Assembly: GCA_030390025.1 (NCBI GenBank)
Contig: CM059433.1
Span: 68,820,001 to 68,884,000, forward strand
Length of the DNA: 64,000 nucleotides
Reading direction: 5' to 3'
From: Squalus acanthias
Taxonomy: Eukaryota
How positions within the stretch are numbered: position 1 is the stretch's first letter; each line of letters opens with the position of its first letter. The notes beneath the pieces are model-generated. The model saw only the letters and a program-made list of their open reading frames with translations. It was not told the DNA's origin and did no database searches. Position numbers and translations under genes: made by a program. This document shows, in pieces, positions 1 to 64,000 of this stretch.

Positions 1-1630
1 TTACCATATTAGGACATTTGTAGTATGCTTTTAACTGAAAAGATGTATTGAAATGTTAGTCTTGCTTTTATAGTCTTCCCTCCCGATTAGTTAACTTGTG
101 ACTGATACCATACTTGTAGAAATATGACTTTTCTTTCAACTGATCTTGTACCACACAAAATGCCTGGCAATGGCAGATTTCAACCAATTTCATCTGCTGT
201 GACAGACTTGGTAATCCAATACATGATTCAGGCAGGTCCGCAGTACTCCAGGCATTATTGATGACTGACCAGCTAGCCTTAATCATTGATGGACCTGTAG
301 GGATAAGATCTTCACTGGAGGCTGGGATTCTTCCCACTCAGCTTCAAATAATACTACAAGCCAATACCCTAATTATAAGGGTGATCCTAGATGAACAAGC
401 AGTGGGAAGTTTAACAGCCCTTTGTGAGATATGTGGCTTCAGGTAGTTAAATTCCAGTGATACTGCTGCACACTCTTGGGCTCTCGTCGAGCAGTGCCTA
501 AATTCTGAGAGATAAGGTAGGCAGGGTGTGCCCTATAAGGTGAGGTGCATTCTATATCAGGCAAACAGAAACTCTTAATATGACCTTCTCAGTAGTTGTC
601 TAGTTTGGAGACTCAAACAAACTGATGTGTCCCTACACACGTTAGACACTCAGCTAACAATTAAAAAAACCAAAATAACCAGATGCGTCAATTTTAGATT
701 TTAGTGTCACACTCGTGGGCATTGAACTGCCTACTAATGCTCCCAAGAATATTCTGGCAGCTTTGAAATCTTCGCCTGAGTTGCTTAGCAACAGATGTGA
801 GAATCCTGTGCTAATGTACAGTTTGTTATTTGAAGTTCCACTGACTTCCTTTCTAGCGGAACTGTTGTTGCAGGTCAATGACAATTAAAGTTTACTTGGT
901 TCAAGTACAGTACGGCGCGTTCTCGAGGCTGTTGCTGCACACGAGACTACAATTATGAACTGATGCTCTGTCCTTTCATTAGCAAGAAGCTGTGAAAGAT
1001 CAGTTAGTGGAGAAAGCTCAGTACATTTATTTATGTAAGGGCATGAAAACTTAGAAATTAATGAACTTATGATCTTAATTCTAACAAATAAAATGATACA
1101 AAGATGGCATTCTATCTACAGTTGTCCAGTGATTGCATGCACTGCAACGTAATAATATGATTTTTAACATAGTTTAGTGAAGTTTATTGAGAAGTTTTAT
1201 GCGACTTTAAAAATACAATACTCAAGCTCCTTCCATTACAACTTATTTCCTTCATTAAAAGGACAGAACTTGTAAAATTATGAATGCTTCTATCTCCTCA
1301 CTGTATTATAATATAGCACAGAAGCTGTAAGAAAATTCAGGCCTCTATGTCCTCATCCCCACCTCGCCCCCCCACCCCCTCCTCTTAACAGTCCTGTCTT
1401 GTGCTTATAGAATGGATTTAGAGCTCACTGTCTAACTTCCCCACTTCAATGCAACACTATTGAGAAAGAGGATTCAGTCATCAATGTCCTCAGACATCAT
1501 ATCTACCATAATACTGTATCTGCAAGAGGATTTCAGAGCACCTGTCCTGACCTTGCTATTTTATAATGCATTCGCGTGCCTGAAAATTTGATTTCAGACT
1601 CCCTTTTACCAGTTCCCATCCCAAGAATAT

Positions 1631-1770
1631 GAGGTAGATTTTCAGCTTGCCACCCAGTGTAAAAGTAGCATTACCGATCAGCCAATGAAAATTAAAATTA
1701 GACGGTTTCTGTAACGGGCGTCCAAATCCACAACGCCAGTTTCACCAGGTGGCAAATGAAAGCCTATTCT
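1631..1770. mobile_element. Short degenerate MITE
   Basis: Imperfect terminal inverted repeats GAGGTAGATTTTCA ... TGAAAGCCTATTC, internal self-complementarity, TAT-like flanks. Confidence 0.5.
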
Positions 1771-2440
1771 TATGTCTCCTAAAATTAGCAGGTAGTTTTG
1801 TAATGCTGTTAGAAAGGTATCCCTAGAGGAGTCAGTAAGTTTCGATTTTTAAAGCCTAGAATGCAGTGAGACTTTGGATGGGTTGTACACTCAACCCTGC
1901 ACCAAACATACCAAGAAGAATGCAATTACTGAGCTTGAGGAGATAGCACCCGGTAAGTCACGGAGTACAGGTTAAGGAGGAGCAATGTTGGTTTTCCCTG
2001 CTGACCTGCAGCCTGTGGAGGCATTCCCCCTCCCCCCGAGGCTGTGGTACCTTCTGAATTCCATCATGTCATGTTGCATCGTGCAACATCAAGTATAGAA
2101 TTCTGTGATTGGGATGACTTGCAGCATTCCCTTGCAGTCAGGTAACAGTAACTTGCCAAAGGACATGCAACTGGTATAGCTTCCAGTTACATGCCATGGC
2201 ACACCCTAAGTTGTTTAAGGATTGTTCGATTCAGCTGAATTCTTGGAAAATGTTTCTGTACAGTAAGTTACATAAAGATTACAACACAGAAATAGGCCAT
2301 TTGGCACCTAGAAACACCTGGTCCAGATTAGGCAAGGTGGGAGTGCTAGGCATCCAAGTGCCCAGTCCCCATTCCCCCGAATCCTGCTGGCAGTAGTGAT
2401 ACCAGTGATACTAATTTTTATCAAATCATTCATTTCTCTC

Positions 2441-2550
2441 TGTACTTATCCTTAAAACCCTGAATACCATTTCTCAGTGGATATTCATCCAGATTTGTAC
2501 TTATTCTTAAAACCCTGAATACCATTTCTCAGTGGATATTGATCCAGATT
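2441..2550. repeat. 55-bp tandem duplication (2 copies)
   Basis: tgtacttatccttaaaaccctgaataccatttctcagtggatattcatccagatt occurs at 2441-2495 and again at 2496-2550 with 2 mismatches. Confidence 0.9.
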
Positions 2551-2559
2551 TTAATTTTT

Positions 2560-2880
2560 TTAATATAAAAAGGTGTTCATCTACACAGCGTTAACGGAAG
2601 AGTTCCTTCAATGTTGGTTGAAGTTTGCTGATCTGTTTCATGTCCTGTGGATCTGCACTCACAGTCAAAGTGCTGTTTGCACCTACATCTTAGAATCTTA
2701 ACCATATCTCCTCCCATCCTTTTTACTAAGGAGAACAAGTTCAGCTCTGTAAGTCTCTCCTCATAACTCAGGGCACAAGTTCCACCTCCATCCCTCGTCT
2801 CTGAACCCTCTCCAAGTAGCACGGTCCTTTTGAAGGTAGAGTGCCCAACACAGTTTTCTAAATGTGACCTCATCAATGAT
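2560..2880 (-). mobile_element. Degenerate CR1 LINE 3' fragment
   Basis: Minus-strand translation contains RSHLENCV and LSYEERLTELNLFSL, typical of the CR1 ORF2 C-terminus. Confidence 0.65.
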
Positions 2881-3357
2881 CTTTAAAAGATTTCTGCCAA
2901 CATTGTTCCAAAACCAAATCCACAAAATGCAGGAGAACAGCTCAGAAACAGCTTTCTCTCGGATTCTTAAAAAATGAGAATGAGGAAATAAATTGCCTGT
3001 CTGTTTGTGTCTTTCTCTCTCTCCTCTTCTCCCTTCCCCCGGTCTCAGAGGTGTTAGAAATTAGAACTCTATCTCACAGGTGTAAGTGATTAGCATTTAT
3101 CTTTTCTGTCAACAAAATATAGGTGGCTACGAAATTCAACTTTTGTTTTTGAAAATTGCACTATCATATAGATGAAGACTCTCCCTCTCACCCCCTTTCT
3201 CTCTCTCTTGAACTTAATACACATAGACGGCAAGCTCTTTATTCTTGGATAAAACATAATTAATATCTAAAGTCCATGTAGGATTTTACCGATGCCGATG
3301 CTTTATGCTATGGTACCAACAATCCCCATTCTAATAAGTGTGAATCGCAGCTCTCAC

Positions 3358-3464
3358 CTTCGTTAGCATTTACCCGTGTGTTTTTAATGTACGCTGAGAA
3401 CTTTGCAAAGATGTCAATTCCAGCAGTATTCGATTCACGTTGCTTTGCTGCAAGCTTGGGGTAC
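3358..3464 (-). CDS. CLIC5: CLIC5 coding exon 4, [35 protein letters not shown]
   Basis: 107 nt, flanked by tttcag| and |gtgaga. SNTAGIDIF motif as in CLIC5. No downstream exons were seen in 1-3357, so they should lie outside the window. Confidence 0.96.
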
Positions 3465-3879
3465 CTGAAAATAGGAAGAGTACAAAATATATCTGATCAT
3501 ACATCACAGCATCGTCACTGGAATGTCAACAAAACACAAGGACAGTGAAATTGTCATGCAGCCATAATGTTGGTGGAAACACCTAATTATCAAGTTTTGC
3601 CTCAGTATTGATGGTTACAGGTCTGTCACCAGCAGTGGCAGCAATTTCACGTCACTGAAAAATGCAGAATATTCTTGCTTTTCTCTTGGGTCACTAATTT
3701 ATAATTTATTCAGAACATTATGTAGATTAATTCACTCGACATTTTCAAAATTAGACCAACATTTATAATAAATATATTTGTTAAGTATTATTGTAGCTTT
3801 TGAATTCTTGTGCTGGCCAAGGTGACTGCTGTCAGTATAGGAAATTATCCAGTGTCAGCATCAACCACCCCCCAGTGCA

Positions 3880-4227
3880 GGTATAGCACTGCCAGAGGCA
3901 GAGCATAGCTCCTTTTACTCTATTTGAATGGATGACTTAACCGCAGCCTCAGAAGAGACCCTGCTACTGCACCAGTTTGGTTTTCTTTCAACTTCCCATA
4001 CCAGCTATTCTTGTGGCCTTTCCGATGAGATTTGGCAGTTTGTTGACTACTGTGCTTATTGTGGTCAGTGCTATGCTGTGGACTCTCACCCACTCGGAAC
4101 TGGGTGAACGCTGCCTCTCTCAGTTCATACTAGCAGAAGGAGGAGACATTTATCCCATCAACCTGGGCTGTTTTCAAACCCAGATCCTGAGGTGAACGGA
4201 CAGTATGCTAACCCACTGTGCAACCTA
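3880..4227 (-). mobile_element. Old tRNA-derived SINE (LF-SINE-like)
   Basis: Minus strand begins with A-box-like TGCACAGTGGG and B-box-like GGTTTGAAAAC-AGCCCAGG, then a CAGTTCC-AGTGG-GTCCACA core. A similar head lies at about 17755-17875. Family recalled from memory only. Confidence 0.45.
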
Positions 4228-5128
4228 ATGGATTTCAAGTAAAAAGGTCACCCAAGAACTGGATAATCATCATTTTAAAAACAAAAGCAAAATTTTACCT
4301 AAGATTTTGAAACATTGGGGAACTGCATTTATTTTGTGTGTGGTAATGAACTGGTGAATAGAAGCAAATCAATAGTTAAAGGTTGTAATGTAATACATCA
4401 GCTTCTTTTTAAACTGCTATTAATTACGTTTGTTCTATGAGTGAACGTGACTGTACAAGTAGCAAATGTTGGCCTGCTCGGACTCATAAATTATATCAAT
4501 GTGTGCTGTGGTTTAGGAGTGGTAGGGCATGGATCATACCTGTGACTCCCCAGGGCATGGGACACAAATAGTGACTGAACTGTCAGAAAGGCACTGGGTG
4601 GTAATTTACTGCTTCCCCAGTGGGAAGCCGGAAATAAGAAAGATGCAGATTGACTTCAGGCTGCTCACATGCATCTTGCAGCAGCTGCTTAACACAGCTA
4701 CATTGGCAGAGGCCTGGGAGCAGGTGAGATAACCTGGAAAAAAGGGAAGAGAAGTTCCTCTGATAGCTCAGCAAGTCCCCCCTCCCCCCCAGTGATTAGC
4801 TGATCCACACAGGCCAGAAAAAGTCTGAAATTCAACCCCTGGTAAGTGCTGAACGGCACTAGTTGACCTCAGCGCCCCAGGTCCGGAAAGGGAAAATGGG
4901 CCAGATTTCCTGATCCCTATCCAGTGATCCATGCTGGAAATGTAACAGTGGACTTCAGGTCAGGAGAGGAGAGAGAAAATCCAGTGAAGAAAATGGGTAA
5001 GAAAATAATTTTTTTTTAAAAAGGGACCATAAGAAACGTTACTAAAATGAGCATAATAAATTAATAAATCAAACCCAGAAGTCTTATTTGCTCTCCGAAG
5101 TTAGAAGTTCTTAAAAAAAAAAAAATCA

Positions 5129-5282
5129 GCGGTAGAATTTCCCAGCAGTTTCCTGATCTTCCATTATGACTTTGGCGGAAACCCTAAAGAAATGGCTTTT
5201 TCACCGTCTCTCTGGAGTTTGCACCGAACTTCCACTAAAGTTACAGCAGGAGATTAGGAGAAACTCTGGGAATTCTACACCC
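5129..5282. mobile_element. Short palindromic MITE
   Basis: GGTAGAATTTCCCAG ... CTGGGAATTCTAC inverted ends and an imperfectly self-complementary body. Confidence 0.55.
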
Positions 5283-5513
5283 ATATAATTATTTTAACAA
5301 TTACAGATCACCCTGGTGCCAGTGTTGTAGCACTATGTTACTATAAACACTTCATTCATGGTATAAGATATTTACTTGAAGTTACTCTAATACATTTTAA
5401 ACAAGTGTTATCCTTCCATTCCATTCATATTCAGTCAATCCAGCGTAACAGGAGGGAAATTTTCTCTAATAGAATGTTATACTTATTGTTCTCAATTTTT
5501 CCACTAACACAAG

Positions 5514-6454
5514 GGGGGTGATTTTGCCAATGGGGGCACGTTGGGGGCGGGACTGCTGTTGTCGGGTTTTAGTCCCGCCTCCATCGACATCCGGCCAACC
5601 CACGCTATTTTCCCTTGATTGATCTTGTTAAGCCCGCCCTGTGGGCTTAGCAGGCCAATTGAGGGAAAGCTGGTGACAGAGAACATCAGCGTATGACGTT
5701 TCATTTGTCAAAAATTTTTGACAGATGAATTGTCATCGTTTCAAACACTGACATACTCTAATACAAAAGCAAAATACTGCGGATGCTGGAAATCTGAAAT
5801 AAAAACAGAAAATGCTGGAAATACTCAGCAGGTCAGGCAGCATCTGTGGAGAGAGAAACAGACATTCTCTGTTGTTCGGTGAGTTCTTGTACTCAAGACT
5901 CACCAAACCTATTTCCTGAGCAGAAAGCAGATGGCTGTTGCATTGGAGAATGCAGCAGCCATTCTGTCATCTCTGCCGTGGAGATGCTGGAGCCTCCGGA
6001 TCCCCAACGATTGAAGCCTGCAGGAAGAAACAAAGGTAAGGAAACTTTTTTTTAAGACTTTTCACTCACCTCACATACTTACCTCTCCACACTTGCACCC
6101 ATCACTCACCTCCACAGCGCACTTTTGGACCCCTCTCACCCCCGCAGACCCACTGCTCGCCTCGCTGACCCTGGCGGGGTTTCCCGACGTCAGGAAGCCC
6201 GCACTTCTGTTGGAAAAATGGGGATAATCCTCTTAACTGCCTGTTAACTACCTGTTAACAGGCAGTTAAGTGGCTGTAATCCCCTTCCCGCCTCGAGGAG
6301 ACGGGACCCGGCGCGGGACGGGACCCGGCGCGGGTCGGGTACCCGCCTCCTGGGAAGATGGCATGGAGGCTTGGGTACCCGCCCCCAGATTCTGCCATTT
6401 TCCCGGCAGTCCCGCCTCCAAACCCGCCTCCCCAGGGCTGGCAAAATCGTCCCC
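5514..6454 (+). mobile_element. Non-autonomous PIF/Harbinger-type element, family A (copy 1), with a nested Penelope-like fragment
   Basis: TIRs GGGGGTGATTTTGCCA / TGGCAAAATCGTCCCC; 3-bp TSD AAG (5511-5513, 6455-6457). Homologous to copies at 9189, 21551, 23630 and 33112. Confidence 0.88.
5760..5860 (-). mobile_element. Penelope-like pLTR fragment (family 2) nested in Harbinger family A
   Basis: ATACTGCGGATGCTGGAAATCTGAAATAAAAACAG block, also seen at 39341 and about 18297, and absent from other A copies. Imperfect 10-bp TSD gacatactct/gacattctct (5750-5759, 5861-5870). Confidence 0.7.
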
Positions 6455-7361
6455 AAGATGAAGAACATGACACGTGTCTCAGGTAGTACAATGTTCTCTT
6501 TATAGCCTAGCTCCAGATTTACAAAAGGGCATTCCAGATGTCACACACGTTGCAGCAGTGAGTACAGAACACAATCTGTCGATGTCTCGGTGACCTGAAA
6601 AAGTCTCCAGTTACATTATTCATGTGTACATAAACTCACCATTAGAATGGTGGTGATCCCCAAAAATAGTCTGTGTGAAGGAAAGGAATAAGAAATAACT
6701 CATACAAATTAAATGGACATTGTACGGTAGATTTCCTCAGTCCTCGCCTGTTGGTCAGTGTGTTGGCAACACACCAGTAATTTTCTGATACACGCTGCCG
6801 GTGGGTGAAGTATCTTGCCATAGGCACGTTCTCAGAAAATCTACGTTTTTATGTAAACATATCATATTACGTATTTTCCTTGTCCTGCATATTAGATTTA
6901 TAATTTTGTACAAATATACCTTTCCCAAACTATCACAAGATAATAAATACTGTCACATTCCTCAATACTCAAGGGAAGTTCAGGATTTGATAATGAAGTT
7001 TAATTTTTGACCTGCTGTTCCTTGCCACTTCTAATGGGGCTGTCAGGTGATCAGTGCTGTCAACTCCTTTACTACTGGTATACATGCTCTCTGATCAGCT
7101 GACAAGCGCCACATTCAAATATGTAACATAGTGCCCATTACGATCTCACCCAACAAGGGCAAGTGGCATTAATTAAAACTACTAGTGCTGGGCCTTTATA
7201 TGCTACTTAGGACCATTTGCATTGGAAGCAACTTTGCAATATAACCAGTTTCTCTTGATGCTAAAACTGCTCCGTTATACTGTAGAGTAGATTTGAAAAT
7301 AGCAGACAACTGTCCGTCGGCAAGATTCAAATATGCATAGTTGTTCCAAAGTCACGACTAT

Positions 7362-8242
7362 GGCCGCGATTTTAATCGATCGATGCGGGTTGGGAGCAGG
7401 TCAAGTGGTTTCCAGGTTCCAGTCCCGCCCCCAACTTCATCCAGCCCACGGACGTGATTTTACGTCAATTGGCCTTGTTAAGCCCGCCCTGCGGGCTTGC
7501 CGGCCAATTAAGAGGAAGCCGGTCAGATTACGTCATTTGATGATGTGTCATCTGCTGGTTTTCTTAAAGGGACCACGCACATGTTTTCTTTGACAGCTCA
7601 TTTCTCAGTGTTTGACAGCATTAAGGTGCTGCAAACACTGACAATCACTGTTCACAGGTGAGCTCTTGCACCCAGGCTCTCCAGTGACTCCCTCCTTAGG
7701 CTAGAACAGATGGCAGCTGCAGGTGAGGTTACAGAAGCGATCTGTCACTGGTGAGAGAGGTTCTCCCAATGAGGTGGGACTAGACATACAATTCAAAACT
7801 TGTTACCTACAGAAAAGTCTAAATGCATTAAAAATGAATTTCCCAACATTTCCTTACCTCTGAAACTCACCAGTGCATCATTGGATCCTTCACACCACTT
7901 CTGCAGCTGTCATTAATGCAGAAACATTACAGCAGACTCACAACACGCCACACTTACCTGGCGTGGTGTCCGGACGTTGGGAAGCCCGAAGTAGAAGAAG
8001 TGTCAAAATTCCAAAAGAGCCTGTTAACTGCCTGCTAACAACCTTTAACAGGCAGTTAAGTGACTATAATCCTCTTCCCGCCGCTAGGTGTCGGGTCCAT
8101 GCGCAAATCGGGGACCCGACACTTGGGAAGATCGATTGGTGGTGGGTTGACAGTGGGTTTCCTGCCCGCTGTCAATCTTTGTGATTTTGCCAGATGTCCC
8201 GCCTCCAAACTCGCCCCCCTGAGCGCTGGCAAAATTCCGGCC
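7362..8242 (+). mobile_element. Non-autonomous PIF/Harbinger-type element, family B (copy 1)
   Basis: TIRs GGCCGCGATTTT / AAAATTCCGGCC; TSD TAT. A highly similar inverted copy lies at 62597-63441. Subterminal layout is shared with family A. Confidence 0.88.
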
Positions 8243-8610
8243 TATGATTCGACATTGCAGGACTGGCTGGGTCCTACCAAGTCAGTGGAAGGTCCATACC
8301 GGCCGGGAATAGTGCTTTTGCCAAGCTGACCTGTACAGCTCAGCTGAAAAGTCAGTCCACTTGCCTGTGATCAGAACCAAAATGGTGGGTCCAACCCAAG
8401 TGGGGCCACTCTTTAATTTTGTCATAAGAAGCACCCAGAGGTTGGTGACTCTCGATAAAATCACCTGCTAAGGGAATTCTTGGTGCTTCTGGTAGCACTG
8501 CTGCTGCTGTTACTTATTTTAGAGGGTTACCTTTAGCCATGCTCTTGCCATTGGAGACAACCCTGTAAAGCAAATAGGGAATCGGGTTTATTCAAGACAA
8601 TGGAACTTAC

Positions 8611-8736
8611 TGTGGCGGATCCAGTGTCTCCTCCAAGAATTCTTCAATTTTGTTGACATCTGTCTTGACCTCCCCATTAAAGGTCAGAAATGGAGGGTGA
8701 GTACCAGGAGCTAAGTTATGTAGATCAGCTGGTTTT
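8611..8736 (-). CDS. CLIC5: CLIC5 coding exon 3, [41 protein letters not shown](Q)
   Basis: 126 nt, flanked by ttatag| and |gtaagt. Phase 2/2, continuous with exons 2 and 4; near-identical to CLIC5. Confidence 0.97.
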
Positions 8737-9188
8737 CTATAAATAAATAATAAAACTAATCAATAACTGCAACTTTAGGATATAAATAAATCAATAATAT
8801 TGCAGGAAAATCAGTTCTGGACTGCTTTAATATTACATGCATGGTTTCCAAGTTTTCTGAAGTGAATGGGGCTCAGACCCATATAAACATATTTTGGTTT
8901 TGTCAGCAAGTGCAAAGGTTTAAAAAAAAGTTAATCAATTCAGAAAATTCTACAATATCAGCCGATTATTGGAAAATGATAAGGAGGAAATTTTTGGGCA
9001 AGAATAGCAAAATAATATCACCCTGATTTTCAGAAGTCTAGGAAAACATGAGACATGTTTAGCTAATTTGACACAAAAAGCATGAATATTAATTTAAAAA
9101 ACCCTTTAGGTATTCACAATTAAAATTAATGCCAATAGTAAAGAACCTTTCAACTTATTTTCAACTGTAGAATTAATACAGTCTCTCA

Positions 9189-9385
9189 GGGGGTGATTTT
9201 GCCAATGGGGGCGCGTTGGAGGCGGGACTGCTGCTTGTTGGGTTTTAGTCCCGCCTCCATCGACTTGTGGCCAATCCATGCTATTTTCCCTTGATTGACA
9301 TTGGGTACCCGCCCCCAGATTCTGCCATTTTCCCGGCAGTCCCGCCTCCAAACCCGCCTCCCCAGGGCTGGCAAAATCGCCCTCC
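9189..9385 (+). mobile_element. Internally deleted family A Harbinger derivative (about 200 bp)
   Basis: The first ~110 bp and last ~85 bp of family A are joined near 9300; both TIRs retained; TSD imperfect. Confidence 0.8.
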
Positions 9386-10202
9386 TTATTTTCTCCTCCA
9401 CACATGTCGTGCATCTCCGGATAGATGGAACTATCTTGCTGCTGAATTCTACACAATTCTGATTAATGTCACCCCATGATTGTCTGATAGGTGGTGTGGT
9501 TTTAGCAGGAAGAGTCCACTTCTCATCAAGATGGAATACCTCACTACTATGCAGCATTCCAGTCAGCTACTCATAGGAGAACTGATGAGGTCACTCAACT
9601 GATTTGAGACAGCCTGAGTGATGCCCTGCCCAGAGATTCAAACACATGACATTCTGATTGGCTATTCTTTTATAGGAGGATTTCGAATGATGGCACTAAT
9701 TATTTTAACAGTAACGCTGAATTTCATGACATTTGAAATCAAATGAAACAAATAGAAGTTAAAATTGAAAGGATTTTCACAAGACCAAACATTCTTTCCT
9801 CTGCTCAGTGAGGTAACAAAAAATCCTCACCAGTTTGGTAAGTGAGCTTGGTGGAAGCTACAGAAAAAAGGTGAGGATTCATCTGATCGAAATACTTTAC
9901 TGTCAGTGAAAAGTAATGTTTACATTGTACAATGTTTGTGGTGAAAGAGGGTATTAACAAGGACAAATACTGCTTTGTCTAGTCAAATGGTGTGATTAAC
10001 CTCTTATCTGGGTGATATTTTTCAGCCAAACAGATGCCCAGAATGGACACACAAGAGGTAGTGCTATTTGGATCCAAAACAACTTACATTTATATAGTGT
10101 CCTTATATAGAAAAGCATTCCAAGGCACTTCACAGAAGTGTAATCAAAAAAAAATGGAAGATTCACGGGAATGACGCGGGAATGACCCTAGGCAACAGAT
10201 GC

Positions 10203-11632
10203 AACAACAACTTGTATTTATATAGCGCCTTTAACATAGTAAAACGTCCCAAGGCACTTCACAGTGACACTGAACCACATAAGGAGATATTAGGGCAGAT
10301 GAGGTAGGTTTTAACGAGCATCTTAAAGGAAAGAGAGGTGGAGAGGTTTAGGGAGGGAATTTCAGAGCTTAGGGCATTGGCAGCTGAAGGCACGGCCACC
10401 AATGGTGGAGCGATTAAAATCAGGAATGCTCAAGAGGCCAGAATTAGAGGAGCGCAGATATCTCGGGGGGTTGTGGGGCTGGAGGAGATGACAGAGATGG
10501 GGAGGGGTGAGGCCATGGAGGGATTTGAAAACAAGGATGAGAATTTTAAAATCGAGGTGTTGCTTAACCAGGAGCCAATGTGGGTCAGCGAGCACAGGGG
10601 TGATGGGTGAATGGGACTTGGTGCAAGTTAGGGCACCAGCAGCAGAGTTTTGGATGACCTCAAGTTTACGGAGGGTAGAACGTGGGAGGCCAGCCAGGAG
10701 TGAATTGGAACAGTCAAGTCTAGAGATAACAAAGGCATGGATGAGGATCTCAGCAGCAGATGAGCTGAGGCAGGGGCGGAGTCAAGCATTGTTCTGGAGA
10801 TGGAAATAGGTGGTCTTAATGGTGATGTGGATATGTGCTCGGAAGCTCAGCTCGGGGTCAAATATGAGACCAAGGTTGCGAACAGTCTGGTCAGCCTCAG
10901 ACAGTTGCCAGGGAGAGGGATGGAGTCGGTGGCTAGGGAACGGAGTTTGTGGCGGGGATTGAAGACAATGGTATTGGTCTTCCCAATATTTAGTTGGAGA
11001 AAATTTCTGCTCATCCAGTACTGGTTGTCTGACAAGCAATCTGACAATTTAGAAGAAGCGGAGCTCCGAAAGCTCGTAATTTTAAATAAAACTGTTGGAC
11101 TATAACCTGGTGTTGTGCGACTTCTCATTTTTGACAATTTAGAGACAGTGGAGGGGTCGAGAGAGGTGATGGTGGGGTAGAGCTGGGCATATGGAAACTG
11201 ACGCTTTGTTTTCAGATGATGTCACCAAGGGACAGCATGTAACTGAGAAATAGGGGAAGCCAAGGATAGATCCTTGGGGGACACCAGAGGTAACGGTGCA
11301 GGAGCAGGAAGAGAAGCTATTGCAGGTGAATATCTGGCTACGATTTGATAGACAAGAATGGAACCAGGTGAGTGTAGTCCTGCCCAGCTGGATGACAGAG
11401 GAGGGGGATGGTGTGGTCAACTGTGTCAAAGGCTGCAGACAGGTTGAGAAGGATGAGGAGGGCAAAGGAAGTTTACCTTTGTCACAGTCACATAGGATGT
11501 CATTTGTGACTTTGCTGAGAGCCGTTTCGGTACTGTGGCAGGGCGGAAACCTGATTGGAGGGATTCAAACATGGAGTTCTGGGAAAGATGGGCACGGATT
11601 TGGGAGGCGACAACACGTTGGAGGACTTTGGA
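10203..11632 (-). mobile_element. L2-clade LINE, 5'-truncated and decayed
   Basis: Minus-strand RT remnants (TVTSGVPQGSILG, WMSRNFLQLNIGKT, HWLLVKQHLDFKILILVFKSLHG) and 3' tail CGCTATATAAATACAAGTTGTTGTT ending at about 10203. Confidence 0.85.
11054..11131 (+). mobile_element. 5'-truncated Penelope-like pLTR fragment (family 1) inserted in the L2
   Basis: Matches about 45400-45470. Flanked by an exact 12-bp TSD TGACAATTTAGA (11042-11053, 11132-11143). Confidence 0.8.
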
Positions 11633-11661
11633 AATGGGGCGTTAGCTTGAAAAGACAGAGT

Positions 11662-12300
11662 AGTAAAGGATCCTCTAGGGAAGAGTGATCATAACATGAT
11701 AGAATTTCACATTCAGTTTGAGCTCGAGAAACTTGGGTCTAAAACTAGTGTCATCAACTTAAATAAAGGCAATTACAAAGGTATGAAGACAGAGTTGGCT
11801 AAAGTGGACTGGGTAAATAGATTAAAAGGTAAGATGGTAGATAAGCAGTGGTAGACTTTTAAGGAGATATTTCATACCTCTCAACAAAGATATATTCCAG
11901 TGAGAAAGAAAGACTCTACGAGAAGGATGAACCATCCATGGCTAACTAAGGAAGTTAAGGAGGGTATCAAATTGAAAGAAAAGTCATACAATGTTGCGAA
12001 GATTAGTGGTAGGCCAGAAGATTGGGAAATTTTTAGAAACTTGAAAAGGATGACTAAAAAAATAATAGAGGGAGAAAATTGGTTATGAGAGTAAACTAGC
12101 AAGAAATATAAAAACAGACAGTAAAAGCTTCTACAAGTATATAAAAAGGAAGAGAGTAGCTAAAGTAAACATTGGTCCCTTAGAAGATGAGACTGGGGAA
12201 TTAATAATGGGAAACAAGGAAATGGCAGAGATTTTGAACAAATATTTTGTATCTGTCTTCACGGTAGAAGACACTAAAAGCATCCCAATAATAGTGGAAA
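11662..12300 (+). mobile_element. CR1 LINE ORF2 internal fragment
   Basis: Encodes LGKSDHNMIEF, HPWLTKEVK, SKSFYKYIKRKR and YFVSVFT; homologous to about 27245-27860. Confidence 0.85.
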
Positions 12301-12657
12301 ATGGCCTCGGCACCCCTTTCCCGTGAATGGCAAAAAACACCAACCAGGATTACTGCTTCTCAGATGACAAAGGAGAAAGTATGTGAGGGCCATACTAGAA
12401 GAGACAAAGAGAGACAACAACATCACAGATTAAGTGTATGGAAGAACACCAAGCCAGAAAAGGAGAGATTAAGACAGGTGACCAAATGCTTAGCTGAAGT
12501 GATGGGTTTTGAGGACAATTTTAAAAGAGGAAAGAGAAGTGGAGCTCAAGAATTCCAGTGGGCAGGACTCCAGCAGCTGATAGCCCTGTCACCAATAGTG
12601 AGGTGAAAGTGGGTGGGTGGGCGGGGGGAAGACCTAAATAGTGGATGACAAAGAGAA

Positions 12658-12660
<3 letters not shown>

Positions 12661-12688
<28 letters not shown>
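12661..12688. repeat. (GA)n microsatellite
   Basis: About 14 GA units. Confidence 0.9.
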
Positions 12689-12692
<4 letters not shown>

Positions 12693-12861
12693 AGAGAATT
12701 AGAGAGCAGGAAACAACCAGAGAGGCAGCTAAAGGAGACAAGTTTTTTTTATCCTCGAGTAATCCCCATATAAATGCTTACAGTTTCTTTAAGTGTGTGT
12801 GGTTTGTGAAATGACATGCGTCTGCATTACAGTTTATATCTAATGAACTTTAGTCCCTTAC

Positions 12862-12971
12862 CTCTTCAGGTCGACTGTTGTGACATTGAACACCACACCT
12901 TTCAGCCACAGAATCATGAAGAGACGCTGAGAAAAGGGGCAATTACCGATACTCTCTCCATCAATGCCAGC
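12862..12971 (-). CDS. CLIC5: CLIC5 coding exon 2, [36 protein letters not shown](R)
   Basis: 110 nt, flanked by ttgcag| and |gtaagg. Contains the CLIC CPFS motif and putative TM segment. AGIDGES matches CLIC5 (CLIC4 AGSDGES, CLIC6 AGYDGES). Confidence 0.97.
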
Positions 12972-13282
12972 CTGCAAGAGAAATGAAAAGCACTTAGTTA
13001 CACTGCCTACAATATGTACATGAGGAAAAGATCGGTTTTCACATTATTTTCAGCATAGTCACTTCCTGACATTTGGGTGTACAGGATCTCTATTCCTAAT
13101 TAAGCTCATGTTAAATGGGCATCCAATCCAGGTTTACTAGATTATGGTAAGTATGAGGAAAATCCTGGGTAGGACCCATTACGTTTAACATAAGTGCACT
13201 TCAGTCATTTCTAAACCATTTTTCTTCATTTTTTTAAAGATATTTTTCTGTTGGCATTTATGTTTTTTGAGTCTTTGTAATC

Positions 13283-13572
13283 AACTTTCGGATGAGACAT
13301 TCATGTAAAAGATCCCATAGCACTATTTGAAGAGGAGCAGGGGAGTTCTCCCTGGTGTCCTGGCCAATATTTATCCCTCAACCAACTTTACTAAAACAAA
13401 TTATCTGGTCATTATCACATTGCTGTTTGTCGGACCTTCCTGTGTGCAAATTGGCTGCCGCGTTTCCTACATTACAACAGTGACCACACTTCAAAAAGTA
13501 TTTAATTGGCTGTGGAGAGATTTGGATGTCCTGAGTTTGTGAAAGGTGCTTATATAAATACAAATTCTTTCT
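13283..13572 (+). mobile_element. Deu-domain-like SINE fragment with L2-type 3' tail
   Basis: AAAAGATCCCA...GTCCTGGCCAATATTTATCCCTCAACC...TACATTACAACAGTGAC...TATATAAATACAA. Inverted homologues at 16806 and 39318. Confidence 0.7.
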
Positions 13573-16500
13573 TTTAATTATTTTATTTTTCTTTGCCTCC
13601 AGCACAATTACTGGCACCAATGGGTTTCCCAATAGGATCCCCCTATCTGAAGTATTTGGAAGAGGAGCATCAATGAAAGGATGCCAGCAAGGTCACACTG
13701 CAAGAGAGGTGCTCTATGCTCACATGCACATCCATATCTGCAGACATAGGTGAACATATTTCATTTTGGCAAATAATTAATCAAGGCAGAGACCCCTATT
13801 CCCAAAACAAAACGAGGACAACAGACCCGGTGGCACCACTAAGATATGTGAACACCCGACCGACTAATGTCGGATGCTTCCTTGCACCCAACCACATGCC
13901 ACTGAAGGCATGATAGACTTCATGCCAGGGTGATCAATAGCCAGCACGCTGATAGGCCGCACCTTCCAAGCTGCCAGTAACCATATCTGCAGGCACTGGC
14001 AGGCCTACCTGGCAGTGACTGTGGGGAAATGACTTTCACAGGGACTGGGCCATCAAACAGTCAGATACAAGGACATTTTACAGCTACCATGTAGCATAGG
14101 ACTGGCATATCCAATGACAGTAGCAGTCAGCTGTGGCCTGAAACCCAGCATCACCTCCTTGCAGACATACTGACTTATAGGGATGCTGCTGTGGAGTGGC
14201 ACAGAAGGGGCAGACCCCTTGTATTTCAGCACTCAAACAGGGAAGCAGGAGCTGGGCTACGCAGACTTGCTTGCAAACTTGGGTTTCCATCACTTCTTCT
14301 TCACCGCCCCCTTCAGCCTTGGTAAAGGCTGCTCATTGGCTAAGATGCCTTTTGAGCTTACCAAAGAGGTTTTCCAAATGTCATTGTCCTATTGTGACGT
14401 CCCACCCCCTTTAATTGTCCCCAACCCTTTATAATTCACTTATCTGAAATTTTCCCCTCCCACCACTAGGGTACTCCCTGCACATGTCTTAATTTGCACC
14501 TGGAGCTGCAAATACTGATAAACCTTGGGAAACTGAGTGCAAAGAGCACACCTCCTTTAATGACACTGCAAAACTTGTTTCTAACCATTATAAACTACGT
14601 CCGTATCAGAAAATCTAGGCTTCAAATCTTAAAGCACTGCTCTCGTCATTTAGATTGCAATGGCATCATTCAAACAGACTAAAAAAAGGATGGGCTTGTA
14701 GTCCCAAATGAATCTTGTACATGTTTATTCTCATATTCTCTATGGGATTGAAATTCCACTGATCACTGCTCTCAGTTCACTGGTTAACACGCTTGTGTAA
14801 AATTCCTCTGTGCACTAGCTCAATTAAGTTGTTAATCCACTTAAAACGGACTTCATTAAAATAGTACACAAGTAATTTTCCGTAAGTGGGTTAACTAGCA
14901 CACTAAAATAATTGTTCTGCGGAACAATAATCCTGCTCCTGTGTTTGGATCAATCCCTCTATTACAGTTATCTGTTATAATTTCTTCCTAAGATAGTCAG
15001 TATTGGAATACATGCTGCAACTTTTATGGCATATTCTTTTGCTCCTCTTAATCTATTACATGTAATCGGATATCAAAGTACAGAGGGTGGCTCTTTTCCA
15101 ACCGACAATCAGCCTTTAGTATCTGAACTGCATTTGGATGAGGAGGGTTCAAATTGTTGGCCTTCCAAATCAGAAGGGTAAATGTATCTATATGATCCTC
15201 AACAGTTTTGTTTTAGTCCTTTTATTTTCATCCATAGTGTAACAAAATAACAACTTCCTTTAGTTAGTCCAAACTCCTTATGTAAATGAACAGCAACACA
15301 ACAGAGCCCTGCAACTGGAAGGTACTATCTATGCTGAATCCAAAGAGTGTGATGCTATCAAAGCACCACTGTGCTAGTTTTACTGTAGCCTACGTAACTT
15401 ATAAATACTGAATACAGGGCAAAGAATTCTGTATTCTTAAAAATACATTATTTTCCAGCAATCCTGACCCAGTTCGTACTTCCTTTTGGTTAGGCTATTA
15501 AAAGTAACATAATGATCCTGAGGGAAGAGTGTAAACATATCCAACTGAATTACGTGGCACCAGGTTGCTTGCAATAATAAAATAACCACTGTACTTTTTA
15601 TATGATCTTACAGGTTCTATATTGACAGGGAACACGGAGAAATAAAGAACAGCTGTGCCTTTGTTAGAACACTATTCACCATTTGTCTAAAAATAAACAG
15701 CTGACACCTTTGCTCCCCATAGATATCACAGTACCAGAGATTGAAAATAACAGGAAGTGTGTGTCACATTAGGCCTAATTTATTGATTTAGTAGAAATTC
15801 TATCAAAGGAATGAAATGCAATCTCAACAAAAAATAAGCAAATAAATTTAATCCCAGCCTAATTAAAATTGTATGGTATTGTAATGGAAATTATTTTGCT
15901 TGATTGGAATGAAGTAATTTATTTACCCCCCTCCCCCCCCACACACACACACACACACGGAGTTAGTGGTTGAGTAAATCTGTGTACCAAGCTGCTGAAT
16001 TTCCAGCATTACCTCTTTTAATGACAAATGTGATAGGCATAGCAATAGCAATGCTGTGATTGGTTATCACAGTTGTTCTAAACTCTCAATATACTCACAT
16101 AAAATTCACGTAGAAGCTGTAATAAATTATCCTAAATGCTTATCCTAAGCATCAATTATCAACATATACAAATCTATATATTTAAAAATCCTCCATCCTG
16201 CACAGGTGTGCATATCACGCCCCTAAAGTGGTGTGCATTACACCTTTCAAAAGCATCACAGTAGAAAGTTTGGCCCCAAAGACGTAACACTTTCAAAGCA
16301 TCACACATGGTAGGGTAAAAAGACCGAGTCTCACTCTCATTTTTCCTTTGCTTATTATGCAGAAGTGCCTGGCCTTTACCTGTCCCATTACTTGTCACTT
16401 CCCTTGGTGAAATACTGAGACAGGGAACACAGTGAGCACCAGATTGCAGGTATGACTTCTGACTAGTGCTGCCTGGGATAAATTGTCTTTTAGATTATAT

Positions 16501-16805
16501 TAGCATGCTGTGCATGTTTGAAAGAACCACATTTTTAAGGAAGGCAACTTCATACTCGAGTACCGTCCCTGTGAGGTTCGTTCCACAGGTTTCATCATGC
16601 GATAGAGGTTTATAAGGAATATTCAAAAACAGTAATAGCAAGAGGCAGTTGTGGGTACAACACACGGCAGATACAGAGCAACGCTCTTCTCAACAATGTT
16701 CTCATGCCAACCACCCTCAAGGCGTCTGGGTGAAATTGCAACTAATAGTCCCAAATATGCCAAATTACTGGCATTTTTTTGCCATGGAACTATTAGCCAG
16801 CGTTG

Positions 16806-17745
16806 AAAGAAAGAACTTGCATTTCTATAGCGCCCTTCACAATCTCAGGATGTACTTCATGGCCAGTGAAGTACTTCTGGAGAGTAGTCATTATTTTAAT
16901 GTAGGGAAACACGACAGCCAATTTGTACATAGCAAGGTCCCACAAACAGCAATGAGATAAATGACCAGATAATGGGATAGATTTTAACTTGGGCTTCCCG
17001 GTGTAAACGGGGAGGTATCAGCCTGAAAATGGCTTAATGCCCCATTTATACCAGCACTGCTCCAGGTGGTAGACACTTAATATTCAAATTGGGGTCTTAT
17101 GATGTAAATAGGAACCCGAGAGCAACGGTGACGAATAGCTGGGCAGAGTGTGCACTGTGCAGGCTCCACATAGTTTTACTGGTACACAGCAGAAGAGGCA
17201 CCAAAAAGGTACATTTAAAATTATTTTTGTGGCTCTTGCAGGAGTAGGATTGCTGCCCCAGGATCTCCCACCCTGGACCTACTTTCCTGTTGGCCATTCG
17301 GCCTCTGGACCACCTGATATTGCGCCTCCCGGAGCCGGCAAGCTGCAGCGGGGTGCCCATTTGGCGCAGTAATGAGACCCTCCCGCTGGCAGCATCGGGC
17401 AGTCAGTCAGTCAGTGCGCTCTGGCAATCAGCTGCCCAATAGTTAAAATCTGCCTCAATCCATTTTAGTGATGTTGGTTGAAGGATAAATATTGGACAGG
17501 ATATCAGGAGAACTCTCCTACAATGCTTTGAATAGTGTTGCAAGATCTTTTCCATCCACCTGAGAGAACAGACGGGTTCTCGGTTTAATGCTATATCTGA
17601 AAGACAATACCTCCAACATTGCAGGACTTCCTCAGTACGGTACTGGAATGTCAGCCCAGATTATGTACTTAAGTCTCTGGAGCGGGCCTTGTAGTCACAA
17701 TATTCTGCCTCAGGAAGTGAGAGTACTAATACTGAGCCAAGGTCG
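16806..17745 (-). mobile_element. Deu-domain-like SINE interrupted by a MITE
   Basis: Reverse-complement match to the SINE at 13283; continuous across the 16974-17456 insertion. Confidence 0.7.
16974..17456. mobile_element. Harbinger-type MITE
   Basis: TIRs GGGATAGATTTTAACT / AGTTAAAATCTGCCTC; exact TSD AAT; splits a SINE. Confidence 0.8.
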
Positions 17746-18296
17746 AGATTCTACAGCCTCATATTAAACACATTTAGCCAGCGGGGAGAGAAGGCTTCCA
17801 TCCCATCAATCTGTGCTGAATTCGTACTCAAGTTCTAGAGGTGGAAAGGCAATCTGCCAAGCCACTGCACCATCCAACTTTTCATTCCCACTGTTTTCAA
17901 TGGAGAAAGTTCAATCAGTCACATTATTGCCTGTCAGGAGGCTGATGATGTGCATGAAATTGTGGCATATGTTTGGCTGAGTTACTGTAATCCTTAAAAG
18001 TCAATCTGCGTTCCAACCCAATGCAGTGAACTTCTAATGTTGTTTCCGATGTAAAGTGAATCTCGGCCAAATTTCCACCTTATTGTTTGTTCCTGAGCAG
18101 TGAATGCCTTTAAAAGTTATAATGTGAGACAGGTGGTGAAAGCAAAGACTGAAATTTAAACCTATTACTATAGCTGAAATATTTATGGAAATTCCATTGG
18201 CTGCTTCATTAGATCTAACGGCTTCCGCACTAGCAGCAAAATGAAAAGGTCTGAACCCAAGCACCTCAGCTATACACAGGATCATTAAAGTGAAAA

Positions 18297-18425
18297 GACA
18301 AATACTGCAGATGCTGGAGGTCCGAAACAAAAAACAGAAAAGGCTGGAAACACAGAGCAGGCCAGCCAGTATCTGTGGAGAAAATGGACATATTTACAGG
18401 TCAGGTGCAGACCCTACTTCAGAAC
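18297..18425 (-). mobile_element. Degenerate Penelope-like pLTR fragment (family 2)
   Basis: AATACTGCAGATGCTGGA...AAACAGAAAAGGCTGGAAA...ATCTGTGGAGA, similar to 5760 and 39341. Confidence 0.55.
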
Positions 18426-19059
18426 TGAAAAATAAGAGGCATATAAAGTGGAGGGGAGAAATATATAAAACAAACAACACAAAGAGGAACCAGGAGTAGA
18501 ACAATGTCATTCCAGTAATTAAAGCTGGCATTCTTTTTTGTTTAACAGGTTGAATAATCCCGTCTGTAAACGATCATAAATGAGGTGCATGATCCCTTTT
18601 GACTTAATCCTCATCTGTCACCCAAAATCCTTTTCAAACTACAGTGCATACAATGCATGGATGAAGCAGGCACTGGAACAAACAGCAGAGAGCGAAAAGA
18701 AAGAGCTCCACCTCTTTGGTGATAATGATTGACTCACTCGATAAAACTGTGGTAAGACAATACATGAAAGCAGTTTATGTAAAAGGTTCAAGAACTCTCA
18801 AATAGAAAATTCCTCTGCTGTGGTCTTCAAATGCCTCTCCAAGTCTACTTAAAAAAAAAATCGTGATACATTTCTTGAGGCTTTTTGTTTCTATGTGATC
18901 TCTTTCACCTAAGAAATGCCAGAAGCACACACTTCCATGGAAGACTGGCATGGTCAGATGTTTCTTCCCACTTTGTCAAAGAGCTTTAGTGCACCAAAGG
19001 ATCTTCATTGGAGCAGCTTGACCGAGAACTACTGAAGCTTATCTTCAGAGCAGTGGCTG

Positions 19060-19283
19060 CATTTCACTGCCAGCGATCAGTCCTGAGCAAGGACCTTAGT
19101 TTCATCTCCCTACGCCCCCACCTCGATGAATTCGGAGCTCGACAGGATCTTTCTATTGGGAACTGCCAGTGTGACATCGGCCATGTCAGTTTCTCCATTC
19201 CTCTTACTCACTCTAATGTCCCCCACTGAACTTGCTGCGCTCCGTTCTCTCAGGTCCAATTCCGACATCATTAGGAAACCTGT
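19060..19283 (+). mobile_element. Penelope-like ORF remnant (pre-RT region)
   Basis: Translates to VLSKDLSFISLRPHLDEF ... THSN / ELAALRSLRSNSDIIRKP, resembling the PLE motifs LSKGLxFxP and ALxxLxxNxDIVIKPADKG. Confidence 0.6.
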
Positions 19284-21550
19284 GGTGGAAGGACTTCTAC
19301 CATGCCGAGGTTGAATTCCAATTATGACCCACTATTCCTGCTCCTCCTGGCCCCACAAAAATAAAACCAGACATTTGTAGGATCCCCTTCGGCCAAACCG
19401 CCCACTGATACAGGACAAGCCTACATTCTGCCCAGTATCCTCCGAAAAATGCCAATTGGATTGTATGCAGGTCATAGGACTCCGATTTGCCTTTTAAATA
19501 GGCCTACCATCTGACTTGGGGCGCTCTGGATGCCAAGCGCTAGCCCCGGGGGTATATGGCCGCGGCCAGAGTGATGGCTGGAGTGGGGCGGGAAGTCTTT
19601 CCCTACGATTTTTGGGGTGCTACTGCCTTGATCTGCTGGTGGGAAGTCTCAAAATATAACCTGATGTCTCTTCAGTACCATCCAAACAATTAAATACTTG
19701 AATGTCACTGTATTTATTTTATTTAAAATACGGCTTCTTGGGGAACAGAATGCTATTAAATGTTTTATTGATTAAAGTGATCACTTCTGTGATTTACAAC
19801 AACAACAACAACTTGTATTTATATAACGCCTTTAACATCGTAAAACGTCCCAAGGCGCTGCACAGGAGTATTTTAAGGCAACATTTTTTTTTAAGCTTTT
19901 GATGAAGAACAGGAAGGGAGATGTGAGAAACATTATATCCATTTGAGATGCCATCTGCAACTAAATGCACACGATGGTGCAAGATACCACTTCATGGCAC
20001 TAATCTCAATAAGACTCACAAAAATTGGGAAATTCCAAGAAGTTGAAACAGTTGACGCGTTTGTAAAATTTCACGTGAAAAATCATCAAACTAAGTAGGC
20101 TGCTATCAGTAAATCTCACCGTAAACCTGCAATGGTGCAAGACACCACTAAATACTGGCATCAGACAGGAAAGCTGAGCCTCTTCTCAAATGGTCATGTC
20201 TATAATTAAAGTGTTAGCTTGGTCACCGTTGTGAAAGCTAGTTCATGATTATCTTGTCCTGCTAACAAATTATGAAATCCCAAATGTTTAAATGCACTAA
20301 TGTGGTAACTTCAACTTGTTCCTACTGCACAACTTAACAGACTGAGACTGCTTCTTCATAACCATACTCCAAATTGCTAATTTGATGGGTTAAAAGCAGG
20401 TGAATTAAATTGAGCGCTGCTGTTGCTAAAGAGACTGTTCAAAGTCTTCAAGATTAACATCCTGTTGTGAACATGCCGTGCATTTCAGCTTTTTTCACTG
20501 CAGCAAATTTCTATTCGTGATCGCAACAATAACTGCTAATGTCGTTATTGTGCTAACTTCAGTGATAATGCTTTATTCGCAGGGTGGTGAGGGATGTAGA
20601 ACTCACTATAAAAACTTTCCACTGTCCCTGCCCCAAACAGAGCTGCTGAAGCTGCGAGGCCCATCTACTCTTTTAAAGCAATATGTAAACAGCTTTTCAA
20701 CAACAACAAAAAGCAGCATAATCGTCGACCCAACAATAGTCAAATGCAATGCGGCAAGCGACCACTGATATTCAATCTTTGTTGCTGTGTTAGGTTTGAC
20801 GTGAGCTTTTCATCAAGCGAATCAAGCACAAAAAACACTAGTAATTCAATACAATGTACCCACAATGGAATAAAGATCTAGAAAATAACTAACAATAACC
20901 GGCAGACTTCAATGACTGTGCACAAATTCTATTGTAATACTGAGTCTACTAGTAATAAAAAGGCAGTAAAATACTGGTAAATTTATGGCAGATGAGAATA
21001 ATTTGGCCTGCAACTTGTATTGCAAATCATATCATCATCCTCACATAACCAGAACATGACGGTAGTGTTGTGGAATGACCTCTTAGCAAGGAACAAGTTA
21101 CAATGGCATGTAACACAAGCTGATCTCTAGACATTCAATCTAGTTCCTACTAGGCATGAATCTACTGCACACAACAGTCCCTAATCTGCTACTAAATTGG
21201 CATCTCACTTAGACAGGCTGCAGGATAGCTGGTGCAGGAAATGAAATAATGTTAAATTAGTGAAGTAGAGGAGCTGATTGGACGTTGGAGCTAGGGAATA
21301 CTGTTGGAGAGTTTTATTCTGTAAGTACCGATGATATACTTGACATTCATTTTCCTGCCACTAACATTTGTCACGTTGATAATCACAAAAAGAACAGAGC
21401 CACAGATCTGTTCACCCCTCATGTCCCTTTCATTAAAATGAAAACTAATATCCTACTGTGAGCACTGGACTTCCAACTAGCTTTGATTACTGAAAGTTCA
21501 CCGACTCTCGATGGATAAGTTTTTGATCAAATTATTAGATGGGAGTGTAT

Positions 21551-22388
21551 GGGCTGGATTTTCCAAGCCCCGAGGAGGTGGGCATGGAGGCGGGACAGCC
21601 GGTAAAATCGGAGAAAGTGGGGGCGGATGGCAAACCTGCCCCCGTGCCATTTTGCCAGGAGGCGGGGAGATGTGCAGCTTCGGGTCCCATCTCCTGGAGG
21701 CGGGAAAGGCATTTAATCCTTTTAACTGCCTGTTAACAGGTAGCTAACAGGCAGAAAAAAGGATTAGTGCCATTTTACCTTCACAGGTGAAGGCTTCCCG
21801 ACCTCGGAGAACCCCACCTGGTTGGAGGAGACATGGAGGAGGTCTGCGCTGGTCGGAGGCACCTGGAAGTAAGGTGTAGAGGTGAGTGATGGGTGCAAGT
21901 GTGGAGTGGTAAGTATGTAAGGTGAGTGATAAGTTTTTAAAAAAGTGTGCACTTACCTTGTTTTCTTTCTACCAGCCTTTAGCCGCGCTGGATGGGGAGA
22001 GCCGATATTCTCCTTGTCAATTTCACATAATGGCTGTTGGATCCTCCGATCTTACAGACATGTGAAATTTACAAAGTTTAGAGGTTTGATGAGTCCTCAC
22101 CACAAAGGCTCATCAAACTAAAGAGAATGGAAGTGTTTGACAGCTTCACAGAGCTGTCAAACACTGTCATTTCTTCTTTCAAGAAGTCTCGACAGATAGC
22201 ACGTCTGACATTGACGTGATCTGTCAGTGACTTCCTCCCTAATTGGCCTGTTGAGCCTGCAAGGCGGGCTTAAGAAGCTCAATCAGGGGAAAATCCCTCT
22301 GATTGGTCAGGTGAAGATGGAGGCGGGACATTGACACGACAAGCAGAAGTCCCGCATCCAACTCGCATCCATTCACAAAATCCAGCCC
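21551..22388 (-). mobile_element. Non-autonomous Harbinger, diverged family A relative (inverted)
   Basis: Perfect 12-bp TIR GGGCTGGATTTT / AAAATCCAGCCC; flanks TAT/AAT; colinear with family A. Confidence 0.85.
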
Positions 22389-23534
22389 AATGTGTATAAA
22401 TGGAGGCAGAACTAATGTCTCCCTACCATGAAGTGGCATTGCCTAGTCCATCCAGCTGATGTAGGAAGCATGACACTGGAGGCAAGCAGAGAAAGAGGGG
22501 GGATAAATAAACCAGTTTTATTTTATTTATTTTATCAGTACATTACACAAGGATTGAAAAAAAAAAGTCCATAACAAATATTTGCTGGGCATAGAAGACA
22601 GTGCTGTCTCATAGAAACCGTTTCCCGTCATTATTAAGGGCAGTAACAGGCAGCATTCTTTCATTGCTGTTCACTAGAAGTGTTTGCATTTTTCAGGTTA
22701 CAGCTTTGGAGACCACAAAATTTAAATAGTCATAAAAACTAACCCCAGTAATGCAATCCAACATGACCAGCCTCCCTAGATCACCAGAGAACATTAACCA
22801 CAGCCAGCCAAACTAGAGCCACACACTCACTGCTAAGCCCAGGGATTTAAGAAAACAGAATTCAGTTCTTTGCCTCCACAAGATAACAAAATAGGAAAAG
22901 AGGAGAAAAATATTGTTTAAACTCCTGTCTTTTTTGCTGCCCCAGCCTCAGATGCCAAGCATCACGGCAGAGAATGTAGACCATGCAAGCACAGGGGGAC
23001 ATTAGTCACTCTGTATACCACGTGAAAAGTTACTGGTACAAACATGGTTCAACCTCTTTGTGCCAAAGTACACTGAAACATTACTATACTGTACTACCAT
23101 GCCACATTAAATACAAATTGACCCTGAATTTTAATGATTTAGTGTATTGAAAATCTGAGAGCCTCATGGTACGCTCTCACCATAAGTCCCGCAAATTAGG
23201 CCAGAAACCAGATGCACTGGGCCGCAGCCACGACTGCTAATTGTCATGGGGCCTTATTTGTGCCAGAACCTCGGTCTGTCCCGTAATCTTTTTGCATCAG
23301 AGGAGGTGTAGCCAGGGGGAGGAGACTGTCAGGCCTAAAGCTTCCTTGGTCCCAGGATGAGATTCACTGGGCGGCCATTATACCAGGAAAAGAAAATATA
23401 TGGGTCTCCTGGCCAGTGGAAATGGGACCCACCTGGTTCTGGCTGGAACCCCAAAGAACACAGTCAGCATAGGGGAGGAAGCTCCCCACATTAAAACTAC
23501 AGGGTTGTCAGCATAAAGACAAATGGCTGTTCAA

Positions 23535-24760
23535 GTGGTGTTCAAAATCATGAAGGGTTTGATAGAGTGAATAAGGAGAAACTGTTTCCAGTGGTAGAAG
23601 GGTCAGTAACCAAAGGACACAGATTTATGGGACTGGATTTTGTCAATGGGGGCGCGTTGGGGGCGGGACTCCTGGTTGTCGGGTTTCAGTCCCGCCCCCA
23701 GCGACGTCTGGCCAACCCATGCTATTTTCCCTTGATTGATCTTGTTAAGCCCGCCCTGCGGGCTTACCGGCCAATTAAGGGAAAGCCAGTGACAGATGAC
23801 GTCAGCGTATGACGTTTCATCTGTCGAACATTTTTTGACAGATGAATTGTCAGCGTTTGACAGCTTGGAGAAGCTTTCAAACACTGACAATCTCTGTTCT
23901 AAGGTGAGCCCTTGCACTAAAGGCTCACCAAAACCTCTCTCCTCAGCAGAAAGCAGATGGCTGCTGCATCTGAGAATGCAGCAGCCATTCTGTCATCTCT
24001 GCTGTTGAGATGAGGTACCGCTGGATTCCCCAAGGGTTGAAGCCTGCAGGAAGAAGCAAAGGTAAGGAAACTTTTTCCAACACTTTACACTCACCACTCA
24101 TACTTACCTCTCCACACCTGCACCCATCACTCACCTCTACAGCGGACTTTTCGATCCCTCTTATCCCCGCAGACCCACTGCTCGCCTCACTGACCCTAGC
24201 GAGGTTTGCAGCCATTGGGAAGCCCGCACTTGCTGGGGTAAAATGGGGATAAGCCTCAAAACTGCCCCTTAACTACCAGTTAACAGGCAGTTAATTGGCT
24301 CTAATCCCCTTCCCGCCTCGAGGAGACGGGTCCCTGCGCTAGTCGGGGACCTGCCTCCCGGGAAGATGGCATGGAGGCGGGTTGTGAGCGGGGTCGGTAC
24401 CTGCTCCCAGTTTCTGCCATTTTCCCAGCAGTCCCGCCTCCCCAGGGCTGGGAAAATTCCCCCCAAGGTGATTTTCAAAGGAAGCAGAGGTGGCAAACAA
24501 AGCAGAGGTGACATGAGCAAAAAAAAATTTATGCAGCAAGTTATGATCTGGAATGTACTGCCTGAAAAGGTGGTGGAAGCAGATTCAATAATAACTTTCA
24601 AAAGGGAATTGGATTAATCTTGAAGGGGAAAAACTTACAGGGCTATGGGGAACGAGCAGGGTCGTGAGACTAGTTGGATAGCTCTACCAAAGAGCCGGCA
24701 CAGGCACGATGGGCCGAATAGCCTCCTTCTGCTCCGGATCATTCTATGATTCTTCTGATT
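23535..24760 (+). mobile_element. CR1 LINE 3' end split by a family A insertion
   Basis: VFKIMKGFDRVNKEKLFP...TKGHRF on the left; WNVLPEKVVEADSI and an ATTCTATGATT tail on the right. Confidence 0.8.
23630..24464 (+). mobile_element. Non-autonomous Harbinger family A (copy inside CR1)
   Basis: TIRs GGACTGGATTTT / AAAATTCCCCCC; TSD ATG/AAG. The empty-site CR1 sequence agatttAAGgtgatt is visible at 48241. Confidence 0.88.
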
Positions 24761-25541
24761 TCTACCCCGACCACCCCCCCGCACCGCCACTCTGCTAGGT
24801 GCCCAAGATAAGCCCATAGTGACGTGAGCATCTACCAAGAACAATTAAATAACAGAACTTCCCCTGACCCCAGATACTCCAGCAGGGTCACCAGCACAAC
24901 AATCCTGGCATGCAAGGGTCATATGGTTTCAGGCCCTTGGCGGTTACAGGTACCTAGATTTGATAGAGTCAAATTCAGTTTTGCTTTCTGTCTTTTTTTT
25001 TTAAATAATGAAAGGAAAACGAGTGGCGATTGGCAAAATGGAACTTGTTAAGGAGTATACTCGGCCAAATCACCACCTACTGGCTTTTGTAACTTTTGAC
25101 TCCAGTGATTTGACCTTTGCTTATTTTTAAAAACAGTTTTCCCCAGCAGCAGCTCATTTTTTATTACTGGTGGAAAATAAGTTTTGAAATTCAAAAAAGG
25201 CCTCAATGCCAAATAGGATTGCAGCAGAGGCGGCGGCGGCGATAAAAGGAGAGCCCGAGGCGCAGGTAGGCTTACCAATCTAAGCTCCGAGAGCGGGAGA
25301 GAGCAGTAAAAAGTAATTGAAGTGTGACGTCACCAGAAAGCAGGTAAGTAATTGGTTGGTGAGTATTTCTTTCTTTCTCGTTTTTTCCAAACTTAAATGT
25401 CGTGGTTTATAGTTTCTAGGGTCTCTGTTGTGTAGCGGGGACTGCTGTTAAACAGGGGCCCTTGAGTATAACATTTAATTGTAGTGTAATTGGTGGGATT
25501 GATTTGATTTAACTTCATTTGAATTAATTAAAGGGTAAGTC

Positions 25542-26495
25542 ATGGCAGCACAGCTCGGCGCCGTGATATGCTCCTCCTGCACTATGTGGGAAATTGGGGA
25601 CACTTGCTGTGGCCCTGTTGACCATGTGTGCGGGAAGTGTATCCAGCTGCAGCTACTGGCAGACCGCATTGTGGCGCTGGAGCTGCGAATGGATACATAC
25701 TGGAGCATTCGCAATACTGAGGACCTCGTGGATAGCACGTTTAGGGAGGTGGTCGCACCGCAGGTAAAGGCTGCACAGGCAGGAAGGGAATGAGTGACCA
25801 CCAGGCAGAGTAGTAGGCACAGGCAGGTAGTGCAGGGGTCCCCTGTGGCCATCCCCCTCTCAAACAGATATACCGCTTTGGATATTGTTGAGGGAGATGG
25901 CTTATCGGGGGAAGGCAGCAGCAGCCAACTTCCTGGCACCATGGGTGGTTCTGCTGCACAGGACGGGAGGAAAAAAAGAGTGGGAGAGCTATAGTGATAG
26001 GGGATTCTATTGTAAGGGGAATAGATAGGCGTTTCTCAGGCTGCAAACGAGACTCCAGGATGGTATGTTGCCTCCCTGGTGCAAGGGTCAAGGATGTCTC
26101 GGAGCGGCTACAGAGCATTTTGGAGGGGGAGGGGTGAACAGCCAGTTGTCGTGGTGCATATAGGTACCAACGATATAGGTAAAAAACGGGATGAGGTCCT
26201 AAAAGCTGAATATATGGAGTTAGGAGGTAAATTAAAAAATAGGACCTCAAAGGTAGTAATCTCAGGATTGCTACCAGTGCCACGTGCTAGTCAGAGTAGA
26301 AATAGAAAGATATTTCAGATGAATACGTGGCTAGAGGAATGGTGCAAGGGGGGGGGATTCAAATTCCTGGGACATTGGAACCGGTTCTGGGGGAGGTGGG
26401 ACCAGTACAAAATGGACGGTTTGCACCTGGGCAGGACTGGGACCGATGTCCTAGGGGGAGTGTTTGCTAGTGCTGTTGGGGAGGGTTTAAACTAA
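25542..26495 (+). pseudogene. CR1 ORF1 (zinc-finger/coiled-coil plus SGNH esterase), disrupted
   Basis: CSSCxM...CGKC; NRYTAL; VIGDSIVRG, VVHIGTNDI and DGLHL esterase blocks. In-frame stop at 25791 and frameshifts. Confidence 0.88.
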
Positions 26496-26691
26496 AATGG
26501 CAGGGGGTTGGGAACCTGTGCAGGGAGACAGAGGAAAGGGAAGCAAGGATAGAAGCAAAAGACAGGAAGGAGAAAAGCAAAAGTGGCAGTCAGAGAAATC
26601 AAGGGTTTAAATCAAACATGGCCACAATAAATAATAATTCTAAATGGTCCAAGAGTGTTAAAAAAACAATGCGAGGAGCATTCGTAATAAG

Positions 26692-29443
26692 GTGGATGAA
26701 TTAGCGGCGCAAATAGATGTAAACGGATATGATATGATTAGGATTACGGAAACATGGCTCCAGGGTGACCAGGGCTGGGAACTCAACCTCCAGGGGTATT
26801 CAATATTCAGGAAAGACAGGCAAAAAGGAAAAGGAGGCGGGGTAGCATTGCTGGTTAAAGAGGAGATTAACACAATTGTAAGGAAGGATATTAGCTCTGA
26901 TGATGTAGAATCTGTATGGGTAGAGCTGAGAAATACCAAGGGACAGAAAACGTTAGTGGGAGTTGTATACAGACCCCCAAACAGTAATGCGGAGGTTGGG
27001 GATGGCATTAAACGGGAAATTAGAGATGCGTGCAATAAGGGCACTGCAGTTATCATGGGTGCCTTTAATCTACATATAGATTGGGCTAACCAAATTAGTA
27101 ACAATACTGTGGAGGAGGAATTCCTGGAGTGTATACGGGATGGTTTCCTGGACCAATATGTCGAGGAACCAACTAGAGATCAGGCCATCTTAGACTGGGT
27201 ATTATGTAATGAGAAAGGAATAATTAGCAATCTTGTTGTGCGAGGCCCCTTGGGGCGGAGCGATCATAATATGATAGAATTTTTCATTAAGATGGAGAGT
27301 GAAGTATTTGACTCAGGGACCAGGGTCCTGAATTTAAATAAAGGAAATTACGATGGTATGAGGCGCGAATTGGATAGGATTGATTGGGGAATGTTACTCA
27401 AAGGGTTGACGGTGGATAGGCAATGGCAAACATTTAAAAGATCACATGGATGAACTACAGAATTTGTTCATCCCTGTTTGACATAAAATTAAAACAAAAA
27501 ATGTGAATCAACCGTGGCTAACAAGGAAAATTAGGGATAGCAGAAGATCCAAGGAGAGGACATATAAATTGGCCAGAAAAAGCAGCAAACCTGAGAATTG
27601 GGAGCAGTTTAGGATTCAGCAAAGGAGGACAAAGGGATTAATTAAGAGGGGGGAAATAGAGTATGAGAGTAAGCTTTCAGGGAACATAAAAACTGACTGT
27701 AAAAGCTTCTATAGATATGTGAAGAGAAAAAGATTGGTGAAGTCAAGCGTAGGTCCCTTGCAGTCAGAATCAGGGGAATTTATAATGGGGAACAAAGAAA
27801 TGGCAGACCAATTAAATACATACTTTGGTTCTGCTTCACAAAGGAGGACACAAATAACCTCCCAGAGATGTCGGGGAACATAGGGTCTAATGAGAGGGAG
27901 GAACTGAATGAAATCAGTATTTGTAGGAAAATTGAAGGGATTGAAGGCCGATAAATCCCCAGGGCCTGATAATCTACATCCTAGGGTACTGAAGGAAGTG
28001 GCCCTAGAAATAGTAGATGCATTACTGGTCATCTTCCAAAATTCTATAGACTCTGGAACAGTTCCCATGGATTGGAGGGTAGCTAATGTTACCCCACTAT
28101 TCAAAAAAGGTGGTAGAGAGAAAACGGGGAATTATAGACCGGTAAGCCTGACATCGGTAGTGGAGAAAATGCTAGAGTCCACTATAAAAGATGTAATAGC
28201 AGAGCACTTGGAAAACAGTGACAGGATCGGTCAAAGTCAACATGGATTTACAAAAGGTAAATCGTGCTTGACTAATCTACTGGAATTTTTTGAGGATGTA
28301 ACTGGTAAAATAGATAAGGGAGAACCAGTGGATGTGGTGTATTTGGACTTTCAGAAGGCTTTCGATAAGGTCCTGCATAAGAGATTAGCGTACAAAGTTA
28401 AGGCACATGGGATTGGGGGCAGGGTACTGACTTGGATAGAGAACTGGTTGGCAGACAGGAAGCCAAGAGTTGGAATAAACGGGTCGTTTTCCGAGTGGCA
28501 GGCAATGACTAGTGGGGTACCGCAGGGATCGGTCCTAGGACCCCAGCTATTCACAATATATATTAATGATCTAGACGAGGGAACTAGATGTAATATCTCC
28601 AAGTTTGCAGACGACACAAAGCTGGGTGGGCGTGTGTGCTGTGAGGAGGATGCTGAGAAACTCCAGTATGAGTTGGATAGGTTGGGTGATTGTACTGCAT
28701 TTGCCATGCATCTGCCCAATGTGGATAAATGCGAGGTTATCCACTTTGGCGGCAAAAACAGGAAGGCAGATTATTATCTGAACAGCAATAGATTGGGAGA
28801 AGGGGAAGTGCAACGAGACCTGGGTGTCCTTGTGCACCAGTTGCTGAAGGTAAGCATGCAGGTGCAGCAGGTGGTTAAGGCGGCAAATGGTATGTTGGCC
28901 TTCGTAGCGAGAGGGTTCGAGTACAGTAACAAGGATGTCTTGCTGCAGTTGTACAGAGCCTTGGTGAGACCACACCTTGAGTATTGTGTGCAGTTTTGGT
29001 AGCCTTATCTGAGGAAGGATGTTCTTGCCATGGAGGGAGTGCAGCGAAGATTCACCAGACTGATACCTGGGATGGCAGGAATGACGTATGAAAAGAGATT
29101 GGGTCGATTGGGCTTATTCTCGCTGGAGTTTAGAAGAATGAGAGGGGATCTCATTGAAACTTATAAAATTCTAACAGGACTAGACAGACTAGATGCAGGA
29201 AGGATGTTCCCGATGGCCGGGGAGTCCAGAACCAGGGGTCACAGTCTAAGGATAAGGGGTAAGCCATTTAGGACAGAGATGAGAAGGAATTTCTTCACCC
29301 AAAGAGTGGTAAATCTGTGGAATTCTCTACCACAGAAGGCAGTTGAGACCAACTCATTAAATATATTCTAGAAGGAGTTATATATATTTCTTAAGGCTAA
29401 AGGGATCAAGGGATATGGGGAGAAGGCAGGGACAGGATACTGA
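26692..29443 (+). pseudogene. CR1 ORF2 (APE endonuclease plus reverse transcriptase), disrupted
   Basis: ITETWL, GVVYRPP, SDHN, NYRPVSLTS, YLDFQKAFDKV, GVPQGSVLGP, KFADD. Frameshifts near 27440 and 27840-27930; stops at 29000 and 29369. Confidence 0.93.
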
Positions 29444-31129
29444 ATTTGGATGATCAGCCATGATCTCATTGAATGGCGGAGCAGGCTCGAGGGGCCAAAT
29501 GGCCTACTCCTGCTCCTATCTTCTATACTTCTATGATTTCAATCCCTGGCCTTTACTATCCATGGAGTTCCAATCACTGTTTTGCCATTAGGAAGCTTAA
29601 TTATTTTAATCTGCTGCTGCTGAGTGGGGGGGGGGGGGGAATAGGTTTCAATTTAATAAAATCTTAGCTTTTTAACATTATATATTTTCTTATTGGCAAA
29701 TAGGGGATTCAAATCTTAGCTTGCTGCTCATAGGGGCTCGTTCCTATTCCTATTGATTACAGTACTTAAAAGTACATTTTCAATGTAGTATTACTTTTTA
29801 CTAAAGAGTCCCAAGTTTCTCACTCACAATGGAAGCCCAGTAATGCTGAGAGAGCATCAGTAACAGCATCCCTTTATGCATCAGACTCATCGACTACTTG
29901 GGGTCAGTTTGAAGTTTTAGGCAGACGACTAGAGGGGTGTGCCGGCACCCTGCCCCTGCCCCTGCTCAAGTAGGCAGGGACTTGACATGACCAATCCCGG
30001 TTCCATTTCTCACACCCACCCACCAAATACCGCCCTAAAATTAGGCAGAACCCAGATATCTCGACTTTGGTGTCTGGACTTGCGTATGAAAAATGGGCAC
30101 AAGTGAGGGACCGGAGGGGGCTGGTATCTGCAAAACTGTATCGAGCATGAGGCAGCGCTTTGAGGAGGGAAGAGAAAATTGGAGGAGCAAAAATCTTTGT
30201 AAACAAACACATTAGGACTGTGTTTACTTAATCGTTTGATAAGACATGTCACTGTCACTGCCATCCTATCTACAGAGAAAGATGTCAATATGAGGCATTG
30301 CTGCTCACATGTTCGAGTCCTGTGACAACCAACACGCAAACTCTTTATTATCATTACCAGTTTCAAGCTGGATAGCCCACCAGGGACAACATGCACTTTG
30401 ATCAATCTGTAAAATGGAGTTCTAACTGCTGTGCTGTAATCTGTACTCATTCGCAGTACTTCCTAAGTGTAGAAGCATGTACAAGTAAATAGTCTGGGGG
30501 TAAGAGGAGGAGAGAGAGGGTGAAAATATTTTTTTTTTACTTCAGCACATTTTGCAAGTTCTGGGAGTCTGTGCGAGCAGGCAGATTGATTCTGCCTAGT
30601 TTCAATTTAAAATTAAAACTATTTTAACCACTCTTAAATTGAACCATCCTGTATACTGAACGCAAGTTCTGAAAACTCCTCAGTTAAAAGACGAGTGTCA
30701 AGAGGGTGTTAGTTCAATATTCACATTAGTTACAATGTTCCTCATATTAATTAGATTGTTTATGCAAAGCAGGCATTTGTTTGTGTTTCCATAGCTAAAC
30801 CTTTGATGAGGTTTCCAGCAATCAAACATGTCTGGACATGCTGACTGTGTTTAGCAGCATATCTTTTGGTAGAGGGCCTTTCTGTTACTCGAGTTCAGAA
30901 AGTAAGTGTGATTATTATTTTCTTGCGGAATAATAAATTGAATCATGTTGATGCATTTAAAGGGAAGCTAGATAAGTACATGAGGGAGACAGGAATGCAA
31001 GGATTTGTTGATAGGGTGAGATGAATTAAGGTGGGAGGAGGCTCGTGTGGCATATATATATAATTCATAATGTTACTGCTTGCTGATAGTGGAGAAAAGT
31101 GAAATAGCTTAACCAGAAAACCAGACTGA

Positions 31130-32264
31130 GGTCTAAATATTCAACTGCGCAGCGCCTATTTTTCAGCTGCTAAACGGGCTCCTAAGCCTCCAACATGGCA
31201 GGTAGGAAGCACATGTTCATTACGAGCCGGAAGTGCCTGCCATTTTGCTGTAGGCAAAAATAAAACTGGCTGTAAAGTGCTTTGGGTGTCCTAAGATCTT
31301 GAAAGGCGCTCTACTATCGCTTATAATTTTGTTTTGTGTCAAGTTTGTATGCAACCAAAAGCATAAGAAATTAACACCTGTGATTAGCTCTAATAGGCCT
31401 AGTCCTGCCATCCAACTAATCTGATCAGTATTGGCGGCTTCCAGCTAATCTGATTGTTTGATATTGACAACCGCCAATCCCAATGAAAAAGTTGAGATGT
31501 GCAAGCAAACCAATATGTGGGTTGAAGCGCTGATTATCAACTTAAAATGCTGACGATTGTCATTTATGCTAATGTTTCTGTACTGCACCTATGACAGGGA
31601 GGGGCAAGGAGCAAAACATTTTCACTCAAGGTTATAAATCCAAGTCTTTCTTTTATTTGAATATGCAAAGGGCCTAATGCCTATTTGAAGCTCCCTCTGA
31701 AATATTGGGTTGCCTTGATGCTGGCCGTGTTCAGCAAAACCAGGTCTACATGTGGCCTAACAGGTGGTGCTTAAAGGGACTGCTGCAGGCTGCGACCAAC
31801 AAAGTAAGCATTCACCTGAATGTGGAGCTGGGAAGAGCAGGAGTGCTTCCCTTGACCCCACATTTAAAACATGCGGACCGCTGCCAGCCACCAATAGTGA
31901 CCTTGACCTCCCCGATCTCTACCGCTACCCCCTCCCACAGATCACAGTCTCTGCCATCCCCAACCAATCCCAACCTTTGCCCATTACTTCCATCACCACT
32001 ACCTACCCACTCCTGGCCACCGCTATTGTACCGACCCGAATGCCCTCTTTCCTGACTCCCTTCCCAACACAATCACTGTTGTCGCATTGACCCGATCATC
32101 GATTCCTCTTTGTCGGCGAGCTGCCTGGGGATGCCTCTTGGGTGTCTGTAGCTTACCGGCACGATAATAATGAGGCCCGAGGCCCAATATCACGTGCACC
32201 TCAGGCTGATTCATTCAGTTGCAGGGATTGATCCCAAAAATGGGTGTGCTTGAATTTCTAGGCC
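31130..32264. mobile_element. Old non-autonomous TIR element, probably with internal insertions
   Basis: Imperfect TIR GGTCTAAATATTCA / TGAATTTCTAGGCC; flanks TGA/TGT. Confidence 0.4.
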
Positions 32265-33111
32265 TGTAACTAAAGAAAGACAGCTGATAGCATTATTCCC
32301 TCTTCTCGAGCTGATGGTTTAGATTGGTAAAATGGGAATCCCATTTGAGAAGCACATGCTCTCAGATACTGGCTCAGTAGTTCTTTCAAAATATAATCCT
32401 TTTCATGCTGATTGTAAGGCAAAGGCTTCCTAAGTACAAGTGAAATAAATGTCTTTTACCTGCTGAGAGTCCCAAGATATGACCAAAAGCCTCCACAAGC
32501 AAGCTCAGTTGTTGCTTTAACCAAGTATTTCCACCTTGATGAACACCTCCTGGAAAACTACACCTGTTAAGTAGTATTCTCAAGGGTAGATCGGAAGGCA
32601 AAAGTAATTAAATTTAGGATTGGTAACATCATCCTATCGTAACTCCGTCATTTGCATGTGACTGCTACTGGGAGGGCGGGTGCTTCTGCAGTGGAACACC
32701 ATTGCTTCCCAAGTTTCCATTCAAGTCACACCCACCCCTATTAGCCAGAGTGCTCAGCCATTAGATGCACCAGTAAACAGATACAAGACAACTTTAATGC
32801 GCATGATGACAATGTGACAACATTACATGTCATGGATACTGACGTGTTATGTCACCACTTCTGTCATTATATTGGAGATGGCACAATCCTCTGCCATCCT
32901 GAGTTACTTAGTTCGCTGGAGGCCGTGGAGATTGGCCTGCGATTAGGCTGCTCTATACTGTGATTTTCACACTGAATTTACGTCAGTATGCCTATAGATT
33001 TTGTGTAAAAATTTCCATCTATCACAGATTTACTTCAGCACTTATCTCCAAGATCACTTTGAATCAAATAGACAGTCACTGAATATAATCAAATTCAGTC
33101 ACAAACACTAT

Positions 33112-35775
33112 GGGCTGGATTTTGCCAGCCCTGGGGAGGCGGGTTTGGAGGCGGGACTGCCGGGAAAATGGCAGAATCTGGGGGCGGGTACCCATCCCGC
33201 TCCCAACCTGCCTCCGTGCCATCTTCCCGGGAGGCAGGTAGCCGACCCTCGCCGGGTCCCATCTCCTGGAGGCGGGAAGGGGATTACAGCCACTTAACTG
33301 CCTGTTAACAGGCAGATAAGAGGATTATCCCCATTTTACCCACACAAGTGCGGGCTTCCTGAAGGCTGAAAACCCCGCCAGGGTCACCGAGGCGAGCAGT
33401 GGGTCTGCGGGGGTTGTAGGGATGCAAAAGTGCGCTGTGAAGGTAAGTGATGGGTGCAAGTGTGGAGAGGTAAGTATGTGAGGTGAGTGGAAAGTGATAG
33501 AAAATGTTTACTCACCTTTGTTTCTTCCTGCAGGCTTCAAACGTTGGGGATGCGGAGAGTCTCGCATCTCACCGGCAGAGATGACAGATGGCTGCTGCAT
33601 TCTCCAATGCAACAACCATCTAATTTCTGCTCACAAAAGAGGTTTGATGAGTCTTGAATACAAGAACTCATCAAACAACATAGAATGTCAGTGTTTGACA
33701 GCTTTGACAGTGAAGTGCGGCTGGCCCATGAGAGGGAGGATGGCGAAAGGGGACATGGAAGTGGGAACTCCACTCAAAGCGCTTCCACGTCTCACCCGTT
33801 GTCCCCACCCCCTCAGTCATTACCCAATATACTGCCTCGTCTCCCGATGGCCCAGTCTGCCACCGCACAGGTGCGGGTGGAGCAGTCTTTGGCCGGGCCC
33901 TCACAGGCTGCAAAACCCAGAGGTTGTCGGCCAAGAGCATCTCAGCAGTCAGAGCAGGGATCTGAGCTGCCTGCCTCTATGGAAGAGTGGCCATTGCATG
34001 TGGTTCTGACATGGGTCCACTGGTGGAACCTAAGTGAACCTTGCGTTAATAAGGGCATCCCTGGCAACAATGTGAGCAGCTGGTGCTCCATTGCCCTCAT
34101 CACCTTCCTCCGCCTCCTCAGAATCGTCTGCAGACGATCTGCGCCTTGTTCCTCCTGCAGGTCCAAACCTCGCTGCTGTGCAATGTTGTGCAGAAGGCAG
34201 CACACCACGACTATTCTGGACACCCTGACTGGTGTGTATGGAAGGGCTCCTCCAGATCTGTCTCAGCACCTGCAGCTCATCTTCAGCATACTGATGGCTT
34301 GTTCGATCAAACATCTGGTGGTTATAAGGCATTCACTGCAGCGCTGTTGGGCTTCATTGGTCGGGTTTCTGACGGGTGTAATCAGTCAAGTTTCAAGTGG
34401 GTGTTCCTTGTCTCTGGCAGCCATCCCTTAAGTGTGCTTGCAGATCCAAAGATGTCAGGGAGCTTGGACTGCTGCAGCATGAAAGCATCATGGCAGCTGC
34501 CCAGGAATCTTGTGCACACCTGCAGAAGTATCTTTTTGTGATTGCATACCAGCTGCACATTGATGGAATGGAAGTTCTTGCGGTTGATGAATACTACTGG
34601 TTGATCTGGGGGTGTGCGAATTGCCACGTGTGTGCAGTCAATGACGCCCTGCACCTGTGGGAAGCCAGCCAGAGCAGCAAACCAGAGCGCCCGCTTATTC
34701 TAATTGGCATCATCGCAGAAAAAAGTGTACATAATTGTCGGCCCTGGAAAACTAGTCAGCAGTCACCTGTCTTATGCATTTGTGGGCTGCCGACTAGGAG
34801 ATCCTGGATATCTCACCGGCAGAGCCCTGGAAGTATCCGGAGGCAAGAAGTTGAGGGTGGTGGTCACTTTGACAGCCATTGGTAATGTGTGGCCACCAGG
34901 TCCAGCAGGGAGCAGGTCTTCTAGGAGGCTGCAGATATCTGTCACCACCTGATACGACAACCTGAGCCTCCTGAAACACTGCTGTTCCGACATGTCAAGG
35001 AAACTCAGCCACTGCCTGTGCACCCTATGTTGCAGGTAGTGACTCCTGCGAGCTACTCCCCTCTGTCCAGCTGCAGGTCTCTGAACAGCAGGCTGGTGGT
35101 GCTGCTCATATTGCTCAGAGGTCCAATCTAAGGCAGCCAAGGCGCCAGCCATCCTGATGTGATTCAGAAAACTTCCAGCGTGTAGAATGTAAACTCTGAG
35201 CAAAAGTACAGTGAACAAACCCTTTCCCACTAGTAGGTAAGAAGTAGCAGAGAGTACAGAGTATTTATTGTAGTATTTCCATGAGTTTTGATCAGCCGCC
35301 TCAATTGCCGTTGCATTCCTGCCTTGCTTTCATTGGTGAGTTTCAGGAAGCTCGGGAAACCCGTGGATGCGACATTAAATTTAAAAGAGAGTGGTTAGAA
35401 TGTGGAACTTGCTACCACAAGGAATAGTTGAGGCGAGGTGACAAGCAGAGATGCATTTAAGGGGAAGCTAGATAAACACGAGGGAGAAAGTAGTAGAAAG
35501 ATATGTTGATGGGGTTAGATGAAGTAGAGTGGGAGGAGGCTCGTGCGGAGTATGAACACAGGCATGGACCTGTTGGGTCGAAAGGCCTGTTTCTGGGCTG
35601 TAAATACAATGATATACTATGTAAAAGTGTGTTGAAATATGGCTCCAATTGAGTGATTAACATATATTAATAAGCAATCCTCCTCTCCCGAGGGGTTTGC
35701 ACGCAACCAGCCTAACATACTTGAATTAAACTCGAAAGTCAGCGGGTTGGAGCCGGCTTCCTGACGCGCTCCCAT
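33112..35775. mobile_element. Composite Harbinger locus: inverted family A half (33112 to ~33710) fused to an autonomous Harbinger remnant
   Basis: Left TIR GGGCTGGATTTTGCCA, ~600 bp of family A, then a Myb-gene 3' remnant (+) and transposase (-). No intact right TIR; a CR1 3' piece is inserted at about 35385-35625. Confidence 0.75.
34030..35152 (-). pseudogene. Harbinger (HARBI1-like) DDE transposase, frameshifted
   Basis: QQCFRRLRLS, AVKVTTTLNF, QGVIDCTHVAI, FINRKNFHSINVQLVC, GSCHDAF and VCCLLHNIA, spread over several frames. Confidence 0.9.
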
Positions 35776-36134
35776 AATGCCAGCAGGCTATTTGACTGTG
35801 GAGGACATCACAGACAAGTCAATGCAGTCTTCATCCAACTTCCACAAATGTGCATTTTCAACAGGTGTCACTGAATAATGGGCATGAATAGGAATCCTGA
35901 TCAATTTTGCCTTCCCAAAATCAGAAATACTACTGCCAATTATACTACTTTTAACACAGCTCTAGCAAAATCAAGCTAAGTCAGCACCAACTGAGGTTCG
36001 AACCTCAGACTTTCCTGATCCATATGACAGAAATGATCATATTAAGCCATGGAAGGAATTAATCATTTTTAAGCATTCAGCAAATGCAGGGGTTACTATT
36101 GTTTCGACACTCCTTGTGACCACGATGCATTATT

Positions 36135-38240
36135 CCTCCTCGATCTCTCTAAAGACTTTAACATGGTCGACTACATTATCCTCCTCCGTTATCCAGCTCA
36201 GTAGCAGTGCTCTTACTTGATTCCACTCTTACCTATCCGATCATAGCCAGAGCATCTCTACCAAATGCTTCTCCTGCCACCCTAGTACAATCACCTTGGG
36301 TAGCCTCCATGGATCCATCCTTGGCCCCATTTTCTTCCTCATCTATATGCTCCCCCTTGGTGACATCATCTGAAGAAACGGGGTTAGCTTCCACATGTAC
36401 ACCACAACCACCCAGCTCTATCTCTCCACCACCTCTCTCGACCCCTCCACTACCTCGGTGCTGTCAGACTGCTTGTTCGAATTCCAGTCTCTGATTAGCC
36501 ACAATTTCCTCCAGTTAAACATTGGCAAGACCAAAGCAAATTGTTTTTGGCTCCTACCACAAACTCTGTACCTTTATCACCGATTCCATCCCTTTTCCTG
36601 GCCACTCTCTCAGACTGAACCAGACTGTTCGCAATCTTGGCGTTCTATTTGATCTCAAGGTGAGTTTCTGACTCATTATCATCTTCATCACAAAAATTGT
36701 CTTACTTAAATTTCTATGATTGCCAGTCTCTGCCCCTACCCCACCCATTTGCACCGAAATCCTCTTTAATGCCTTGTTGAAATCACCTTGTTCAAAAGGT
36801 GATCCAATCAGAGGCTGGGAATTCTGCGGCGAGTGACTCCCCTCCCAATCCCCAAAGCCTTTCCACCACCTACAAGGCACAAGTAAGGAGTGTGATGGCA
36901 TACTTTCCACTTGCCTGGATGAGTGCAGCTCCAACAACGCAAGAAGCACGACACCATCCAGGACAAAGCAGTCCGCTTGATCAGCACCCCATTCACCAAC
37001 TTAAACATTCACTTCCTCCATCACTGGCGCACTGTAGCTGCAGTGTGTACCATCTACAAGATGCACTGCAGCAATGTGCCAAGGCTTCTTTGACAGCACC
37101 TCCCAAACCTACGACCTGTACCACCTAGAAGGACAAGGGCAGCAAACTCATGGGAACACCACCACCTGCAAGGTCCTCATTACACACCATCCTGACTTGG
37201 AAATATATCGCTGTTCCTTCATCATCGCTGGGTCAAAATCCTGGAACTCCCTACCTAACAGCACTGAGAGAGTACCTTCACCACAGAGACTGCAGCGGAT
37301 CAAGAAGGCGGCTCACCACCACCTTCTCAAGGGTAATTAGGAATGGACAATAAATGCTGGCTTTGCCAATGACGCCCACATCCCATGAATGAATAAATAA
37401 AAGGGTTGGTACTGCATAGAATAATCAGGGCCAAACTGATGTCCTGGACTAGTTTCAATCACCAAAGGTGGTCAGAGTGGAATTTTCCAGATTTTTTTTT
37501 TCTGAATTGTGGGTTTTTATTTGGTTTTTAGCATCTCTCAGGAGACCATATGGTTTCAGATGGGGTGGAGAGTGTACAGATTGTGATGCACAAGGCATCA
37601 CAATTGTGATGGACAGATTGGATGGACCAGAGGGCCTTTTCCTGACAATTTTTCGCATGCCTTGGTCGTTCTCGACGCGATTACCCCAATGCGCTCCTAG
37701 CTACCCTCCCATCTTCCACCCTCCATAAACTTCAGCTCATCCAAAGTTCCGATGCATACATTTTATCTTGAACCAAGTTCCGCATGCCCATCACCCCGTC
37801 CTCATTAATCTATTTTGTCCCCGGAGCCCCAATGCCTCAAATGTAAAATGCTCATTCTTGCCTATAAATCCCTTCAAGGTCTCACACTTCCCTATCTCTG
37901 TAATTTTCTCCAGATCTACAACTCCAGCGCGCAGCCCCACCCCGCCCCCCCCCACCTCCAGATCTCTTGGACTTCTGCCTTTTAAGCTAACCCTGTCCCT
38001 TCACGCCATCATTAGTGTCCGTGCCTTCAACTACCTATGCTCTACACTTTGGGATTCCCTTCCCAAGCACCTCCATCTCTTCTTCTTTAAGACCCTCATT
38101 AAAAACTCTTAGATCAAGCTTTTGATCACCACTCCTAATATCGCCTTCTTTGGCTTGGCAGATATTTGTTTTCCTTACGTCTCCGTGAAGTGCCGTGTGA
38201 CATTTTTCTGTGTTATAGAGATAAAATAATACAAGTTGTT
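36135..38240 (+). mobile_element. Decayed L2 LINE interrupted by other LINE pieces
   Basis: TQLYLS...NFLQLNIGKT at about 36400-36540; resumes at about 37710 and runs to the tail AATACAAGTTGTT at about 38240. Confidence 0.7.
36800..37402 (+). mobile_element. 3' end of a CR1/L2-group LINE (YKAQVRSVMEY type)
   Basis: YKAQVRSVMAYFPLAWMSAA, KSWNSLP, HHLLKGN*, tail CCCACATCCCATGAATGAATAAA. Same family at 38720, 53965 and 57668. Confidence 0.8.
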
Positions 38241-38406
38241 ATTTCACCTTTCTTCTGCGTCAATCATACTGATGTCGTTTATAGTGATGTGCACAATTAA
38301 TGCAAGATAAATTCTCATCGTCTGTACGTGTTTTTATTCCTGTAATATTACTTAAACTAAATACTGTGTTAAAAAGAAAGTTGAAACAGTAGCAATAGTG
38401 AATGAA

Positions 38407-38578
38407 GGGGTAGTTTTACGAAAACCCACACCCAGCAGGGTGCCTCGCCCAATAGGAGCACATATCTGGAATTTAGACAATTTTACAGCAATTAAAATTA
38501 ATAGACAAAGTCATGGGATTCCATATTCAAATTTCCAATATGTGCTCCAGGCAAGGCACAATTTCATAAATTTACCCC
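38407..38578. mobile_element. Short MITE
   Basis: TIR GGGGTAGTTTTACGAAA / TTTCATAAATTTACCCC; internally self-complementary. Confidence 0.55.
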
Positions 38579-38719
38579 CATTAAATAAAAATTAAAGTTA
38601 AAAATGCTTTGTACAGATCGAGCACAACAGCGACAGATTTTAGCTGGATATTTTGATAAATTTTGTTGTCATATTTTTCATTTGGCTTAGCAACATACAG
38701 GTTTGAAAAAAGATCTTTT

Positions 38720-39231
38720 GTAATGGAATACTCTCCACTTGCCTGGATGAGTGCAGCTCCAACAACACTCAAGAAGCTCGACACCATCCAGGACAAAGCA
38801 GCCCGCTTGACTGGCACCCCATCCACCACCTTAAACATTCACTCCCTCCACCACCGGCGTACCGTGGCTGCAGTGTGTACCATCAACAAGATATACTGCA
38901 GCAACTCGCCAAGGAATCTTCGACAGCACCTCCCAAACCCTCGACCTCTACCACCTAGAAGGACAAGGGCAGTAGGCGCATGGGAACACCATCACCTCCA
39001 AGATCCCCTCCAAGTTACACGGCATCCTGACTTGGAAGTATATTGCCGTTCCTTCATAGTCATTGGGTCAAAATCCTGGAACTCCCTAACTAATAGCACT
39101 TTGGGAGTACCTTCACCATATGGACCGCAGCACTTCAAGAAGGCAGCTCACCTTCTCAAGGGCAATTAGGGATAGGCAATAAATGCTAGCCTTGCCAGGG
39201 ACACCCACATCTCATGAACGAATAAAAAAAA
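38720..39231 (+). mobile_element. LINE 3' end, same family as 36800
   Basis: VMEYSPLAWMSAAPTTLKKLDTIQDKAARL...HLLKGN* plus tail. Confidence 0.82.
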
Positions 39232-39317
39232 CGAATTCCCAATATATAGTCAGCCTAAACCTTTACTTATTGATAAGTCTCTAACAGGCGAGGAAATTTT
39301 AAGTACTGAAAGAATGA

Positions 39318-39815
39318 ACAAACTTGCATTTATATAGTACAAAAACAAAATAATGCAGATGCTGGAAATCTGAAATAAAAACAGAAAATGCTGGAAATAC
39401 TCAGCAGGTCAAGCAGCATCTGTAGAGACAGAAACAGAGTTAACGTTTCAGGTTGATGACCCTTCGTCATTTATATAGTACCTTTTATAACCTCAGGACA
39501 TCCCAAAGCACTTTACAAAGGATTAATTACTTTTGAAATGTAATTACTGTTGTTCTATAGGCAAACGCAACAGCCAATTTGTGCACAGCAAGATGCCACA
39601 AACAGCAATGAGATAAATTATCAGTTAATTGGTTTTCTAGTGGTGTTGGTTGAAGGGGAACTTCCCTGCTATTCTTAGAATCGTGTCATAGGATTTTTTA
39701 CATCCACCCGAGAAGGCAGGTGGGACCTCAGTTTAACGTCTTATCCAAAAGACAGCTGCTCTGACAATGCAGCACTGCCTTACTACTGAAGTATCAGTGC
39801 AGATTATGTGCTCAT
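39318..39815 (-). mobile_element. Deu-domain-like SINE interrupted by a Penelope-like fragment
   Basis: Homologous to the SINE at 16806-17745. Confidence 0.7.
39341..39467 (-). mobile_element. Penelope-like pLTR fragment (family 2), truncated within a hammerhead core
   Basis: Exact 14-bp TSD CATTTATATAGTAC (39327-39340, 39468-39481). Minus strand reads (a)TGACGA-AGGgtcatcaaCCT-GAAA-CGTT. Confidence 0.8.
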
Positions 39816-41218
39816 GAGTTTAAGCTTCACAACTGGAAGACAAAGTTAATTATTATTCAGCATAACTACTGCCAGCAGTTATTGATTGCCTTTGGCAGGG
39901 TCACATTAGGGCCATCAGGCAGGGTATCTGATCAGTGCATACTGATTTTGGTAGACAAACAGCCTGAGTGGTCTCATTAGATATACTGGGAAGAGGCAAG
40001 TAAGGAACAAGAAGCTGTCTTTATACTTATATTTTATATACACACACACACACATAATGCGTGTGATACTTTAGCAAATCTGTACACAGGCAAATATTTC
40101 TTGATTGCATAACAAATGTTATGAACTGTAAACATTACTTCGTACAGGCACCATTAAGATATTCCAAGTATTTGAGAAGTACAATGTTTCATGTCTTCCA
40201 AAGGTACAATAATATTGCTAATCAAATTAATAAAATATCTGATTAATGAGAAACATTAAACTCCAGTAAATGCAACAGATATCAGTTCCATGGCAGCTAA
40301 AAAAAAAAATCTAACATCTGAGTCCAGAAGAGTAAGTACTTTTTTTTTAGAAAAAAGGAAAACATTTTTAAGCAGGGCTACTGTAAAATAGATCTTTCAT
40401 GCCTGGAAGCTGAATCCAGCCTGGAAAGATTGCGTGAAAATTTCCTCTAATGCAGGCCAACCAGAGAGGATGACATTCTCCTCTCTCTCTGACTGTCCTG
40501 AGTGAAGGTAAGGACCACATTTTTAAATGTGTTCAACACATAATGGTGTTATCACTACACTTGTGCTCTGAAACATATGCATTCTCTATAAACTTTTATT
40601 GTCCATATATTTTAGAATTAGCAACATACATTCTGTAGAATCAGCAGCATCAACTCCAAGCCAACCACCTCCATGGAATACAGGATGCCAGACGAATCTT
40701 ACAAAGTAGATATGAACAAGAAAGCAATATTTTTCAAACGACAGGACATGTGACACAACAAAACACACATTCGAGCAGTGATGGCGTAAATGAAAATTTA
40801 AAAATTCACCGTGGCTGCTCGGAGGTATATAAGGGAGCTGTGGATGGCAGTGTTGGAATGATTGGAGCATACGTCTAATCCCAGCACACACCTCTTGTGT
40901 ATTTGATCCACGTTATAGACACCTGGGTCTCAAAATTGGATAAGGCCCGAAAACAGGCACGGACAGCGTGAAGCGCAATGTGCCCGTGCCCGTTCAAAGT
41001 AGTGCAGGCAGCACGCAAAATTCGTGCTACCTGCTCATTAGAATGATTGCAGCGCTGATCTCAGCACTAAACGCGCTGCTGATTGGGTTAGTGCTGAACA
41101 GGGGGCCTAATATCGGGTGCAATCTACTGGCCTATAAAGTTTGGCCTAGACTCTCTGCACTACTTAAAGGGGAAGTGCTCTGTTGCAGAAGCACCTCATT
41201 GTCATTGTGGAGAAAGCC

Positions 41219-43049
41219 ATGGCCCAACAGTCAAGAGAGAGGGCAAGGAGATTTTCTGATGCGGCACTGGAGGCTTTGGTCCTGGGGGTTCAAACACACA
41301 GTCAGGTCCTCCACCTGCAGGAGGCCTTCAAGGCAGAACAGCAGAAGGCTGTGGGAGGAGATAGCTGAAGCAGTGTGACGAGTGTTGTCCGCAGGACCTG
41401 GATCCAGTGCTGCAAGTTTAATAACCTCACACGAGTGGTCAAGGTGAGTGAATGCATCTTCAGATGCCATATCCCACCACTAGCCCCACACACTGCTCAA
41501 TGCACCATACCTCCATCACTCACCTACCAACAATCTCTAACAATCACCACTCACATCTCACAATCATAGCTTCACTTCACCCTCACACACTTACCACTGC
41601 TGCAAGACTCACACCCACATCTCACACCTTGCACACACCGCCAGCTATTCAACCATGACAGGCACATCACCCAAACACATTGCACCACACTCATTGACAC
41701 ACTTCCCTTTCTCTTGCAGGCAAAGATGGCTCATAACCCCTGGGAACAGCAGCAGACGGGTGGAGGGGAAGCCAGTCTGCAGCACCTGACAGAGCTGGAA
41801 GCAGTAGTGCTGGAGATCATTGGAGAGGCCATTATGGAGTCCGTGGCGAGCGGTGAAATTGAAAGCATTGCTGATGATGACGGTATGCTCATACCTAATC
41901 CTCCTTCTCACATCCCACTTTCTCCTCATCCCACAATCTCGTCTCACTTACAAGCTGCTGATGGTGTATGCATGTATATCTTGCTTTCCCCCACTCCCCT
42001 CACCACAATCCAACCCTTGTGCCTTTCTCCTTTCAGATACCCAAGAAGTCCCACCAGCACAGCCAGTCCCCAAAGTGATGGAGGAGAGTGAAGGAGAAGA
42101 CGACACACCGTCACTGCATCTGACACTCACAGGCACCAGCTCAGAAAATGGCACTGTGCGGACTTTAGGGGGTAGTATAGAGGCGGTATCTGTCCATGGT
42201 GAGTCACCGGGCATGAGTGGGCTGCAACCAAACCAGGGTGAAAAGGGTAGCTCAGGTGCCAGCTCCCCAGAGGGCAAGTTCACGCATGAGTTCTGCTGCA
42301 TGGGACTCAGATGATGACCTTGATGGGATGGCCTTCAGAAGAAGGGAGATTGGCATGCACACAGAAATACTTGGTGCAATGGCAAGCCTACCAGAGAACC
42401 TCTTGTCGGTGTCAAGGAGCATGGAGGAGCTTGCATGGGGCTTTGTGTGGAGCTTGGAGCCTGTGATTTCCAGGATGGAAATGATGGGCAACTTCATGAT
42501 GGAAAACTTCATGAGACACCTTGTGGACCCAACCATGAAGCTGCGTGTCATGGGCAATGTCGCAGCTTCCGTTGCAGCACAGGCAGAAGTGACCCAACAT
42601 CTTAGTTATGTAGTGGAAGCTCAGACTGCTGCCATCATAGGTGGGTTTACAAGTGTGGAAAGGGGCTTGCAGCACTCTAGCAATCTGTCAACAGATGGCT
42701 AGGAATGCTTAGGTGCCGCCCCGGGGGAGTGACAGTGGCTCAGTGGAGCAAGAACCTGCTGTCCACTCTCAGGACGACAACATTCATACTCCCACCATTG
42801 CCACTCCGCCAGTGCCCTTGCTGCTACCCGTCATCCAGCCAGCCCAGACTGCTGCTGTCTACAGCCGGATCTTCTAGGGCCAGAGCTGCTAGAGGTTGCC
42901 CTGCAAGGCAATCTGCAGTGTCCCCCACTGAAAGGCTGCAGTCTTCCACCAGCCATGCTGCAGCCACTGGGGGAGCACTGCGTAGAAACACTAGAGTAGG
43001 AAAAGGAACACAAAAGACAGATACTAAGAGAATGCACAAGAGTGATTAG
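41219..43049 (+). pseudogene. Harbinger Myb/SANT (NAIF1-like) DNA-binding gene, 3 exons (41219-41443, 41720-41882, 42037 to ~43049), frameshifted
   Basis: MAQQSRERARRFSDAALEALV...LWEEIAEAV...RTWIQCCKFNNLTRVVK|gtgagt; ttgcag|AKMAHN...TGGG...; |gtatgc; tttcag|. Confidence 0.8.
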
Positions 43050-43215
43050 TTGATTTTGTTGTTTTGATTTGGATTTGATAAATTTATAAATTACATTTGG
43101 AATGTTTGTTTTGTGGTGGATCTCATTTCAGCTTTGTCCCCAGGAGGACGCTGTGCTGTTCCGTGACAGAGGGATGGTAAGATGGGGAAGTGGTGAGCAA
43201 CAGGGATCTGGGGTT

Positions 43216-44272
43216 TCATTCATTGGAACCGGAGTCTGACGAGGCGCTCACGGCCAGCCCATCCAGAACGGAGATCTGATGCCTGCCTCCTCTCTTCCTC
43301 CTCCTGAGGTGGTCCCGGAACCCATGGTGGCCAAGTTGTGCAGCATGCAGCAGACCATCACGAAATGAGACACCCGCTCCAGCAAACACTGGAGGGCCCA
43401 TCCCGAGCAGTCAAGGCAGCAGAACCATTGCTTGAGCACCCCGATGGTCTGCTCGATTAGGTTCCTCATGGCAGCATGGCTCTCATTATATGCTTGCTGG
43501 CCACAAGTGCTGGGGTTGTGGAGGGGAGTCATCAGCCAGGTGCAGAGCGAATAGCCCTCATCTCTGAGTAGCCACCCTCGGGTTCGACATGGTGGCTGGA
43601 TGATTTCTGGTACACTGGACTGGTGCAGGATGAAGCCATCATGACTGCTGCCAGGATACCAGGTATTCACCATCATAATGTGCTGGGCGTGGTCACACAC
43701 CAACTGCACATTAAGTGAGTGGCAGCTTTTGCGGTTATGGAACATCTCAGGATTGGTATGTGGTGCCCTGCACCATTGGGAAGCCCGATATCCTGGCAAA
43801 GCCACATGCGCGCTTCGTCCTGTTTCTCTCCGTTCAGAGACAAGACAATGAAGTCCCTTCTCCTGGAGCACAGAGCCTCTGACCTCCCGGATGCAGCGAT
43901 GGATGTCAAACTGGGAGATGTTAGCTAGGTCTCCTGCTCCAGACTGGAACAAGCTGGTGGCGAAAAAAATTGAGGGCCACGGTGACCTTGAAGGCCACTG
44001 GCAATGCCGTCGTCGTCCTGCTCGGAGGCTGCAGGAGGTGGCAGAGCTGTGACCACCTCCTTGGTGAAGCAGAGCCTCCTAATACACTGCCCCTGGCTTA
44101 AGTGCAGGTAGGAGAAGTGCTCTCGGAAGACCCTAGGTGGATAAGGCCTCCTGCTGAGAGCCCTCCTGCCCCTCCTCCACCCTCTGCAAGCATCTTGTCA
44201 TCTACTTCGCTGCCTCCGCTCCAACTTCCTGTCATACTCGAGCGTGAGGGGGACTGCAAGTAGAGCCCCCAT
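43216..44272 (-). pseudogene. Harbinger DDE transposase, decayed (DCTH motif deleted)
   Basis: QCIRRLCFTKEVV, FHNRKSCHSLNVQLVCD, YPGSSHDGFIL, WLLRDEGY, YNESHAAMRNLIEQTIGVLK, CCMLHNLA. Confidence 0.88.
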
Positions 44273-45336
44273 GACTGGGAGCAAGTGGTCTGAACAGAAC
44301 CCTTTAAATCAGAAGCAAGGCCTTCTCCACTTGCAGCAACACTCCCCGTCACCTGACCAACTTTAAATAACTGTAGAAAGCTCCAAACAGTTGCACAAAC
44401 TTACACGGAGCCAGTAGAAATCAAAAAGCAAGTCAGCTGCAAGTTGTTGCTGATCCCTTTTAATAGCGCTGGTGGGTGGTCCTTCCTGCTGCTGGACGCA
44501 TGTTCAGCTGGTTGTGATTTGAAGAGGGCGTTAAAAGGAGCGGCAACATCCAAAATAGCAGGTCGTGTGTCAACTCAGCATTGCATGCCGATTGACGTCA
44601 CAATCTGCCTCATCTAAATATCTGCAGCGAGCACAGGCAACGACAGCACTGTCGGCCTGCCCAAAATGGCGGCCGCTGCATTCTGCACTGGAAATGGACG
44701 GAAGCGAGGCAGCCGCCATTTATTCTTCCAAACCAGCCTTAACGGCCGACACAAACGAGACCAATTTCCTAGCCCCAGTGTACTAATCAAAACACTTCCC
44801 ATTACAACAGCAATCTTCATCATAAAGGAATAGTCTGAATGCATGTCCACCTTGACTGAGTTATCATACTCAAAAAACAGGTCTTCTCAGGCAGGATTCA
44901 TTGTTCATGTACAATCTTACATTTAGCTTTCACCTAACACTACCTTGAATTTCTGTCTCTGCACTTTTGAAATCAAAATTTTCAAATCATTGGCCCGGTT
45001 CATACAGTAGCAGAGAACTTTGCCGCTGACACAGGGAGTGATTGATTATCACACCATCATGTCTTATGGTGTTCTGAGCACTTGTCTGAACACTATATTC
45101 ACACTTAACTCAGGGCAGTCATAAACATTGCAACATTTTATTTATAACCACAGCAATCAAAGTAGAATTGAGATACAGTTTTGGGTTCACTCATAATTAG
45201 AAGGTGGCAGAACACATGAAACTTCCGGTTTTTAATTACCAGTTTTCCCCGGGCTGTAGGTCAAATTTGCCCAGTTGAAAAACAAAAGTGAGAAGTCGCA
45301 CAACACCAGGTTATAGTCCAACAGTTTTATTTGAAA

Positions 45337-45375
45337 TCACAAGCTTTCGGAGCTGCTGCTCCTTCGTCAGGTGAA
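45337..45375 (-). ncRNA. Minimal type I hammerhead ribozyme motif (CLIC5-sense strand)
   Basis: Minus strand reads TTCAC-CTGACGA-A-GGAGC(agca)GCTCC-GAAA-GCTT-GTGA. Confidence 0.72.
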
Positions 45376-45380
45376 GTGAC

Positions 45381-45418
45381 TTCACCTGATGAAGGAGCAG
45401 CGCTCCGAAAGCTTGTGA
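45381..45418 (+). ncRNA. Minimal type I hammerhead ribozyme motif
   Basis: TCAC-CTGATGA-A-GGAGC(agc)GCTCC-GAAA-GCTT-GTGA: core boxes intact, stem II, stem I TCAC/GTGA, palindromic AAGCTT in place of stem III. Predicted cut after 45414. Confidence 0.72.
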
Positions 45419-46874
45419 TTTCAAATAAAACTGTTGGACTATAACCTGGTGTTGTGCGACTTCTCACTTTTGTCCACCCCAGTCCAACACCGGCATCTCT
45501 GCATCACAGTTGAAAAACTGCAGTGACTTGTGCTTTCAGCTCACATCATCACTGCACCAGTGAGTAATGCTGCTGGTATATTTTAGGACTAAATGTCAAC
45601 CAATCCTTGCTGCTCTGGAAAGCTCCCTGCTATCGGGTGTCAGCTAAGTAGTGTATCTAACCATCAGGCCCTTACCATCTCTAAACTCTGCCAAGACAAG
45701 GACCTGCAAGAAGGAAAATCTGTAATAAAACGCGATGCTGCAGGAAAACTTAGGATGCAAAGAAAACAATAACTCAGTTTCAGTTATATGGAGTTCAATT
45801 TGTCAATGGAAATTCAGAATCGAATCTGCTCCTACGTGTTTTTTCTCTCCGCTGTTGGTATTTGATCCAAACACTGGCGTTTCAGGTTACTGAGCTGGAG
45901 TGCTACTCACTCTGACGTTCTGCTGATAGCTATATGCCAATGGAAAATTGCTATTTCAACTGCTACAGTACAAACCCTCACAATCTTGGACAGTGGTGCC
46001 AATTCAGTAGCTGCTTCATCTTTCATTTCAAGTTGTACTGAAGTCAGCAGCCCTACAATACAAGAGGAGCATGTCCCCAACTTTTTAAACACGGGTCTCC
46101 CTGGTAATGCTGTAATGATGTTGTTGCAGGGAGTTATTTTCAGGTTTATTTTAGAAGCAAATTATGGACAGCAAATGCGCATGACTTTACACAGCTCAGG
46201 ATTACGCAGCTTCAGCCCAAAGAAGGAATGATATTGGAAATTAAGTTTCAGGCTTGTAGAAGTCACAATGGGAAATATCACAAATTTGGTGGAACTGTGT
46301 AGACAAGCACGTTTTTCTGGAAGGACATGACTGAAAAGTACCAGAACCCACAGCACCATTTTGAGTCAAAGAATATTTTAGGCTAGTGCAAAATTTTCCG
46401 GCGCGGACACGATGGGCCGAAATGGCCTCCTTCCGTGCTGTAACTTTCTATGAAATGGAGCTTTAGAATACTGAGACTTCAACAGTTTTCAAAGGGAACA
46501 TCTTTCCTTCTTTAGTGAGATAATATTAAGGCCCTAACCAGTCTGTTCACAGCACTAACAGACTACCTATGACTCACACAAACGACAGGAAAAAGTCATC
46601 GTCAACCCATGGCCTTTAATAATTTATTTATAGGGTTCAAACAAACTATTTTTATAGACAGCTGCTGCTGGACAACATCAACTGCAGCAAATTCTTTATA
46701 AATATACAGGTCAAATTCTACACGAGAAATAAGAAGTGGATTGGTTTCTCTTTTACTAAATGTTAGATAGAATTTTTAATTTTAATTTGAGAACTAATTG
46801 CTAAGTGCAATGTACCAAGATTACTCTGTTGGAAACATAATTCTCCTCTCCTAAAAGTAGTGTCGCCTGCTGAG

Positions 46875-47175
46875 GTCCTTGAAGTCCAGGTATCATTCTG
46901 GTAAACCTACGCTGCACCCCCTCCAAGGCCAATATATCCTTCCTAAGGTGTGGTGCCCAGAACTGCTCACAATACTCCAGGTGTGGTCTAACCAGGGCTT
47001 TGTATAGCTGCAGCATAACTTCTACCCCCTTGTATTCTGGTCCTCTAGATATAAAGGCCAGCATTCCATTAGCCTTTTTGATTATTTTCTGTACCTGTTC
47101 ATGACATTTTAATGATCTATGTAACTGGACCCCCAAGTCTCTTTGGAATTCCACTGTTTTTAGCCTTTCACCATG
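46875..47175 (-). mobile_element. CR1 ORF2 fragment
   Basis: QRDLGVQLHRSLK...KANGMLAFI...LVRPHLEYCEQFWAPHLRKDI. Confidence 0.85.
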
Positions 47176-47764
47176 CAAGAGGGCAGGGTACAGGATTTGT
47201 TTTTTATTCGAATGGGGGGGGCCTCCTCTTCCGCGCATGTACCACGGATCTGCTGTGCAAGTGGACTGCTGTTCAGTTGTTCCAGCCACATTATAGGAAG
47301 GCCTTCTCATTTATACTGACGTTGAGGGCCTACCTAGTGTACAGCTTACATGCACGCTCCCAGCCCCCTTTCCACTATCCATTCACACTAGGGCATGCCG
47401 AGTGCCTCAGGCATGTTATAGGCCTCAGGACTCTGCGGCCAATTTTCCAGGGCGCATTATCTGCGTGGGTGTTACAGCCAAATCCCACCCTCTCACACGC
47501 GTATTCCCAGTGTGTCTCAATCCAGAGCGAAAACTCTAGACAAACTTTTTTTTGAGGGATATTGAAGCTAACTATAATGTGCTTTCTGCCAAGCTTGGGC
47601 CAGCTAACTCAGCAAAGGCACTCGATGAAACCGGAGCCCAGATTTTCTGAGTTTGGGAAAATCAGGGGCATACGTGCTTGTGCAATGCATGGATGGTGCG
47701 AGAGGGGCTAGTATGGCCAGAGGGAATGTATACCGTTCTCATCAGAGTTAGAATGTGTGCGCAT

Positions 47765-48530
47765 TCATTATTGAGGAGAGGCAATATAAACTAAAGGGTA
47801 CAATTCTAAAGGGGGTGCATGAACAGTGACACCTGGGGATATATGTGCACAAATCATTGAAGGTGGCAGGGCAGGTTGAGAACGCAGTTAAAAAAGCATA
47901 CGGGATCCTGGGCTTCATAAATAGAGGCATAGAGTACAAAAGCAAGGAAGTTATGATGAACCTGTATAAAACACTGGTTCGGCCTCAACTGGAATATTGT
48001 GTCCAATTCTGGGCACCGCACTTTAGGAAGGATGTGAAGGTCTTAGAGAGGGTGCAGAAAAGATTTACAAGGCTGGTTCCAGGGATGAGGTATAGACTGG
48101 AGAAGCTGCGGTTGTTCTCCTTAGAGCAGAGAAGATTGAGAGAAGATTTGATAGATGTGTTCAAAATCATGAGGGGTCTAGACAGAGTAGAGAGAAAGAA
48201 ACTGTTCCCATTGGCAGACGGGTCGAGAACCAGAGGACACAGATTTAAGGTGATTGGCAGAAGAACCAAAGGCGACATGAGGAAAAAAGTTTTTTACGCA
48301 GAGAGTGGTTGGGATCTGGAATTCACTGCCTGAAAGGGTGGTGGAGACAGATTCAATTGTGGCTTTCAAAAAAAAGGGAATGGGATAAGTATTTGAAGGA
48401 AAAAAAATTGCAGGGCTCTGGGGAAAGGGCAGGGGAGTGGGACTAACGGAAGTGCTCTTGCAGAGAGCCGGCATATGCTTGACGGGCCGAATGGCCTCCT
48501 TCTGTGCTGTAACTATTCTACGATTCTATT
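47765..48530 (+). mobile_element. CR1 LINE 3' end
   Basis: KKAYGILGFINRGIEYKS...LVRPQLEYCVQFWAP...RTRGHRFK; tail ATTCTACGATTCTAT. Confidence 0.88.
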
Positions 48531-49859
48531 ACCCACAGCTGCACAGTGGCAAAAGCAGTTGGCAATCAAGGAGCTTCCCTCCAGTTAGCGAGCCTGAAGT
48601 ATCAGCTCCCTCGAAGTAGACAGCTTCCCCCTCATTTCTTCCTCCTGTACTCTAGAGGCAGCAGGTGTCCACTCAAATCACCTGATTTTCTGTCCATTAA
48701 TTTAAATGGACAATCAGGCATGCAATCCCCTCTGCCCGATTTTCATCTATTCGCTGTGCTCATGCAATCCAATGCTCTCAGGCACAATACCTGGAGAATC
48801 TGTTCTGTGAAAGACTTGATATTGGTGATTATCTGGGTTATGTGTTTAGGGTGGGCTTTTGCAGCAAGAACTTAGAATTTTCAAATTTGAATGTCTGAAC
48901 CAAGCTGTGCATTTATTAATTTTTAACATATTTTCAGAATCTTACACTCTGGCTGGTTTACACTTATTTACAAAAATGTATGAAGAGGATGCACCCTGGG
49001 GGCCACTTGCTTGCAAAAATAAACACCGGATTGTGCGTCCATGGGGCAGTTATATGATTGGTTAACACAAAGCAAACCATGGGTTTACCAGTTGGTGTTC
49101 CTGGACCTCATGGGATCTGCAAGGGGCTGGCAGGGGATTCCTTAAGTCTTCAGATTTCTGTATTTGTTGATTTATATATAAGATCAATTAGTAAAAACAT
49201 TTTCTGAAATTCCTTTTGGTAGCTGACACTATCACTTGGAGTGTTAACATTTTCAGGGGGTCCCACACAGAAAGGGTTGAAAACCATTGCCAGAAATCCC
49301 AATTGGTATTCTATTTGTATACAATGGTCTAGGTCTTCCTTCCTCTCAGCAGAAGTGTGGCAGGGTGAGACTTATAAACGGCGCAAAGGATGCATCAGGT
49401 TCCTGCCTGGCCCTAGCTGGCAAAGTGCACTCTGAAGAATTTCCTGACACACTTCATTCAAGTTAAACCCGAGTTGGTGCAACTTGGATGGAAAATCTAG
49501 GCCAATATGTACACAGATATGAAATAGTTTTTGAAGTCCACTCATTTTTTTTGCTTGTTTATCTGTATTTTCAGGCACCCTGTTGCTAAGATGCAGAGCT
49601 ACACTTTTTTTTATATTCAGTCTGAGATTAGAGCTTTGAACATGAGGTGCTGTCTATCTCAAGAATAATGCAGTGTGAGTCACAAATTGTTAACAGGTTT
49701 ATTGGGTAGGAAGTAAATAGAGACAGTGTCGTGACTTCCGGATTTCGTCCAGTTTTCCCATCTGGATCACATACTCGTTCTCAAGCCCCCCCCCGCCCTT
49801 TAGACCTGGATCACGTACTTCCGCCATCCCCACTGTGCTCTCCGTACTCTTTACCACAC

Positions 49860-51290
49860 CCCCCACCCAGTTCCTGACCTCCTCTCTCTCCCCCCCTCCA
49901 ATTCCTCCTCCGATTCACCCTCCCCTCCCTCCCACCCCCCTTCCCTCCCTCCCTCCAATCCCCCCCTCCGATCCCCCTTCCCTCCCATACCGCCCTCCCC
50001 TTCCTTCCCTCCCTCCAATCTCCCCCTCCCTCCCCCCCACCCTCCGATCCCCCTCCGATCCAATCTCCCCTCCGATCCCTCTGCCCGATCCCCCCCTCCC
50101 TCCCTCTGCCCGATCCCCCCTCCCTCCGACCCCCCTGCCCGATCCCTCCCCTATTCCTCCCTCCCCTATTCCCCCCTCCCCCCGATCCCTCCCCTATTCC
50201 CCCCCTCCCCCGATCCCTCCCCTATTCCCCCCCGATCCCTCCCCTATTCCCCCCCTCCCCCTCCCCTATTCCCCCCCTCCCCCTCCCCTATTCCCCCCCT
50301 CCCCCTCCCCTATTCCCTCCCTCCCCTATTGCCCCCCTCCCCCTCCCCTATTCCCCCCCTCCCCCTCCCCTATTCCCCCCCTCCCTCCCCCCTATTCCCC
50401 CCCTCCCTCCCCCCCCNNNNNNNNNNNNNNNNNNNNNNNNNNNNNNNNNNNNNNNNNNNNNNNNNNNNNNNNNNNNNNNNNNNNNNNNNNNNNNNNNNNN
50501 NNNNNNNNNNNNNNNNNNNNNNNNNNNNNNNNNNNNNNNNNNNNNNNNNNNNNNNNNNNNNNNNNNNNNNNNNNNNNNNNNNNNNNNNNNNNNNNNNNNN
50601 NNNNNNNNNNNNNNNNNNNNNNNNNNNNNNNNNNNNNNNNNNNNNNNNNNNNNNNNNNNNNNNNNNNNNNNNNNNNNNNNNNNNNNNNNNNNNNNNNNNN
50701 NNNNNNNNNNNNNNNNNNNNNNNNNNNNNNNNNNNNNNNNNNNNNNNNNNNNNNNNNNNNNNNNNNNNNNNNNNNNNNNNNNNNNNNNNNNNNNNNNNNN
50801 NNNNNNNNNNNNNNNNNNNNNNNNNNNNNNNNNNNNNNNNNNNNNNNNNNNNNNNNNNNNNNNNNNNNNNNNNNNNNNNNNNNNNNNNNNNNNNNNNNNN
50901 NNNNNNNNNNNNNNNNCCCCCCCCCAATCTCCCCTTCCCTCCGATCCCCCCACACCCCCCCCCCCAATCTCCCCTTCCCTCCGATCCCCCCACACCCCCC
51001 CCCCGATCTCCCCTTCCCTCCGATCCCCCCACACCCCCCCCCCCCGATCTCCCCTTCCCTCCGATCCCCCCACACCCCCCCCCGATCTCCCCTTCCCTCC
51101 GATCCCCCCACAACCCCCCCCGATCTCCCCTTCCCTCCGATCCCCCCACACCCCCCCCCGATCTCCCCTTCCCTCCGATCCCCCCACACCCCCCCCCGAT
51201 CTCCCCTTCCCTCCGATCCCCCCAACACCCCCCCCGATCTCCCCTTCCCTCCGATCCCCCCTCCCCCCGATCTCCCTCTGCCCCCCTCTC
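49860..51290. repeat. C-rich low-complexity/minisatellite tract spanning an assembly gap
   Basis: Left of the gap: CCGATCCC and CCCCTATTCCCC units. Right of the gap: a ~37-bp unit CCCGATCTCCCCTTCCCTCCGATCCCCCCACACCC, about 9 copies. Confidence 0.92.
50417..50916. other. Assembly gap (500 N)
   Basis: Run of exactly 500 N, probably a placeholder size. Confidence 0.99.
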
Positions 51291-51941
51291 ATCTTGATGA
51301 GGTCACCTAACTCAGCACAGACCAGGGATTAAACTTGGGATTGCCCTACTCAGTGCGTTTCAGTTCCACACGCGGCAGTGTTACTTACCAACTGATCCAA
51401 TGAGTGGAGCTGATCAAATATAATGAAATATTTACTGTTAGTTATCCATTCTGAAAATGTGACAGTTTTATTTTAAGGTAGCAGGATAAAAAACTATTTT
51501 TTACAACACAATAGATGGCCCAAAGACTTTTTCCCCCATTTGGAGAGGTGGTATTATGTACTGTCATGTTCATCAGTTTTATAACATGAGAGATGGAATC
51601 ATTGTTTTTGATGTATTTTGTGGCCTCATGCATTACTATGACACGCAGTCACAAGTTTTTTTTTTCCAGTACTCAACTCGTGAGCAGCTTAAACCAACGT
51701 TTTAGTGAACACACCTGTTGTACAAATATTACTAAACATTTACTGTACCGAAACAGACTTGATCATAAAAAGCTTATAAAAACTCGTGCGCTTAGACTAC
51801 AAATATCAGTCCAGGAGACAGAAATACCATTTTATAGGATCTTCACTACCTAGCTCATTCTTTGGACAAACTTGTAACTGCAAACAAAATCCCCTTTTCC
51901 TCACTGGCAGAAGGACCTAATTTAAAGAGCATCCATCCTAC

Positions 51942-52004
51942 CTTAACAAACAGTTCTATTTCAGGGTCCTTGTCTAACCCGTTGACAGGAGCCAAGCCAG
52001 CCAT
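51942..52004 (-). CDS. CLIC5: CLIC5 coding exon 1 (CLIC5A-type start), MAGLAPVNGLDKDPEIELFVK
   Basis: ATG at 52004-52002; 63 nt (21 codons) ending DPEIELFVK, followed by the donor AAG|gtagga. Same length and C-terminal motif as the CLIC5A N-terminus; joins exon 2 in phase 0. Confidence 0.92.
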
Positions 52005-52620
52005 GTCAAAGTGGGTTCAGGTCCTCAGATCCCTGCTGTTCTTCAGCTCAGAGCTTCAATAATCCACATGGAACCATTCACACATTCCCCCACCGGGACA
52101 GTTCCAGCAAGGTCCGAATACCATCTAGTCAAGCTTAATATCACCAACGTATTCCTGCCGTTCAAAGTAAACTTTCATTGAAGACAGGTGTTTAAGTCCC
52201 AGGCTGCTGTACACGATTAATGGTCCTTAGAGAAAGCAACAAGTGCCTCCTGTTTCTTTTTCCTTTACAGTGTAGAGCCCCTCTCTGACGACTTCTATTA
52301 ACTGTACATGTTCTAAGTGAGATAGGAAGGCAGCCAAAAATAGTCTGTGGCAGTAAAAGGAGAGGGGCTGGGTTACACACAGAGGGAGGAGCCAACCTCG
52401 GTCAGCAACCACTGATCTCTATTTATTTTCTTTTAACCTATTATTAGGCAAACAGCTGCTTTCATCTCACTGGTGTAATACTGCCACAGTGACAAACGCT
52501 GAGATTATTCTATATAAACAGACATTAGTCATCCTGACCCTTTCGTTGACAGAAACTAATACACAGCTTTGAAGAGGGTGTTTGCCGGAAGCAGTACACC
52601 CATATATATGTTTAACCATT
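52005..52620 (-). promoter_or_regulatory. Probable CLIC5A 5'UTR / proximal promoter region
   Basis: Apparently repeat-free sequence directly upstream of the ATG. Contains a MEF2-type CCAAAAATAG (52334-52343), AGATAG (52320-52325) and E-box CAGCTG (52453-52458). TSS not determinable. Confidence 0.45.
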
Positions 52621-52744
52621 ATGGAGGGGTGGTGGGGAGAACAGACCTCCTATGCATGCTAGGTGCAGTGAAATCAGAGAGAGAAAACTTCCCTCTAATT
52701 TCACTCTTTTTGCAGTCAGTAAACTGCCCACTCCCCGAGTTCTA

Positions 52745-53032
52745 GGGGTAGAAATTGGTATGCATTGTGCCTATTTTACACCCGAAAAATGTGGGTAAAG
52801 CATACCAATTTAGTAGTGGGACAGCTTGTGCAGGCGTTGGGCCCACTGCTAAATTCTTGGGGACTATTTTTTAAGCATCCAGCCCTTAAATATAATAATA
52901 TGGGGCCTAACTTCAGTTGAAGGACCCCCTCTACAAAATCTTTTCCCGATAAGCAGGGAGTTGCTTGGGCGCGCGCTGCTTATGCAGCGTCGAGTCTGAG
53001 CTCATAAATAGGCCCAGACTAATTTCCACCTC
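52745..53032. mobile_element. Harbinger-type MITE about 740 bp upstream of the CLIC5 ATG
   Basis: TIR GGGGTAGAAATT / AATTTCCACCTC; exact TSD CTA. Confidence 0.7.
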
Positions 53033-53384
53033 CTAATGTTTATTTGATCTGCTGAATTGTACAGCCTGTCAAATGACATTTATCACCCGGGATTCTTTTC
53101 AAACCATATAATAGCAGGTAACTGTCATTTAAAAACAACCTTGAGCCTCAGATAAGTGCGGCAATTATCAACAAATGCATTTATTTTCTATTAATAACAT
53201 TACAATGAATGGAAACAAAACAAAAAAAATCAGCTGCTAATATTTTCGTCCGTCTTGGTCTCTCTGGGCATGCAGCACCGTGAATGAGAAAGCAGCTGGG
53301 CGACTACTCCCAGGACTCCATGCTGAATTGTTTGCCAAAAATCAGGCAACAGCAGCATTGGGATGACTTTCCTCTTGATTTTCC

Positions 53385-53446
53385 CTCACTCCACGGAGGA
53401 AAGTTCCTGGCTTTTCTCTCACTCCACGGAGGAAAGTTCCTGGCTT
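53385..53446. repeat. 33-bp-period tandem duplication
   Basis: ctcactccacggaggaaagttcctggctt at 53385 and again at 53418. Confidence 0.85.
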
Positions 53447-53964
53447 CTGCTTGGGGGACACTCCACAGCAACACAGTTGAGATTGCAACTCTGTGAATGA
53501 GGGATCAAACTTGCATCCCATCACTCTGTATAACTGTATCTTGGTGCTCCAATGATACAGGATTCCTCCTCCCACACATCATATAAATTCTAATAAATTT
53601 AGCAAACCTACTGGTGCACAGTGACATCCGAAACACTTGGCCCAATTTTATGAGTTTACAAGGAGCCTTGTCCACTGGTTGCATGTATTGGGAATTTGCA
53701 GGTGTACTTGTCCACAATTTTCCACCCATAATTGCTGGAAGATCAACAATGACATACCTGTGATTTCCTGATAGTCACAGCTGGCTGGCGGGCAAGGTGC
53801 CTCTTCACCATTACTGACTCGGAAAGTTAGCCCCATCAAGATTTACCTTCAGTTAGTCCTTATTTTTTAAATTCTAAAATGATTGGTTTACCAGGGTGTC
53901 AACAAGAAAGCGGTCAGGCTATTTCAATTACAATATTTACCAACAGACCAACCTTACATTTTAT

Positions 53965-54195
53965 TTTTATTCGTTCCTGGGATGTGGGCGTCGCTGGCAA
54001 GGCCGGCATTTATTGCCATCCTTAATTGCCCTCGAGAAGGTGGTGGTGAGCCGCCTTCTTGAACCGTTGCAGTCCATGTGGCGAAGGTACTCCCACAGTG
54101 CTGTTAGAGAGGGAGTTCCAAGATTTTGACTCAGCGACGATGAAGGAACAGCAATATATTTCCAAGTCAGGATGGTGTGTACCTTGGAGGGGAAC
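53965..54195 (-). mobile_element. LINE 3' end, same family as 36800
   Basis: Reverse complement of about 37180-37400. Confidence 0.8.
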
Positions 54196-57100
54196 GGAGT
54201 GTTGTCAGCTCGAGTGAGTCTGCGAATAAGTATGCAAAGGGAGTCTGACACTCATCATCGGTACATCTGGTACTGAGAAAATGATAGAGCTTGGGCCATG
54301 GCCCAGAAATTATAGCTTAACAGCATCACATATGGTGTATGGTATACAGAGGTAAATTACAAGGTGATAAAAGTAACATGAATTTCAAGATTTAGAATTG
54401 CATATTAATACAGAGTCTGCATACTTCTCATTTACTACCTATTTTATGGAATGTTGCAAATTCTAATCAGGAATTGAACTTTCCACACTCCACGACCCCG
54501 CCATATGCTGCTGCTTTACTATGTCTTCATGACATCCTCCAGTCACTTCAAGCTGACTGGCCTGTGTTCATCAGCCCAGAAAATCAAGAGCGCCTATTTT
54601 TGGGTGCGCCGGGGGCGGGAAGTATACATACTGCATCAGAATGGGGAGGTCGGAGATGCCCCATATATTGGGCTTTGGACTTCATTATAATAGAGCTGGC
54701 ACAGCAAAACAGCCCACCGGCAAAGACTAGAGAAAAATCGGGCCGCTGCTAGCATCCTCAGGTAAGTGGGTCTGGTGGTCAGCTTGGAGGTGGAGGGGCA
54801 AGGCAACATGGGCCGGGGGTCCAGGCATCGGATGCTTTAATATGGAGTTGGGTGGGAGACTCCTGCTTCTTCCGGCTCCACATTCGGTTAAGTAACTTGG
54901 CTTCTTTGTTGCAGGCGATCGCTAGGGCTGGTTTCCTCGAGTACACACTGCCATAGCGCTGGCTGCCTCAGGGGAAACTAATCTTGGAGAGGGGGCCTCA
55001 AACAGGCATTAGGTCCCGTATTTGCATATGCAAAGGGCCCAATGCCTGCTTCAGAAGTGGGTAAAGGGCGCCTCTTGTTTGTCCTTGGACCTCATTATAA
55101 TGCAGCCAATGCGGCACAACAGCCCACCGGCAAAGACTAGAGAAAAAAAAAAAATCAGGCCGCTGCCAACGTCGCAACATTCCTTAGGTAAGTGGGTCCG
55201 GTGATCGGCTCAGAGATGGAGGGGCAAGGCAACGTAGGGCGGGAGTCTGGGTAGGCGGCGCAGTTCCATCCGGAAATGTGTGCATGCTTTCCGCCTGGCA
55301 TATTGGGGCCACAGTAGTCTAAAGTAGTGTCCGAAAGATGGGAGCTGTGCAGACCAATTTTTAAGCCAACATATTCTCTGATTTACCGCACAGGATATTT
55401 TTCAGATGCACCCATTACACTTCAGGCATCACGTGTAAATTTCTGTCACATTTTAAAAATAAGTGTAAAAAAGGCTGGTCATTCACTAATTAACCTTAAG
55501 ATGTATCCAACACAATCAAACTTTAAAATATGCCAGATTGCACACAGCTCCACCCTAGCAGCGCAATAATGCATTGTGCATTATGTGGTATAATGCTCCT
55601 GTCCTTATAAAACAGCGCTACCTCTTAGTTACAATAAATCGGCCAGTAATTAAATAAGTATGCTGTCATGTGACAGAAGCCCTTCTTGCTGTTTTGGGCT
55701 ATCTCAAATGCACAACAAACTTGAGGCATACCTGGCTCACTATGTGGAGCCATTTCAGTCAGATTAAGTGACCTTGATTTCCCAATAACAATGAAACAGG
55801 ACAGCAGGGCAGAGATAAGAACAGTTTGCCAGTCAACTAAACTCAATAGGGTAAACGGAAACACAGCTCGATCTCACCACTGAATTGTTCTACTCTGGGA
55901 TGGCAAACATTCCATGCTCCCAGCCTCAGCAGTAGCTTTCTATCGTCAGTGTTCAACTGTAAAGAAGAATATTTTGTCACTGCTACCACAGGAATACCAT
56001 TCAAAGTACCGACTGCCCAAAGTCACAGTTGCTGTATTTCAACTTTTTAAAATCAGAAATCAATGAATCTACCACATGCCTGAAGGTACAAATGACGGTG
56101 ACATTTCTTCCTAGCTCTGCGACGTGGATGGACTGGTATCACAGGGCTGGTGTTGGCCTGAATTTTAAACGTAGGCATTGGACAGAAATATCAGTCTTCA
56201 GTGGAAACATTTTGGTACATCATTATTTTCATTCTGATCTTCAGAATGAATATTGGTGTAATTTATAGAGAAGCAGCTTCTAAGCTATTGTACCTTATGT
56301 CCCTTGAGACACAGGGAGTGGTTGATGCATTTAAGGTATATGAGGGAGAAGGGAAGAGAGAGGCTTATGCTGATCAAGTTAGATGAGGAAACACAGGAGG
56401 AGGCTCGAGTGGAGCATAAACACCGGCATGGACTGGTTGGGCCGAATGGCCTGTTTCTGTGCTGTGTAATCCTATGTAATATGTCACTACTTTAGAACAA
56501 GGTAATTGGTTTGATGATTCAGAGTCTTATTACAGCGGATCCTGTAGTATTTAATTAAGTCTATACGTATTTGATGCAACAGACTTTCTTTATTTCTGCT
56601 GATGGAGCCTTTTTTGAGTAAATTTGTAACCCGAGAACTAAAATAAAACCCAATCTTTTTTTTTTAAAAAGAGTCTTTTTAAAATAAGATTCTTATCACA
56701 GTTACTTATAATGAGGAAGAGGAAAAAAGTATTGCTTAGGTAATTTAGCAGCTTGTAATTTTTTCCCCCCACATTTAATAAAGTCATTGTAATACTGTAC
56801 AATTAATTGGTAGTGTGCAAAAATGTGGCACAACCAATTAGCGTGTTTACTCAGTATAGGCAGTCTCAGTTCAAAAGATACAGAACCATCTAGAATATTA
56901 ATCTGACTATAAATAATGCAGTCACTGTACTAGGTAAAGGCCTCTCATTTTTCTAAGCACAGAACATTTATTCAGATAACACTGTCCTTTTAGTCCCATG
57001 AAATAATATTTAACATTTCAACACTGTTTTGGTTTCCCAATTTGCGAGAGTACTGAACCACCTGAGTTTATTTCTGCTTACATTTTGTGGTTATTGTAAT

Positions 57101-57667
57101 TTGTTTGCTGACCTCTCCTGTTTTAAATAGGGCAGGGTTTCAGTTACACATTCAGCAGAGATTAATTCTAGTCCGTGATCTCTTCAGTGATCAAACTCAT
57201 TAACAGAATGATTCCTAAAACACAGGCGTAGACTGATCCATTATAGATGGAGACAATTCCAGAAATGTCATTAAAGTTTCTTGGGTGAAAGCATTCCTTC
57301 TTATTCTACAGGAATGCACACAACTGCAGTTTTTTCTAAAATGCATGGCAGGATTCAGTGTTGAACCAAGTTATAAATTTAAACTAATGCAATTCACATA
57401 GAACACAAAATTACAATTGTGACTTCATCCAATTGATTCAGATGTGGGGATATCTGTGTGGAGATATTCTCCATCGAGAAGAATTTTCAGCACCAAGATA
57501 ACCTTGTCAACAAATAACAATATGCATTGCTCATACACTTGAAGTTTTCGTACATCAAGCAGGATTCGTCAGCATAATGCGAGATAAATGAGTGGTTGGC
57601 TAGAGGGTGCTTTCGGATGGCTTGAATTTCCAGAAAACTGATGGTTTTTGGGATAAATCAAGGTACT

Positions 57668-57996
57668 GCTTCTTCGACAACACCTCCCAAACCCACGGCC
57701 TCTACCACATAGAAGGACAAGGGCAGCAGGCACATGGGAACACCACCACCTCAAAGTTCCCCTCCAAGTCACACAGCATCCTGATTTGGAAATATTTTGC
57801 CGTTCCTTCATCGTCACTGGGTCAAAATCCTGGAACTCCCTACCTAATAGCACTGTGGGATTACCTTCACCATATTGACTGCAGTGGTTCAAGAAGGTGG
57901 CTCACCACCACCACCTTCTCAAGGGCAATTGGGGATGGGCAATAAATGCTGGCGTTGCCAGCGACGCCCACATCCCGTGAATGAATAAAACAAAAA
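57668..57996 (+). mobile_element. LINE 3' end, same family as 36800
   Basis: Homologous to about 37085-37400. Confidence 0.8.
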
Positions 57997-58069
57997 CCTG
58001 GACCAGGTGACGTACCAACTTTCAGTAATGCTAATTATTTTAGTAAGTCTTCTCTATGTATTACTATCC

Positions 58070-60560
58070 TGTCCATAATTTACCTCCCCTCTTTTAGTGT
58101 AACCTTTACATCATCCACTTCCTTTGTGATGACAGATGCAAAGTACTCATTTAATACTTTTGCCATGTCCTTTGCATCTACATGAAGATTTCCCTTTGGG
58201 TTCTTAAAAGGCCCAACTTTTTCCTTAGCTTACAATTCATATGTTTATAAAATGTTTGAGTTCAATGTAATGATGCCTGCTAATCTTTTCTCATAACTTC
58301 TCTTTGCCTCCCATATTAACTTTTTCAAATCCCTCTTGTACTATCCATAATCTTCCTGGTTAACTGAATCTGCTCCTGACATTTGGCATAAGCCTCCTTT
58401 TTCGATTTTATTTTAAACTTTTATTTCCTTTGTCATCCAGGGCATGTTAGCTTTGGATGCTCTACCTTTTCCCTTCAAAGGAACATACCTAGTTTGTACC
58501 TGAACTATCTCTTCCCTGAATGCCCCTCATTGTTCCGTTACTGCTTTATCCTGCAATCGCCTTTTCCAATCTACTTGTGCTAGATCCCTACATTAATTAC
58601 TGAAATTAGCTCTGCCCCATTGGATCAATCTTGAAAAGAGAAGGCTGAGGGGTGACCCAATAGGAGGTCTTTAAAATTATTTTTACCTTCGATATTTTCT
58701 GGTCTCTTTCCATAATTACTTTAAATAGAATTATGTTATGGTCCCTGTTCACTAGATGATCTCCTACTGTAACACACTCCACTTGCCCTACTTCATTTCC
58801 CAGAACCAGACCCAACACTGCTTCCTTCCTTGTTGGACTGGAGACATATTGATTGAGAAAGTTCTCGTGTACACGTATCAGAAATTCCTCTCCTTCCCAC
58901 CCTTGGCATTATGTTTTTCCCAGTCTATATTAGGGCAATTAAAGTCTCCCAATATTACTACTCTATTTCTGTTACACACCTTCTCAAGGTATCGAACCTT
59001 GGTTAGACCACACTTGTGGAGTACTGTGTACATTTCTGGTCACCATATTATAAAAAGGATAGAAGCACTGGAGAGGGTACCAAAAAAGATTTACAAGGAT
59101 GATACCAGAAATGCGAGGTTATACCCATCAGGAAAGAATGAACAGCCTGGGTCTCTTTTCTCTTGAAAAGAGAAGGCTGAGGGGGTGACCTAATAGGAGG
59201 TCTTTTAAAATTATGAAAGGTTTTGATGGTATAGACACAGAAAGAGTGTTTCCACTTGTGGGGAAGAGCAAAATTAGAGGCCATTAATATAAAATATAAT
59301 CCTACAATAGTCACCAAGAAATCAAAGAAGGAATTCAGAAAAAACTTCTTCACCCAGAGAGTGGTGAGAATGTGGAACTCGCTACCACAGGGAGTGGTTG
59401 AAGCGAATAATATAGATGCATTTAAGGGGAGGCTTGATAAGCATGTGGGGGAGAAGGGTATAGAGGGTTATGCTGACAGAGTTAGATTAGATGAGGAAAG
59501 ATGGGAGGAGGCTCGAGTGGAGCATAAACACCAGCATGGACTGGTTGGGCCGAAAGGCCTGTTTATATGCTGTATATCCTATGTAATCACTGATGGGGCT
59601 TTATATAAAAAAAATGTAACTGCTCCTCCTCTGTTCCTCAACTCAAGCCAAATAGATTCAGTCCTAGAACCATCTAGTATATAATTTCTACTTAGAACTG
59701 TAACATCATCCTTAATCAATACTGCCATGCCGCTTCCTCTTTTTCCTTCTCAATTATTCCTGGACACTTGGTAACCAGGAATATTAAGAACCCATTCCTG
59801 GCCTTGCTTAAGCCATGTCTGTTAAAGCAACCATGTCATAATCCCATGTAGCAATTTGTGGCTGCAGCTCACCAACTTTATTAGTTACACTACGGTCAGT
59901 GACGTACAATTTAATAACTCCTTTGTCACTTTTGCTATTTTCCTCAATCAAGTCCCTGAAATTTTTGGGATATTTCTAATTTTACTGCGGTTTATATCTC
60001 TCTGTTCCCTGATCTCATTTCTGCTCCTTTCTGCTATTTTCTGGTTCCCCGCCCCCTGCCAAATTAGTTTAAACCCTCCCTAACAGTACTAGTTAACCTC
60101 TCAGTGAGAACATTGGTCCCAGCTTTATTCAGGTGCAACTCGTCTATCTTGTACAGGCACCCCTTCCCCCAGAACCGGTCCCAATGCCCCAAGAACCTGA
60201 AACCCTCCCTCCTGCACCACTTCTCCAGCCACGCATTTAACTGCACTATCTTCCTGCTTCTATACTCACTAGCACGTGGCACTGGGAGTGATCCTGAGAT
60301 TACTACCTTTGAGGTCCTGGTTTTTTTTTCCCAATCTTTTTCCTAACTCCTGAAACTCTGCCTGAAGGACCTCAACACTTTTCCTACCTATGTCATTGGT
60401 TCCAACATGGACCAGGACTTCTGGCTGTTCCCTTTCCCCTGGCAGAATGCCCTGCACCAGGTCGGTGATATCCTGTACCCTGGCAGCAGGGAGGTAACAT
60501 ACTATTTGGGAATAATGTTTGCAGTTTCAGAAACGTCTGTCTATGCCCCGAACTATCAAA
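58070..60560 (-). mobile_element. Decayed CR1 (ORF1 esterase plus ORF2 endonuclease), interrupted by a plus-strand CR1 3' end
   Basis: Minus strand: VLVHVGTNDIG, LNAWLEKWCRREGFRFLGHW, LVLGNE, DHNII. Confidence 0.78.
58985..59587 (+). mobile_element. CR1 LINE 3' end
   Basis: YRTLVRPHL, KNFFTQRVVRMWNSLPQGVVEA; tail TATATCCTATGTAAT. Short copies of the same tail at about 30947, 35385 and 56310. Confidence 0.85.
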
Positions 60561-61869
60561 CTTGTTGTTATAGATCTCCTGGATAGGACAACAGGATAGA
60601 CAGACAAATGTTTTTGCAGATCAGGGATAACTGTAAAAGGCCCAGAATGGTAATCATGAGGGTTTTAGTTGCTCAGATACATTGACTGAGAAAATAGCAG
60701 AGAAAAAAATAAAAATAAATGTACAAAGAGGAATTTCACAAGCTCGTGCAATGGTTGGGACCCTCACCTGGAGACGTACATACCGAGAATTTGGGTATGT
60801 CAATCAGTCCATGGTCAGTGCTATTCTGGATCTAATTTTCAGTAATAATCCAGCTACAGTACATAAGATAGAAGTATTGGAGAATGGAAATACTCATGAA
60901 GGCATGCAATATAGACAGTAAGAAAAAGATACCGGCACTTAAAGACTGAGGCAATGCAGGAGGAGTTACATAGATTAAGTAAAACACAATTATGCTTGAA
61001 AATCTACAGAAGAAAAGTAGGAGCTATTTATTATGCTTATGTTGGGGAGACAATAATCAAAATATATTAAGGAGCAACAAAGAAAAGGTGATTCAAAATA
61101 ACGATGTAAATATTAAGGATAAATAGAAGGCTTTATCCTTCTAGTTATCCTTTAATGTGGACAACCAGGCCTCTAAATTCAGCAGTAGTGTAGTCCCTCC
61201 AGTAACTCTAATCTCTTTCTGTAATATGGAAACTGAACACAATACTCTAAAATCTCACCAAAATCAAATTAAACTTTATCACCTCTTTAGATTTGTAAGT
61301 CACACTCCTGCCTAAACTTTCCAACATTCTATTTGCTTTCTTCACAGTCTACGAACACGGAACCAATGACTTTAATGACCTATCCACTATAACCCTAGAT
61401 CTCTTTCCATGTTACCTCAAGCACATCACCACATATCATATCCTCCATAATGAAAGAAAAGTGAGTGATTCAGCACCTACTCAACACCCCGAGTTAATAG
61501 TCAATAAAGGCTGATAAGAGTTTGTGGGTGTGTACTGTGTAGTGTGGGACTGAACCATACAGAAAATAAATTAATTATTAGTCTGTGCTGAGATGGACCC
61601 TACTGCTATTCAGTAGAGACCAACAGTTGACCTCAGTATCCTTAGACCACCATTACAGACCAGGAGGCCTTCAGGTTTTATCCCTAGCTTTTTCCGTGTA
61701 ACCTGATCTCATCTGAGATAGCAATTGGTCTTAGTTAGGAAAAGGGTAAATAAAATTAGCCGACCACCATCTAGAAATTCCAGCAGGAAAAGTATGTGTA
61801 GCTACTGGATGAGGACAGGATTAAGTTCTCCTATGAAACTGAATAACTTCTCAATAATTACAGTTCTAA

Positions 61870-63588
61870 TCTTGGCCCCCTTCTGTTCCTCATCTATGTG
61901 CTGCCCCTTAGCTTTACCTCTCCACCACTGTTTCGATCCCTCCACTGCCTCGGTGTTGTCAGACTGCTTCTCTGAAATACAGTCTTGGATGAGTTACAAT
62001 TTCTTCCAGTTAAACATTGGGAAGACCAAAGTCATCGTTGTCAGCCACCAGCACAAAGTCTGTATCCTTGCCATAGATTCCATCTCCCTCCCCAGTCAAT
62101 GTCTCAGCTTGACTCAGACTATTCACAACCGCGGTGTCTTATTCAACCCTGACCTGAGCTTTCAACCCCATATCCTCGTCATCACAAAGATCGCCGACTT
62201 CCACCTCTGCTCCCATCTCAGCCCGTCAGCTGCTGAAAGCTCTCCTGGCCAGCCTCCCATATTTCACTTTCTGTAAACTTCCATATTCATCCAAAACTCT
62301 GCTGTTCCTATCCTATACCAAGTCATGCTCACCCACATTCTCTGTTCTTGCTGACCTACATTGGCTTCCGGTCCCAAACACCTCCAATTTAAAACTCTCA
62401 TCCTCATGTTTAAGTCCCTTCATGGCCTTGGCCCTCCTCATCTCTTTAACCTCCTCCAGACCTTCAACTCCTCCCAAACTCTCCATTCCTCTTACTCTCG
62501 TCTTGCGTATTCTGTCCTCCTTTCGCCCCACCATTGGTAGTTGTGCTTTCAGCAACCTAGGCATTACGTACTGGAATTCCTTCCCTGAAACACTCTGGCC
62601 GGAATTTTGCTGGCGCTCAGGGGGCGGGACCTCTGGGAAAATCGCAAAGATTGACAGCGGGCAGGAAACCCGGTCAACCCGCCTCCAATCAATCTTCCCA
62701 AGTGTCGGGTCCCCGATTTGCGCAAGGACCCGACACCTAGCGGCAGGAAGAGGATTATAGCCACTTACCTGCCTGTTAAAGGTTGGCTCTTTTTCAATTT
62801 TGATACTTCTACTTCGAGCTTCCCGACATCCGGACACCACGCCAGGTAAGTATGGCGTGTTGTGAGTCTGCTGTAATGTTTCTGCATTGATGACAGCTGC
62901 AGAAGTGGTGTGAAGGATCCAATGGTGCACTGGTGAGTTTCAGAGGTAAGGAAATGTTGGGAAATTCATTTTGAATGCATTTAGACTTTTCTGTAGGTAA
63001 CAAGTTTTGAATTGTATGTCTAGTCCCACCTCATTGGGAGAACCTCTCTCACCAGTGACAGATCGCTTCTGTAACCTCACCTGCACCTGCCATCTGTTCT
63101 AGCCGAAGGAGCAAGTCACTGAGAGCCTAGGTGCAAGAACTCACCCGGCGAACAGTGATTGTCAGTGTTTGCAGCACCTCAATGCTGGCAAACACTGAGA
63201 AATCAGCCGTCAAAAAAAAAATTGTGCGTGGTCCCTTTAAGAAAACCGGCAGATGATATGTCATCAAATGATGTCATCTGACTGACTTCGTCTTAATTGG
63301 CCGGCAAACCCGCAGGGCGGGCTTAACAAGGCCAATCGACGTAAAATCATGTCTGTGGGCCGGATGAAGTTGGGGGCGGGACTGGAACCCGGAAGCCACC
63401 TGACCCGCTCCCAAGCCGCATCGATCGAGAAAATCGTGACCTCTGTCTCTTGACAACCCTGACTAAGGTTTTGATCACACCTCCCAATATCTTCTTCGGT
63501 TCAATGTCAATTTTTTTAATTACATGTCTGTGAAGCCTTGGGACATTTGAGACGTTAAACGCATTGTATATAAATGCAAGTTGTAGTG
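61870..63588 (+). mobile_element. L2 LINE 3' part split by a family B insertion
   Basis: WMSYNFFQLNIGKTKVI; tail GTATATAAATGCAAGTTGT at about 63566-63585. Confidence 0.78.
62597..63441 (-). mobile_element. Non-autonomous Harbinger family B (copy 2, inverted)
   Basis: TIR GGCCGGAATTTT / AAAATCGTGACC; exact TSD TCT; reverse complement of 7362-8242. Confidence 0.88.
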
Positions 63589-63823
63589 TCACATGTGAAG
63601 AATGACCACTTGGGAAAAGCAGCAGATGGCTGGTGCCCTTGGAACCATCTCCCAGCACCAGTCAACATTTTAAGGAGGGGTTGGGGGGAGCACGGGGAGA
63701 GAATAGTGGATTAGGGAAGTTGTACATTGGTAAAAGGCATAACCAAGACTGGACTACAATCTTATTATCGTTTGGAACTATGAGCCTGGTTAAAACTCAC
63801 TATTGGAGGAGGTAACACTCATT

Positions 63824-63961
63824 GGGGGTAATTTTAACTGAGCGATGGCTGCCCATTATATGCCCCACCCAAATTCCCTTCCATTGAATGGAAAGGAAAA
63901 TCAGGTGTGGTGTATAATGGGCGACTAACCATTTGACATCACCCAAAGTTAAAATTACCCC
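63824..63961. mobile_element. Short palindromic Harbinger-type MITE
   Basis: TIR GGGGTAATTTTAACT / AGTTAAAATTACCCC; TSD ATT; self-complementary interior. Confidence 0.75.
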
Positions 63962-64000
63962 ATTAAATCTGAATTTGCAATTTAATGACATTGCCAATGT

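Follow-up and report, generated by a model that had tools for sequence, protein, structure and literature searches.

The window analyzed here, a 64,000-nucleotide stretch of the Squalus acanthias genome, contains a non-autonomous Harbinger element of subfamily A1 at 23630..24464 on the forward strand. This copy is 835 bp long and 94% identical to the A1 consensus of 847 bp, with 12 bp near the right end missing; 28 full-length A1 copies were present in our sample. The insertion is flanked by a 3-bp target duplication, read as ATG on the left (23627..23629, +; one change from AAG) and as AAG on the right (24465..24467, +). A paralogous LINE fragment near 48250 provides the empty site, and RNA reads derived from other LINE copies skip 23627-24491. 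The left TIR, GGACTGGATTTT (consensus GGGCTGGATTTT), occupies 23630..23641 (+), and the right TIR, 12 bp long and read on the forward strand as AAAATTCCCCCC, lies at 24453..24464 (−).

The left half of the element carries a series of local palindromes. A 13-bp stem at 23658..23700 is an inverted pair of a recurring GG(A/G)GGCGGG motif and displays an A-T to G-C swap between subfamilies; judged by sequence, its arms are likely Myb-like or GC-box binding sites. An extended palindrome at 23726..23785 holds the 9-bp inner stem AAGCCCGC..GCGGGCTT (23746-23766) together with a CCAATT box. Two of its 18 arm columns vary among the five A consensuses, and the right arm of the inner stem is non-complementary in the related families P, M and T. 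The CRE-like TGACGT region (23791..23846) carries two overlapping stems, a 9-bp stem at 23791-23825 and another at 23816-23846 that joins sequences adjacent only after a deletion specific to family A. The deletion spans 22-25 bp, including the parent's TATA-like TTAAAG, and the new neighbors form a stem of 10-13 bp. The GC box, CCAAT, CRE and TATA labels are consensus motifs that we take to be putative sites. The nested (8+6) hairpin TGTCAG.GTTTGACAGCT..AGCTGTCAAAC.CTGACA (23846..23891) is positioned directly before a dead Myb start. It is imperfect in P, extended in B and near-invariant in A, where a one-base bulge of B is filled and 7/42 arm columns vary. Next is a relic of the first codons of a Myb/SANT gene (23890..23945, +), its ATG now ATC; the Myb identity of related exons was given by Pfam PF13873. 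Inside this relic sits the covarying stem 23903-23929, and the coding version in P has no stem.

A 13-bp stem (23957-23988) and a 7-bp stem occupy 23957..24013. The counterpart of this region in P adjoins a relic transposase start, lying just upstream of it on the minus strand, and the inner stem is missing in both P and B. The unpaired middle (24059..24136) contains four 5' splice-site motifs, AG/GTAAG at 24059-24066 on the plus strand and three on the minus strand at 24090, 24103 and 24130, which vary among the A consensuses only at the purine of GT(A/G)AG. Further right, the GTTAAC hairpin (24260..24292) has consensus arms of 12-14 bp, with three changes in the present copy. It is near-invariant in A (2/28 arm and 0/5 loop columns vary), and the corresponding region of T or P forms no hairpin. 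At the right, the subterminal stretch 24308..24452 is an array of GGAGGCGGG / CCCGCCTCC motifs, oriented both ways, that pair into two or three stems. These stems differ between A and B by multi-base swaps, and the motif recurs in the transposase-side end of T.

Serial stem-loops had been described for this element in an earlier note, and all five that it named are present (23658-23700, 23746-23766, 23791-23825, 23846-23891 and 23957-23988). With loops of up to 40 nt allowed, the element contains 12 perfect stems of at least 7 bp, compared to 2.0 ± 1.2 (maximum 5) in 60 dinucleotide shuffles, and 9 of at least 8 bp, compared to 0.5. The RNA folding z-score of 23630-24464 is −17.4 on the plus strand and −12.1 on the minus strand.

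Including the A1 element, seven related copies or fragments lie within the window. The others are a family A copy with an A1-like left and an A3-like right part (5514..6454, +; TSD AAG), a B1 copy (7362..8242, +; TSD TAT), a 196-bp internal-deletion copy of family A retaining only the two ends (9189..9384, +), an A2 copy (21551..22388, −; TSD ATT/ATA), an A3 copy without its left 241 bp (33112..33704, −) and another B1 copy (62597..63441, −; TSD AGA). An unrelated 104-bp insertion interrupts the 5514..6454 copy at 5759-5862, and the same repeat occurs at 18293-18381 and 39335-39438. First-look searches of the 3.7-Gb genome with three copies gave at least 9,397, 5,798 and 9,304 candidates. Profile search of 400 kb sampled regardless of the element recovered 3 full-length copies and 13 partial matches of at least 150 bp; by this measure the window is richer in the element than average. 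Its flanking repeats resemble those of sharks. From 242 matching regions, the best matches of each search, we collected 186 full-length copies. They group into seven subfamilies, each with 23-30 members: A1-A5 (844-847 bp) and B1-B2 (876-878 bp). The subfamilies are 58-92% identical to one another, and divergence within them is 1.6-4.2%, a low estimate because the sample consists of best matches. Consensus comparison revealed that the A and B subfamilies are mosaics of one another, and further subfamilies surely exist.

The element is not a new kind. Shared TIRs, 3-bp TSDs, collinear ends, internal deletion and a coding relative with transposase and Myb genes identify it as a non-autonomous Harbinger, as the earlier note had labeled it. 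The TSD is exact in 107 of the 186 full-length copies and has one mismatch in 38, while 9.2 exact duplications are expected from shuffled pairs. The target context is palindromic, WC-NNN-GW, with C at −1 in 82/107 and G at +1 in 76/107 of the exact-TSD copies, and its center is A/T-rich and not strictly TWA. Profile searches recovered older elements matching A and B at their ends and containing either a Harbinger transposase or a Myb exon. Family T (L396-L407) is complete, young and 4,247 bp long, with 3-bp duplications and, at both ends, the 12-bp TIR that is the family A consensus; its ends are collinear with those of A and B. Open transposase frames of 438-440 codons were found in 3/12 T copies examined, and the 440-codon frame matches PF13359 (E 6e-36) in both copies scanned. 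The Myb gene of T is convergent to the transposase frame, and related Myb exons match PF13873 in 3/3 cases (E about 1e-8 to 1e-10). TIR identity and a youth like that of A4 make T a candidate mobilizer of family A.

Family P (L316-L345, for example L084:3172 onward; about 10,000 first-look candidates in the genome) is 1,773 bp long and keeps the first Myb exon without a transposase. B1 aligns to P in three separated blocks of 70-83% identity. The Myb start is ATC in A and B2, with no coding capacity. Deletion from a Harbinger transposon with two genes gave rise to family A, which has no gene left and retains the Myb-side end with a promoter-like region and the dead start of Myb, then a short middle, and lastly the end on the transposase side. 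Two top-scoring types of young autonomous family, L121 and L129, were rejected as relatives, as only a TIR-like pattern is common to them and A/B; a match of B to L121 is only apparent and reflects an autonomous element nested within a B-like copy. Harbingers are frequently nested in one another. One young autonomous family other than T (L121:3463-7977, L123, L127) carries, within its first 120 bp, two hairpins with arms that covary between subfamilies; terminal palindromes are therefore found in autonomous Harbingers too. Genome-wide, first-look candidates number 63,886 for DDE_Tnp_4 and 58,164 for Myb_DNA-bind_5, and the window itself contains remnants of two Harbinger transposases, decayed by stops and frameshifts (34131-35008 and 43323-44113, both −).

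Stem content, measured as the percentage of bases in perfect stems of at least 7 bp, was compared across these families, of which P, M and T are relatives and not proven ancestors. Over the left 420 bp, T has 4% and autonomous M 11%, P reaches 15%, B 17-22% and A 28-40%; over the right 260 bp, the figure is 7% for T, 18% for P and 25-36% for families A and B. Given these relationships, the direction of change is secure only at sites where the Myb reading frame survives in P. The site of the covarying stem reads MTAQRHRAAPRF in P and forms no stem. One arm is rewritten to near-complementarity in B, A1, A2, A3 and A5 carry perfect or extended stems of differing sequence, and A4 is without a scored helix. 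In the new arms, on ex-Myb codons and across the deletion joint, several bases were replaced at once. Most internal stems lack the GGAGGCGGG motif and are not found in P, M or T. Comparison of the families indicates that the hairpins were gained after gene loss. The coding sequence of P has a perfect 12-bp stem of its own, which is imperfect in M.

The earlier note had further claimed that one stem covaries across copies and that family B keeps equivalent stems. The four variants of the covarying stem are found as claimed at 5878-5904, 23903-23929, 33646-33672 and 22085-22117. Most stems are indeed kept in B, but the GGTGAG stem is imperfect there (GGTGAG..CTCTCC). When the A1-derived structure was placed on 18 real copies, 85.1% of cells were paired, compared to 35-45% with slid partners, and cells with two-sided changes numbered 92, compared to 47 ± 5 in shuffles and 27-38 with slid partners. 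In the same 18 copies, the pairs with a two-sided change (26) were not above shuffles (26.4), and further pair types (75) were below them (86.6). In 17/18 comparisons of consensuses, double changes exceed the number expected under independence by a factor of 2-5. The seven consensuses yield 65 distinct Watson-Crick swaps over 60 column pairs, some in lineage-specific helices and all among mosaic subfamilies, and 76 double changes that break the pair; 65/141 (46%) therefore keep it, compared to 34% expected (p 0.002), although the events are not independent. Even subfamilies that have diverged by 12-42% retain perfect stems of 9-14 bp. The covariation is real but moderate, and the pairing in 18 copies together with the double changes and swaps among consensuses indicates that symmetry, not coding, is maintained between subfamilies. 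Indel depletion was considered as a sign of fixed spacing and rejected (97 indels per 1,668 substitutions in ten subfamily pairs, compared to 285 per 5,323 in copies); the A consensuses are nonetheless all 844-847 bp long.

Inserted copies and the transposing lineage behave differently. Among the 186 copies, private non-CpG changes in stems number 546, compared to 545.1 expected from unpaired sites, stem double changes 5 compared to 3.8, and mismatch repairs 5 compared to 5.8. There was no sign of host selection or of ongoing correction after insertion in these copies, a test that a few exapted loci among tens of thousands would escape. Among the five A consensuses, 6/11 A1 helices vary less than background (P 0.016 to 2e-6), including the GTTAAC hairpin with its loop, a result that is partly circular because the helices were defined, from A1, on the same consensuses. 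Three stems on ex-coding or UTR sequence vary like background, with 12/16 variable columns in one and 13/24 and 11/14 arm columns in the two stems of 23957-24013. The helices thus form two classes, one conserved in sequence and one variable yet mostly paired. Class 1 is composed of the motif pairs near the ends and the AAGCCCGC, TGACAG and GTTAAC palindromes. Class 2 contains the stems on former coding and UTR sequence, including the covarying stem, and changes at the rate of unpaired DNA. In copies, CpG sites decay at 4.8 times the rate of the remaining sites. Between A1 and A2, 10/12 CpGs survive in stems and 15/34 elsewhere, whereas copy-like decay predicts 2-15%, which suggests that the transposing lineage is likely either unmethylated or selected for CpG.

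A structured RNA had been proposed as one source of this symmetry, and the strand signature of the changes does not favor it. Since 42/65 Watson-Crick swaps need transversions, those swaps did not pass through G·U. A G·U preference was sought on both strands and was absent (52 G·T and 61 A·C single-sided states on the plus strand, p 0.45), internal mismatches likewise have no strand preference (5 and 10, p 0.30), and the folding excess is roughly equal on both strands in 7/7 consensuses. Rfam scanning of 21500-24600 gave two weak matches, both under the gathering score, and no stable RNA tetraloop is among the short loops listed. In two RNA runs from one study, reads of 88-95% identity align to both strands of the element. 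Within these short reads from many copies, no start or end is dominant over the element and a discrete transcript was not seen, and the unique flank of the 23630-24464 copy has zero RNA depth. These observations, together with the neutral decay of stems in inserted copies and the probable location of most stems upstream of the parent's TATA-like boxes, argue against a structured RNA. Over element positions of about 320-545 the reads are strand-biased, 5-8 fold in one run and about 1.6-2.5 fold in the other, with the same bias on A1, A2 and A4 references. Judged from the bias over the transposase frame, the biased strand is likely that of the Myb promoter. RNA depth peaks in the unpaired middle (24059-24136). 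The strand-biased reads and the kept donor motifs make some RNA-level constraint likely in the middle of the element, where stems are few. Two other features of the reads were set aside: CpG decay in the reference copy accounts for an excess of A>G and T>C, which we do not take for editing, and the joints between opposite strands at 23832-23834 resemble artifacts of fold-back in the library.

Template switching is known to be able to create and maintain hairpins, and loop inversion with intact arms is described as its rare footprint (10.1101/2021.04.15.439925). Among 1,277 loops, a single inversion was seen, in the AAGCCCGC stem of an A4 copy. Mutation clusters matching a nearby reverse complement number 3/664, while the controls, reversed or complemented, gave none; the copy with the loop inversion contributes two of the three. 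The A4 copy L224 has two template-switch-type changes 60 bp apart, at consensus positions 66 and 126, as if from a single episode of error-prone synthesis. In yeast break repair, switches that perfect palindromes are reported, with mutation 1000 times higher (10.1101/2023.08.09.552703). Edge changes that extend a helix are weakly in excess (84 compared to 67 of 200, p 0.008; shared variants included). A consensus-level scan for reverse complements (6 compared to 1 and 0 for controls, among 1,318 clusters) was discarded, as such a result is expected from any symmetric sequence. In copies, these clusters are rare, 3 beside about 5,300 substitutions, so class 2 pairing by mutation alone needs either very many rounds of transposition or a much higher rate during gap repair. 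The possibility, already raised, that template-switch correction explains the symmetry is therefore upheld in part: the loop inversion and clusters support it as a source of symmetry, but it cannot alone explain the near-invariant helices.

Hairpins gained after gene loss that decay freely in inserted copies point to DNA symmetry rather than an RNA fold, and we consider it probable that they are a symmetry of double-stranded DNA kept only while the lineage transposes. Class 1 would be under purifying selection during mobilization, as paired inverted sites for the Myb/SANT partner protein and also for host factors through which the element would stay rich in CpG and accessible. The Myb-like protein of Harbinger3_DR is reported to bind a 9-bp subterminal motif (PMC9710019). 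Cut-and-paste elements are copied when the gap left by excision is repaired, and template switching during this repair could write one arm from the other, creating stems between any neighboring sequences and then re-perfecting them. Writing arm from arm would produce compensatory-looking swaps without a G·U intermediate. Gap repair with template switching has been proposed as the origin of foldback MITEs (PMC3814204). Alternatively, symmetry as such could be selected, with extruded cruciforms or single-strand hairpins boosting mobilization whatever the arm sequence, by way of bending, nucleosome exclusion, synapsis or completion of gap repair. The new stems on ex-coding DNA and at the deletion joint do persist, changed, in most A subfamilies, pairing in these helices is 72-81% compared to 35-45% with slid partners, strand symmetry is compatible with such selection, and the low template-switch rate in copies leaves room for it; internal sequences are also reported to affect mPing mobility (PMC9921582). 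However, class 2 arms vary like unpaired DNA, as correction without selection predicts, A4 amplified recently (1.6% divergence) despite having no scored helix at the covarying stem, and autonomous T is mobile with only 4-7% of its ends in stems. The stems are moreover short and GC-rich with loops of up to 17 nt, and such stems extrude poorly. Selection of structure is thus an unlikely explanation. Also doubtful is its fuller form, in which template switching would supply palindromes, more extrudable hairpins would bring more mobilization, and a transposon parasite would evolve its own sequence-independent, structural transposition enhancer.

Two other readings are weaker still. A structured RNA from two inward-facing promoters, aiding spread or host tolerance, would account for the strong folding, the promoter-like motifs, the four conserved donor motifs and the family-level reads with the same bias over about 320-545 on three subfamily references, and symmetry would be expected if both strands were transcribed. 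Yet the donor motifs sit in the unpaired middle, the TATA-like box is lost in A, and most stems would lie upstream of the parent's likely starts. With no G·U enrichment, mostly transversional swaps, no selection in inserted copies, no Rfam family at gathering score in 21500-24600, and reads that fall on both strands without dominant starts or ends and are absent from the unique flank, we hold this reading to be quite improbable. The stems could also be a by-product of one motif in both orientations and a symmetric ancestor, with swaps arising by chance and recombination. Several terminal stems are inverted pairs of GGAGGCGGG, which autonomous T and M also carry; pairs with two-sided changes are no more numerous than in shuffles, and the subfamilies are mosaic. 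Against this, most internal stems are motif-free and missing in P, M and T, the excess of double changes holds in 17/18 consensus comparisons, and perfect 9-14-bp stems survive 12-42% subfamily divergence. The by-product reading is very unlikely, and the stems that arose de novo largely refute it.

Several known systems resemble this one in part. As in our families, the parent of the zebrafish Harbinger3_DR and its non-autonomous partner (PMC9710019, PMC3016246) encodes a DDE transposase and a Myb/SANT protein, with a 3-bp target in a palindromic site and a repeated 9-bp subterminal motif. The dogfish elements differ in their TIR, in their motif (GGAGGCGGG, a putative site) and in their target, WC-NNN-GW with an A/T-rich variable center. 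The accessible passages of the same two papers make no mention of hairpin gain in derivatives, and hairpins and palindromes were not found in those of a review of fish Harbingers (PMC9179366). Tourist-like MITEs such as rice mPing (PMC9921582, PMC3814204) are likewise high-copy internal-deletion derivatives of PIF/Harbinger. Our families, at 844-878 bp, are longer than typical MITEs, and, compared to mPing, are not a plain deletion product but carry serial local hairpins, in seven long-diverged subfamilies of one architecture. Foldback or long-TIR MITEs (PMC3814204) also have a symmetry that is missing in the autonomous element and is ascribed to gap-repair template switching. There, the whole element or its ends fold back, whereas in our families short local palindromes, about a dozen of them, build up and turn over. 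Template switching in RNA stems (10.1101/2021.04.15.439925) shares the multi-base compensatory changes, one-step new stems and rare loop inversions. Those stems are retained by functional-RNA selection, in contrast to the present ones, which show no RNA signature and decay neutrally. Within the full-text literature searched, we found no description of serial hairpin gain in Harbinger derivatives; the A and B families themselves may already be in paper supplements, Repbase or Dfam.

In the dated series from T and M through P and B to A, covarying stems arise on defunct promoter and coding sequence and are probably kept only while the lineage transposes. This offers a natural test of whether gap-repair template switching can mimic the covariation used to call RNA genes. 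It also calls for caution in RNA-structure scans of repeat-rich vertebrate genomes. Because the genome also contains intact transposase copies bearing the family A TIR, the long-standing question of which internal features let derivatives out-compete their parents is directly testable. Two further repeats were also observed in the window. A near-perfect palindrome of 192 bp (97%) at 45282-45473, one arm of which is 91% identical to 11052-11133, is likely a small foldback element, and a C/T-rich tandem repeat with units of 11 bp and 38 bp surrounds a run of N at 49854-51286.

Follow-up and report, generated by a model that had tools for sequence, protein, structure and literature searches.

A palindrome with predicted hammerhead motifs in an intron of a CLIC5-like gene is very probably a by-product of Penelope-like element insertion

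The 64,000-nt stretch of Squalus acanthias DNA analysed here (the window) contains a short palindrome with a hammerhead-like motif on each strand. We asked whether this palindrome is a non-coding unit that moves by itself, as the initial annotation had proposed, or is formed anew when a larger element inserts. The palindrome is 192 bp long (45282-45473) and centred on the G at 45378. Its left arm has 96 nt (45282-45377), of which the outermost 2 nt are shared with the end of the TSD, and its right arm has 95 nt (45379-45473). The insert proper, including a 33-nt tail, is 223 bp long (45284-45506) and is flanked by an exact 12-bp TSD, CAGTTGAAAAAC (Table 1). The palindrome, its 1-nt centre, the tail and the TSD agreed base for base with the initial description. 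As also described there, the sole differences between the arms were core position N7 (45366 vs 45390) and a single base in loop II (45354). The predicted fold of the insert had an energy of -187.8 kcal/mol (z -26.7), and 0 of 200 shuffled sequences were equally stable.

Table 1. Features of the insert and its host intron in the window.
Feature	Position	Strand	Basis or remark
Host intron after exon 1 of CLIC5-like gene	12972..51941	-	Splice sites and exon matches
Left TSD, 12 bp	45272..45283	+	Last 2 nt microhomologous with tailless arm end
Inverted tailless pLTR arm, outward from predicted +1 (45377)	45284..45377	-	Sequence and comparison with RT-coding copies
Minimal type I hammerhead motif, N7=C, loop II AGCA; sense in CLIC5-like pre-mRNA	45337..45374	-	Predicted cut between 45341 and 45340
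Centre G	45378..45378	+	Likely cap-derived extra base (right arm) or native -1 base (left arm)
Direct pLTR arm, predicted transcription start +1 = 45379	45379..45473	+	Upstream TATA-like box in read-through arms; identity to RT-coding copies
Minimal type I hammerhead motif, N7=U, loop II AGC	45382..45418	+	Predicted cut after 45414
AATAAA hexamer, possible pLTR polyadenylation signal	45424..45429	+	Sequence; function inferred
PLE tail, 33 nt	45474..45506	+	Final A = first base of ORF start codon in full-length unit (L187)
Right TSD, 12 bp	45507..45518	+	Exact repeat of left TSD

The host gene is CLIC5-like and lies on the minus strand. The coding part of its exon 1 was found at 52004-51942 with a GT donor at 51941, exon 2 starts at 12971, and for each of exons 2, 3 and 4 CLIC5 was the best match among PDB chains. 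The assignment of the insert to CLIC5 intron 1 was correct as far as the window extends: it sits between the exon 1 donor and exon 2, in the approx. 39-kb intron after coding exon 1 and approx. 6.4 kb from the nearest splice site.

By its sequence the 223-bp insert represents a pLTR end left by a Penelope-like element (PLE) of the Neptune/Nematis type, one among tens of thousands of such leftover ends. A 28-mer derived from the arm had 92,044 exact matches in the 3.7-Gb genome. With the right arm and tail 964 first-look candidates were obtained, and the 40 that were scored were all 98-100% identical. The Penelope-like origin, already proposed initially, was supported by an identity of 98-99% between arm plus tail and the 3' ends of copies that encode an RT (L091-L093), and of 91% with L187, a whole unit of a sister subfamily. 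In L187 two copies of pLTR and tail lie 3,136 bp apart, in the order pLTR, tail, ATG at the tail end, ORF, and again pLTR and tail, with the predicted +1 at 3288 and the ATG at 3420. The link to a Penelope RT ORF on which the initial reading depended was found here, as the pLTR of L187 is joined to a single RT-coding ORF (RVT_1, E 2.2e-9). The C-terminus of this ORF may be GIY-YIG-like, its Atlas neighbours at 0.96 being clusters with GIY-YIG on 31-34% of their members; Pfam gave no match for the endonuclease domain, and a PDB search with the ORF returned weak RT matches only. A CX4CX2C linker between RT and EN was present in L187, L091 and L092. Because a CX2-5CxxC linker at this place is given as defining the Neptune and Nematis clades (PMC8557442), the linker assigns the family to Neptune or Nematis.

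Large palindromes were observed as well. The unit of L187 (378-6560; C1:2359800-2366800) is near full-length at 3,136 bp with one frameshift near the 3' end, and is preceded by a 2.9-kb inverted copy of 99.3% identity, a large-scale version of the same architecture. L094 (828-3691) is a 2.86-kb palindrome of the same PLE family, with 1.43-kb arms 98.4% identical.

The hammerhead core motif occurred twice in the window, vs 0.08 occurrences expected, in agreement with the claim of one minimal hammerhead per strand. The motif has the core boxes, a bulge after A9, a G10.1-C11.1 pair and a palindromic stem III. The AAGCUU palindrome suggested for dimerisation at stem III was present, with a predicted duplex worth -6.5 kcal/mol. 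An Rfam scan found no hammerhead family at E<=10, and the only models retrieved were long-hairpin miRNA models below their gathering scores, which reflect the long hairpin. The hammerhead call rests on motif and covariation. In a set of 17 hand-picked variants, whose related rows amount to few independent events, 97.1% of the stem cells were paired vs 21-47% in slid controls. The stems covaried, with a stem I pair that was U-A in 9 variants, C-G in 7 and U-G in 1, and one stem II change from C-G to U-A; the core was invariant but for one U4C. Among 76 arms, for which the search pattern required U16.1, position H17 was occupied by U in 66 and by C in the other 10. We concluded that the fold of this predicted hammerhead is conserved across subfamilies. 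L165 and L167 are arms of a subfamily in which U4 has become C (core CCGACGA) and stem II is closed by a compensatory U-A pair.

The type I core, the extra base between A9 and G10.1, the G10.1-C11.1 pair, the 4-bp stem I and the palindromic stem III are shared with the metazoan PLE hammerheads of PMC4209133, whereas the 5-bp stem II of the present family differs from them. The same paper describes opposite-strand hammerhead pairs 100-700 bp apart in PLEs, and low activity of the minimal PLE hammerheads even as dimers. Copy ends did not pile up at the predicted cut, where one subfamily had no more than 306 of them compared to 4,557 at +1, and 7 of the 20 inspected copies that begin at or next to the cut were mere point variants. 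Because few copies start there, uncleaved RNA looks like the main template. On the predicted mRNA the hammerhead falls within the 5'-most 40 nt (L187 3288-3420; window 45379-45506), and cleavage there, 90 nt ahead of the ATG, would take off the cap, possibly as a switch of translation or template use.

The exact 23-nt centre of the insert occurred 289 times in the genome, among a total of 776 junctions in which two +1 ends are separated by 0-8 nt. We examined 33 of the 289 loci, i.e. the first 30 listed and three found by similarity to arm and tail. Flanks were different at all 33, a TSD of 12-15 bp was called at 27, and the combination of ends and haplotypes was never the same at two loci. 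At least five loop II types formed the identical junction, each from its own arms. As the 33 loci differ in TSD, subfamily and tail side, the exact inversion junction is a hotspot of repeated formation, and the palindrome is rebuilt at each insertion.

The recurrence of the inversion point with different TSDs had been put forward as the mark of an independently mobile unit. The recurrence was found, but this outcome fails to discriminate. A non-autonomous 223-bp unit, transcribed and re-inserted whole by the PLE protein, would also give 289 exact centres with differing TSDs, and non-autonomous hammerhead-bearing PLE derivatives have been described (bioRxiv 10.64898/2026.07.22.740005). We nevertheless regard such a unit as highly improbable. 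The centre G belonged to the tailed arm in 18 of the 33 loci and to the tailless arm in 14 (one locus had no tail), with no configuration common to any two, and several subfamilies had built the junction from their own arms. The single other locus with the 58-nt core of the window carried its tail on the opposite arm, arm lengths formed a continuum from <100 bp to 2.9 kb, and the TATA-like box is missing from the 223-bp unit. The claim of an independently mobile non-coding unit was therefore abandoned, and we consider it very probable that the palindrome arises as a by-product when a PLE inserts. The animal non-LTR retrozymes of the same preprint are likewise non-coding, PLE-related and carry a type I hammerhead; they are however head-to-tail tandem arrays, whereas the insert is a head-to-head by-product with no sign of mobility of its own. 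A one-off inversion was ruled out by the 289 recurrences together with the head-to-head pairs in an unselected sample.

This unselected sample comprised 101 arms from the first 3.1 Mb of contig C1. Sixty-four of the arms formed 32 head-to-head pairs with a spacing of 79-2,947 bp, and 31 of these pairs had exactly one tail, one had none and none had two. In the selected set of all fetched loci, 102 of 110 pairs had one tail and 0 had two. The TSD was 12-13 bp in 21 of 31 unselected pairs. The tailed ends clustered at one base (13 of 31), while the tailless ends were spread over 12 nt and had 0-4 nt of microhomology with the TSD in 26 of 31. The inverted pLTR and the retro-insertion with TSD, as initially claimed, were thus borne out. 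An inverted pLTR with a 30-40 bp tail at one end and a TSD is known PLE anatomy (PMC3846280; PMC8557442), and the insert has the anatomy of EN+ PLE insertions in its 33-nt tail at one end, inverted pLTR and 12-bp TSD. It shares with the canonical EN+ insertions the head-to-head inverted 5'-truncated copy, the one-ended tail and the short TSD, as well as TATA and the Inr-like TCACT in the pLTR (PMC3846280; PMC8557442), but unlike them is reduced to the stretch from +1 to the tail.

The arms of one pair were often unequal. Among 57 A-type pairs, short or read-through, 20 had arms with loop II of different length, as does the insert in the window. Such discordance was seen in 17 of the 48 short pairs and in 3 of the 9 long ones, sometimes at two linked sites. 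This gave no support to the notion that the 5' and 3' pLTR of one RNA are combined in short palindromes, long ones using a single pLTR.

Each arm of the insert starts on the A in TCACTTC, an Inr-like sequence. In read-through arms a TATA-like box was located upstream of this position, starting at a distance of 30-31 nt in 27 of 32 and of 34 nt in the other 5, and a similar pair of TATA and TCACT is reported for rotifer pLTRs (PMC3846280). From this context the A is the predicted +1. The pile-up of arm ends was measured as a purine replacing the native pyrimidine before +1, -1 or +3, with G counted by eye. A purine preceded +1 4,557 times, compared to 1,136 times before -1 and 883 before +3. 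Among 100 listed cases each, G made up 82 before +1, 54 before -1 and 66 before +3. When scaled, G before +1 was approx. six times and A approx. two to three times as frequent as at the neighbouring positions; G was also favoured before +3 (66 of 100 listed), so part of the G bias is general.

Some subfamilies natively have T at -1 (29 of 31 read-through arms). At 50 listed sites of these subfamilies the 1-nt centre was G/C in 12 and A/T in 4, while 17 junctions were blunt and 17 had longer centres; the 12 vs 4 did not differ significantly from 50:50 (p 0.077). In 10 of the 12 G/C centres the native base was readable from the loop type, and the G fell on either arm. Among 37 junctions with a purine before +1, G was found in 9 of 9 that were resolvable without A-microhomology, an untemplated G in 2, 7 were ambiguous and 19 unresolved. 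An extra G marks full-length LINE-1 insertions, where it is ascribed to the cap (PMC11702581). We infer that +1 is the RNA 5' end of the element. In the present family the extra G could come from copying of the cap or from non-templated addition by the RT, which are indistinguishable here; the centre G at 45378 is a likely cap-derived base of the right arm, or else the native -1 base of the left arm. Ribozyme cutting was rejected as the cause of the inversion point: the predicted cut lies 37 nt downstream of the centre and coincides with the ends of few copies.

In the main texts searched, older reviews apart, we found no earlier description of arm ends piling up with an additional G at the predicted +1, nor of a nearly strict rule of one tail per pair.

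How the two arms come to face each other may be explained by priming at both target ends. We consider it moderately probable that the insert is a short head-to-head insertion of a PLE pLTR end, made in one event with the RT primed on both nicked target strands, and grant the two-ended priming route for the palindrome nearly the same confidence. The GIY-YIG/RT protein of the element would cut both target strands approx. 12 bp apart. One target 3' end would prime at a distal initiation site to give a tailed cDNA, and the other at a proximal site approx. 33 nt upstream to give a tailless cDNA, both copying sense RNA toward the RNA 5' end. Where priming takes place at the signal approx. 90-130 nt from the RNA start, the copy would run off at +1 and gain a C opposite the cap. 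The two cDNA ends would then join by a template jump or by pairing of 1-2 nt, and fill-in by repair would leave a palindrome flanked by the TSD. Longer palindromes (to approx. 6 kb) would arise by the same route from the downstream pLTR, and the hammerheads would be carried along as part of the 5' UTR of the element. Two-ended priming is proposed because the one-tail pattern and the accumulation of arm ends at +1 with an extra G point to it, and because the genomic pattern can be combined with an in vitro result: a lizard PLE protein cut both target strands and extended them, starting at two internal RNA sites on either side of the tail (PMC11167929).

Alternatively, the palindrome could be rebuilt at each PLE insertion by self-priming, with one nucleic acid end forming a hairpin and being copied back. 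Self-priming on an antisense template was suggested by Arkhipova et al. for head-to-head PLE palindromes (PMC3846280). The arms of long palindromes are 98-99% identical, and C-N(0-4)-G centres, found at 6 of 50 listed sites, resemble hairpin loops together with the small palindromic junctions. Such a fold-back predicts identical arms, however, and the length of loop II is unequal in 20 of the 57 A-type pairs. Because the arms differ in this way, some of them at two linked sites (L052, L068 and L218), two templated copies are favoured. The extra G stands at the sense-strand +1 and on either arm, which also counts against fold-back, and the 0-4 nt of microhomology where tailless ends meet the TSD (26 of 31 pairs) argues for target priming of the tailless end. 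We therefore regard fold-back as unlikely, although of some weight. As for PLEs in general, we put at about even the chance that they integrate by such two-ended TPRT, with different initiation sites per strand, the capped sense RNA being copied and the copies joined at the cap.

Two-ended priming as proposed here has parallels in two other systems. Anolis Poseidon PAc (PMC11167929) likewise has two RT initiation sites flanking the tail, cuts and extends both strands, and uses mainly uncleaved RNA as template. It belongs to another clade without the Zn linker, its ORF starts inside the hammerhead whereas that of the present family starts at the tail end (+128 to +133), and inverted copies appear to be left unexplained in that account. 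In LINE-1 twin priming (PMC11702581) a second target end also primes the RT and two cDNAs join, and an extra G likewise marks the complete 5' end; twin priming however copies two adjacent non-overlapping RNA segments, while here the same segment would be copied twice to give a palindrome. The formation of inverted copies is described as a still undefined part of the PLE cycle (PMC8557442), which the junctions of the tens of thousands of near-identical insertions of this family test. If two-ended priming is true, it would account for the long-unexplained inverted pLTR and tail and supplant the antisense self-priming hypothesis; thousands of genomic fossil junctions would map the start site of the element to the base, and the template would be uncleaved, capped RNA. 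For the in vitro system already available for PLEs, the rule of one tail and the additional G at +1 yield sharp predictions.

A function of the insert at the locus, as dsRNA or as a ribozyme switch on the CLIC5-like pre-mRNA, is scarcely credible. The hairpin is predicted to be very stable (-171 kcal/mol on the transcribed strand), and lizard Penelope and palindromic repeats are reported to be heavily A-to-I edited (PMC5625713). The insert is however a young copy, 99-100% identical to dozens of others, at approx. 6.4 kb from the closest splice site, and the arm density equals the genome average of approx. one arm per 40 kb. Stem II of the hammerhead was predicted to form with a probability of 0.998 in the arm alone but of approx. 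1e-15 within the hairpin. The hairpin is thus predicted to block the ribozyme in pre-mRNA, in line with the initial proposal that it competes with cleavage. The hammerheads are likely inert at this locus, and cleavage of the host transcript by them is, from the modelled fold, unlikely. A-to-I editing of the insert hairpin in the host transcript is plausible, but any editing would be incidental. The locus itself appears as an ordinary young repeat and offers a modest mechanistic lead, while the family seeds the genome with many perfect intronic hairpins and is a likely source of ADAR substrates.

Other repeats were observed in the CLIC gene span. Inverted repeat pairs of other families (5559-9378, 21672-24441, 33111-33692 and 62673-63435), 77-316 nt long and 70-100% alike, exceed the 223-bp insert in total length as dsRNA sources. 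A second insertion, of another subfamily of the PLE family, lies on the plus strand at 11042-11143 of the window, in the intron after CLIC exon 2; it is a solo tailless arm (11062-11133) that is 93% identical to the full unit, begins inside stem II and has a 12-bp TSD.

Outside the window, the arms of two subfamilies were found tail-to-tail over a short shared spacer (L162/L163; C1:889299-889417), possibly by insertion of one arm at the target site of the other. Several unrelated PLE insertions were located at the same few positions of repeats (e.g. L007, L008, L015, L017 and L029), hinting at a target-sequence preference of the PLE. The repeats often targeted in this way are presumably CR1/L2-like LINE copies.
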